A DNA stretch of 64,000 bases, taken from contig QPMI01000682.1 of NCBI GenBank assembly GCA_004431415.1, positions 1 to 64,000 of the forward strand, written 5' to 3'. The translations under genes were made by a program, and so were the position numbers. The stretch is from Cyanophora paradoxa CCMP329. Lineage: Eukaryota > Plantae > Glaucophyta. Below the pieces are notes generated by a model, which worked only from the letters and a program-made list of their open reading frames with translations, was not told the origin of the DNA and ran no database searches. Of this stretch, positions 1 to 64,000 are shown piece by piece; positions within the stretch are counted from its first letter, which is position 1; each line of letters opens with the position of its first letter.

Positions 1-399
1 TCGAGCAAAAGTTTTTGAGCGTCCAGCCGAGACCAAAACATTTTGCAAAAACATTTACAAAACATTTTGTTTTATTTTTCGAAAAAGTTTTCGGCCGGAA
101 CCCTGGGCGGAGGCCGCACCGGAGCTGACGTGCTGTGCACGTGTACCCCTCATGCTCCTGCAAGTTCATCCGCCGAGTTGCACCAATCGCGATCACGAGT
201 TGCGAACTCTCGCGATCGCGGAACGGTCGGTTCAATCGCCAAAAGTTCCGAATTCGAATCCGGATATCCGGGATCCGGATCCGGATTCCGGCTACTTATA
301 ATTACATAATTAGCTAGCGCTCGTGCTTAGCTTGGCGCGCGGGCCGCGGCGCGGCGCGTTCGGAGGGGGCCGCGGCGGCGCGGCCGGGACAGACCGGGG

Positions 400-3300
400 C
401 TACCCACCGGCCCCGCAGGCGGCCTCGAGCTCGCAGAGGGTCGAGCACATCATGTGGCAGGAGAAGGGGTGGTGCGCCGGGCACCGCACCGCCTGCCGCC
501 GGGCCCTCGTGATCAGCGGGCGGGGGCTGGACTGGGGCCTCCGCGGGTGCCCGGGGCGGGACCTGCTGGAGGCCCGACTGGAGGTCCAGCGTGGGCACGT
601 AGTCGAAGGCCGGCACCTGCCCCCGCCCCGCCCCCGTCAACCCCGGCCGCGAGCCAGGGGGGCGCCGGTGGCGGGGCGGGACGGCGGGCGCGCCACGGTT
701 ACGCCGGTGGCGTCGAGGGCCTCCCGCGTGACGTGGAAGCGCAGCGAGTTGTAGAGCAGCCCTGCCCCGCCCCGGTCAACGCCGGCGGGGCTTGGGGGGG
801 GGCGGGGCGCGCCCGGGGCGGAGAAGGTGACGGCGGGGACGCTCAGCTTGGCCCCCACGAGCTTCGCCAGACCACCCCCAAGACTATGGCCTGATGGCAT
901 CGCTCGGATGGCACGGGGAGGCCCCGGGGCGGCGGGGGCGGCGGGGGCGGCGGGGCGCGGGCAGACCGGCGAGGAGGACGGGGAGGGACGGCTCGCGGGC
1001 CCGCAGCGCCCGCACGTGGCTGCCGCCGCTCCGTGAGGACGAGGGGGCGAGGGCGAGGGGCGCCCCGGCAGCCCGCCCCGCGCACTGCTCGATTGGGACC
1101 CAGTACCTGCGGAGATGGGCGCGGGGTGAGCGGCGGGGCGCGGGCGGGGGGCGGGGGAGAGGCGGGCGGGGCACCTTTCGTCGCGGCGCATGGGACGAGG
1201 CTGGCGAGGCGCTTGATGAGCAGCGCGATCGCCCCCGTCGGCCACGTGCCTGCCCCGCGCCGGCGCCGGCCGGCCTCGGAGACCGCGGAGGAGGGCGGGG
1301 AGGCGGGGCGGGGCCGGCGAGGGGAGCGGGGCGGCTGCGCGGGCCCCGCGCACTCATGAAGGAGCCGAGGGAGGCCGCGACTTGCACCGCCGCCTGCGCG
1401 CCCCGCACCGCGCCGCCCGTCGGGCAGGGAGGGGGTGGGGGGCCAGGGCCGCCAGGCCGCACGGCGGAGAGCCAGATGGAGATGTTCTGCATCCTGGGGA
1501 GGGCACAGTCAAGAAGCGAAGGCGGCGGCGGGGGGGAAGGGGGGGGGGGGGGGAGGGGGGGAGGGAGGGGAGGGGCAGGGGACCAGTCGCGGTAGCCGGT
1601 GGTGCCGCGGACGGCGACGACGGCGAGCGGCGAGGTGCCGCCCCGGCGGTACTCGACGAAGCGCACCCCGAGGTGGCCGCTCTCCGCGTGCACGCCCCAC
1701 CCCGGCAGCCGCGCATCCAGGTACTCTGCCCCGCCGCCCCCGTCCAGATCCTGCCCGGCCGGAGGCGGGCGGGGCGAGCGGGGCGCACGCTGCGCCTGGG
1801 CGGGGTCGAGGGTGTAGGCGAGCTTGGAGAGCTGCGGGGCGGCTCGCGGGGAGGGGAGGGGAGGCGAAGAGGAGGAAGGGCGGGGGCGCCTGGGCGAGCT
1901 GGACGACGGAGGCGCCCTCGAAGCGCGCCGAGCAGAGCGGGTAGGGCGCCGCCGGCCGCACCGTCTGCCAACCCGCCTCGCAGCGGAGGGGCGGGGAGGG
2001 AGGAGCGGGGGGCGCACGGGGTCGCACTTGCAGGCGGTGGGGTCGGCGGGCAGCGCGGCGTAGTTCCACGCGAAGATCGCGAGCACCAGCGACGCTGCCC
2101 GGCGAGGGCGCTGGGCTCAGCAGCGGGGGGAGCGGGAGGGGCGGCGGGCGGGCGCGCCGAAGACGGCGAGGGCGGCGAGGAGCAGGAGGGCGAAGAGCGT
2201 AAAGTCGCGGCCCCGCCGCCGCCGCCGCGGCAGCAGCCCTGCGCAGGCCCCCTCTCAGGGCTGGGCGGGGCTGGACGGCGCGGGGCGACCGCTGCGGCGC
2301 GCGCGGGCGAGCCTTCCTCCCTCAGAACTGCGGCGCCGGCGGCGGTCAGAGCTGGACGGGGGCGGGGGGGTCGGGGGGGCGCGCGGGGCAGGGAGTCCTC
2401 GTGGACGCCGCGGCGCGGGGCGGTGCGCAGGGAGGGCGGCAGCGCCGCCGTGAAGTAGAGGGCCCCGAACCTGCGGGGGCGTGAGGGGCGGAGGGGCAGC
2501 AGGGACCGCGCGGGGGCGGCGCGCATGGGGAGCAGGCGGGCGCCCAGGACGAAGAACTGGAGGGCGAGGGCCAGGAGGGCCGCCCCCAGGCACGCCCCTG
2601 CGGCGCTCGGCGTCGGGGGGCACCAGGCAGGGGGCGCCGGGGGCGAGGGGCACCGAAGGCGGCGAAGGCGGCATAGCGGCGGAAGGCGGGGCGGGCGAGG
2701 AGGGCGAGCAGGCGCCCGCGAGGGCCGGCGAGCGCGGCGGGGAGGCCCCGAAGGGCGGCGGCGACTCGCGCCCCCCGGAAGCGGCGCCGTCGCGATGAAC
2801 GCCGCCGCGGTGCAGCCGACGGCGGAGGCGGCGAGGACGGCGGCGGAGGCGGCGAGGGGCGCGGTGCCGGCCTGCGCCCTCGCCTCCCCGCCGGTCGCCT
2901 GCGCGCGCGAGGGCGCCTCGGAAGGAGCCTCGAGGGAGGGAGGAGGGGGAAGGGGGCCGGGCCTGGGCGTCAAGCGGGGCGACGACGGCGACGCCGATCA
3001 CGAAGGTGGCGACGTAGAGGAGCCAGCCCTTCCTGCCCGCCCCGTCCCGCCTCGCCCCCGGCGGGGCCGCGCGGGGCGGGGCGGGGCGGGGCGGGGCGGG
3101 GCGCCTGAGGGACCAGTGGGTGCGCCAGAAGTGGACGGCGGAGGCGAGCCAGCTGGCGAGCACGAGCAGCACGATCACCTGCCGCCGCCCCCCTCGCCCA
3201 CCCCGCCCCCGCCGCCGCCGGGGCGCGGGCGGGCGCGGCGGCGCGGGGGGGGGCCTCGGGGAGGAAGCCCTCGAGGGCGAAGGTGAGGAGCATGGAGAGG

Positions 3301-4470
3301 AGGGCGAGGAAGGCCACGAGCAGGAGCCCGCCGTCCATCGCCCCCCCCTCCTCCGGCGCCCCGATCTGCACCCACGCGCCCCCCGCTCGCGGCGCCGAGG
3401 CGCGCGCACGGGGGCGCCCGCGCGCGCCTTGCTGCGGTGCAGCATGAGGGACCTGCGGGGGCGGGGCCGAGTGAAGAGGGGGAGGAGCGCGCGGCGGGGG
3501 CGGCGCGCACCAGGCGAAGGCGCGGTCGAGGGCGGAGAGGAGGCGGAAGCCGCCGGCGTGCGCGGCGGAGAGCGCGGCGAAGGCGATGCCCTGCGCGGGA
3601 GGCCGCTCGGAGGCGGGGATCGCCAAAGCCGGCGGGGCGCGGGCCTCCATGGTGTACGTGAAGAGGGCCTCCGACCAGAAGCGGCGGAAGGACTGGTCCT
3701 GCCGCAGCGCCAGCGACGCCGCCAGCAGCCCGTACGCGACCCCCGCCAGGATCGCCCCCGAGCGCAGCAGCCGCGTCGCCGTCCCCGGCGGCCCCAGCTC
3801 CCAGCCCGACAGAATCCACCTGCGGCGCGCGGGTCGCGGGAGCCGCGGCGGGAAGGGGAACGCCGGCACCGCAGGAGCTGCCCGAGAACAGCAGCGTCCA
3901 GCGCGGCGACGGGAAGGGAGAGGAAAATGAACGCAGGGACGGCACAAACGCGCAGGATGAGATCGCCCGCCGAGTCGACGCTCCCGTGCTCCTCGACGCT
4001 CGGCTGGAAGACCGTATACGCTGCGCGGCGGCCGCGGAAGTGAGACTGATTCCCGCTTCATATACACAAACACGCGCCGGGCGCCGGCCGCGGGCGCTCG
4101 ACCTTTTGTATCTTCGCACCGATCTCCTTTATGGATATGAGACTGAAGGAGAGGCCCAGAAGCCCGGAAGCGATGAACACTAATTTACAAGCCACCTGCC
4201 GTGCTGTGAGGGGCCGGGGGGCCGGCGAGGTCTTAAACAACGCGCTGGCGCCGCGCGCCGGCGCACCTGGAAGGGCAGGGACTCCAACCCAGCAGTTATG
4301 CTTAGCGAGGACTCTCGCTCGCGCGAGCGCGCGAGCGCGTCGTCGCGCTGGCTGGCAGCGTCGACGATGCTTGAGTAGAGCTGCGACGAGGAAACCTTGG
4401 GCGCGTTTGTGCCGTAAGCGCGGGCGCGCGGCGGCGTGCCCGGCAGGGAAGTCGACCCCGGCGTCGACAT
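400..4470 (-). CDS. Multi-exon class-3 lipase (alpha/beta hydrolase) with N-terminal transmembrane segments, Atg15-like architecture
   Basis: Exon fragments on the minus strand include VVAVRGTTGYRDW, the nucleophile elbow SGHSLGGGLAKLVG..VPAVTFSAPG, hydrophobic segments (LLLVAFLALLSMLLTFAL, WLLYVATFVIGVAVVA) and a C-terminus ..CHMMCSTLCELEAACGAGG* (stop 400-402). The start at ATG 4470 (MSTPGS) is tentative and the exon structure is only partly resolved. Confidence 0.72.
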
Positions 4471-4775
4471 GCTCAGTGAAGCTCTACCCCTCTCCGGGGG
4501 AGCTCCGAATCCGCGGGCCTTTCAACGACAGCCTTGCGACGGCGCGCCAAAGCTCAGGGAACGCAAGCCGTACTTGGCGGCGAACAGGACAGCTCCCCAA
4601 GCGGCGCCGCTGCATCGCTGCGCCAGCTCGCTGCAGGGCGGCGGCGGCTGTACGCAGCGCCCCTGGTCTCAACAACGTTGCGGTGCCCTTGGAGACCGCA
4701 GCCGGTCACGGAGGTCAGCTGCAGCTATCTTAGCTCGCGCGATCGGCCTTGGCCCTTCGCTAGCGCCTGCCGCAT

Positions 4776-7700
4776 ATGGAGCCGATGAGGAGAATTCTGC
4801 TGGTCCTGTTAACGACCACAAGCTTGGCCAGGCTCGCTGCAGGTGCGCGCTGAGCACCTCAGCTGCAGTCGGCCGGCGCCGCGGCATGGCATCGGGCCCG
4901 GCCCAGGCCCCTCAAGGCTCTAAGAGCATAGATCGACTTTGGCGCGCGCCTCGCGCGCTTTGGCCGCCCCGCGGCCCCTGCAGCTGCAGGAAGGCGTGCG
5001 CGCGCGCGGCGGCCGCGGCCGCGGGCCGGGCGCCCGGGCCGGGGCCGGGCCGGGCCCGGGGACGAAACGGCGATGGCTGACGGCGGGGGCGGGGCGGGGC
5101 GGCAGGGGCGAACTACGCGAGCGTGTCGTCGACGAACCCGGTGGTGGGCCTGACGACCTCGGCCATCGCCCAGCTCCCCTCCGACAGCAAGATCCTCCCC
5201 GGCAACACCGTTTGGGGTGCGCCCGGGCCGGCGGGGGCGGGCGCCGGCCCCCCCAGCTGTAGGCCTGGGTGCTGAGCGGGGCGGGCAGGGATGTTCGGGG
5301 GGTCGTCGTCGGAGCCCGTGGTGCTCTTCGTCGACATGAACGAGCTCTCCGTCCTCCAGGCCCGCCCCGCCCCGCCCCGCCCCGTGCCCCCGCGCGCCTC
5401 CCGCCCCGCCGGCTCACCGGCGCCGCCCGCCCCGCCGCGCAGGGCGCCACGATCGCGGCGGAGGCCGGCGTGGTCGTCGAGACCGTCCTCAAGGCCCGGA
5501 CAGTCCGCGAGAGGCCGCTCCAGAACGGCCAGTCCGACTCGGTGCGCGCGCCCGGATTCGCCAGCCGGCCGCCAGTCTCTCTGAGAGCGCGCTGGACGCT
5601 GCGGGGCAGGCGGAGAGGTACAGGCGGTCGTTCGGGAACTACGTGGTGCTGAGCAACGGGACCCTCTTCCGCGTGGACCTCTACGCCTCCAACAAGGTCC
5701 CCCCGGCCCCCCGCCCCGCCCCGCCCAGCCGCCCCGCTTCGCTGAAGCCCCGCGGGGGCTGTCCCGCAGCCCTCGGCGCCAGGCTTCTCCAAGTTCATAC
5801 TCACGAGGTGCGGCGGCGCCCCGCTCCCGGCGACCGCGCGCCGCGAAGCGCTAGCGCCCCGCCCCCGGCTGCAGGCTGGATCACCTCTCGCTGATGAACG
5901 CGGGAGTGGCGAGCGGCAAGCGGCTCACGAACTGCAACAACGACTACGCCGTGCGCTCAAAAAAGAAAGCTTCGATGCGGCGGCGTGCTAACCGCGCCGC
6001 GCGCGCCAGAGCCCCGAGCCGACGAGCGAGTGCCGGCGGATCAGCGCCTTCGCGGCGAGCACCGCCTCCCTCGGCAAACCTCCCGGTGCGAGGGGCCGGG
6101 CCTCCTCTGGAAAGCTGGCGTGCGAGCGTTGACCCCGGGGAGGCAGGCGCGGGGGGCGCCAGCGGCGAGGGCGCCATCGGCGGCATCTACATCGCCGTCT
6201 CCGCGCCCGTCCTCGGGGCCCCCCGTGCGCCCCGCGGCCCCTTCGCCCAGTAAGAACCCGCCCGAGGGCCGCCCGCTCCGCGCAGCGCCATCGAACTCCA
6301 CAATCCGCTCGAACGCGACGCTCCTGCACCTGTACCCCGACATCGTGCGCCCGCGCCGCGGCGGGCGCCCCCTCTCCCGCGCGCGACGGCGGCGCAGAAC
6401 GCGGCGAACGACTCCTCCTCGAAGTACGCCATCACCCCCGAGACCGTCACCGAGTCCGAGTTCTACTTCGCCGCCGGCAGCTCCCTCCGGGCGCGTGCCC
6501 CCGCGCTGGGTTCGGCGCGCCCCCCTCGAGCCTCCCCGCGTGCAGGTGCCGGGCACGAGCTCCTTCGTCGTCTGGGCCTTCGCCCGCAACTTCCTCGGTG
6601 CCCGCTCTTTCCTTCTTTGCTGCACCCATCCACCCTCCTCCGCCCCTCTAGCGCGAGCGGCCCCGCCGCGCAGGGATCTGGACGGCGAACCCGGAGGACT
6701 GGACGAAGTTCACCTCGAAGCCGGCGAACCGCTTCACGACCCCCGACGCAATCTACATGCTCAACGCCACCGACTTCTCGGTGCCCCCTCCCCTCCCTCG
6801 CTTCGCCCGCCCGGAGGGCCGAGGCGGCGCCGGGGGCGCGCAGGTCCTCACGAAGTGGCAGCTGCGGGCCTTCCCGACGCGGGCCGCCGCCGTGGACTTC
6901 GCGAGCCTCACAACCGTCTACGGCACCGTCGTCCGCCGGCCCCGCCCGCCCCGCTCCGCGCCGGCCCCGCCCCCTCGGCCCCGGGCCTCACGCGAGCCGC
7001 CGCGCAGCTCGACGCGGGAGTGCGGCAGGTCGCCGGCGTGGTGCGCCCTCCCCATCGCCCTCCGCGGGGGGGAGCGCGGCTCACAGCGGAGGTCGCCCGG
7101 CGCGCGCGGCGGGCTCGCAGGAGACGCACGTCTTCTACCTGCTCTACTCGGGCCTCGCCGTCGCCATGGGCCTCCGCCCCGGCCTCCCCGAGCCCATCGA
7201 GTCCGCCCCGCCCCGCACCCCGCCCCTTGCCATCCGCCTCCTCGAACCCGGGCGCAGGATCGCGCGGTGCACGCACTCGCTGACGACGTTCACGTCGGGG
7301 CCGACCCCGCCCTACCCCACCAAGCGCATCACGGGGGCCACCTTCGACGATGTCACGTGCGGCGGCGCCAGCTCTGCCTCCCGCCCCCCCCGGGAGCGTG
7401 CGAGGCGGGGCGGCAGGAGCCCGCGCTTCATCTACATGTTCAGCAACGAGGGCCGCCTCGTTAAGTGCGTGGCCCCCGCTTCCAGGCGCCCAGTCTGCAG
7501 CGCTCCCTCTCCAGGCTGACCATGAGCCGGGCCGGGGGGCGGCAGGCTGGCGATCTGGCCCTTCCCGACCCTGTACGAGGTCTCCTACATCGAGCCCTAC
7601 CCCAGTGCGTGAGGCCCCCTGCTCTACTCTCTTCTCTCGCCTCCCCGCCGCGGCGGCCGTGTGAGAGGCGGGCGGGGGCGGCAGCGAACGACTACCGGGA

Positions 7701-10700
7701 CCCGGTGGTGATGGAGTACACGGGGACAGGCGCCAACATCCCCCAGGCCCCCCGCCCCGCCCCGCCCCGCTGGCCTCCCGCCCCGCAGCGCTCGGGCTCA
7801 CGCGCCGCAGGCCGGCGAGCGCTTCATCGTCGTGCCCATCAACATGAACCCCGCCAAGGTCCCGCCCCCCCGGCCTCCCCCCCTGGTTCCTCGCCTGGGC
7901 CCAGTGCCGCCCCCGCAGATCGTCCGCTTCCCGACAATGTGCCCGGTGGGTACGTACGTCAACCAGTTTGCGCTGGGCGGCTCGGACGCCAGCGGCTGCG
8001 TCAACATCCCCGCCGGCTTCGCGTACGACTACTCCAACTACCCCCGCAACACGCCCGCCCACCCCCTTCTCCCCGTCTCGGGATTCTCCATCTCTGACTC
8101 GGACCGCGCAGGCCGCTCTCGCCGAAGGAGTTCACGCGCTGCCCCGCCGGCTTCTACACGACCCTCGTGCCCCGCGCCCTCCCCTCCTCTCCCCTCCCTT
8201 TCCGCGTCCGAGAGGCTGCGGCGCAGACGAAGACGAACTCGTGCATCGCGTGCCCCCTCGGCCAGCGCTCCAAGGCCGTGCGCCCCGAGACCGCCCCGCC
8301 CCCTCCGGCCGCCCCCGTCTGACGCGGGCGAAGGCGGCGCCGAACCCCTACCTGGAGCCGACGTTCTGCCCGGCCGCGCTCTGCAACACGACCGGCGAGG
8401 GCTACATCACGGGGCCGCCGCCGGTGCGCCGGCGCGGGGGCACGGCGCCGCAGCGGTACGGGCGTTGAGGGGAGCAGGTGTACGACGGGTGCGAGGCGTG
8501 CAAGGGCGGGTCGTACGCGAACACCTCGACGGACACGTGCAGCCTCTGCCCCGCCGGCACCTTCAGCGGCGACAGCGCCTCCGCCTGCACCCCCTGCCCC
8601 GTGCCGCCCCGGCCCCGCCCCGACGCCGTGGCTCCTCTAGATCTGACGAGGGCGGGGCCAGGCGGGGACCTTCAGCAAGGCCGCGGGGGGCAACGGCGCC
8701 GTCTCCTGCCTCGCCTGCAGCGGCGGCGGCGAGGCGCGCGCGCCGCGCCTCTCTCGCGCCGGGCCGGCGGGGCCTGACGGAGGGGGGGGGGGCAGATCTC
8801 GGGGCCGGGGGCGACCGCGTGCACCCTCTGCCCGGACGGCCAGGTCGCCACCAACGACGCCGTCGCCTGCCAGGCCTGCCCCGCCGGGTGCCCCCTCCCC
8901 CCTTCCCTCCCGCCCCGCCACCCGGCCGCCGAAGCGGGGCCGGGGCAGGCAATACCGGTCCGCGAGGAACTCGACGAACGGCGCCCTCTCGTACGCCTGC
9001 GAGCAGTGTCCCGCCAACTCCTACTCCCCGGGTGAGCTCCGCCCCGCCGGCCCCCCACAGCGCCCCGGCGCAGCGCTCCCTCAAAGAGCTGTACATGTCG
9101 CCGCAGGAGGCGTCAACGCTTGCCTGCCCTGCGGGACGGGCGCCGTCTCCCCGCCCTCCTCCTCCTCCTGCACCGTCTGCGCCGCTGGGTCCGCTCTCCG
9201 CAGCGCGGGGCGGGGCCGGGCGGGGCTCGAGCCGAGCGGCTGCTGTGCGCAGGTCGTACGCAGAGTACGCGCAGGCGGGGGGCGTGTGCAAGCTCTGCCC
9301 CGCCGGCTTCTTTGCTGCCGAGCCGACCGCCAACTGCACGGCGTGCGCCCCGGGCACCTTCGCCCCCGCCGCCGGCTCCATTTCCTGCTCCCCCTGCCCC
9401 CCCGGTGCGCCCCCGCCCTGCACCTCCTCCTCGTCGGGCGGCTTCGAGGGCCGGCGGGGGCAGGCCAGTTCAGCTTTGTGGGGCGCTCCGCCTGCTCGCC
9501 CTGCCCCCCGGTGCCGCCCCTCTCCTCTCCCCGCCTGCCTCCGGTCCGCGAGCGGGCCGCCTCCTCGGCAGGGGACGGCCTCCTCGGCGCCGGGGCAGGG
9601 TGCGTGCAGCGCCTGCAAGCCGACCGACGTCTGCTCCCTCGGGACGTGCGCCTGCACGCCCCGCCCGCCGCGTCGGGCGCCGAGGGGGCGCGCAGGCTGG
9701 TGCCGCTGGACGCGACGGCGACGGGGAGCCTCGTCTCCCTCGTCGCCCGCGCCGCCGACGTCCGCTTGGCCCCCTCCCTCTTTCCCATCCTCCCCCGACC
9801 GCGGGGCTGGGCCTGGGGCAGGCGGGGTCCTTCCGGGCGAACGCGACGCTCTTCGCGCCCGTCCTCCTCGACGCCGTCGCCCTCCGTGCGCCCCCGCCCC
9901 CGCCCCCGCGAGGCCGCGCGCGCTGGGCGCCTCGAGCAGAGCGGCTGCTGAAGGAGGGGCCTGCGCCCACCCTCCGGCACCGCTTCGCTCTTCACGAGGG
10001 CCCCGGGCCCCGCCCTCGGCCTTCTCCCGCGGGCCCTCACCGCCCGGGGCGCAGTGCGCAACGGCTCGGGCGGGGCGGGGGGCGCGCGGGCGGTGTACCG
10101 CGCGATCCCCACGACCGACGAAGACGCCCAGCGCGCCCAGTGCGCCGCCCGGCCCGGGCCGCGGGGGAGCGGGGCGCTGAGGGGCGGCGGGGCAGGCGGA
10201 CCTTCCTGGTGGTCTCCCTCGTCGAGGCCCTCGGCCTCGCCTTCGTGCGCCCCGCCCCCGCCCCCCCCCCCCCCCCGCCCCCGAGGGCCCTCGGGCAAGC
10301 TCTCGGGCAGGTGACGCTGGTGGCGAGCGCGTACCTCTTCTGCACGAAGCGCACCGCCCTCCTCGCCCGCCTCGACCTCCTGCGCGCCCCCCGCCCCTCC
10401 CGGCCCCCGCCCCCCGCCCCCCGCCCCGTCTGATGCGCCCCGGGGCCGCCGCCAGCTTTAAGGAGTCCCACTCCCCCATCGACATCCACGGGTGCGCCCT
10501 TCCCGCCCGCCCTCCTCTGCCCTCCCGCCCGCGGCCGCCTCACGCGGCGCGCCCCTCCACTCCGGATCCAGCACGGGGATCGAGTACTCCGTCAAGCGCC
10601 GCACGCCCGGCGGTGCGCCGCCCCTCGCGCGCGCTTCCCGCAGAGCCGGCCCCTGGCCGGCCTTGCTCACGCGCCGGCCCCGCAGGCGGCATCTTCACCG

Positions 10701-13085
10701 TGCTCGCCGTCATCGGTGCGCCCCGCCCCGCCTGCCCGGGGCTCCTGCGGGGCGACAGGAGCGGCCTCGGCGCGCAGGCATCTGCCTCATCTTCTCCTAT
10801 ACGATCATCCTCTTCGTCCAGAACAACTACACCATCGCCTCCGCGCGCCCCGCCGCCCCCGCCTCCCCTCAGGGCCTCTTCCTTCGCCCGCGAGCTGAGG
10901 CCGCCGCGGCCGGCGCGCAGGGCCTGAACCCCGGGCAGGAGCAGGCGGCGGGGCCGTGGACACTCAAGGTCGCCGCCATCGGCTACGGCGGGTGCCCGCG
11001 CTCCCTCCCCGGCCCCGCCTCGTGGGGTGCCGTGCCTCGGGCTTAAAGCGGGGCGGGGCGCAGGCCCTGCGACGCCGGCGTCGACGTCGCCGTCGCCCCG
11101 CGCCAGTTCCTCTCCTCCACGAGGGTCCGCCCCGCGCCCCGCGCCCCGCCGCCCCCCCTCCAGCCTCCAGCCGCAGCGCAGCAGCCCCAGCGGCGCTGAC
11201 TCCTCTCCGGGCCCGCCACCAGCCCACGGCGAAGGGGTACCAGGAGGGCAGCGTGGACACCTCGACGCTCTGGGCCCCCGTCTCCTCCGCGCAGGTGCCG
11301 GCGCCCCCTCCGGCCCCCCGCCTGAGCCCGAGCCGAGGGCGTGCGCAGGTGACGACGACGGCCGGCTCGAGCCTCTCGCAGTCGCTGCCCGTCTGCGTCG
11401 CCTCCTGGTCCTGCCCCTTCTGCATGCGCGCCCGCCCGCCCGCCCCTCTCCCGGCTGGACGCCGGCAGCTGAGGCGGGCGGGGGCAGGCTCAACGCGATG
11501 ACCAACACGGGCATCAAGGTATTTTACATTTCAGATTACACAGGACGAGTAGCTCAGTTGGCAGAGCGGTTCGTTGACACCGAGCAGGTCTCCTTCAGGT
11601 GCCGCCTGCGCAGCGCGAGGCGTGGCGGGGCGGGGGCAGGGGCGGGGCCGAGGGGGCCCCGGGGCGCAGCAACCCGGCCTCCTCCATTGCCGCCTTCGCC
11701 TACACCCTCGAGGTCCCCGGGTGCGCCCCGCGGGCCCCTCACGCCCGCCCCGCTCGCCCCGCGCCCCCCCGAGGCGGGCGGCGCCGGCGCAGCGGGGCCT
11801 ACTCGGGGAGCCAGGCGGCGCCGGCCGGCTCGGCTTACCGGCGCGGCGCTCTCTCCGCGTCCTTCGGCCTCCTCCCCGTCCTCATCTCCAAGGACGACAA
11901 GACCGTCAAGGTGGGAGCCCCGCGGGAGGGGGCCCTGCCGCCTCGCCCAGACCTGGGCGCCGCGGGCGCGTGCGGGGGGCGGGTGGCGAGGGGGCCGGGG
12001 GCGCGGCAGGGCTTCAACGTGAGCCTCTCTGCGGTGGACGAGGCGGTGGCCCTCGTCGACGCCGACTCCTTCAACGACGCCGCACGCGCTGCCCGCCCCA
12101 CAGACTTCTCCGTGCCGCCCTTCGGATCCTCGCCCCGCCCCGGCCCTCCCCGCCTGAGCGCTCGCCGGCGGCAGGTCTCGCTCACGGTGCAGGAGGTCTT
12201 CCTCCAGGTACCCCCGCCCCCTCCACGCGCCCGCGGGGCGCCCGAGGGGGCGGCGCTGACGGGGCCCGGCGCGGGGGCGGTGGGCAGGTGACGTACATCC
12301 CCCAGACGAACACGATCGGCCTCGTGTCGAACTTGCTCGCCCTTTACTCCGGCGTCGTCGGCTTCCTCGCCTGGGTCATGAACAAGGCCCGCCCGCCCCG
12401 CACACGCGCGCCGCCGGCCGGCGCGGCTGCGGGCTGAGGGGACGGGGCGGGCAGCACGAGGACCTCTCCGAGTTCCGCGAGGAGCGCCGCGGGCGCAAGG
12501 TCGCCGACGGCGGCCACGCGGTCGTGCGCACCCCGGCCTGCAGCTGCCGCAGGCGCCGAGGCCGCCTACGAGTGATCGCTGCGGGGCCGCCAGGACGCGG
12601 AGGCGGCGGGACCCGGGGCGGGCCCGGCGAAGGCCCCCTCGTTGTCAGGCCCGCCCGAGATGTTCCGCATCGCCAAGGACCCCGAAAAGATCGTGCGCCG
12701 CCCGCCCGCCCGCCCGCCCGCCGGCCAAGCCGGGGCGGAGCAGGGCGTGCGGGTGAAGGGCGTGGAGGTCGTGCAGGGCGCAGGGGCCACCCCGCAGGGC
12801 CCCCCCCCCGGTGCGCCCGGCTGCTCTCGCCCGCCGGGGCGCCGCCGCGCGGCCCGTGGCCGACGGAGGTGCTCGCGCAGGCGCAGGCGGGGCCGGCGTC
12901 GTTCGCGTCCCAGCCGCTGGGCGCCTCCCCCTATCTCCAGCGGCGGCCCTCCTCCAACGCCTAGGGCCCCGCCACCCCCGCCCCTCCCCGCCTTCGCACC
13001 CTCCTCTCCGCGTAGTTTGCACATGGAGCGTCCTTGCGGCGGGGCGGGCCGGGGCTACAGGCGGAAGCAGGTGGAGCCGGCGTAG
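4776..13085 (+). CDS. Large multi-exon secreted/membrane protein with GCC2-GCC3/TNFR-like Cys-rich repeats and C-terminal transmembrane segments
   Basis: The ATG at 4776 gives a signal-peptide-like MEPMRRILLVLLTTTSLARLAA. CxxCPxGTF repeats lie at 8.1-9.65 kb (CSLCPAGTFSGDSASACTPCP, CKLCPAGFFAAEPTANCTACAPGTF). Hydrophobic exons occur at ~10.2, ~10.7 and ~12.3 kb, and the last exon ends in TAG at 13083-13085. There are many short GT/GC-AG introns. Confidence 0.65.
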
Positions 13086-13750
13086 CGCGGCTCGCTCCTG
13101 CCGTAGCAGCTGCAGCTCCGCCGCCCCGAGTCCATCCTCCCCTGCTCCCCGCACCCCGCGCACGCCCCCGGCTGCGAGCCCGCCCGCGACGGCGACCCCG
13201 GCGCCGGCGGCGGCGGCGGGGGGCGGTGCGGGGCCGCGGTGCAGGCGCGGGTGGCTGCACGCGAAGCACGCGCAGCCGAGGAAGGCGCGGTCGCAGCTGT
13301 ACACCCGCCCGCCCCCCGCACCGCCCTCGCCCCGGGCGCCCCGCTCCCTGCGTGTCCCGAGTCATGCAGGCGCGAGGCGCCGGGGCGCAGCGCACGCGCA
13401 CGGCGCGGGCGAGGCGGCGGAGGAGCTCGAGGGCGGCCTCGCTGGAGAGGGGCGGGGCGCCGGCGCGCGGCTCCCGCCCGGGCTCCCCCGCGGCGCGCAG
13501 AATCGCGCCGGCCGAGAGCGGGTTGCCCCCGCATCGGAAGGCCACCAGGCGCGGCAGGGAGCCGATGGCTGCGGGGAGGGCCGCCAGGCAGTTGCCGGAT
13601 AGGGAGAGCTCGCGCAGGGAGAGGGCAGTTTAACTCGGATCCGGAATTCAACGATTGAAATGCACTGCCGCTAGTAGGCCTCGACAGACAGGAGCCTCCG
13701 GAGGGAGGGCTCGCAGAGGTAGCCGGCGACGGGGAATGCAGCGGGGCCGG

Positions 13751-14506
13751 CTACGCGTCACCGCCGTCGCGGGGGCCCGCCACGAGGAGGTCGTAGTGGT
13801 GGAGCCGGATGACGCTGCCGGGGTGGAAGCGGAGGTTGATCGCGACGCCGGAGGGGCCGGCCCCCCCCGAGGGGACGGCGGGCCCGGGTCCTACAGGCTC
13901 AGGCCCCGGGGCGGACGGCGCGTCACCGGCAACGAGGTCCGGGGATGCATCGGCGAGGCCCGGCCCGGATCCGGAGAGGGCTGGAAGGGCGCCACGCCCC
14001 CTCGGCCCGGCGGCCTGCGGGGGGAGCGATCAGGGCGGCGAGGGCGCGGCCAGGCACGTGCGCGGGGACGCGCCTTCTTCCCTCCCCCCCCCTTCTTCCC
14101 CTTCTTCTTCCCCATCTTCTCCTTCTCCTCCTCCTCCCCCTCCTCGGGGGCCGGGGGAGGGTCCTTCGCGTCGACGCGTACGACGAGGGAGTCCCAGCCG
14201 CCGCCGCACCGCACAAAGTGCACGACCAGCGGCGCCTTGAAGATCTCCGAAAGGGCGAGGAGGACGATCCGACCTGCAGCGCGATCAAACCCGAGGGGAG
14301 CGACCTAGGCCTGCACGGAGATAGAGGGCAACTGCCTCGAGGTTGACCAGCTCCGCAACGCTCGCCGGCACGCGTGCGATCTCGTTGCCGGAAAGGAAAA
14401 GCGCAGTCACGTTTCTCGGGCCGACGCGCTCGAGGTCCCGCGTCGGCCACTCCGTCAGGTTTCCGTCTCGCAGGTCCAGCCGGCCGGTGGCCGCGAACCA
14501 CACCAT
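13751..14506 (-). CDS. Small spliced protein with an N-terminal leucine-rich-repeat-like segment and a Glu/Lys-rich linker
   Basis: The first exon reads MVWFAATGRLDLRDGNLTEWP..VTALFLSGNEIARVPASVAELVNLE (LRR consensus LxLxxNxIxxVP). Later exons include EEGEEEEKEKMGKKKGKK and ..RLHHYDLLVAGPRDGGDA*. Splicing is not fully resolved. Confidence 0.45.
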
Positions 14507-14747
14507 ATCTGGTGCTAGCGCTCCTCACGCGCGCCCGAGCCTCGCCGTCGATCGGCTGCAGCTAGCGGGCGCGCTGCAGCTGGTGGATGGTGGTGCTTCT
14601 TCTTGAGTGTGCAGTGGGCTTAACGTGCATAAAGTATGTTACAGCTTTTTAAGAACGTGTTAGAGCTCTCTCTGTCCCGGTCCCGCTGCTTTCGCTCGAA
14701 TTCGCTCAATTTCGCTGACCAGCCGGGGTACGCTGCAAAAGTCTACG

Positions 14748-16886
14748 ATGACCGGCCCGATCCCTCGCGCCGTAGAGTTCAAAGACGGCGCGCTGCGCCT
14801 GATAGACCAGAAGGTCCTGCCAACTGAGCTGAAGGCCCGCCCCCCGTCCGCCAGCTGCGGTTGCGCTCCACTCACGCAAGGCGCGCCGGCAGATCCTGAC
14901 GATCAACACGCTCGAGGGGGTCTATGCTGCGATCAAGGACATGACCGTTCGCGGGGCGCCGGCGATCGGTGCTTCGCGCTCGAGCGATCCAGTGTGGGCG
15001 AAGGGAGCTGACGCGTGCGGGCTCGCTATGCAGGCGTCGCGGGAGCCTATGGCATGGTGATTGCGGCGCGCGCGTCGACTGCGAAGGAGCGCGAGCCGCT
15101 CGTCGCCGATCTCACGAAGGCGAAGGCCTACCTCGACTCGTCCCGGCCCACGGCTGTGAACGTGCGCGGGGCCGCCGGGCGCCCTCGGTGCGCCCTCACC
15201 GCGAGGCAGCTCATGTGGGCGACGGGCCGAATGCTGGAGGTCGCGACCGGGAACGCGAGCCTCTCCGCGGAGCAGGCACCCTCCTCCCCGCCCGCCGGCC
15301 CCGCGCTCCTCGACTCCGCAGCAGATCCGACGCGCGCTCGCGATGGAGGCCGACGCGCTCGCCGCGGAGGACATCGCTGTGAACCGCCGCATCGGGCACG
15401 CCGCCCTCGCCTCGAGCCCGCCCGCCGCCCGCCGCCGCCGCCGCTCACCCCGCGCGTAGCGAGGCTGGCGCGGCGGTGATCCCGCAGAATGCGAACCTGC
15501 TTCACCACTGCAACACAGGCGCTGCACGCGTCGCGCCGTGACGCGCACGCGACCTGACTCGTCGCGCGCCCTCGCAGGTTTCCTGGGTGCGCCCCGCGAT
15601 TGCGCGGCGGGCGCCCCGGTCGCCGCCGCCGCGGGTCCCAACGCATAGTTCTCAGCAACCGTCGACCACGGCACCGCTCTCGGGATCATCTACTCGTGCG
15701 TCGAGCAGGTGCGGCCAGCCTCGCCCCGCCTCGCCCCGGAAGCCCAGCACGGGGTGCCGGCGCGCCTGACTCCGCCCGCAGAAGAAGAACGTGCGCGCTC
15801 CTAGCTGATCTCTCACGGGCCGGTCCTCCGCGGCGCACATGCGGCTGACGGGTGGGCGCCGCCCTCAGATCCACGTCTGGGTCGACGAGACGCGGCCCCG
15901 GCTGCAGGTCGGCCACGCCGCGCCCACCCGCCGCCCCGCCCCCGCCGGCCCCGACCTTACGACGACCCCGCAGGGCGCCCGCCTCACGGCCTGGGAGCTC
16001 ATGCAGCGGAGAGTGCGCGCCGGCGCCGCGGGGCCCCGCCGGCTCGCTCGGCACGCGCCCGAACCGAGATGCCCCCCTCCCCCTCACGTCAGGTCCCCAT
16101 GCACCTGATAGCGGACAACGCGGCCGGGCTCCTCATGCGGACAGGGAAGTGCGTCGTACCCCCTGCCTCGGTCGTACCGCCCTCGAGCCGGCGCAGGGTC
16201 GACGCGGTGGTATTCGGGGCCGACCGCGTGACGGGTGCCGGCGCCGCGCCGCCGCCTCCCCGCCGCCCCCGCCGCCGGAGCGAGCGGGCGGGGGCGCAGC
16301 GAACGGGGACGTGGCAAACAAGGTGGGCACCTACAAGCTCGCCGTCGTCGCCCGCGAGAACGGCATCCCCGTCTACGCCGCCGTGCGGGGGCCCCCGCAC
16401 GCCCCTCGGGGCGGGGCGCGAGCGACGCCGCCCGCGCAGGTCCCGACCTCGACCATCGACCTGAACATGGCGCACGGCGATCTGATCCCCATCGAAGAGC
16501 GGTCGGCCGACGAGGCGCGCCCCGCCCCCGCCCCGGCGTGAAAGGGGGGGAGGCGGGCGGGCCCTGGTTTCATGCTTGCGTCACCCCTGCAGGTGACCCA
16601 CGTGAACGGCTCGGCGGTCGCCCCGGAGGGCGTCCCCGTCTTCAACCCGGCCTTCGACGTCACGCCGCACAAGTACCTCACGGGTTCGAGCCGCGCCGGG
16701 GCCCGCTCCGGTGGGCCGGCGGCGATCGGGCGGCCGCGTGGCACCGCAGGGATCGTGACGGAGGCGGGCATCTGCTACCCGCCGTTCGGGGTGAGCCTGC
16801 GGCGCGCTGTCGAGGCGGTGCGGGCGGAGGTGGGCGCCACACGCGACGAGCGCCTCAAGACCATCCTGTCGGCAGTCCAACACTAG
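14748..16886 (+). CDS. MRI1: Methylthioribose-1-phosphate isomerase (methionine salvage, eIF-2B alpha-like family); 17 exons
   Basis: Manual splicing gives the diagnostic motifs [91 protein letters not shown] and [14 protein letters not shown]. The stop is at 16884-16886. Confidence 0.95.
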
Positions 16887-19057
16887 CAGGTACTACGGTA
16901 GACCAGCTTGTTGGGGAAGGGTAAAACACTTCCCCTGTCCCTGTCCCTTGGGCCCAACCCTACCCCAAATCCCATTTCCCCGACCTCCGCAAAACCGGGG
17001 CCGCGCGGTACACCCTGAAAGCGCATCCCCAGGGGACCCCGAAACCATGTCTCCCGATCCCGTCCGACCAAAGGGTGATCCAGGAACAGGCACCAACACC
17101 CGGGACAAAAATGGGTCCAGCGACGCACAGGGAGCAGATATACGGGCCAGACCAGTTCGAGGTCGTTGCGCGCATCATGTTCGACATTCCGTACTGCAAG
17201 CGCAAGGCCGGGCGCGAGCGCGGTCACGTGGGAGGACGCAGCGCGCGCTAGCCAATCACATTGGAGAGTCAGTTAACTTACCCTGAGAAACCTCTTAAAG
17301 TACCCCCCGGCCGCTTTCTCCCCCGGGCGCCGCAGCTCGGCTCGGCTCAACAATGGTTACGCCTCTCGCGCGCGCGGCAGCTTGCTGTGGCTCAGCGGCT
17401 AGCCGCGCCAGCCGCGCACGCTTCACCCGCGCCAACCGCGCCCCGACGCAATTGCACAAGCCGGCCGCAAGCCGGCCGCACTTGGCCGGCTATGCCACTT
17501 GCAACAAGCCGATGCCAGCGCGGTGCGCGCGCCGCGCGTCGCAGAGCCCCCCCGCGCGCGCGCGATGCGCATGCCTGCAGCTGCTGCAGCCGGCGCCGCT
17601 GATCATGAGCTGGCCCGCTGCACCGCTTTTTGAGCGGAACGTGAGCTTGAGCAGCGTCCCCGCGCCCGCGCCCAGATCGCGCGGAGGCCGAGGCGCCGGC
17701 GCCGGCCAGCCCCTATAGCTAGCTATGTAGCCACGCGCGCCGTGACGCACGTGCACCCGCAGCACATGCGCACTCGTGCACCCGCCACGCCTCCGCGCGC
17801 GACGGCCGCGGGGCATGCGCAGCCTGGCAGCTGCAGGAGCTCGAGCACGTCCATGGCCAGACAAGGTTCCCTCCCCCTTCCCAAGGCCCGGCCCGCGCCT
17901 TACATAGCTATAGCTAGCTCACTAGGCCCTGATCATGAGGCCTACCTCTAAGAGGACAGCTCGCCTCGATCGCGAAGACAGCTGCAGCCGCTGAGCTCGC
18001 CTGGCATGGCCAGCCTCGGCCGGAGCCGGCCCAGCGGCTCGCCCGGCCACCGCGCGCGCGCCTTCTTAAGCTTAAGCGCTAGTTTAAGTCCCTGCAGCTG
18101 CCCTCTGCATCTAGATCTTGGATTCACCGAGGTTAAATGCCCTTCCCCGGACCCAACTGACGCGCGCGGCAAGTCAGTGGCCCTTTATAGACCTCAGCAC
18201 GCTGCGGTCGCGAGCAATTGCAATCATTGAATGCCATGATGACTCTCTATAGCTATATCTCAGTGAGCCTCGGCCCTCGGACCGGCGTCGGATACTGGCT
18301 GCAGCTGTTATATACGTAGCCATTAACCTCGCAATTGCAATTTGCAAGCCTTGACGCTTATTAAGCGCCGCGGCGCCACCATCGCGTTCAACGGTTGGGA
18401 CCGGATCCGTCGCACGTCTCCGAGTCTCGCTTAATCGCCGAGAGAGTCGCCGCGCGCACGCGAACGTACTACGTGCTGGGCGACATCGACTGCAAATTCT
18501 GCAATCGCTGATGGATTGAAAAGCGATCCGTGCACGTGTCCGACGGTCCAGAACTTCTACATGTACAGATTTTGAGCACGAGCAGCTGCGTGCCGCGCCG
18601 GCTCAAGCTAAAGTACTAGTACTGAGGACTGATCGACCTAACTTTTGCTGTGATCACGCCCGACGGATGTACATGTACATGTACGCTAGGACTGCCACTA
18701 CTCTTTTGAAATGATCTGCGCATTTGGCCGTCGGGCCACCGACTAAAATAATCTTGCCTTCACACTAGTCTAGATTGATCGAGATGTATAGTACTAGTAC
18801 TGCTTTTCGATCGAGGCTGAATGGCAAAAGCGCGAATTCGAGGATCGTCCGAGGAAAAGCAAAAAAACCCACAAGACATCAGAAAACGCAAGGTTTACTA
18901 GGGATGAATAAACAGTCAGCGGTGCGGTGACTGAGCGAAGCGTGCCGTCGACAAGAAGCACAGGCGGGACGCGCGAAAGAGAACGAAAGCTGCGCATAGG
19001 ACGAATTCGGAGAATGAGGGCGAGGACGAGGCGAGGGGGCCGAGTCCGAGCCGAGGG

Positions 19058-21480
19058 CTACATGTCGCCCCAGAATACGCCGGAAGGGAAGTAGTGGGAA
19101 GGCTGGCCCTGTGCGCCCTGCAGGGCGGAGGGGTCGGGGGCGTCGTGGGAGGCGGTGAGGAAGGCCGGCGGGCGCTGCAGGGTCTCCATGCCGGCGGGGA
19201 GGAAGTGGGGCGAGGGGGCGCCCGCGGCGTAGGCGTAGGCGGCGGGCCCCTGCTGCGTGGCAAAGAGGGCCTGCGCGGCCCAGGGCGCCATCGCCCCCAG
19301 CCCGTAGCCGCGCATCCCCTCCCAGCCCTCCGCCTCGGCGAGGGCCCCCTGGAGGGCGTAGGCGGGGAGGGCGGAGAGGGCGAACGCCTGGTGCGCGCCT
19401 GCCGCCTCCTGCTCCAGCTGGTGCTGCTCCGCCTGGGCCTGGGCGCGGGCGTGGCCGTAGAGGCCGAGCTGCTGCTGCTGCAGGCGCTGCTGCTGCAGGC
19501 GCTGCTGCGCGAGGGCCTCGCGGTAGCGCTGTTGCATCAGCGCCGCCGCCGCCGCCGCCTGCCCGCTCTCCCCCGTCCCCTGCTTCGCGCCGGGGCTCGC
19601 GGAGAAGGACCCGGGCGGGAGCGACGCCGCTCCACCTTGCTGCTGCTGCTGCTGCTTCTGATGCTCCTGTTGATGGGGCTGCTTCTGCCGCGGCAGCTGC
19701 TGGAGCTGGGGCGACTGCTCTTCGCGCATGCGCCGTGCGGCCTGCTGCAGCGCGGTCTGATGCTGGGCCTGCTGGTGGGCCATCGCGAGGTGCAGCTGCT
19801 GCTGGATGGTGAGGCCGGCCCAGCCCATCGGCGCCTGCGCCGGCGACGCCTGCGCCCGCTGCGCGTGCTGCTGCACAACGCGCCCCCCCTCGAGGTACAT
19901 GGGGCCGCTCGGATGCGGCTGCGGGCGCGGCTTCGTGCGCCGCCCGCCCCCGCTGCTCCCGCCGCTGCTCCCGCCGTCGTCCCCCGGCCCCTCTTCCCCC
20001 TCCGCCTTGATCTGGAAGTTGACCGTGGAGACCTTGGTCGGCTTCTGCAGATGCTCCGACGAGCGCCCTGCGCACCACGCCCCGCCCCTCAGGCGCCGCC
20101 CACCCCGCGCTCTGGTCGAGGCCCGGCCCGGCGCACGCTTGCGGGCGGCCCCCGTGAGCACGCAGCCCGAGGGCGAATCGGGTCGGTCCAGGTCCTGCTG
20201 CGTCGCCGGGTCCGGCTCGCCCGGGAGCATCAGGGGGTACCGCGCCATGCCTGCGGGGCCGGGGGGGTCAGCGGCGGCCGCCACCGGGGCCGCCCCTCGA
20301 CCGCTGTCGCCCCTCGACTGCAGCGGCGCACCGTCCACCATCATCTTCTTCGACTCGGAGGAGCCGCGCGCCTTCACGTACATCTGCGAGCGCCGCCCTC
20401 ACGCCCGCCCCGCGCCCATCCCCCCGAGCGAGCCGGCCGGTCGCGGCGGCGAGGTGCACCTTGATGACGCCGCGAACGGCCAGACCCTTGCTCGCGCCGT
20501 CGCAGGTGATGTCTGTCGCGGGGCGTGAGCGAGCATGAGGGGGGGGGGGGGGGGGGGGGGGGGGCGGCAGCGTCTTACCGAGCCAGAACCAGCGGCGCCC
20601 ATGAAGGAACTGGAGGTTAGAATTAGAGCATGTATGAGGGCGAGGGGCGGCGGGTCTCGGACCGAGGTTGCGGCCAGGGCGAAGGTGAAGGATGCCTCTC
20701 CCGACTCCGTGACCTCTCCGTCTGCGGCGCGATCCGCCGTCAGATCGGCCCTGCTGCCGCCTCGCTCAAAGACTGCACGCCCCGGAGGAAGCGCGCACCC
20801 ATTTCGACGCGGGGCTCCGGCCCCGGCCGGCTATCGCTGAAGTACACGAACGGGAAGTCCCGCGGGCTCCGCTCTGTCGTGGAAGCCGAGGAGTCCTTCT
20901 CCTTCCCTTCACGCTTCGTTTCCACCAGCACTCTCGTATCCGCTGGGGGAAATCATCATACGAGAAACGATGGGGGCCGGGACAGTGGGCCGCAGGGGCA
21001 AGTGAAGCACCGCACCGTATCGCAAACAGACTTTCAACTGCACTCCTTTCCAAAGTGCGCATTCTTGGGGGTCCGTTGACGTGAGCGCGAGCCTGTAGCG
21101 TTGCTCGCTGACCATGGTGTAGCATACGGCCTTGTCGGTCGGGTCCACTCTGCGGGCGCGTGCCTGGGCGATGTGCACTTTGAGCATCAAAATAAGCAGA
21201 GCGCACCTGAATGCGTCAGCCCCATAGAACGAGCCTGAGCGGTGGCGTTAGCTGTTAAAGACACAGGCAGCACTTCAACAATATGTGACCTTCGTGCTTG
21301 TAAAGGCTGCGGCGTGCCAATGTTAGCGACAAAGACAGCCGCGCGGAAGCACAGAGCGCACTTTCGCTTCAAAAGTCGGAAAGTCGAGTCTGCCAGCGCC
21401 TGCGCCGGCGAATCCTGCGGCCAGAGCGACGACGGCTGCTGAGGAGCCCACGACCCTGTCAATTGGTTCGCAGCTTCCAT
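19058..21480 (-). CDS. Multi-exon hypothetical protein with a Gln/Ala-rich low-complexity C-terminus (possible transcription regulator)
   Basis: The long terminal exon has poly-Q tracts and ends ..GVFWGDM* at 19058. Upstream coding-like exons are flanked by splice signals. The start at ATG 21480 is tentative and no domain was recognised. Confidence 0.5.
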
Positions 21481-22366
21481 GGTTCACTTCACTGAAGCTG
21501 TTGGAGCTGTCGGGCTGTCGGAGATGTGAGAACTTCGCCAAATGGAAGCAGGGAGCACGAACAACATCCGTGCAGCACTCTCATAGTCTCCCTCCGATGC
21601 GCATTACTTGCTCTTCCCCTATCCAGCAGCGACTGCCTGATGCCGTCTCTCGCTGGAGTCTTTCGCGGTCGCTCCGATGCCCGGCGTCTTCGCTCGCTCA
21701 GAACTACAAATCAGAATTAGGATTTCTTGTTGCTCCAGCTGTTGCACAGCGGCTGCTTCTAGCTCGTAATGGTCCGATCGCTGTCGACTGCGCACTCGTA
21801 CTAGGACCGTCGGACTTCACTGCGCGTGCTGATCACTCTGGCACTGCAGGATCCGGACCAGTGCAAGTTGCAAGTTGGCTCGAGCTCGGAGTCGGAGCTC
21901 CGATCAGCCCTGCCAGCGGCTGAAGGCTGGAGCCTGGAATCGCCCTGGATCCGGAGGGCCAGTGGAGGCTGCTGGGGCGAGCTACCCGGTAGCTGGGGCC
22001 TTAAGCTTGCGCATGTGCTTCTTTGCACGCTGGGGTACGTCATACAGATTCGTAGCTTCGTCGACGTCCGACGGTCGACGTCGACGTTTTGCGTCACCAA
22101 TGACCTTTGATCCTCAGACTTTTGGCTGTAAGTTGCCTGTATAGACACGGAGGTTGCGATTAAAACTCTTGAATAAAAGATTCAGCGCACGTCATGATCA
22201 CATTATTAAATATAAATATGTAACTCGAGTTAAAATTACTCGACGTATATATATATATAAACGTATAATGTCGTATGTATACTTCCCTTTTGTTAATTTG
22301 TTCACATATAGTTCCCTTTTGTTAATTCGGCTTCGATGATAGTTCCATTATACTTCCCTATAGCCT

Positions 22367-22548
22367 GAGTGGATTACTCCAGCAAAGCGTGAGAGTAATC
22401 TGTCTTCTTCGAGCAAGGCCGCGCGGAGTGCGGAAGGCAGCGTGACGCCTTCCCCCGCGGCGCCGCTCGCGTACGCCCCCTTCGGGCTCAGATTTTGTGT
22501 ACCCGAGCCGGCTAGCGCAGGCTCGGGCTCTCGCGGCTTTTGCCGACC
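22367..22548 (+). repeat. Split direct repeat A1 (182 bp, left terminus)
   Basis: Identical by eye to 29695-29876. Confidence 0.93.
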
Positions 22549-22585
22549 ATTGCCAGCAGCAGCAGCTTGAAATCAGAGTCGCGAG

Positions 22586-25500
22586 ATGAGTGACAACGCG
22601 GGGCCACCGCGGCCGTACTTCCTAGCGAGCCAAGGTTCGCCGCCGCCCGATTCGCCGCCCCATGGGGATGCAGGTCGTGCTTTCACGAGCAACATGCGAC
22701 CGGCATCTCCACGGCGCGAACGGACGGCGCCTACGCGCACGCAACTCGCGGATCAGCAGAACCATTTGGAGTCAGAGCAACCACAGACTGAGGATCGGCC
22801 TCGGTTTCCTGGCCTCCGGGCTGCAGGAACCGATTCTGCACGTAGCCGATGGGCCTCTGGGCCGCACGAGCTAGTCGCGGGCCCGCGGGGCTCTTTCGGC
22901 CCACCGGACTCCTCGAGCACGCACCAGGCTGACGCGGGGCGGGGCTGCGTGCCATGCAAGAGCACAGAGCATGAAGGCTCACGCACGTTCCTGCTCGCGG
23001 CCGCAGGCACGCTGCACACGTTCATCAACCACCTGCGCCGCACGCGCGTCCAGCTGCCTCGCCGTTTCATGGCCCAGTCCATGCAGCACGTCCTGCACGG
23101 CCGCTACGCGGGCCCTGAGTCGACGGCGCGGCTCGCCGCCGACGAGAAACCGATCGCGGGCAAGGCGATGTCGCTCGGCGAGTACACGGCCGAGGGCCGG
23201 CTCTACGCGCTCTGCTACAGCGAACCGGCCGAGGGCACCGAATCGCAGCCCACGGCCGCTTTCGAGGTCCTGGAGACCGGCGAGTTCCGCTGGCTCGCCG
23301 GCGGCGAGCACGTCGAGCTGCTGAGCGAGCACGTCGTGGCGGTTCCTGCCACCACCGGCGCCGGCACGCCTCTCGAGTTGATCTACCACGACACGAACAC
23401 GCTCACGGAGCTGATCTACGCTAGCCGCCCGGAGGGCGACGTACCGAACCGCCGCCGCGAGCTCACGCAGGCGTACCTTGCCATCTTCCGGCGCATGGCG
23501 GCGCTCGCCGACGGCCAGCAGTTCGGCGACATCACCCTCGAACTCGTCCTGAAGCACATGCCGCACCAGCCGACTCTCGAGATGATAGCGCTGGGCACGC
23601 TCTCGCACCCGTTCATATTGGGCGGCCTCTGCGCGAGCACCAGCGACCCGGCCTTCCCGCGCGCCTTCCAGCAGCGATCGCGGCTTCCGCAGGCGTCGGT
23701 CGTGCGCGAGATGCTCAACTCGGGGCGCTGCCTCGTGCCTGGCTGGCAGGCCTTCGGACCCAACGGCTCGCACACTCCGCTCGGCGGCGGCCTGATCGGC
23801 ACTCTCGACCAGATCCTCGCTCCGGACATGATAGACTGGCCGGCGGCGGCGCGGTTCTTCGTGGGCCTGGCACCCGCCGCCGGCCCGACCCCGGGCCCGA
23901 GCGGCGCCAGCAACCACGCGGCGGCGCCCGGCGCCGGCGCCGGTTCGAGTTCGGCGGCCTCCGACTGGCTCGCGCTGCCGCCCCCGCCAGCGATCCCGAC
24001 GGCCCAGCCGGCGGGCGGCGCCGGTGCCGACGCCAGCGCTAGCGCTGGCTCGAGCTCGAGCTCGGCCCCGGCCGGCCCTGCCCCCTTCCTCGACGGCGCA
24101 AGCATCGCGGCGGCGCTAGGCCCAGCCCTCTCGCAGATGGCCGTGGGGGCCGTGCAGGCGGCCATGCAAGGCCTGCAGCCCCTCACCGGCTCCATCTCCA
24201 CCGCGATCGGCACCATCAACTCCAACCTGAACGTCCTGGCCTCCAACCAGTCGACGACCAAGCTCGAGTCCAAGGAGCACCGCGACCCTGCACCCAAGGA
24301 GGGCGCCATGGCAGCCTACACTACGTCAAAGGCGATCGACGCCCTCCTCGGCTCCTTCAACCTCAACACGCTGTTCCTCGACTTCCGCAGCAGCGCCGCG
24401 GAGCAGCTCACCAAGGCCCGCAAGGCGCGGGAGGGGTTCCTGCCGGTCAGCATCCTCAACAAGACAAACGACCTGGCGATGAAGGACCTCTTCCGCGCCA
24501 TCGGCTCTTCCTCCGCCTGGCACATGGCCTTCGCCGCCGCCGACGTCGCGGTCGAGATCCAGGGCGCCGCCCAGTTCCAACTCCTCATCAGCCTGCAGTC
24601 AGCGCAGCGCCTGCGGAAGGCTGGCGATGAGGCAGCAGCGAACGCCTCGGCGGCCTGTGCCCTTCACGTCTACCGCACCATCGAGGCGGCCACCGAGGTC
24701 CTCTTCGCCCTCGGCGGGGGCAACCCCATCTACACCCCCCACCGGAGCCCACCTGGCGCCCAGCCGCACAGCAACCCCCCCCCGGGGGGGCTGGCCCCCT
24801 CGATCGCGGCGTATGGCGCCTCCCTCCGGGCCCACGCCTCCTCTGCCGTCCTGCGTGAGACGGCAAAGGACATCGGCTGCAAGCTGCCCCTGGAGAAGAT
24901 CGGCGCGGACTCGGCCATCCACACGCACGAGCCCGTCCAGCTCTGGGACATCCGCGCGGCGGAGAAGAGCCTGACGACCCTGATCAAGTCGCCGGCCCTC
25001 GACTCCGACCCGACCAAGGTCAAGGCCTTCCTGGAGAAGGTTGGCGGCGCGACCAAGGCCGACGCCCTGGCCTCCGGGTCATCCAGCTCGTGCCAGGTCG
25101 ACGTCACGGGTGCGGGCTTGGCCCCACCGGCAGTGCTGACCTCAACACCTCGCCCCCCGCCTCGACCGGTCCCTTACGCTTTGCGCCTGTGCACACAGTG
25201 GCCGAGGAGGTCATCGAGCAGCTTGAGCGCAGGCTGGCCCGGGAGGCCCGTGGCGGCGGTGGCGGCGGCCAGCGCCAGCAGGCGCCCCAGCGCGACCGCA
25301 GCCCACGCCGCGACGACCGCCGTGATGACCGCCGCGACGACCGCCGCTTCGACGACCGCCGCGACGACCGCCGCGATGACCGCCGCGACGACCGCCGCGA
25401 CGACCGCCGCGACGATCGTGACCGCCGCGATGACCGCCGCGACGACCGCCGCGACGTGCGCCAGCGGCGCTAGGCACAGCGCTCGCGCTAGCGGTTCGGC

Positions 25501-28180
25501 AAAGGCTGAGCGAGCGAGGCCTCGAGATGCCCCGGCACTGGGCCATGATTTCTTGTTTCATTTGAGCCGGGCACCTCTCACTGATAGTGATCGCGAGGCT
25601 TCTGACGCCGTGAGGGGCGGAGAAGGGCCCGGGGCGATGCATACATATGCACATGCGGCAGCCCCAATGGGGCCGCCGGGCACGGGCACCCTGGTGGCTC
25701 TCTCCTCCTCCAATGCACTGGCACCACCCGGGACCGGGGGGATGCACCTTGAGAGGCTGCGGGCTCTCGTGCGCGAGCACGGCGCCCCCCCACCTTATGA
25801 TTTCAAACTACACGAGGCAGCCTTTAAGGCGGGGCAGCTGAGAAAATTTGCGCCGGCCTGGGTCCGTCAGTTCCGGAAAGTCGGCGCGGTGCTGCCCCGC
25901 TACGTGCACCTAGTGCTTGCCCGCGGGGCCCGCTTCGCGCTGCACGACGCAGAGCGCCACGACCCGCGCGATGCCTGGGACCCCAAACAGGCTATCTCGC
26001 CGGCCCAGATCCCCCCCTTCGAAGAGGATCCGCGCCCCTCCTGCTATCAGACGCCCGCACACACGGCATTCATCGATGGCGAGGTGGAGGGGCCCGGCAA
26101 GGGGATGGTGGCCATGGGCGTGGTTCGGCGCATGGCACCGGATGAGCCGCCTCCCCTCCACGTCTCCCCCCTTCACACCGTCGATAAGAAAGGGGCAGAC
26201 AAGTTCCGTCTCTGCCTCGACGCCAAGCGCATCAACCGCTACATCCACCTCCGCGCGTTCCGCTACCAGACGCTCGATCAGGTGATCGAGTTACTACGCC
26301 GCCACCCGGGCTGCTGGTTCGTCTCCTACGACATGCGCAAGGGCTACTACCACATCGCCCTCTGCCTCCTGACGGCCGGCATCTTGGCCTTCAAGTGGAC
26401 TTTCGAAGGCGTCACGCGCTACTACACCTACGAGGCCCTTCCCTTTGGCGTCGCCGCGGCATGCTACATCTTTACCAAGGTCATGCGCGCGTTTGCCAAG
26501 TACTGGCTGGCGCTGGGGATCATCCTCTGCATCTACCTTGACGACGGCCTCTTCATCTGCGGATCCTACGAGGAAGCCATCCTCGTCTCCATGCACCTCC
26601 GTCACCTCGGCGTGTTGCTCGGCATCACCTTCTCCGACAAGTCAGATTTCGAGCCTTCGCAAGATCGCGTGCACCTGGGCCTCGGCCTCGACACCGGCAC
26701 CGGCAACGGCTACTGCTTCTTACCCAAGAAGAAGATCGAAAAGCTTCTCGCGGTGCTCGAGCTCCTCCGAGGGGCATCTGCGGCCCCGGCCGTCGAGCTC
26801 CAGCGCATTGCTGGCTCGCTGAACGCGGCCCGGCATGCCTTCGTCGGCACTGCCCTCGTCGCGCGCCCCCTCTCTGCTGCTGTTGCCCTTGCCGAAGGAG
26901 CAGGCAGCGACCCCCGGGCCCGCGTCCCGCTCGGCCCCCTGCAGCAGGCAGTGATCGCCTGGCTGCTGCAGTACCTGCCGACGGCCCCACCGGCCCCCCT
27001 GGGGCGCCCTGCCAGCGCGTACCGCCTCTTCACGGATGCATCGGGCTCCGGCTATTGCGCCGCGCTCGATGTCGCCTCCACGCGGGAGCCTCTCTCGCTG
27101 GCTCGCAGCGACTTTCGGGGCCTGTTCGGCGTCTGGCCCCCTGAGATCGCGGAGGAGGACAACTGCTGGCGCGAGCTGCGCGCAGTCCTCATTGCCGCCA
27201 CTGAGCTCTTCCCCCTCCTGCCCGCTGGCAGCCATGTGATCGCCCGCGTTGACAACGCGTCCGCGGTGGCCTCGGCCCTTCGGGGCAGCGTCAAGGAGGG
27301 CATGATGGATCTTGCCCTGCGCCTCTTTTCGGCCTGCATCAAGGCGGGCGTGACACTAGAGGCAGTACACGTGCGCGGCAAAGACAACGTGATCGCCGAC
27401 GCCGGCTCACGCTCCCGTGCCCCCACCCTGCACAACAGGCTTCGCCGCCGGCTGGCCGCCCTGGCTCTCGGCCGCAAACAGGCCGACCTTCCGCACGTGC
27501 ACGTGAACGCGCGACGCGGGGCCCCGTTCACCTCCCCCCTCCCGGCCGCCGGAGCCGTGATCACGGTCGACTGGCAGCACCGCCCTCGATTCATCAACTG
27601 GCTCTGCGAGAGCGGTGATCAGCCGGGCGCCTGCTGTATCTGGCTCCTTGCCCGCCAACCAGGCGCCCTCGACTGGAGACCCCTCCACGCCGTTGCCGCT
27701 GCGCGAGGCTGGCTCCTCTGCCCGCTTCCTGAGGCTTGGGCACCACGGCACCTGTTCTACGCTGCCGAGGGCAGCGGCTCCGAGGGGCTAGGCCGCTCCC
27801 CTTGGCCCCTGTGGGTCTGCGCCCCGTCAGCACCCCAGGGGCTGATCACGGCCTTGACCTCGCAGGCCCCTATGGCGGAGGCCCTCCTCCCGTCGCGGCC
27901 CCCGTGTACGGGGCCTGGGGCCCGCCCCCCGGCGTCTGGCCGGCGCCAGCCTACCCCTGGCCGCACCCGGCCGTCTGGCCAGGCCACCCTATCTGGCCAC
28001 CCGCAGGCGCAGGCGCCTTTCCTCACGGCGGCCTCGGGCCAGGCCCAGCGCACGCCGCTGCCGACGCAGCACCCCGCGCTGGAACAGCCCCTGCTGCCCC
28101 ACCGCCCGGACCCGTGGGCGCCGGCGGCCCCGACCGCGCCCCTCGCGACCCGGCCTTGGAAGCGCGCAAGGCCGAGCTAG
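22586..28180 (+). CDS. DIRS-type Gag-like + reverse transcriptase + RNase H polyprotein (1864 aa)
   Basis: RT motifs KFRLCLDAKRIN, YDMRKGYYHI, LPFGVAAA and IYLDD. RNase H motifs LFTDAS, WRELRAV, VDN and HVRGKDNVIADAGSR. Confidence 0.92.
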   Translation: MSDNAGPPRPYFLASQGSPPPDSPPHGDAGRAFTSNMRPASPRRERTAPTRTQLADQQNHLESEQPQTEDRPRFPGLRAAGTDSARSRWASGPHELVAGPRGSFGPPDSSSTHQADAGRGCVPCKSTEHEGSRTFLLAAAGTLHTFINHLRRTRVQLPRRFMAQSMQHVLHGRYAGPESTARLAADEKPIAGKAMSLGEYTAEGRLYALCYSEPAEGTESQPTAAFEVLETGEFRWLAGGEHVELLSEHVVAVPATTGAGTPLELIYHDTNTLTELIYASRPEGDVPNRRRELTQAYLAIFRRMAALADGQQFGDITLELVLKHMPHQPTLEMIALGTLSHPFILGGLCASTSDPAFPRAFQQRSRLPQASVVREMLNSGRCLVPGWQAFGPNGSHTPLGGGLIGTLDQILAPDMIDWPAAARFFVGLAPAAGPTPGPSGASNHAAAPGAGAGSSSAASDWLALPPPPAIPTAQPAGGAGADASASAGSSSSSAPAGPAPFLDGASIAAALGPALSQMAVGAVQAAMQGLQPLTGSISTAIGTINSNLNVLASNQSTTKLESKEHRDPAPKEGAMAAYTTSKAIDALLGSFNLNTLFLDFRSSAAEQLTKARKAREGFLPVSILNKTNDLAMKDLFRAIGSSSAWHMAFAAADVAVEIQGAAQFQLLISLQSAQRLRKAGDEAAANASAACALHVYRTIEAATEVLFALGGGNPIYTPHRSPPGAQPHSNPPPGGLAPSIAAYGASLRAHASSAVLRETAKDIGCKLPLEKIGADSAIHTHEPVQLWDIRAAEKSLTTLIKSPALDSDPTKVKAFLEKVGGATKADALASGSSSSCQVDVTGAGLAPPAVLTSTPRPPPRPVPYALRLCTQWPRRSSSSLSAGWPGRPVAAVAAASASRRPSATAAHAATTAVMTAATTAASTTAATTAAMTAATTAATTAATIVTAAMTAATTAATCASGARHSARASGSAKAERARPRDAPALGHDFLFHLSRAPLTDSDREASDAVRGGEGPGAMHTYAHAAAPMGPPGTGTLVALSSSNALAPPGTGGMHLERLRALVREHGAPPPYDFKLHEAAFKAGQLRKFAPAWVRQFRKVGAVLPRYVHLVLARGARFALHDAERHDPRDAWDPKQAISPAQIPPFEEDPRPSCYQTPAHTAFIDGEVEGPGKGMVAMGVVRRMAPDEPPPLHVSPLHTVDKKGADKFRLCLDAKRINRYIHLRAFRYQTLDQVIELLRRHPGCWFVSYDMRKGYYHIALCLLTAGILAFKWTFEGVTRYYTYEALPFGVAAACYIFTKVMRAFAKYWLALGIILCIYLDDGLFICGSYEEAILVSMHLRHLGVLLGITFSDKSDFEPSQDRVHLGLGLDTGTGNGYCFLPKKKIEKLLAVLELLRGASAAPAVELQRIAGSLNAARHAFVGTALVARPLSAAVALAEGAGSDPRARVPLGPLQQAVIAWLLQYLPTAPPAPLGRPASAYRLFTDASGSGYCAALDVASTREPLSLARSDFRGLFGVWPPEIAEEDNCWRELRAVLIAATELFPLLPAGSHVIARVDNASAVASALRGSVKEGMMDLALRLFSACIKAGVTLEAVHVRGKDNVIADAGSRSRAPTLHNRLRRRLAALALGRKQADLPHVHVNARRGAPFTSPLPAAGAVITVDWQHRPRFINWLCESGDQPGACCIWLLARQPGALDWRPLHAVAAARGWLLCPLPEAWAPRHLFYAAEGSGSEGLGRSPWPLWVCAPSAPQGLITALTSQAPMAEALLPSRPPCTGPGARPPASGRRQPTPGRTRPSGQATLSGHPQAQAPFLTAASGQAQRTPLPTQHPALEQPLLPHRPDPWAPAAPTAPLATRPWKRARPS
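25306..25457 (+). repeat. 12-bp tandem repeat (GACGACCGCCGC)n, read as DDRR or TTAA depending on frame
   Basis: Seen directly. Both frames are open across it (ORFs 22586..28180 and 25090..25473). Confidence 0.9.
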
Positions 28181-29181
28181 AGGCAGCGGTTGAGGACTGG
28201 GCACAGTACGCCCTCTGCGAGCGGACGCAGCGGGCGTACGATAGCATCGTTGCCCGTTTCCGCGACTTCTGCCGGGAACTCGGTGTCGAGCCTCTTGGCA
28301 TCGATGCCGTGCGCCTCTATGCAGCCCAGCTGGGGCTCGAAGGCAAGCAGTGGTCCACCGTCCGTAAGCACCTGTCAGCAATCGCCGGTCGCCTCGCCCA
28401 CGAGGGACACCCGCTGCCGGCGGGCGCCCTATCTTCGAAGGCCCTTCGCGGCCTCCAGATGATCACCGAGCGCGCCGCGGACCAGGCCACCGTTCTTGCC
28501 CCGTCCCAAGTCCGGGCCTGGCTCTCCACGGACGACTTCCTCCGCCGGGGGGTCTTCGTCCAGCAGCGCGACCTCGCCCTCGTTCTGACGATGATCTTCG
28601 GCCTCCTGCGCTACGACGACGCCTGCCGGCGCCTGCGCCTTGACAGCGTCGTCGAGGCCTCAACTCGCGGGGCCCCGCGCCCCGGCCTCACCCTCATCCT
28701 CCGGGCCGACAAGACCAACCCGGCTCGCCGCGGCCCCAACGCGGGCGAGGACCCCGAGGGATGCCACGGTGAGCGTACCGTCACGATCACGGATATGCCA
28801 GAGCTCGGCCCGCTCGACGCCACACGCGCCCTCCGCCACTACCTTGCCAACTTCTCGGCCGAAGAGCGCCGCCTCCCGCAGCCCCTCTTCATCAACGACG
28901 AGGGCGAAGAGCTTTCCTACACCTACGTCAACAACATCCCCAAGCGCATCGCCACCTCCCTTGGCCTCAGTCCTGAGGATGGCTACTCCTCACACTCGTT
29001 CCGCCGCTCCGGCACAACTTGGGCCGCCCTGGGAGGCGCCGAAAAGCGTGTGCTCGAGGTCCACGGCCGCTGGTCGCACCGTGGTGCCACGGCGGAGCAG
29101 TACATTGATGCAGCGACGGAGCTGTCGGGCCGGGCGTGTGCACACATGTCCCAGTACCTGGCGGCAGTCCTGCCGCAGTGA
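27736..29181 (+). CDS. Tyrosine recombinase of the DIRS-type element
   Basis: SAM-like N-domain (TQRAYDSIVARFRDFC..STVRKHLSAI) and catalytic residues GLLRYDD, HSFRRSG, HGRW and EQY. The listed start is TTG; the first ATG lies inside the domain. Confidence 0.92.
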   Translation: MGTTAPVLRCRGQRLRGARPLPLAPVGLRPVSTPGADHGLDLAGPYGGGPPPVAAPVYGAWGPPPGVWPAPAYPWPHPAVWPGHPIWPPAGAGAFPHGGLGPGPAHAAADAAPRAGTAPAAPPPGPVGAGGPDRAPRDPALEARKAELEAAVEDWAQYALCERTQRAYDSIVARFRDFCRELGVEPLGIDAVRLYAAQLGLEGKQWSTVRKHLSAIAGRLAHEGHPLPAGALSSKALRGLQMITERAADQATVLAPSQVRAWLSTDDFLRRGVFVQQRDLALVLTMIFGLLRYDDACRRLRLDSVVEASTRGAPRPGLTLILRADKTNPARRGPNAGEDPEGCHGERTVTITDMPELGPLDATRALRHYLANFSAEERRLPQPLFINDEGEELSYTYVNNIPKRIATSLGLSPEDGYSSHSFRRSGTTWAALGGAEKRVLEVHGRWSHRGATAEQYIDAATELSGRACAHMSQYLAAVLPQ

Positions 29182-29343
29182 TGCCTAGATGGCCGAGGGG
29201 CCTTGTGACACGTGCCGTGGCAGCGATGGCCAATTGCAGGGCCTCAGGCGGCAGCATTGTGCATTTAGGGCAGTCGAGATGATATGATGATCATGATTCT
29301 GCTGCTGCTACTGTTGCTGCTGCTGCTGGCCCGAAGTGCTGCC

Positions 29344-29694
29344 TGGCTCAAAATGCTGTACCCCCCTCGAATTCGCGTACCCCTGGGGGCGCGAATCGAG
29401 TACCCCGGACGGCAAGATCGCCTACCCCTCGGCACACGGGGAGCGAAGAGATATCCTCCCCAACCACGCCCGCGAGGCAATACGTGGTCTATCCTTTTCG
29501 GGCCCTGGGGCCCTCCCAATCGGCCCTCCTCTGATGCTGTGCGGCCCCGGCCACGGCTCGATGAGCAGCCGCCTGCTTCCTCTTTTTCCCCTGCAGCTGT
29601 GCATGCGCGCAGAGGCCCATTTCCCAACTCGCAGCGGGCGAGCGGGCGCGGCAGCGAACGGCCGCGCGCAGCGGCGGGCCGTCGCGTAGAAGAA
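29344..29694 (+). repeat. Split direct repeat B1 (351 bp)
   Basis: The first 81 bp recur at 30455-30535 and the remainder recurs at 31440-31723. Confidence 0.88.
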
Positions 29695-29876
29695 GAGTGG
29701 ATTACTCCAGCAAAGCGTGAGAGTAATCTGTCTTCTTCGAGCAAGGCCGCGCGGAGTGCGGAAGGCAGCGTGACGCCTTCCCCCGCGGCGCCGCTCGCGT
29801 ACGCCCCCTTCGGGCTCAGATTTTGTGTACCCGAGCCGGCTAGCGCAGGCTCGGGCTCTCGCGGCTTTTGCCGACC
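29695..29876 (+). repeat. Split direct repeat A2 (internal B|A junction copy)
   Basis: Matches 22367-22548. Confidence 0.93.
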
Positions 29877-30454
29877 CTCCCACCGTCCCCAGCTTCACCT
29901 ATGCACAGGACTCAATGGCGCGCAGGCGCAGTCGACCGTCGGACGTCCTAGATAAAACTCTCGCCAGCGCCAGGCGTAACTCAAGATATCGATCATGATC
30001 AAGCAATTGTGCTTGACATGAGCCTGGCCGGCGACCTCAAGAATGACAGCCGCAGGATTAATAATCGCCCCAGAGTATGGGAGTCTTCTTTAATTTCAAG
30101 TTTTTGCTTCTTTTCATTTCATCACTAGTACTACCTTTCAACTGCTTCACCATCACAATCGATCAGCTTTCTTTGAATTTCTGTACAGCTTCACATTCTT
30201 CGAATGCAACTTCTGCACAGCTTCATAGTCATCTTCTACGTACACTTCAGCTGTTGAGTCAGGATCACGCAGGTCTGCTCACAGCATAGATATCAACCGC
30301 CTTTTTGTAGGCCGCCGATTTGGGCTGGGTTTCTGTTGCTTTCCCCAGGGCCCCCAGGCTCCGGCCTGGCCCCATTCCGCGGGCCTTATTTCAATGGCTG
30401 TCATGCGGATGGGTTATCTTTCTCCTGTTGAGGAGACTTTGTTTTTCGAATTCG

Positions 30455-31723
30455 TGGCTCAAAATGCTGTACCCCCCTCGAATTCGCGTACCCCTGGGGG
30501 CGCGAATCGAGTACCCCGGACGGCAAGATCGCCTAGCTAACAAATGAATTCGCACACACCGAGACAAATGGCTAGGGATATGACTGCAGTGTCCATCTGT
30601 GTCAAGTCGAGAGATGAGCCTACGGGAACAAGCCTTTCGGACATCGGACCGGGTGGAGCTATTGTACTGGAGAAAGGGGCCTATACCTGCCTAGAAACAC
30701 TGCCTACACCTGCCTAGAGAGCCGAAGCAGAGCAGAGCTACTATAACCCCCTCAGGACAAGGGCGCCTACAGAGAGGACCGATGTATAAGCGAGGATGAG
30801 GTCGAAGCGGCTGAGCCTGAACTATAGCCCTCAATTTGGCAGGGAAGAAGCGCACTAAGAGAGCAAGGCCAACTAACCCAGGGAGGGCCGGAAACCGGAG
30901 CCCGTGAGAGCCCGGGTGAAAACCGGCGGGCGCACAGCATCGCCGGCCGCAGCCGGCGACCTGTGCTCCTCGGCCGAGAGATACCTCCTCCAGCTGGCGC
31001 GCGCGCGCGCGGAGTCCGCTGCGGCGGGGGTTGGGAGGCCCCGGGCCGCCCGAGTGCTCAGAAGCACGTCGCCTCGCCAGGAATCCAAGCATCTGTGCGG
31101 CCGCGACGCCCACGGCCGCGACGCGGGCGTGCACTCACACGACCGACGATCATCTGCGCGGGCGCAGCACATGTCGCCGGCCCCATAGCCGCGGGCGGCC
31201 GATCGCTGCCGCAGAGAAGTGCTTGGGCTGAACGAGAGAGCAGCTGCTGAAGCCGCCGCTGGTGTTCGCTGGAGTAGCTCGCCGAACCGACCCACGGAGC
31301 GGATTCCTAACGGACGCGCGGCTAACCAGCTAGAGGAGGGCTAAAAGGCACCGCCGAGGCGATTCGCGGCAGCCGGAGAGGCGCCCAGCGGGCAGGAGCC
31401 CGCTACCTACTTTCTCTCCAGGTCGGGGTACGCGAATCCCGGCAAGATCGCCTACCCCTCGGCACACGGGGAGCGAAGAGATATCCTCCCCAACCACGCC
31501 TGCGAGGCAATACGTGGTCTATCCTTTTCGGGCCCTGGGGCCCTCCCAATCGGCCTCCTCTGATGCTGTGCGGCCCCGGCCACGGCTCGATGAGCAGCTG
31601 CCTGCTTCCTCTTTTTACCCTGCAGCTGCGCATGCGCGCCGAGGCCCATTTCCCAACTCGCAGCGGGCGAGCGGGCGCGGCAGCGAACGGCCGCGCGCAG
31701 CGGCGGGCCGTCGCGTAGAAGAA
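30455..31723 (+). repeat. Split direct repeat B2 (right terminus), interrupted by a 904-bp insertion
   Basis: 30455-30535 plus 31440-31723 reconstitute B1, with the 15-bp junction sequence duplicated. Confidence 0.85.
30536..31439. mobile_element. 904-bp insertion flanked by a 15-bp target-site duplication (CGGCAAGATCGCCTA), possibly a 5'-truncated non-LTR retroelement
   Basis: TSD copies lie at 30521-30535 and 31440-31454. The site is single-copy and uninterrupted in B1 (29410-29424). Confidence 0.7.
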
Positions 31724-31969
31724 ACTGTGATGCTGACGTACACGTGCCACGTCACGGCCCACGTGGCATTGCAGACTTGCAGATCCAGATATCAATCATA
31801 CACATCCACAGAAAATGTGGAGTACTCTTATTCATGACTATGATTCGATGTCATTCGATGTCATGATTCGATGATTGCACTTCATTGTAAGCGCTGCGGG
31901 CGCTGTGTGGGGTATTTAATTTCCCGGAGAGTTTGCGAACGCGCACCCTCCCACCGATTGCTCCCCCCA

Positions 31970-34900
31970 CACAATTGCTTGATCATGATCGATCATCGGA
32001 TATCTTGAGTTACGCCTGGCGCTGGCGAGAGTTTTATCTAGGACGTCCACTGCGCCTGCCCGCCATTGAGTCCTGTGCATAGGTGAAGCTGGGGACAGTG
32101 GGAGGGTCGGCAAAAGCCGCGAGAGCCCGAGCCTGCGCTAGCCGGCTCGGGTACACAAAATCTGAGCCTGAAGGGGGCGTACGCAAGCGGCGCCGCGGGG
32201 GAAGGCGTCACGCTGCCTTCCGCACTCCGCGCAGCCTTGCTCGAAGAAGACAGATTACTCTCACGCCTTGCTGGAGTAATCCACTCTTCTTCTACGCGAC
32301 GGCCCGCCGCTGCGCGCGGCCGTTCGCTGCCGCGCCCGCTCGCCCGCTGCGAGTTGGGAAATGGGCCTCGGCGCGCATGCGCAGCTGCAGGGTAAAAAGA
32401 GGAAGCAGGCAGCTGCTCATCGAGCCGTGGCCGGGGCCGCACAGCATCAGAGGAGGCCGATTGGGAGGGCCCCAGGGCCCGAAAAGGATAGACCACGTAT
32501 TGCCTCGCAGGCGTGGTTGGGGAGGATATCTCTTCGCTCCCCGTGTGCCGAGGGGTAGGCGATCTTGCCGGGATTCGCGTACCCCGACCTGGAGAGAAAG
32601 TAGGTAGCGGGCTCCTGCCCGCTGGGCGCCTCTCCGGCTGCCGCGAATCGCCTCGGCGGTGCCTTTTAGCCCTCCTCTAGCTGGTTAGCCGCGCGTCCGT
32701 TAGGAATCCGCTCCGTGGGTCGGTTCGGCGAGCTACTCCAGCGAACACCAGCGGCGGCTTCAGCAGCTGCTCTCTCGTTCAGCCCAAGCACTTCTCTGCG
32801 GCAGCGATCGGCCGCCCGCGGCTATGGGGCCGGCGACATGTGCTGCGCCCGCGCAGATGATCGTCGGTCGTGTGAGTGCACGCCCGCGTCGCGGCCGTGG
32901 GCGTCGCGGCCGCACAGATGCTTGGATTCCTGGCGAGGCGACGTGCTTCTGAGCACTCGGGCGGCCCGGGGCCTCCCAACCCCCGCCGCAGCGGACTCCG
33001 CGCGCGCGCGCGCCAGCTGGAGGAGGTATCTCTCGGCCGAGGAGCACAGGTCGCCGGCTGCGGCCGGCGATGCTGTGCGCCCGCCGGTTTTCACCCGGGC
33101 TCTCACGGGCTCCGGTTTCCGGCCCTCCCTGGGGTTAGTTGGCCTTGCTCTCTTAGTGCGCTTCTTCCCTGCCAAATTGAGGGCTATAGTTCAGGCTCAG
33201 CCGCTTCGACCTCATCCTCGCTTATACATCGGTCCTCTCTGTAGGCGCCCTTGTCCTGAGGGGGGTTATAGTAGCTCTGCTCTGCTTCGGCTCTCTAGGC
33301 AGGTGTAGGCAGTGTTTCTAGGCAGGTATAGGCCCCTTTCTCCAGTACAATAGCTCCACCCGGTCCGATGTCCGAAAGGCTTGTTCCCGTAGGCTCATCT
33401 CTCGACTTGACACAGATGGACACTGCAGTCATATCCCTAGCCATTTGTCTCGGTGTGTGCGAATTCATTTGTTAGCTAGGCGATCTTGCCGTCCGGGGTA
33501 CTCGATTCGCGCCCCCAGGGGTACGCGAATTCGAGGGGGTACAGCATTTTGAGCCACGAATACGAAAACAAAGTCTCCTCAACAGGAGAAAGATAACCCA
33601 TCCGCATGACAGCCATTGAAATAAGGCCCGCGGAATGGGGCCAGGCCGGAGCCTGGGGGCCCTGGGAAAAGCAACAGAAACCCAGCCCAAATCGGCGGCC
33701 TACAAAAAGGCGGTTGATATCTATGCTGTGAGCAGACCTGCGTGATCCTGACTCAACAGCTGAAGTGTTCGTAGAAGATGACTGTGAAGCTGCGCAGAAA
33801 GTTGCATTTGAGGAATGTGAAGCTGTACGGAAATTCGAAGGTAGCTGATCGATTGTGATGGTGCAGCAGTTGAAAGGTAGTACTAGTGATGAAATGAAAG
33901 GAAGCAAAACTTGAAATTAAAGAAGACTCCCATACTCTGGGGCGATTATTAATCCCGCAGCTGTCATTCTTGAGGTCGCCGGCCCGGCTCATGTCAAGCA
34001 CAATTGCTTGATCATGATCGATCATCGGATATCTTGAGTTACGCCTGGCGCTGGCGAGAGTTTTATCTAGGACGTCCACTGCGCCTGCCCGCCATTGAGT
34101 CCTGTGCATAGGTGAAGCTGGGGACAGTGGGAGGGTCGGCAAAAGCCGCGAGAGCCCGAGCCTGCGCTAGCCGGCTCGGGTACACAAAATCTGAGCCTGA
34201 AGGGGGCGTACGCAAGCGGCGCCGCGGGGGAAGGCGTCACGCTGCCTTCCGCACTCCGCGCAGCCTTGCTCGAAGAAGACAGATTACTCTCACGCCTTGC
34301 TGGAGTAATCCACTCTTCTTCTACGCGACGGCCCGCCGCTGCGCGCGGCCGTTCGCTGCCGCGCCCGCTCGCCCGCTGCGAGTTGGGAAATGGGCCTCGG
34401 CGCGCATGCGCAGCTGCAGGGTAAAAAGAGGAAGCAGGCAGCTGCTCATCGAGCCGTGGCCGGGGCCGCACAGCATCAGAGGAGGCCGATTGGGAGGGCC
34501 CAGGGCCCGAAAAGGATAGACCACGTATTGCCTCGCAGGCGTGGTTGGGGAGGATATCTCTTCGCTCCCCGTGTGCCGAGGGGTAGGCGATCTTGCCGGG
34601 ATTCGCGTACCCCGACCTGGAGAGAAAGTAGGTAGCGGGCTCCTGCCCGCTGGGCGCCTCTCCGGCTGCCGCGAATCGCCTCGGCGGTGCCTTTTAGCCC
34701 TCCTCTAGCTGGTTAGCCGCGCGTCCGTTAGGAATCCGCTCCGTGGGTCGGTTCGGCGAGCTACTCCAGCGAACACCAGCGGCGGCTTCAGCAGCTGCTC
34801 TCTCGTTCAGCCCAAGCACTTCTCTGCGGCAGCGATCGGCCGCCCGCGGCTATGGGGCCGGCGACATGTGCTGCGCCCGCGCAGATGATCGTCGGTCGTG

Positions 34901-37900
34901 TGAGTGCACGCCCGCGTCGCGGCCGTGGGCGTCGCGGCCGCACAGATGCTTGGATTCCTGGCGAGGCGACGTGCTTCTGAGCACTCGGGCGGCCCGGGGC
35001 CTCCCAACCCCGCCGCAGCGGACTCCGCGCGCGCGCGCGCCAGCTGGAGGAGGTATCTCTCGGCCGAGGAGCACAGGTCGCCGGCTGCGGCCGGCGATGC
35101 TGTGCGCCCGCCGGTTTTCACCCGGGCTCTCACGGGCTCCGGTTTCCGGCCCTCCCTGGGGTTAGTTGGCCTTGCTCTCTTAGTGCGCTTCTTCCCTGCC
35201 AAATTGAGGGCTATAGTTCAGGCTCAGCCGCTTCGACCTCATCCTCGCTTATACATCGGTCCTCTCTGTAGGCGCCCTTGTCCTGAGGGGGTTATAGTAG
35301 CTCTGCTCTGCTTCGGCTCTCTAGGCAGGTGTAGGCAGTGTTTCTAGGCAGGTATAGGCCCCTTTCTCCAGTACAATAGCTCCACCCGGTCCGATGTCCG
35401 AAAGGCTTGTTCCCGTAGGCTCATCTCTCGACTTGACACAGATGGACACTGCAGTCATATCCCTAGCCATTTGTCTCGGTGTGTGCGAATTCATTTGTTA
35501 GCTAGGCGATCTTGCCGTCCGGGGTACTCGATTCGCGCCCCCAGGGGTACGCGAATTCGAGGGGGTACAGCATTTTGAGCCACGAATACGAAAACAAAGT
35601 CTCCTCAACAGGAGAAAGATAACCCATCCGCATGACAGCCATTGAAATAAGGCCCGCGGAATGGGGCCAGGCCGGAGCCTGGGGGCCCTGGGAAAAGCAA
35701 CAGAAACCCAGCCCAAATCGGCGGCCTACAAAAAGGCGGTTGATATCTATGCTGTGAGCAGACCTGCGTGATCCTGACTCAACAGCTGAAGTGTTCGTAG
35801 AAGATGACTGTGAAGCTGCGCAGAAAGTTGCATTTGAGGAATGTGAAGCTGTACGGAAATTCGAAGGTAGCTGATCGATTGTGATGGTGCAGCAGTTGAA
35901 AGGTAGTACTAGTGATGAAATGAAAGGAAGCAAAACTTGAAATTAAAGAAGACTCCCATACTCTGGGGCGATTATTAATCCCGCAGCTGTCATTCTTGAG
36001 GTCGCCGGCCCGGCTCATGTCAAGCACAATTGCTTGATCATGATCGATCATCGGATATCTTGAGTTACGCCTGGCGCTGGCGAGAGTTTTATCTAGGACG
36101 TCCACTGCGCCTGCCCGCCATTGAGTCCTGTGCATAGGTGAAGCTGGGGACAGTGGGAGGGTCGGCAAAAGCCGCGAGAGCCCGAGCCTGCGCTAGCCGG
36201 CTCGGGTACACAAAATCTGAGCCTGAAGGGGGCGTACGCAAGCGGCGCCGCGGGGGAAGGCGTCACGCTGCCTTCCGCACTCCGCGCAGCCTTGCTCGAA
36301 GAAGACAGATTACTCTCACGCCTTGCTGGAGTAATCCACTCTTCTTCTACGTGACGGCCCGCCGCTGCGCGCGGCCGTTCGCTGCCGCGCCCGCTCGCCC
36401 GCTGCGAGTTGGGAAATGGGCCTCGGCGCGCATGCGCAGCTGCAGGGTAAAAAGAGGAAGCAGGCAGCTGCTCATCGAGCCGTGGCCGGGGCCGCACAGC
36501 ATCAGAGGAGGCCGATTGGGAGGGCCCCAGGGCCCGAAAAGGATAGACCACGTATTGCCTCGCAGGCGTGGTTGGGGAGGATATCTCTTCGCTCCCCGTG
36601 TGCCGAGGGGTAGGCGATCTTGCCGGGATTCGCGTACCCCGACCTGGAGAGAAAGTAGGTAGCGGGCTCCTGCCCGCTGGGCGCCTCTCCGGCTGCCGCG
36701 AATCGCCTCGGCGGTGCCTTTTAGCCCTCCTCTAGCTGGTTAGCCGCGCGTCCGTTAGGAATCCGCTCCGTGGGTCGGTTCGGCGAGCTACTCCAGCGGA
36801 CACCAGCGGCGGCTTCAGCAGCTGCTCTCTCGTTCAGCCCAAGCACTTCTCTGCGGCAGCGATCGGCTGCCCGCGGCTATGGGGCCGGCGACATGTGCTG
36901 CGCCCGCGCAGATGATCGTCGGTCGTGTGAGTGCACGCCCGCGTCGCGGCCGTGGGCGTCGCGGCCGCACAGATGCTTGGATTCCTGGCGAGGCGACGTG
37001 CTTCTGAGCACTCGGGCGGCCCGGGGCCTCCCAACCCCCGCCGCAGCGGACTCCGCGCGCGCGCGCGCCAGCTGGAGGAGGTATCTCTCGGCCGAGGAGC
37101 ACAGGTCGCCGGCTGCGGCCGGCGATGCTGTGCGCCCGCCGGTTTTCACCCGGGCTCTCACGGGCTCCGGTTTCCGGCCCTCCCTGGGGTTAGTTGGCCT
37201 TGCTCTCTTAGTGCGCTTCTTCCCTGCCAAATTGAGGGCTATAGTTCAGGCTCAGCCGCTTCGACCTCATCCTCGCTTATACATCGGTCCTCTCTGTAGG
37301 CGCCCTTGTCCTGAGGGGGGTTATAGTAGCTCTGCTCTGCTTCGGCTCTCTAGGCAGGTGTAGGCAGTGTTTCTAGGCAGGTATAGGCCCCTTTCTCCAG
37401 TACAATAGCTCCACCCGGTCCGATGTCCGAAAGGCTTGTTCCCGTAGGCTCATCTCTCGACTTGACACAGATGGACACTGCAGTCATATCCCTAGCCATT
37501 TGTCTCGGTGTGTGCGAATTCATTTGTTAGCTAGGCGATCTTGCCGTCCGGGGTACTCGATTCGCGCCCCCAGGGGTACGCGAATTCGAGGGGGTACAGC
37601 ATTTTGAGCCACGAATACGAAAACAAAGTCTCCTCAACAGGAGAAAGATAACCCATCCGCATGACAGCCATTGAAATAAGGCCCGCGGAATGGGGCCAGG
37701 CCGGAGCCTGGGGCCCTGGGAAAAGCAACAGAAACCCAGCCCAAATCGGCGGCCTACAAAAAGGCGGTTGATATCTATGCTGTGAGCAGACCTGCGTGAT
37801 CCTGACTCAACAGCTGAAGTGTTCGTAGAAGATGACTGTGAAGCTGCGCAGAAAGTTGCATTTGAGGAATGTGAAGCTGTACGGAAATTCGAAGGTAGCT

Positions 37901-39279
37901 GATCGATTGTGATGGTGCAGCAGTTGAAAGGTAGTACTAGTGATGAAATGAAAGGAAGCAAAACTTGAAATTAAAGAAGACTCCCATACTCTGGGGCGAT
38001 TATTAATCCCGCAGCTGTCATTCTTGAGGTCGCCGGCCCGGCTCATGTCAAGCACAATTGCTTGATCATGATCGATCATCGGATATCTTGAGTTACGCCT
38101 GGCGCTGGCGAGAGTTTTATCTAGGACGTCCACTGCGCCTGCCCGCCATTGAGTCCTGTGCATAGGTGAAGCTGGGGACGGTGGGAGGGTCGGCAAAAGC
38201 CGCGAGAGCCCGAGCCTGCGCTAGCCGGCTCGGGTACACAAAATCTGAGCCTGAAGGGGGCGTACGCAAGCGGCGCCGCGGGGGAAGGCGTCACGCTGCC
38301 TTCCGCACTCCGCGCAGCCTTGCTCGAAGAAGACAGATTACTCTCACGCCTTGCTGGAGTAATCCACTCTTCTTCTACGTGACGGCCCGCCGCTGCGCGC
38401 GGCCGTTCGCTGCCGCGCCCGCTCGCCCGCTGCGAGTTGGGAAATGGGCCTCGGCGCGCATGCGCAGCTGCAGGGTAAAAAGAGGAAGCAGGCAGCTGCT
38501 CATCGAGCCGTGGCCGGGGCCGCACAGCATCAGAGGAGGCCGATTGGGAGGGCCCCAGGGCCCGAAAAGGATAGACCACGTATTGCCTCGCAGGCGTGGT
38601 TGGGGAGGATATCTCTTCGCTCCCCGTGTGCCGAGGGGTAGGCGATCTTGCCGGGATTCGCGTACCCGACCTGGAGAGAAAGTAGGTAGCGGGCTCCTGC
38701 CCGCTGGGCGCCTCTCCGGCTGCCGCGAATCGCCTCGGCGGTGCCTTTTAGCCCTCCTCTAGCTGGTTAGCCGCGCGTCCGTTAGGAATCCGCTCCGTGG
38801 GTCGGTTCGGCGAGCTACTCCAGCGGACACCAGCGGCGGCTTCAGCAGCTGCTCTCTCGTTCAGCCCAAGCACTTCTCTGCGGCAGCGATCGGCTGCCCG
38901 CGGCTATGGGGCCGGCGACATGTGCTGCGCCCGCGCAGATGATCGTCGGTCGTGTGAGTGCACGCCCGCGTCGCGGCCGTGGGCGTCGCGGCCGCACAGA
39001 TGCTTGGATTCCTGGCGAGGCGACGTGCTTCTGAGCACTCGGGCGGCCCGGGGCCTCCCAACCCCCGCCGCAGCGGACTCCGCGCGCGCGCGCGCCAGCT
39101 GGAGGAGGTATCTCTCGGCCGAGGAGCACAGGTCGCCGGCTGCGGCCGGCGATGCTGTGCGCCCGCCGGTTTTCACCCGGGCTCTCACGGGCTCCGGTTT
39201 CCGGCCCTCCCTGGGGTTAGTTGGCCTTGCTCTCTTAGTGCGCTTCTTCCCTGCCAAATTGAGGGCTATAGTTCAGGCT
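31970..39279 (-). repeat. Tandem array of ~3.6 copies of a ~2.03-kb unit (A + spacer + B with the 904-bp insert), inverted relative to the DIRS element
   Basis: The landmark GGACGTCCACTGCG occurs at 32041, 34070, 36096 and 38124 (periods 2029, 2026, 2028). The unit is the reverse complement of ~29695-31723. Confidence 0.95.
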
Positions 39280-39288
39280 GATATCTTT

Positions 39289-40200
39289 TCAATCGCTCCC
39301 CAACGCTAAAACCTCCAACTGAAACGAATTATCTATGCCGTTCATATCTACAAGATCACCATAATAATCACGAAACTCTACTGTTAACTCTTTAATCACC
39401 AAATTACGATCGTTGATTTTTACATACTCGCTCACTTCTCCGGTGTGATAGATGTATTTCCCGATGTCCTGACTTAATTGTAATCGCATTATTGCGCCTT
39501 GGTTCTGCGGTTGTGATCGCGGTACTATATTATGGTTGGATGCAAATGGTGCGAGTTCTTTGATGTGCATGTATAAATACTGTTCAGCGTTCATATCCGC
39601 CATCTTTGGACTAACCGCTTTAAACGCCAATGCTAATGGATCTGCTCCTTCAAATGTAATTCCCCACTGTGGGTGATCTGGTGTTATTGGTGTTCTTTCA
39701 TATGATAAGAAATTTTCAGGTGCAAATCGCGACCTGTTTCCTTCAATAAAGTGTTGTACGCTTTCTAATAGTTCTGTGGAGCTGAGACCAAGTAATTTTG
39801 CGATTCTATTGTTTGCTGCGATGAGTTCAAAAGGGAAATTACAATAAAACTCCAATTTGTATGTAGTCGGGTTGTAATAAATTTTAAAGTATATTGTTTC
39901 GGTAGCATTTGTTTCATAGTTTAACCCATAGTTATAAGGATGAGTGACCCCAAAATGACCTTGATTTATGTAACCACTCGGTAATGGGAATAGATGCTGA
40001 TTAATATCAACGCCATTGACTTTATAACTTATGACAATATAATCGGTTCCAATCGAATTATAAATGCTGTTCGGAATCTCTGCATATATAACTCGACATT
40101 CTCGCGGTCTGGTTATTGGTGTTGTGAGTGCAACCTTGTAAGAGTTTTCTTTTTGTCCAAACTGTCGATCTCTACTATCGACATTGACAAGCCGAATCAT
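39289..40200 (-). CDS. Minor capsid (penton) protein 1
   Basis: N-terminal VNVDSRDR..YKVAL..YAEIPNSIYN and C-terminal IKELTVEFRDYYGDLVDMNGIDNSFQLEV match the Polinton/PLV single-jelly-roll penton pattern. ATG at 40200. Confidence 0.8.
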   Translation of the reverse strand: MIRLVNVDSRDRQFGQKENSYKVALTTPITRPRECRVIYAEIPNSIYNSIGTDYIVISYKVNGVDINQHLFPLPSGYINQGHFGVTHPYNYGLNYETNATETIYFKIYYNPTTYKLEFYCNFPFELIAANNRIAKLLGLSSTELLESVQHFIEGNRSRFAPENFLSYERTPITPDHPQWGITFEGADPLALAFKAVSPKMADMNAEQYLYMHIKELAPFASNHNIVPRSQPQNQGAIMRLQLSQDIGKYIYHTGEVSEYVKINDRNLVIKELTVEFRDYYGDLVDMNGIDNSFQLEVLALGSD

Positions 40201-40228
40201 TTTATTATATGAATATAGATTAAAGAAA

Positions 40229-41239
40229 ATGCCCGTGGAATATGTTGAAGTGTCTTCATTCAAACAACTACCTAACCTTGATGCTCCAACATCGCGATTC
40301 ATTGCCGATCTCCCTAAAACATTCGATGATGTGAGAGCGGTTCGACTTGTTTCGGCTGAGTTCTATAATTCCATTCCAATCATTAGCGGTGATTCGGTCA
40401 CTGGGGATGCAACGGTAGAGGATGCCTTCACAATCAATTACAGTATTGCAAACGCAAACGTTAATTCTACAAAAGCGCCCGCCCCTGGTTTTGATGAGTG
40501 GTCAAGTATTCGACCTGGAATAGGTATGGGTTTGGAAGTCATCAATACTCACCAAGAACTGGCTGATCGAATAACCTACCTTTTTACGAGACAAACACCA
40601 AATCCCGGAATTGTTTGTAAATGGGACCCTGCAAATAAGCGGTTTGTATTCTACGCTCCGCATGAATTCTATATTGCATTCGTGATAGATAAAGACCCAA
40701 AGGTATCCGGTGCCGAAGCGGGTAACCGTCGCGCTCGCGTTTTAGGTCTCGATGCTGGGCGTAGAGGCAACCGATATATCAAATCGAGTATTTACACTGC
40801 TCAAACAGATCCCGTATTTACAGGTGCAAATGTACATGGGATCATTTCAACTTTCCCAACTGAAACGTGTAAGGATAATGTAATATTTGTGAGAGTAAAA
40901 GAACTCGGTGACCTCATCCAATGCGCCGATGGTCTTCTCACTGGATATTTTCATAAGTTGACTGTTCAAGATAAAAATTTCGCTGAACACATAATATATA
41001 ATTCGACGGAAGCAAACCCGCTGTATAAATACTATAATAAGAAAATGTCACTATCGCAACTGTCGGTAGATATAGTGAATTCTCAGAATCAATTAATAGA
41101 TTTCGAAGGTCAACCTGTGCATCTGACATTCGAAATCCGTTATGGCGATGAACCCGCTGGTGATCCCATTTATGAATATTTCAAAATGAGAATGAGAGAA
41201 ACCCACCCCTTCTATCCAAATATTGCCGGATTTGCGTAA
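40229..41239 (+). CDS. Minor capsid (penton) protein 2
   Basis: RFIADLPKTFDDVRAVRLVSAEFYNS..LSQLSVDIVNSQNQLIDFEGQPVHLTFEI follows the same penton pattern. ATG at 40229. Confidence 0.78.
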   Translation: MPVEYVEVSSFKQLPNLDAPTSRFIADLPKTFDDVRAVRLVSAEFYNSIPIISGDSVTGDATVEDAFTINYSIANANVNSTKAPAPGFDEWSSIRPGIGMGLEVINTHQELADRITYLFTRQTPNPGIVCKWDPANKRFVFYAPHEFYIAFVIDKDPKVSGAEAGNRRARVLGLDAGRRGNRYIKSSIYTAQTDPVFTGANVHGIISTFPTETCKDNVIFVRVKELGDLIQCADGLLTGYFHKLTVQDKNFAEHIIYNSTEANPLYKYYNKKMSLSQLSVDIVNSQNQLIDFEGQPVHLTFEIRYGDEPAGDPIYEYFKMRMRETHPFYPNIAGFA

Positions 41240-41291
41240 ATTAAGGATCATTCACAGAATTTTTATATTTCTCTATTGTAAAAGAGAAATC

Positions 41292-42692
41292 ATGGATGTC
41301 ACTACAACTCTTCAACGTCTTTCCCTCAAAGAGGCGCTAACCACGCCCGAAGAGGCAAAGGCGTTTTTCCTCGATAACTCGCTCATGCTCGGTCTGGAAG
41401 CGAAGACGAAACCCGTTCTCGTAACCGTTAGTCCATCAACAACCTACGATAACAACGTTGGTCAACGCGTTTCTTTCAAACTTCCCCGCTACAATTTCAT
41501 CGGTAAAATCGAACTCGCTTTTGATCTTCCCGAACTAACCGCTTTCGAAGGCGATACTGATCTTGTGCGAAACGGTTACACTCGCCCCGTGGGTTCGCTT
41601 GTACAACGCCTTGAAATCTCTTACGGTTCTTACACTTTCCACGTCCCGTCAGATTTCCTGGCGATTTTCCCGCTGGTCTACTATTCAGAGGATCAGTTGG
41701 CGAAAAAGAAGCGTTCTATGGGAATGCTCCATGGAATTCCCGCTCACGGAACCAACCGTAAAGGTGGCGCTTTCTTCGTTGAAATCCCGGTACCGTGGTT
41801 GAACCACTACCTACCACTCGGTGCGCTCTCGGGTGAGATGGTTGTTACTGTTTGGTTCAAAGAAGCTAACAAGGGTTACCTTGAAACTTCTTATGGTGGT
41901 CGTTCTCTTCCGGTTGTTGGATCCACTGCTGCGGATCAAACCGCAAATGACGGTCTCGGAAATGCTACGAGCGTTACTCTTGCTAATGTTGGTCAAAACA
42001 TCACCACAGGCGGTATTACTGGGTTTGAAGTTGCTGGAACTGTTCCACCAATGACCCATTACATCTCCATTAAGTCTCCTCGCCTTTACATGCATGCTAT
42101 CAATGTTTCCGATGAACTGTTCGCTACGGTTATTGAGAAGGTCAAGACAACCGGTATGGCGATTCCATCACTCGACATTGGTTTCGTCGATGTCACCGGT
42201 TTTGCTGCGAAAGGTAACACTCAACCCAACCGAATTAACCTTAGCCAAATCTCCGGTCTGGTTTATGCTCTTCTTGTCTCTGTCCGTGATGATGCGGGTA
42301 TCGATTCTTCTAACGGTTCTCACAGCGTCCTTAAAACGCTTGCGAATGAGAAGGATATCACGATGACTTGTGAGATCAACGGACAACGTCTTTATTCGAC
42401 GGAGCCAATCCCGCTACTCAAAGGTGCGGAACTCATCGCCGATGCCTTCAAATGCTCGAACATGGACAAAGAAGCAAACCGTTACGTTCTTACAGGTCTA
42501 CCTTTCTGCGCTGACGGTGAGAAGGCGATTCGCAACATTGCCCAATCAGGATATGTTGACCTTCCGAACTCGTCGTCATCGTTCCTAACCCTGTATCTCC
42601 CTGCCGATCGCACAATTACTGTTAACGTTCGCGCTCTCATGCACAGCTATATAATTTGTGATAAAGACGGTGTCCGTAGAATTAATATGTAA
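41292..42692 (+). CDS. Double-jelly-roll major capsid protein (466 aa)
   Basis: GQRVSFKLPRYNFIGKIELAFDLPEL..SLVQRLEISYG..FFVEIPVPW..YLPLGAL resembles DJR MCP N-terminal strands. Size and position between penton and ATPase fit. Confidence 0.8.
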   Translation: MDVTTTLQRLSLKEALTTPEEAKAFFLDNSLMLGLEAKTKPVLVTVSPSTTYDNNVGQRVSFKLPRYNFIGKIELAFDLPELTAFEGDTDLVRNGYTRPVGSLVQRLEISYGSYTFHVPSDFLAIFPLVYYSEDQLAKKKRSMGMLHGIPAHGTNRKGGAFFVEIPVPWLNHYLPLGALSGEMVVTVWFKEANKGYLETSYGGRSLPVVGSTAADQTANDGLGNATSVTLANVGQNITTGGITGFEVAGTVPPMTHYISIKSPRLYMHAINVSDELFATVIEKVKTTGMAIPSLDIGFVDVTGFAAKGNTQPNRINLSQISGLVYALLVSVRDDAGIDSSNGSHSVLKTLANEKDITMTCEINGQRLYSTEPIPLLKGAELIADAFKCSNMDKEANRYVLTGLPFCADGEKAIRNIAQSGYVDLPNSSSSFLTLYLPADRTITVNVRALMHSYIICDKDGVRRINM

Positions 42693-42752
42693 ACCATTAT
42701 TAGTAAGACTTCGTTATTTTTATCTATCTTTATTAAGAAGATCTACAACACC

Positions 42753-43535
42753 ATGGTGGATTTAGAAGAGTTTAATGCCGCTGAAATGATTACACCGCCA
42801 TTTCGTGTCTTAGCAATTGGAAAATCTGCAACGGGCAAGTCAGAAGCCGTAAAGTATTGGTTAAAGCAACTTCATGATGCGAAAAAGATAGATGTAGTTC
42901 TTGTTATAAGTGGGACATCATTCAATCATTTTTGGGATGATATCGCTACATTACAACTCGGTAAATGGGATGCGCCTTACATTTCTAAACTTCTCGATGA
43001 AAGACAGGAGAAAATAGAGAAAGGAGAACCCGTTAACCAATTGTGTATTATCCTGGATGATTTGATAGATAATGAGTTAGTTGACCTTAGCCGTGATAAA
43101 ATAATTGGCTCTGTGTATTCGCGCGGAAGACATGCGATGGTGTCCTGCTGCTGCATAACTCAGAAATTGCGTAAGGTTTCTTCAACCATTCGCGTTAATT
43201 CGGATTATGCGATGTTTCTTAGCGCCGCCAATCGCAAAGAACTGGAAGCGATTGAAGAAGAATACAATATTATGCGGGATAAAGACGCTTTCTATAAGAT
43301 GTTTGAGGAGTATGTACATTCCTATCAGTTTCTCATTTGGTCATCCGCTGATTATTCGGTAAAGTATTATGTAGATAAAGCGGAACTGGTTAAAAACTTT
43401 GGATTCCCACGGTTTCATCGGAAGCCCAAAAAGAAAGAAGATGAATTACAACCACCACAGAAAGAAGAAGCGCCGAAAGAGATTAAAAGCGCTGTTCATA
43501 CTAATAAGTTGATGCGATATAAGAGAGGACTTTAA
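42753..43535 (+). CDS. A32-like (FtsK-HerA) genome packaging ATPase
   Basis: Walker A GKSATGKS, Walker B CIILDD, arginine finger RGRH, then ITQ and IRVNSDY. Confidence 0.92.
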   Translation: MVDLEEFNAAEMITPPFRVLAIGKSATGKSEAVKYWLKQLHDAKKIDVVLVISGTSFNHFWDDIATLQLGKWDAPYISKLLDERQEKIEKGEPVNQLCIILDDLIDNELVDLSRDKIIGSVYSRGRHAMVSCCCITQKLRKVSSTIRVNSDYAMFLSAANRKELEAIEEEYNIMRDKDAFYKMFEEYVHSYQFLIWSSADYSVKYYVDKAELVKNFGFPRFHRKPKKKEDELQPPQKEEAPKEIKSAVHTNKLMRYKRGL

Positions 43536-43563
43536 AATTATCTTCATTATTATTAAAGATACA

Positions 43564-44295
43564 ATGCCGCCGAAACGTAGAGGTGTTCCCGCTGGTGCTA
43601 TTTCATATTCCGGCGGTGAAAGTTATGGATCTCTCAATACTACACCAATGAAATTTGACGGAGTCAATCAAGTAAAAGCAACTCAACAAGAAGAAGACCC
43701 TTTAAATGCCGCTTATGAAGAAGCGCCCGGCGATAAAGCGCCTCAAACATCACAAAGTGATCAGTTGAACATTTCCCCCGAAGTCTCGAAGATGAAGGCG
43801 GTCGGTGAAGGTGCGCGTCGGCTTATCGGTGCCGCTGATGATCGCGAACTTGGTCTTAAAGATCTTTCACTCGCTCGCAAGGGTGAAGGTGTTTCCAAAG
43901 AATCCGACAAGGTAATTCAATCGATGGCGGGTGAAGTTACTTACAAGGTTGCGCCAACTCAAAACATCCACCGAATCCCGAAGGCTCAATGGGACGAGAT
44001 GACCGCTAAACTAAAAGACCTTGAAGCAAAGTCAAGCGCGCTTGAACAGTATGTAACAGAGAAGAAAGAACGCGCTAAAATTAAGGAGATGCTGCGTAAA
44101 GAAGTTTTCCGAATGGGAATTACTGGTGTTCCCGATAAACAATTTATTGGTAAGAAAGAGACACAAATAGATGAGCAAGCGGTAGATGAAATGAAGACAA
44201 AGACACAAAAGGGAACCATTGAACCTGGCGCTACAAAAGCGGAAGTAGAGAAAGCCGTAGCACCAACAGTATACAAGCGGAGAGTTTGGTTATAA
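43564..44295 (+). CDS. Hypothetical charged, coiled-coil viral protein
   Basis: 243-aa ORF with an ATG after an AT-rich leader; no recognisable motif. Confidence 0.7.
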   Translation: MPPKRRGVPAGAISYSGGESYGSLNTTPMKFDGVNQVKATQQEEDPLNAAYEEAPGDKAPQTSQSDQLNISPEVSKMKAVGEGARRLIGAADDRELGLKDLSLARKGEGVSKESDKVIQSMAGEVTYKVAPTQNIHRIPKAQWDEMTAKLKDLEAKSSALEQYVTEKKERAKIKEMLRKEVFRMGITGVPDKQFIGKKETQIDEQAVDEMKTKTQKGTIEPGATKAEVEKAVAPTVYKRRVWL

Positions 44296-44321
44296 ATATA
44301 TATCTTTTAAAGAGGAAATCA

Positions 44322-44570
44322 ATGGACTTTTTACAAAAGATCATAGAGATGTTTAATCTCCATGTGGTAAGCAACTGTCACAGTGGATGTTGTGATACAA
44401 CCGTTGAGCTTGGTTTTTCAGATACCGAAGATAATGTGACGGAAGGTAGAGGATCCCGGAGACATTCGGTAGACTCCACCCATTCAGAAGCGGCTTCAAA
44501 TGGTCGCCGGTTTTCCGTAGATCAAAGCGATGATTTACGAAGACAAGCGTTTGAACATCGCGGTAATTAA
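44322..44570 (+). CDS. Small hypothetical viral protein with an N-terminal SxCxSxCC motif
   Basis: ATG at 44322 after an AT-rich TAAAG leader; 82 aa. Confidence 0.55.
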   Translation: MDFLQKIIEMFNLHVVSNCHSGCCDTTVELGFSDTEDNVTEGRGSRRHSVDSTHSEAASNGRRFSVDQSDDLRRQAFEHRGN

Positions 44571-44594
44571 AATATTTGTAATAAGTATCGAATA

Positions 44595-44720
44595 ATGCTT
44601 GAAGAAGTCTACAATATCATCTTAGCGAAACGTCAGATTTATGCCGTTAAATCTGCAATTGAAGAACGTAGACAGGAGCTTGTCCGGTCGCCAAAAATTG
44701 ACAACCCAAAAAGGATTTAA
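44595..44720 (+). CDS. Very small hypothetical viral protein (41 aa, MLEEVYNIILAK..)
   Basis: The ORF fills the gap between its neighbours and follows an AT-rich leader. It is below the length cut-off of the ORF track. Confidence 0.4.
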   Translation: MLEEVYNIILAKRQIYAVKSAIEERRQELVRSPKIDNPKRI

Positions 44721-44772
44721 AGGTACTGCGATATTACACACTGATAAAATATTTTCTCTGCTTAAAATAAGG

Positions 44773-45035
44773 ATGGCTGCGTTTGCCGATGATGTTAGCG
44801 TTGTTGAACTTGAATTTGATAGCGACGAATCCATGGATTCTCCCACTGCGAAAAATGTAACAAGCGCTGATGGTATCAGTTATAGAATCCGTAAAATCAT
44901 TGCTCAACGCAATAGATATAATGAGGATGCCGAATATCGCGAACTGAAAAGAAGAAGGTATTAGAAGCGTATTACCGTCGTAAAGCGGAGGAGGGAACCA
45001 ATATGGGAAAGCGTGGAAGACCGCGCAAGTATTGA
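44773..45035 (+). CDS. Small basic protein with a C-terminal AT-hook (one frameshift near 44950)
   Basis: MAAFADD..RYNEDAEYREL continues in a shifted frame as KKKVLEAYYRRKAEEGTNMGKRGRPRKY*. Confidence 0.6.
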
Positions 45036-45248
45036 ATAGAAAACCCCCAATTGCCGCTGGACATCATTTCTTATTTTTCGAGCGGCTTACCGATTATATT
45101 CGGTAATTCCGTTACCATTTCTCGATTGCCCCGATTTAATTGATCTATTTCCCGATACGGAGGAAAAAGTATTTAAAGACAAGGCGCCAAAAAATGACAA
45201 GGAAGAAAAATATTTTCTCAACCTATTGTAGAAAAGAGAAAGTTGAAA

Positions 45249-54506: not shown

Positions 54507-56243
54507 ATGAGTTTCAATTATCCAGCAAATTTACAAACCATAACAGGTAGTGGTAAAGGAAACACTAAACATGTTAACTTTGATAATATCACCATTAAAG
54601 GGTCGACGTCAATTGATCAGAGCGCCGATAAACCCAGTAAGACGTATCCCAGAATTCATGCTTTAACGGTGAATCAAACAGACCCAGAGAAAGAAGATGT
54701 AAGTATAGCTTTCAGTTTGGGGAATGTAAAAAAAAATACGGTTGCGGAGATCAAGGCAACAAGAAGGAGACCACGGAAACTTAAAGCAAGTGGAACGCAT
54801 CCCGATATTCCCACACGTTACGATAGCGGACGTTTGGTTTTTAATGTCCAGGATGAGAAGGGAGTTCATCGTAGCGGTTTACGGATCTATAATGAAGGAT
54901 CAAATTCGATAGCACAAATCCCTGAAATATTGCAAATTGCACCACATGGTGAAGAGAATCAGATTCGCCACACCAACAATGTTTACCCAAAGGACATTGT
55001 CAACAATTCAAACACTAATGCACTGTTTGGTTTCACTCTTCCACCGGATACTTCCAAAGAAAAGGATTCGATCACAGTCGACAGTAGTCCCAGTCAACCA
55101 GTAGCGATTCATCTACATCCCGATCTTGTCGAAATGGATCGACATTTACTACCTTTGTTTTCAAACACAAAAGATCTTGGTATTAGAACCCGACAGTGGC
55201 GAAATATTCACGGTAGCAACGTGTATGCAAATGGCGAGAAACTTGTTAGTGAGAAAACGATAAGAGAAATATTTGAACATTACGGACCTGTTCCAGTTCC
55301 ATTTCCGTTACCATGGGATCCACCAGATCTTACACCAAAAAAACAACCCGGAAGAGAATACACAGCTGATGAAACGGTTGCGTTTGGTCAACATTTAGTT
55401 AGTTGGGAAAAAGTTTATAATAAACCAGTTTTTAAAGATTACAAACCGCCCGCTGAGGAACTCTTAGCACCAGATATTAATGTAATCCCTCTCGAACATA
55501 AAGAATGTGAAGACGTGGAAGAATTGCCGGATGGATTTGATCCTAACCATATGTTATATGATCGTTACGAACCTTTCGATGAACAACTTTTACCAGATGG
55601 ATTAAATCCACCTAACATAGATTACGAACAACCACATATACCAGATGAAGAGTTATTACCAGACGGATTACAGCCGGGTTTTTTCGATTTTACCGTAGAT
55701 TGGAGGGATATTATTAACAAACCCGAAACATTTCCACCAGATCCACACGAACACGAATGGGAAGACATTTTAAACAAACCGGAAAGATTTCCGCCCACAG
55801 AGCATCGCCACGATTGGGAAGATCTCGATAACATACCGCCAGAGTTTCCACCAGAAGACCATAGGCATAATTGGGACGAAATTGATGAGCAACCTACTTT
55901 CGCATCGGCAGGAAATATATTAACAGATTTCCAACATGGCGTAAGTCTCTACCGAAACATAGAAATCGAAGAAAGATTACAATTAAATGACCACTACCTT
56001 AATCGCATGGGAATAGAAGCAGGCACAGGAATGGAAGCCGAATTATACATTAGACCACCCAGAAGAGAAGGGATTTTACCAATCAATGGTAATTTTGGAC
56101 TGTATGAGACGAAACCCGGAATTTATTTAACAAACTACTACCCTGAGGATATCGAAATGACAGATGTATTACCTCCGATACCATCAATTCCATTAGATCC
56201 AAATAGTTGCGATAACAAAGATGCCGCAATCGGAATACCGTAG
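54507..56243 (+). CDS. Fibre/spike-like virion protein with phage tail-fibre-type repeats (possibly truncated)
   Basis: Contains HLLP..KDLGIRTRQWRNIH and tandem HxHxWxxIxxxPxxFPP repeats at ~55700-55895. The stop coincides with the AT-to-GC compositional junction. Confidence 0.62.
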   Translation: MSFNYPANLQTITGSGKGNTKHVNFDNITIKGSTSIDQSADKPSKTYPRIHALTVNQTDPEKEDVSIAFSLGNVKKNTVAEIKATRRRPRKLKASGTHPDIPTRYDSGRLVFNVQDEKGVHRSGLRIYNEGSNSIAQIPEILQIAPHGEENQIRHTNNVYPKDIVNNSNTNALFGFTLPPDTSKEKDSITVDSSPSQPVAIHLHPDLVEMDRHLLPLFSNTKDLGIRTRQWRNIHGSNVYANGEKLVSEKTIREIFEHYGPVPVPFPLPWDPPDLTPKKQPGREYTADETVAFGQHLVSWEKVYNKPVFKDYKPPAEELLAPDINVIPLEHKECEDVEELPDGFDPNHMLYDRYEPFDEQLLPDGLNPPNIDYEQPHIPDEELLPDGLQPGFFDFTVDWRDIINKPETFPPDPHEHEWEDILNKPERFPPTEHRHDWEDLDNIPPEFPPEDHRHNWDEIDEQPTFASAGNILTDFQHGVSLYRNIEIEERLQLNDHYLNRMGIEAGTGMEAELYIRPPRREGILPINGNFGLYETKPGIYLTNYYPEDIEMTDVLPPIPSIPLDPNSCDNKDAAIGIP

Positions 56244-59200
56244 TAGGGGAAAAAAACAGGAAGGCGCCTGCCAACCCGCCTAGCTCGCAGCGTAGCGCTG
56301 CGTGCGCGATCACCAGTGCGAGAGTAGAGGCCGCGACAGCCTAGGTAGCGTCCGCCGCGATGTCTGCGTAGGTATGCCGGCCACTCTCTCCAAACCGCCC
56401 CGCCAACGCGGCAACATCGCCCGGGAGTCCCTGGGTGATGTAACTGCAAGCAGTTACCGCGTCTCACGCACACCCTGGACCGCCCTCTTGAATCAATCTC
56501 CTTGCCGAGCTACGTCTGGCCTCCCTGGCCACGCCTCGCCATACACCCGCTGCCGACCCGCTCTCTACCGACCCGCTCTCAGACCCGCCTCCTCCTCCTC
56601 CCCCAAGCGCCAAGTCGCTGAGGCTGGGCAAGCCGCATCGCCCATTTCCCGCCCAGACGCGCATTTAGCGCCCCTTTCCTGCGAGGCCGCTACTGTACGT
56701 GTCAGCTGTAATTTGACGGCTTCCCGAACGCAGACTTTTGAGACTTGGACGATGCGGCGCACAGGCGACGGGTCCGGGGCGGCTAGGCACACGCACGCCT
56801 GGAACCACGTGCACGCGCATCTCTGGGCAGCCAGATGTGACCAACTAGCTGATCAGTCGGACCGCTGCGCGCGTCCCGCCGAGCACAGACATCCTCCAAC
56901 CCTAGACGCTGTCCGACCCCCTAACGTGTCTGCCGCTGTAGACGTCAACACTAACGCTCCGGGGCATATCTCGTTTGGCGACCTTTTCCCAACCACCCAT
57001 TACGCCTCAGGGAGCCCCCTCATAGGCCCGCCCCCATCGCTCATGCGCCACAAGCCGGAGGGAATCTCAGGATGATGACCTTTAACGTGCGGGGCACGTC
57101 CGAGGGCCGGCTTCAGCAGGCCGAAGACTTCGCCGTGAAATGGGGGGTCGACGTGATGGCTCTCCAAGAGCTCTCAGTCACGCGCGCCGAACTGCACTCG
57201 GCGCTCTTCACCCCGGCAGCGGAGCCCGGCGAGCCCCCCAAGAGCTCGATCACGCGGGGTCGCCTAATCCACTCAATTAAGAAAACAAAACCGAAAGGAA
57301 ACGGAGCGGCGCTATGGGTGGCGGCGCCCTGGGCGCGGCACATCGCGCGCCACTATCACTACCCGGGCCGGCTTGCCGGCTGTGAAATGCGCTTCAAGGG
57401 AAACCGCCAGCTCTTCGTAGTGAGCGTATACATGCCGGCCACCCAGCGGAAGCCTGAGCACAAGACCGATCAGGCGGCGCTCCTCGAATGCATCGAGCGC
57501 ATCTACGCGGACTTCCGATCGCGCTCGACCGCGCACCTCATCCTTCTCGGCGACTGGAACTCCGTGAAGACGCCGGCCACGTCCCGCATCCGCGCGGGAC
57601 GGTTCGTCCAGTCCTGGACGCCGGAACGCGAGTGGTGGGGAAAACTGACCGGCACCTGGGCACTAGTTGACGCGGCGACACAGAAAGGCCACGAACACGA
57701 AGTTACCTTCATCAGGCGCGGCCCGAGCCAGCACGGCGCCGAAGAGGATGGCGGGGACGACGGCGCCGACGACTCGGACTCGGAACAGGACCAGCAAATG
57801 GACGGGCCCGCCGTCGCCGAAGGCGCCGCGGTCATCTCGGCAGGACGTATCGATGCGGTGTTGCACTCTGCAGGTCTCGCGCCAGCGCTCCTGGCGGTGC
57901 ACCCGCTGCCGCCAGAGGTGGCGCTACCGCACCCCTCTGACCACTTCCCGGTCATGGCCGACTACGATCTGCTCAAAGCCGAACTCGTCAGACCGCCCGC
58001 GGCGATGCCCGCCCGGCGCACCCGCCGCCGCTCTTCGCACCGCACCTACTTGAGAAGGAGAAGCTGCCGGCCTTCCGAAAGGCTGTAGAAGACCGTCTGC
58101 AAGCCCTGGAAAGCGATCTTGAGAAAGCGCTAGGCGCGGCGGGCACGGAACAAGAGCGCAGGGACCGGGTCAGCTCTCTCTACCGACAGGCCACGGAGGC
58201 GGTGCTGACGCTCGCTAAGGAACACAAATGCTTGAAAGCCCGCGGATCGCGCCCGCCCACTCGCAGAGCGGTGCCGTGGCAGCTGGTCATGTCCAAGAAA
58301 GTGGAGCGCCTGATCGCTGGATGGACTGTTGAAGCGCCCGGAGGCTTGCCGTCGGCCCCGCTGGTCGCCCGGATCGAGAAACTGGAGGCTCTCATCAAAG
58401 GGCTCGTCCCCGGACCCGAACCCATGCCCGCCGCCCCGTACGCGACGCTGACGACGAGGCGCCGTTCCCGGGGCGCTACGTAGCGTGGCGGCTGTACTTC
58501 CGGTCGCTGAACGCATGGCGCAACCGCGTCCGCCGGCGCCACCAACACGAGACGCGCGCAGAGAAGCAGCGACAGATCCAGGAATTCGTTACTGCGCGCC
58601 AGGCCCGGTTTGCAGACCCGCGCAAGCTGCGCAGCTATCTAGACTCCATTCTGGAGCGGTCCAGGGGGGAGCCGATCATGCACGTCACCCGCCTGGCGCG
58701 CGAAGGCAACTTCTATGAAATTTACACGGCCCCCGAGGAGGTGAAGGCAGTGATGGCGGAGCACTGGCGTCAGTGGTGTGCGAAGAGAAACCCCCTGGTA
58801 GGGTGCACAGCGGACTTAATACCCGACTCCCAGCTCGCCTTCCTGCCCCCCGACTTCTGGCGCGCGCTCTACCGCCCCCTCGGGACGCACGTGGCGACCG
58901 CGGAAGCCTTCGCGGGAGTCATGGCTGAGCCTACGTACGAAGAGCTAGGGGCACACGTGCGCTCGCTCACGGATGGAGCGGGAGGGCCCTCCAACTGCAC
59001 GAACGCGATCCTGAAGACGCTCTGGAACCCCGACCTGCCGGACGCCATGGATCCAGAGGCGTACCCCCCCCGCGGTCGTCGGCTCCTGATGGCCATCGTC
59101 TGCGAGGCCCTCCGCCTGCGCGACCTGCCCGCCGAGATGTGTGAGAGCAATATCTTCGGGATCCCCAAGAACGGGAGCTGGGACGGAGACATTGAAGGGA

Positions 59201-62200
59201 ACCTCCGCCCGATCACGCTGCAGGAAGTTGGCCTCAAGCTAACGACGGGCCTCGTCACGAAACGGCTAGCCGAGGCCATCGAGAAGCACGGAATCCTTAA
59301 GGGGGTAAATTATGGCTTCAGGAAGGCTAAGGCGACAGATGATGCCCTTCACCTAATGGTCGCTATTCTAGAGGACGCTAAGGAGCACCGCAAGCCCATC
59401 TACCTCTTGCTACAGGATATCAGACGGGCGTACGATTCAGTTTCCTGGGCCAGCATGGAGCTCTCCCTCCGACGCATCGGGGCCCCCGAGACGTACATCG
59501 ACCTGCACCGCAACATATTCGAACGACGCCGGGCGCGAGCTATCACGGGCCACGGACTGTCAGACGTGTTTGAACTCGAATGTGGGCTCCCGCAGGGCGG
59601 CATCGAATCCCCGCTCCACTGGCTCATCTTCTACGATGCCTTGCTCTGCGCTCAACAAGAATTGGACAGGCTCGAGCAGGAAAAGGGGGCGCGGGGGTCG
59701 CGTACGTCATGGGCATGGGCGAAGACGACGCGGACTTCGCCCCCGCACGGGTGACCGGGAGCGCCTACGCGGACGACACGCAGTGGATGAGCGGATCGGC
59801 CGAAGGGATCCAGATGCTCGCGGACGTGGCGTCTGAATTCTTCCGCCTGCACGACATCGCCGTCAACGCGCGGAAAACAGAGTTTGCGTACAACAACGTC
59901 TCACCCGAGCCTGAACCCCCGCTGCTCGGCAATCCCCGCGTCCCGGTCGGCAAGAAGCTGAAACCGGGCGAGCATTTCAAGCTGCTCGGCGTCTACCTGA
60001 CCGCGAACCTGTCGTGGAAGGAGCAGATCAGACAGATGGAAGCGCAGGCTCGCGAGACGGTGGCGGTCATAGCTCGTAAGCAGCTGACCGCGCAAGAGGC
60101 CTGCTACGTTGTCGAGGCCGTCGTGCAGGCGCGGATCGCCTACGGGCTCAAAGTGACGCCGCTCACAGAGAGGCAGTGCGATCGCCTAGATGCCATCTGG
60201 ATGCGCGTGGTTAAGCACCATGGGGGCCTGGCGGCATCGACTTCCAACTACGCGCTCTGGAGCCACGGCACGTACAGCCTGCCGCGCACAGCGCACCTGA
60301 TGGCCAAGAACCAAATCACGGATCTGCTCGTCCGCCTCTGTGGCGAGCCGGAAGAGCTGCTATCTCAGGTGATGATGCACCGCATCCGGGACCTCCAGCG
60401 CAAGCTAGGCGTCCCGCTGCTGCCGACCGAGTTCCTGAACGCCCCAGTGTCACGCCAGCTTGCTCGATCGAATGCGATCGCCGCAGTGATGCCGCTCCTG
60501 CAGCGCCGGCTCTACCGGATCCAGTCCAACCACGCCCGCTTCTTGTTCACGCCGTACCCCCCCGCAGCCACTTGGCCCGACCCCGCGGAACTGCGCCGGG
60601 AATTCGTGCTTACCTCACACATTCCCGGGAAGTGTTCAGCACGGCTGCGCCCGCCCTCCACCGCGCACGGCTCTACTGGATGTCCGACGTCACGGCGCGC
60701 GATGGGAACGCCTCTGCACCTGGCGAGACCTGCACCTCCGCGCCCCCCGCGGCACGCTCCCTTGGGCAGCGCCCGCCTGGTGGAAGGCGGTGGCCAAGGC
60801 CCTCACGATCGACGGGCGCGGTTCGGGCGCCCTCCGATACCCCATGCGGCAACCGCCCGGTACCCCTTCCTCGGCCATGGTACAGCTTCCGGGCGGGGCA
60901 AGGAAGTTAATTCACCAACCGGGAGACTTCGTCTGCTACTACGACCTCGCAACGATTCACGAGACGGATGCGGTACCGGAAATCGGCCGGGTCCGCTCCG
61001 CTGAGGCCGAGGCCGGCAGCCTAGTAGCGACGGAGTGCCGGCTGGAGCACTGGGTCCCCGTCCCAGAAGAGGCCGACGACGAGGCCAACGGAGCCTACTG
61101 CCGCTGCGATGGCCACTGTCAGCTCGGACCCCGCGAAGGGCCGCCCGCCCCAGCTGCGCGCCGCTTTAATATCGTACCGGGAGAGGGCCGCCGCCACTGG
61201 CACGACAACCACGTCTGCCCTCAAGGCGCCGGCGCGGCCTGCCGGGCGACGAGCACCTGCGATGACGAGGGCAAGTACGGGACGGCGGTGGGAGGATGGG
61301 TAGAGCACGCGTCCGCACTCTGCACGATCCCCGGCACGGTGGAGCTAGTAGAAGTGTCGGGCGCCCCCGTGGAAGAATGCGAGGGGCAGGTACAGACGCG
61401 CTCGGGGCGCGCCAGTCGCCAGGTCCTGCGCCAAGCCCGTCTTGAATACTTCAAGCCCTTCAGGCAGGCGGCCGCGACCATCACTGCGCACCGATGGCGG
61501 ATGCTGCTGCAGGCAAAGCAGGAGGGCGATGAGAGGGTCAACTGGCACCTCCTCTCCGAGCCCGACGCCGCTCACCTCGCCACGCTCGAGGCGAACCCGC
61601 CCGACTTGCCCCCCCTGCCGCAAGATGAAGCGCCCCCGGTCAGCTCCAACAAGGAGGCGCGCGAGCTATACTACTATCAGGCCGATCCGTACAGTTGGGT
61701 TGCATACCTGGAGACCTGGAAGGGCCTCGAAGCCCGCTACCGCAAAGAGCACCTGGAGGCCGAGGCGGCGTCCGGCGGCTCATACGTGGCCGACGCCCCA
61801 GCGTACGCCTGGACGGACGGGAGCCTGAAAGAGGGCCAGACGGTTAACGCTCGCGCGGGCTACGCAGTACACTGGCCGGAAACGGACCTCAGAACTGGCG
61901 CAAGCCTGCACCCGCCGGGTATCCTCACGGACTTCCTTGCCCGGCTCCGGGGCCTGCAGGAGATCAACAAGGCGGAACTCCAGGCGGCGCTCATGGCTGA
62001 CCTGCTCTCGCCTTTCGGAGCGGTTCTACACGTCGACAACATGAACGCGATCCGCTGGTATTCCGATTTCGTCCAGCACGCGAGCTGCCGCAGCCCGCGG
62101 GAATACATCCGGCACGCCTGCTCCGCGGAACTGTACGCATGGAGCAAGCTCAGGACAATGCTAGAGGAGCGCGGGCGGCCGCTCAAACTCGTCAAAGTCA

Positions 62201-64000
62201 AAGCGCACGCGAAGGGCGACGCCCGCGACCCCACAACGACATCGCGGACGCCGGAGCGAACGTGGCGGCCGACCTGGATCTGGCGGACGAAAACCGGCAT
62301 GAACCTCTCTTTCTGCCGCCGGCCTTCAGCATGCCTGCGGTGCTCACCATCAGCGACCCCGACGGGCGCACACGACGGGTGGAAGGGGACCCCAAGGCAC
62401 ACATGGACGCACTTCACGAGCACCAGACGCACTTTGCCTGGACCCAACAACCGCTGGCTGGCGCGCTCCTGCGCCGAAGCGCCGACGGCGCAGACATAGC
62501 AGGGCTATATGCGGAAACGAGCGTAGGCTCCCGATTCCAAGGCGCCAATGGAGCCCGCAACGCGCTATTCAAGTTTCGGACGCAGCTGCTCTGTAGCTCG
62601 CTACCAGCGAACGAAGTCCGGGTACGTGACCAGAAGGAACTCTACGCCGCCTGCAACCCTGGGGGACGCTGTGCGGGCTGCGCCACCAGAACGCCTTTCC
62701 CTCGTGCAGAGACTAGCGGCCCGACAGCCTCACAGAACAGCCAGACTGCACCAGAGGCCTCGCATGCCCAACCAGCAGCGGGCCCCAGCCGCCCGAACCG
62801 GGCACCGACGGCTCTTACCGCAGGCCCGACTGAAACTTTCCCGCACGTCTTCCTGTGCCCGGGTCCGCATGCGGTCGCGCACCGCGCGGAGACTGCTCGC
62901 GAACTGAACCGACTTCTGCTCTGCGCATACAGAGAGGCCCACGGACTCACAGCGCCGCCAGCAGGAGCCCTCCTTGCCCCGACCTGGTCCCAATCTTCCT
63001 CCGCGTCGCGGACGACGACGCCGAGGCGCGCAGCTACGATGGTAGGCCGTACGCGTACCCGCGCCTCTGGGTGCTCCAGGGCCTTGCTCCGCAGAGTCTA
63101 GAAAGCGCCCTCGCACGCTGCCTGAACCTTGCACCCCGGTACGCGGCACGCGCAGCTAAACGCGTTCGGCAGACGCTTCTGGAGCGGGCCCGACGCCTCT
63201 GGTCACGTCGCTGCGAAATCAACGCGGAGTGGGAACGCGACTGCCGCGTCTCCCAGGCCTCAAAGAAGCGACCGCGCCCGCCCCGCACGGGCGCCCGCGC
63301 CCGAGAGCGGGCCCGCGGCCCCGGACCTGTAAGGAAGTCTGCGCCGCCTGCGACGGGCCGATTCGCCTTCACAATCTACTCAACGCCGCTCGGAACGCAG
63401 ACTGCCCACCGGAGTACGCGGGCTGGAAGGCGGCGCTCCGCGCCCAAGAGCTCTACGATTGCGTCAAGGTACGCCCTTGGGAGCCACATCCTAGCCCGCT
63501 CTAAACGGTACCCCGAGTCGCGCGAAAGGGGGGGGGGGGGGGGGGGGCTACGTCGGGAGGAGACTCTCGACACCACCTACCTACTACTTCACCATACCTA
63601 GTCCTCGAGAAACTTCCCTGCTCTACTCTTAGCCTCGCACACACTAGATATAGCCGCCCCGTCCGACTCGCTGGGCCCCGCCCAAGCGAGCGCCTGCCTT
63701 GCCTCCCTCTCCCGTTCTGCCCTCCTGCTCGCTCTCTTGGCCCTGCCTCCCACTCACGACCTCGCCAACGCTCCTCGCGCCTCGACAGGGAGGGAACGAT
63801 GGACCGGAAGGCTTGGCGGAAGGCTTCGGCTGGTCGTTGCACCCACCAGATACCCCGGCCATCGTGCCAGGACCGTGGGTTGAAGGACCGCCGCGGAGGG
63901 GGCTCGCAATTGCCCGCGGCGGGGTGCGGCGGCTGGTTCGAGGCTGGAAGCCCTGCTGACCGAGAAATCCGACCCTCCCCCTCCCCGCCACGGCCGGCGC
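56244..64000 (+). mobile_element. Non-LTR retrotransposon (LINE) with APE endonuclease, RT and RNase H; 3' end probably beyond the window
   Basis: GC-rich, intronless block with a ~0.83-kb 5' leader and one long frameshifted ORF. No poly(A) tail or TSD is visible in the window. Confidence 0.88.
57072..63504 (+). pseudogene. LINE polyprotein APE-RT-RNase H-Cys/His tail, broken by about 8 frameshifts (decay or sequencing error)
   Basis: APE motifs TFNVRG, ALQE, SVYMP, LGDWN, RIDAVL and SDH. RT motifs LRPITLQE, QDIRRAYDSV, GLPQGGIESP, AYADD and KLLGV. RNase H motifs WTDGS, NKAELQA, VDN and KVKAH..NDIAD. C-terminal CAGC..ETFPHVFLC. Confidence 0.9.

Follow-up and report, generated by a model that had tools for sequence, protein, structure and literature searches.

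The Drosophila element copia dedicates a 2-kb spliced RNA to Gag. BARE1, a Ty1/copia element of barley, carries a facultative 104-nt frameshifting intron at the gag/protease border, and its spliced RNA encodes Gag only (PMC3735527). The Arabidopsis element EVD, like other Ty1/Copia elements, is reported to make an alternatively spliced subgenomic RNA, shGAG, that is used for Gag and lets structural protein exceed catalytic protein; in EVD, splicing cuts out the protease-coding part and is linked to premature polyadenylation (PMC5580714). PAT-like and DIRS-order elements (Pat1, kangaroo, TOC3; DIRS-1) have been described with separate or overlapping ORFs and with neither a protease nor a DDE integrase, and introns are nowhere mentioned in the overview of this order (PMC3266345). 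Here, we analysed a window of 64,000 nt from Cyanophora paradoxa CCMP329 (assembly GCA_004431415.1, contig QPMI01000682.1, positions 1-64,000, forward strand), which holds a DIRS-order element with a candidate frameshifting intron at the end of gag.

Results

An intact, probably PAT-like element

We identify the element as an intact and young tyrosine-recombinase retrotransposon of the DIRS order, probably PAT-like, from Cyanophora paradoxa. Its overall layout is as follows:

22367..22548, + strand: A1, 5' copy of the presumed split direct repeat (182 nt, 182/182 matches to 29695-29876)
22586..28180, + strand: stop-free frame F1 of 1864 codons (ORF listing and translation)
25667..28180, + strand: pol in F1, RT followed by an RNase H-like TDAS region (Pfam, gene model P0007)
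27736..29181, + strand: tyrosine recombinase (YR) ORF (Pfam Phage_integrase 5e-5, Phage_int_SAM_4 1e-4)
29695..29876, + strand: A2, internal/3' copy of the presumed split direct repeat (100% identical to 22367-22548)

The B parts of the A1...B1 A2 B2 layout are masked by an adjoining 2.03-kb tandem array of terminal modules. Along F1 follow the leader, gag, the 89-nt segment treated below, a repeat that this frame reads as (TTAA)n, a spacer, RT and RNase H. The RT matched Pfam RVT_1 (E = 1.2e-11; score 45.1 bits, cut-off 29.6), and the two YR domains lie in the right order with scores under their curated cut-offs (Phage_integrase, 23.5/27.1 bits; N-terminal SAM-like, 22.7/27); the homologous gene models P0009 and P0010 have PF00589. 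No AUG occurs near the start of the YR ORF, which shares 445 nt with pol and lies at -1 relative to it, in the same absolute frame as the gag tail (F2, below). Pfam found no rve family in the element, no protease family in any ORF1 or pol piece (E <= 1, an absence that is weak evidence) and no methyltransferase after RNase H in 26600-28177, a domain that Pfam models poorly. Other than at the 3' end of gag, this copy shows no frame break in gag, pol or YR, which together comprise ~6 kb of coding sequence.

The coding frame switches at the end of gag

Around the junction, we distinguish the following features:

23069..25109, + strand: predicted gag exon 1 (F1; codon log-odds, Met of model P0002)
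25110..25198, + strand: candidate facultative spliceosomal intron, 89 nt, GTGCGG...CTTAC(-23)...CACACAG (splice signals, non-coding-like scores)
25199..25473, + strand: predicted gag exon 2 (F2), stop TAG 25471-25473 (F2 log-odds)
25306..25456, + strand: 12-nt tandem array (GACGACCGCCGC)n, (DDRR)n in F2 (TRF)
25474..25666, + strand: gag-pol spacer (non-coding in all frames, stop-free in F1)

Codon log-odds were also computed with a second model (check model), for which pol and YR alone served as the training set. The coding frame switches from F1 to F2 across a non-coding 89-nt gap. F1 is positive from ~22976 to ~25100, also under the check model (+0.86 to 25109), and has no stop where its coding signal ends; in the sliding profile, F1 falls at ~25070-25110 and F2 climbs at ~25190. 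The 89-nt segment in between scores -0.50, -0.05 and -0.33 in the three frames (check model: F1 -0.57, F2 -0.07), every true-coding window of the element scores higher, and codon-position GC is flat within it. Past the gap, the non-repeat part of exon 2 reaches +0.94 to +1.00 in F2 versus -0.6 to -0.8 in F1 (check model: +1.00 versus -0.77), and under the check model the repeat scores +1.10 versus +0.34. The F2 value of 0.94 is typical of true coding sequence (0.80 +/- 0.31) and lies above the off-frame maximum of 0.17 and the 99th percentile of non-coding satellite (0.38). The spacer has log-odds of -0.59, -0.68 and -0.13 (-0.52 under the check model) and a GC3 of 0.54.

The initial annotation had proposed a host-like intron GTGCGG..CACACAG in this gap, and its coordinates, its GT..AG ends and its length of 89 nt (89 mod 3 = 2) all hold. 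The donor GT occupies 25110-25111 (CGG|GTGCGG) and the acceptor AG 25197-25198 (CACACAG|TGG), with CTTAC 23 nt before the CAG. Exon 1 would end in G 25109, which opens a Val codon divided by the junction and completed by TG 25199-25200; since G|TG forms GTG, the exons would join in the frame of ORF 25090..25473. That intron removal shifts gag into the (DDRR)n frame was thus correctly read: the frame so entered runs VAEEVIEQLE..(DDRR)n, and the ORF reads VAEEVIEQLERRLAREARGGGGGGQRQQAPQRDRSPRR(DDRR)n..RQRR up to the TAG at 25471-25473.

By itself, a GT..AG pair is unremarkable, because 73 such pairs near the junction could formally connect the gag and tail frames. The pair 25110/25198 stands out because it matches the independently measured edges of the coding signal and has the sole consensus-like donor nearby. 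GTGCGG is one of five GT[AG][ACG]G motifs in the 2.2 kb of 23069-25300; no clear host gene that could have served to derive a Cyanophora splice-site matrix emerged from a search of the window. Cyanophora genes contain 9.2 introns on average, with a mean length of 86 bp (PMC6704402), which is about that of the 89-nt candidate. The segment 25100-25210 folds more weakly than its shuffles (z = +1.74), stable structure being absent. Judged by its sequence, the 89-nt intron 25110-25198 is quite probably real, and its predicted combination with an RD-tailed Gag is well supported by intrinsic evidence.

A predicted arginine/aspartate tail

The likely start of gag is ATG 23069 (MAQSMQ...); gene model P0002, from another copy, begins at the equivalent Met. 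Exon 2 encodes, in this order, a helix-like segment (VAEEVIEQLERRLAREA), a Gly6 hinge and a tail of 60 residues, of which 30 are R and 25 are D. Upstream, no stop interrupts the tail frame as far as 24859; the frame contains no Met and is therefore translatable only when joined to gag. For the array, TRF returned a period of 12 with 11.8 copies, and a period of 51 too. All six differences between repeat units (6/6) are C>T changes at the third codon position of F2, where they are silent, whereas in F1 each of them alters the amino acid; given the 51-nt higher-order period of the array, they do not count as independent events. Array indels are +3 and -3.

Pfam gave zero matches on gag and on exon 2. 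The zinc knuckle CX2CX4HX4C, which the initial annotation had reported missing from Gag, is indeed absent from all sense frames of 22586-25700, and the RD tail probably takes a nucleic-acid-binding or condensing role, as the zinc knuckle does elsewhere. An AlphaFold2 model of the C-terminal half of gag, built with no alignment, was all-helical at a pLDDT of 38 and unusable, and the ESM Atlas gave no usable match.

Relatives and gene models

When gag exon 1 (841 aa) was searched exhaustively, only three clusters were returned, all of them Cyanophora gene-model fragments from other copies, and all matches end by gag residue 724. Word searches with the last 167 aa of exon 1 and with the non-repeat part of exon 2 found no match, and in the protein databases searched with gag no model spans the junction. 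BRAKER model P0003, from another copy, splices out a 78-nt GTGCCT..ACCAG intron within the same gag; it was not counted as independent proof of non-coding introns because this stretch is coding-looking in frame (0.61). The published annotation holds no gag model at the locus. Searching with pol, we retrieved the local model P0007 (100% identical) and one 62%-identical relative, P0008 (Logan assembly), whose contig begins just 90 nt before the ORF. Compared with the gag tail and the upstream region, P0008 is similar from the pol start only, ~25664 onward. The 137-nt intron of model P0007 was unsupported by coding signal or conservation.

The frame between gag and pol

The Gag-RT-RH frame, said by the initial annotation to stay open with the intron kept, is stop-free over 22586-28180, and within it the array reads (TTAA)n-like with T/A/V/M variants. 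F1 has no stop across 25109-25666, and the spacer holds eight stops in F2, two in F3 and zero in F1. For F1 to be open over the 186 non-coding-like codons between donor and pol, p is ~0.06; on the element's antisense strand, the corresponding value is 0.058, and in DNA as GC-rich as this, a stop-free run of 186 codons is found in ~5% of non-coding frames. The finding was, moreover, picked from a large scan, by which coincidences are inflated. Gag and pol sharing one frame (1 in 3) and F1 being open together amount to ~0.02. No similarity was found between the spacer and the element's termini and leader; the element family is therefore without an internal leader copy.

Discussion

A possible splice switch

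In the switch that we propose, the host spliceosome would remove the 89-nt intron, the frame would move by one base and translation would stop 91 codons on, at 25473. The spliced RNA would yield Gag alone, a protein of ~771 aa if begun at ATG 23069, ending in a C-terminal helix followed by a glycine hinge and a ~60-residue Arg/Asp mixed-charge tail. Because the DNA copy retains the intron, it is the unspliced RNA that would have to serve as the template for reverse transcription. In this RNA, gag would be in frame with pol through the intron, the TTAA-like repeat and the spacer, and ribosomes from the gag AUG might, although we are less sure of this step, produce a Gag-linker-RT/RNase H fusion of ~1700 aa. 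Such a fusion could not be processed, since DIRS-order elements are without a protease and none was found here. How efficiently the intron is spliced would then determine how much structural protein is made relative to enzymatic protein, as is the case for copia, BARE1 and EVD.

A Gag-Pol fusion by intron retention fits the sequence but is weakly supported. For the proposal of the initial annotation that retention sets the Gag:Pol ratio, the open frame (p ~0.06) speaks in favour; against it stand the 186 codons without a coding signature, the lack of a protease and the BRAKER start of Pol. Taken as a whole, the switch between a spliced RD-tailed Gag and an unspliced Gag-Pol fusion is a tentative reading, to which we would give a little less than an even chance. 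Somewhat more doubtful still is the wider interpretation that a protease-less YR retrotransposon uses the spliceosome as its Gag/Gag-Pol switch, with the RD tail replacing the zinc knuckle and the uncleaved fusion packaged via its Gag part, in convergence with copia and BARE1.

Alternative explanations

The intron may be real and the RD-tailed Gag made while Pol is produced separately, from an AUG of its own (25667 or in the spacer), whether by reinitiation or from a subgenomic or alternatively spliced RNA, the open frame being a coincidence of GC-rich sequence. BRAKER model P0007 starts Pol at ATG 25667, a CAG acceptor (25661) lies directly ahead of this ATG, and consensus-like donors are present in the leader at 22389 (GTGAGAGT) and 22428 (GTGCGGAA). 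Spacer and intron are non-coding-like in F1, long stop-free runs are found by chance at the frequency given above, and separate ORFs without a protease are what has been described for DIRS-order elements (PMC3266345). However, shared and open frames would have to coincide at the joint ~0.02, the spacer is dissimilar to the element's leader, and ATG 25667 has no purine at -3 and is Leu in P0008, where the pol frame is open for ~160 codons further upstream. Overall, we regard a separately made Pol as rather unlikely. It is very improbable that splicing plays no part at all and that a single 1864-codon Gag-Pol is made from the one unbroken ORF, with the (DDRR)n frame as a silent by-product of a simple repeat: GC-rich simple repeats are open in multiple frames, but the F2 signal extends to the non-repeat part of exon 2, far above off-frame windows (<=0.17), the repeat variants are synonymous in F2 only, and the 186 F1 codons that the fusion would translate are non-coding-like.

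Two further explanations would dispense with the intron and nevertheless lead into the tail frame. Loss of a single base, either from this copy or during assembly, e.g. in or near the C6 run 25153-25158, could split a continuous gag that ends at 25473, with pol as a separate ORF. The tail frame being open back to 24859 agrees with this; with one frameshift allowed, the highest-scoring path across the 89 nt reaches 0.018, a value as low as in 8% of genuine gag windows (low-complexity linker), and AT-ending codons number 8/30 (p = 0.046). With p ~0.05-0.08, the one-base indel model is marginally disfavoured. Against it, the same copy carries its ~6 kb of coding sequence otherwise unbroken and terminal repeats identical at 182/182 nt, the segment holds codons that are rare in the element (TTA, AGT, ACA, TTT, GGT; 1-4 per 1000), and a consensus-like GT and a CAG sit at the exact edges of the coding signal in the right phase, with CTTAC at -23. 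All in all, a deletion appears improbable to us. Programmed -1 frameshifting within 25090-25198 instead of splicing, e.g. at C CCC CCG (25153-25159), would draw on the tail frame being -1 relative to gag, on a heptamer of the form X XXY YYZ in the right phase and on the YR ORF, which likewise lies at -1 relative to pol and has no AUG. At eukaryotic -1 sites, YYY is AAA or UUU and Z is not G. The only heptamer here has CCC and G at these places, against the rule, no downstream structure follows (fold z = +1.74), and the zero frame would give the fusion and the shifted frame Gag, the opposite of the stoichiometry needed. Frameshifting is therefore scarcely credible as an explanation.

Novelty and meaning

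We know of no account of how DIRS-order elements set the proportions of their proteins. The initial annotation had considered a splice-controlled Gag undescribed for this order; this stands in so far as our literature search, of incomplete coverage, turned up neither natural introns nor splice control for elements of the DIRS order, but the same logic is established in BARE1, EVD and Drosophila copia. Splice-controlled Gag versus Gag-Pol, known for Ty1/copia, would thus be new for the DIRS order only. If confirmed, the proposed switch would be the first concrete expression mechanism for the DIRS order, and the solution of copia and BARE1, in which a facultative intron at the gag 3' end shifts the frame, would have evolved independently in a protease-less element. 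A confirmed switch would be one more hint that retrotransposons of Cyanophora, an intron-rich alga, keep and use host-type introns, a point that bears on how such elements spare their genomic RNA from splicing.

Comparison with known systems

Described PAT-like and DIRS-order elements share with the Cyanophora element an RT with an RNase H-like region, a YR, a gag-like first ORF, overlapping pol and YR ORFs and the absence of protease and DDE integrase; their split direct repeats have a presumed counterpart in A1 and A2. Unlike in these elements, the Cyanophora gag is in frame with pol and broken by an intron-like segment. Retroviruses and LTR elements that make Gag-Pol by -1/+1 frameshifting or readthrough serve the same aim, to obtain from one RNA region mostly Gag and a smaller share of Gag-Pol; the Cyanophora element, however, has no slippery site or structure that fits the rules, and its control would be nuclear (by splicing) rather than ribosomal. 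EVD differs in that the protease region is removed, and it belongs to another order of elements.

The closest parallel is BARE1, where unspliced gag-pol is likewise one ORF, a short intron of a length not divisible by three lies at the end of gag, genomic copies retain this intron and splicing moves the frame to a nearby stop, the last of which is predicted for the Cyanophora element. Yet BARE1, an LTR element, possesses protease and integrase, and its stop follows 3 codons past the junction, as opposed to the 91-codon, functional-looking tail encountered here; splicing, documented in BARE1, is a prediction for the Cyanophora element. Membership of Ty1/copia (Pseudoviridae) requires LTRs and the order PR-INT-RT-RH, in place of which the Cyanophora element has presumed split repeats, a YR and neither PR nor INT. 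The element might work like BARE1 without being a member of Ty1/copia.

Results

The window is nuclear DNA, rich in GC, from Cyanophora paradoxa, a glaucophyte. The following features were assigned to a retrotransposon within it.

Features of the retrotransposon
22367-29876: retrotransposon with a repeat pair, a gag-like ORF, RT/RNase H and a recombinase ORF
22367-22548: 182-nt repeat, with an exact second copy at 29695-29876
First ORF: without Pfam match, named gag from its position
Reverse transcriptase: Pfam RVT_1 (E = 1.2e-11); an RNase H-like stretch of TDAS type comes next
Tyrosine recombinase (YR) ORF: overlaps pol, Pfam matches sub-threshold but concordant

A Pfam search of this element detected neither protease nor DDE integrase, and the organization of the element agrees with that given for PAT-like members of the DIRS order (PMC3266345). 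Its pol and recombinase genes are 100% identical to the BRAKER/EukProt model tig00021687_g23115.t1 (P0007). Its 3' terminal module recurs downstream (29344-39279) in units of 2.03 kb, most of which have the opposite orientation to the element, with 95-100% identity; these units obscure the B repeats, part of the split direct repeats of such elements. Elsewhere, positions 1-19000 (GC 71-80%) carry long overlapping ORFs on both strands, for which Pfam gave one weak match only (Ephrin_rec_like in 7832-10177, plus strand); the ORFs by themselves revealed no host gene structure. An unbroken run of 26 G (20539-20564) lies shortly upstream of the retrotransposon, and a block of ~40% GC (39280-56243) is embedded in DNA of 60-78% GC.

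The initial annotation had placed a host-like intron at 25110-25198 (89 nt, GTGCGG to CACACAG), whose removal or retention was proposed to set Gag against Gag-Pol; on re-reading the DNA and its frames, all of its sequence statements were borne out. Splicing would join the G of position 25109 to TG (25199-25200) in a split Val codon, beyond which the tail frame (F2) reads VAEEVIEQLERRLAREARGGGGGGQRQQAPQRDRSPRR(DDRR)n...RQRR up to the stop at 25471-25473. Arg (30) and Asp (25) dominate the final 60 residues of this RD tail, and gag is devoid of a CCHC knuckle. With the 89 nt retained, no stop interrupts the gag/pol frame (F1) over the 1864 codons of 22586-28180, and F1 reads the 12-nt array as TTAA-like. 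A GT..AG pair by itself is unremarkable as a sign of an intron; 73 such pairs within a few hundred bases could join F1 to F2. Coding signal was therefore gauged independently of splice signals, by codon log-odds for which pol and YR of the element served as the sole training genes.

Codon log-odds along the 3' part of gag
gag, 24800-25109: F1 +0.86
candidate intron, 25110-25198 (89 nt): F1 -0.57, F2 -0.07
exon 2 (25199-25473), non-repeat part: F1 -0.77, F2 +1.00
exon 2, repeat: F1 +0.34, F2 +1.10
spacer, 25474-25666: F1 -0.52

As a yardstick, the mean over the element's true-coding windows is 0.80 +/- 0.31, off-frame windows reach at most 0.17, and the 99th percentile of the adjoining non-coding satellite is 0.38. 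In a sliding profile, F1 drops at ~25070-25110 and F2 climbs at ~25190, which together with the log-odds points to a one-base change of coding frame across ~90 non-coding-like bases. The F2 coding score also rules against F2 being a spurious frame. Since F1 has no stop at the end of its coding signal and F2 has no Met, F2 is translatable only when joined to gag. All six differences between repeat units (6/6) are C>T changes in the third base of F2 codons, where they are silent, whereas in F1 they alter the amino acid, and the array shows two length changes, +3 and -3; as a 51-nt higher-order period makes these events non-independent, they lend modest support.

At the upstream edge of the coding gap, the donor is the sole GT[AG][ACG]G within 250 nt and one of five such motifs in the 2.2 kb of gag, while the downstream edge is a CAG in correct phase, preceded by CTTAC at a distance of 23 nt. 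The length of 89 nt matches that of the mean host intron (86 bp, with 9.2 introns per gene; PMC6704402), and folding of the segment gave no sign of a stable structure in the RNA (z = +1.74). F1 might instead be joined to F2 with no intron, by deletion of a single base from this copy or its assembly: the best path of this kind scores 0.018, a value that 8% of genuine gag windows (low-complexity linker) reach too, and the segment has an excess of A/T-ending codons (p = 0.046). Such a deletion, which we consider improbable, would make the splice signals a coincidence in a copy whose ~6 kb of coding sequence are otherwise free of frame breaks. We give hardly any credence to a -1 ribosomal frameshift into F2, for which the sole heptamer (C CCC CCG) violates known rules, structure downstream of it is absent and the resulting stoichiometry would be inverted. 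Segment 25110-25198 is likely to be a real intron, and the coding and splice signals make the initial reading of an intron with an RD-tailed Gag probable; its Gag/Gag-Pol toggle is plausible.

In P0003, a BRAKER isoform from another copy, 78 nt (GTGCCT..ACCAG) are removed from the same gag, corresponding to 23735-23812. This interval is in-frame, stop-free and coding-like in codon usage in the window copy, and is therefore taken as no more than a hint of splicing in the element's family; both an alternative intron of the exitron type and an artefact of gene prediction are conceivable. The opening ~130 codons of the 1864-codon ORF (22586-22975) lack a coding signature. The true gag start is probably ATG 23069, used by P0002, the gag model of another copy; eight ATGs precede it in the leader.

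When the spliced model was searched exon by exon, neither exhaustive nor word-based searches found a protein that spans the 3' end of gag, the junction or the tail. The sole relative found outside the published proteome was P0008 (Logan sample ERR10034898, 3790-nt contig), an RT/RNase H ORF with 62% identity and a non-conserved extension of ~160 aa ahead of the point where pol conservation begins. Another ORF follows in a different frame, 6 nt past the first stop. P0008 represents a sister family. The recombinase ORF has no AUG in its start region, overlaps pol by 445 nt (27736-28180), is offset from pol by -1 and shares the absolute frame of the gag tail. P0007 links pol and YR by a 137-nt intron (GTACGG..GGCCAG, 27906-28042). 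The coding signal, however, changes from pol to YR only at ~28110-28140; P0008 and P0010, another related protein, both conserve the tail of the pol frame (DPWAPA...KRAR). Translation of YR by frameshifting near the pol stop is a possibility.

Discussion

In the proposed switch, spliced RNA would yield Gag ending in the RD tail, and intron-retaining RNA would yield Gag-Pol via F1. From the donor to the onset of pol conservation (~25664), F1 runs through 186 codons with no stop. With dinucleotide shuffles for intron and spacer and synonymous-codon resampling for exon 2, the joint probability of such openness by chance was ~0.06; 5.8% of positions on the element's antisense strand are open for 186 codons, and the remaining two frames of the spacer hold 8 and 2 stops. 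For a fusion speak the shared frame of gag and pol, the Leu that P0008 (62% identity) has in place of the gene-model ATG 25667, and the P0008 pol frame, which stays open ~160 codons further upstream. Against it, the 186 intervening F1 codons lack a coding signature, DIRS-order elements have no protease for cutting a fusion product, the annotation has Pol begin at its own ATG, and consensus-like leader donors (22389, 22428) with a CAG acceptor at 25661 would permit a separate pol mRNA; besides, a 2-6% coincidence somewhere in a large scan is to be expected. Provided that the intron is real, we lean slightly towards the fusion, while the switch as a whole falls a little short of an even chance. 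Toggling by intron retention is offered as a plausible model.

As the initial annotation had it, such an arrangement is not known to have been described in DIRS-order elements, and our literature search, incomplete in coverage, turned up no account of natural introns or of control by splicing there; the same logic, however, is already established in Ty1/copia elements. Drosophila copia produces its Gag RNA by this kind of splicing. BARE1 carries a 104-nt intron at the gag end; once it is spliced out, the shifted frame meets a stop after three codons, so that Gag is the sole product encoded by the spliced RNA, and the intron is kept in genomic copies (PMC3735527). A spliced shGAG RNA that terminates prematurely is produced by EVD and further copia elements of Arabidopsis (PMC5580714). 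The element at 22367-29876 would work alike, yet without LTRs, protease and integrase it is not a member of Ty1/copia. If true, the switch would carry a known type of control, in a new form, into an order of elements new to it, and would do so without a protease.
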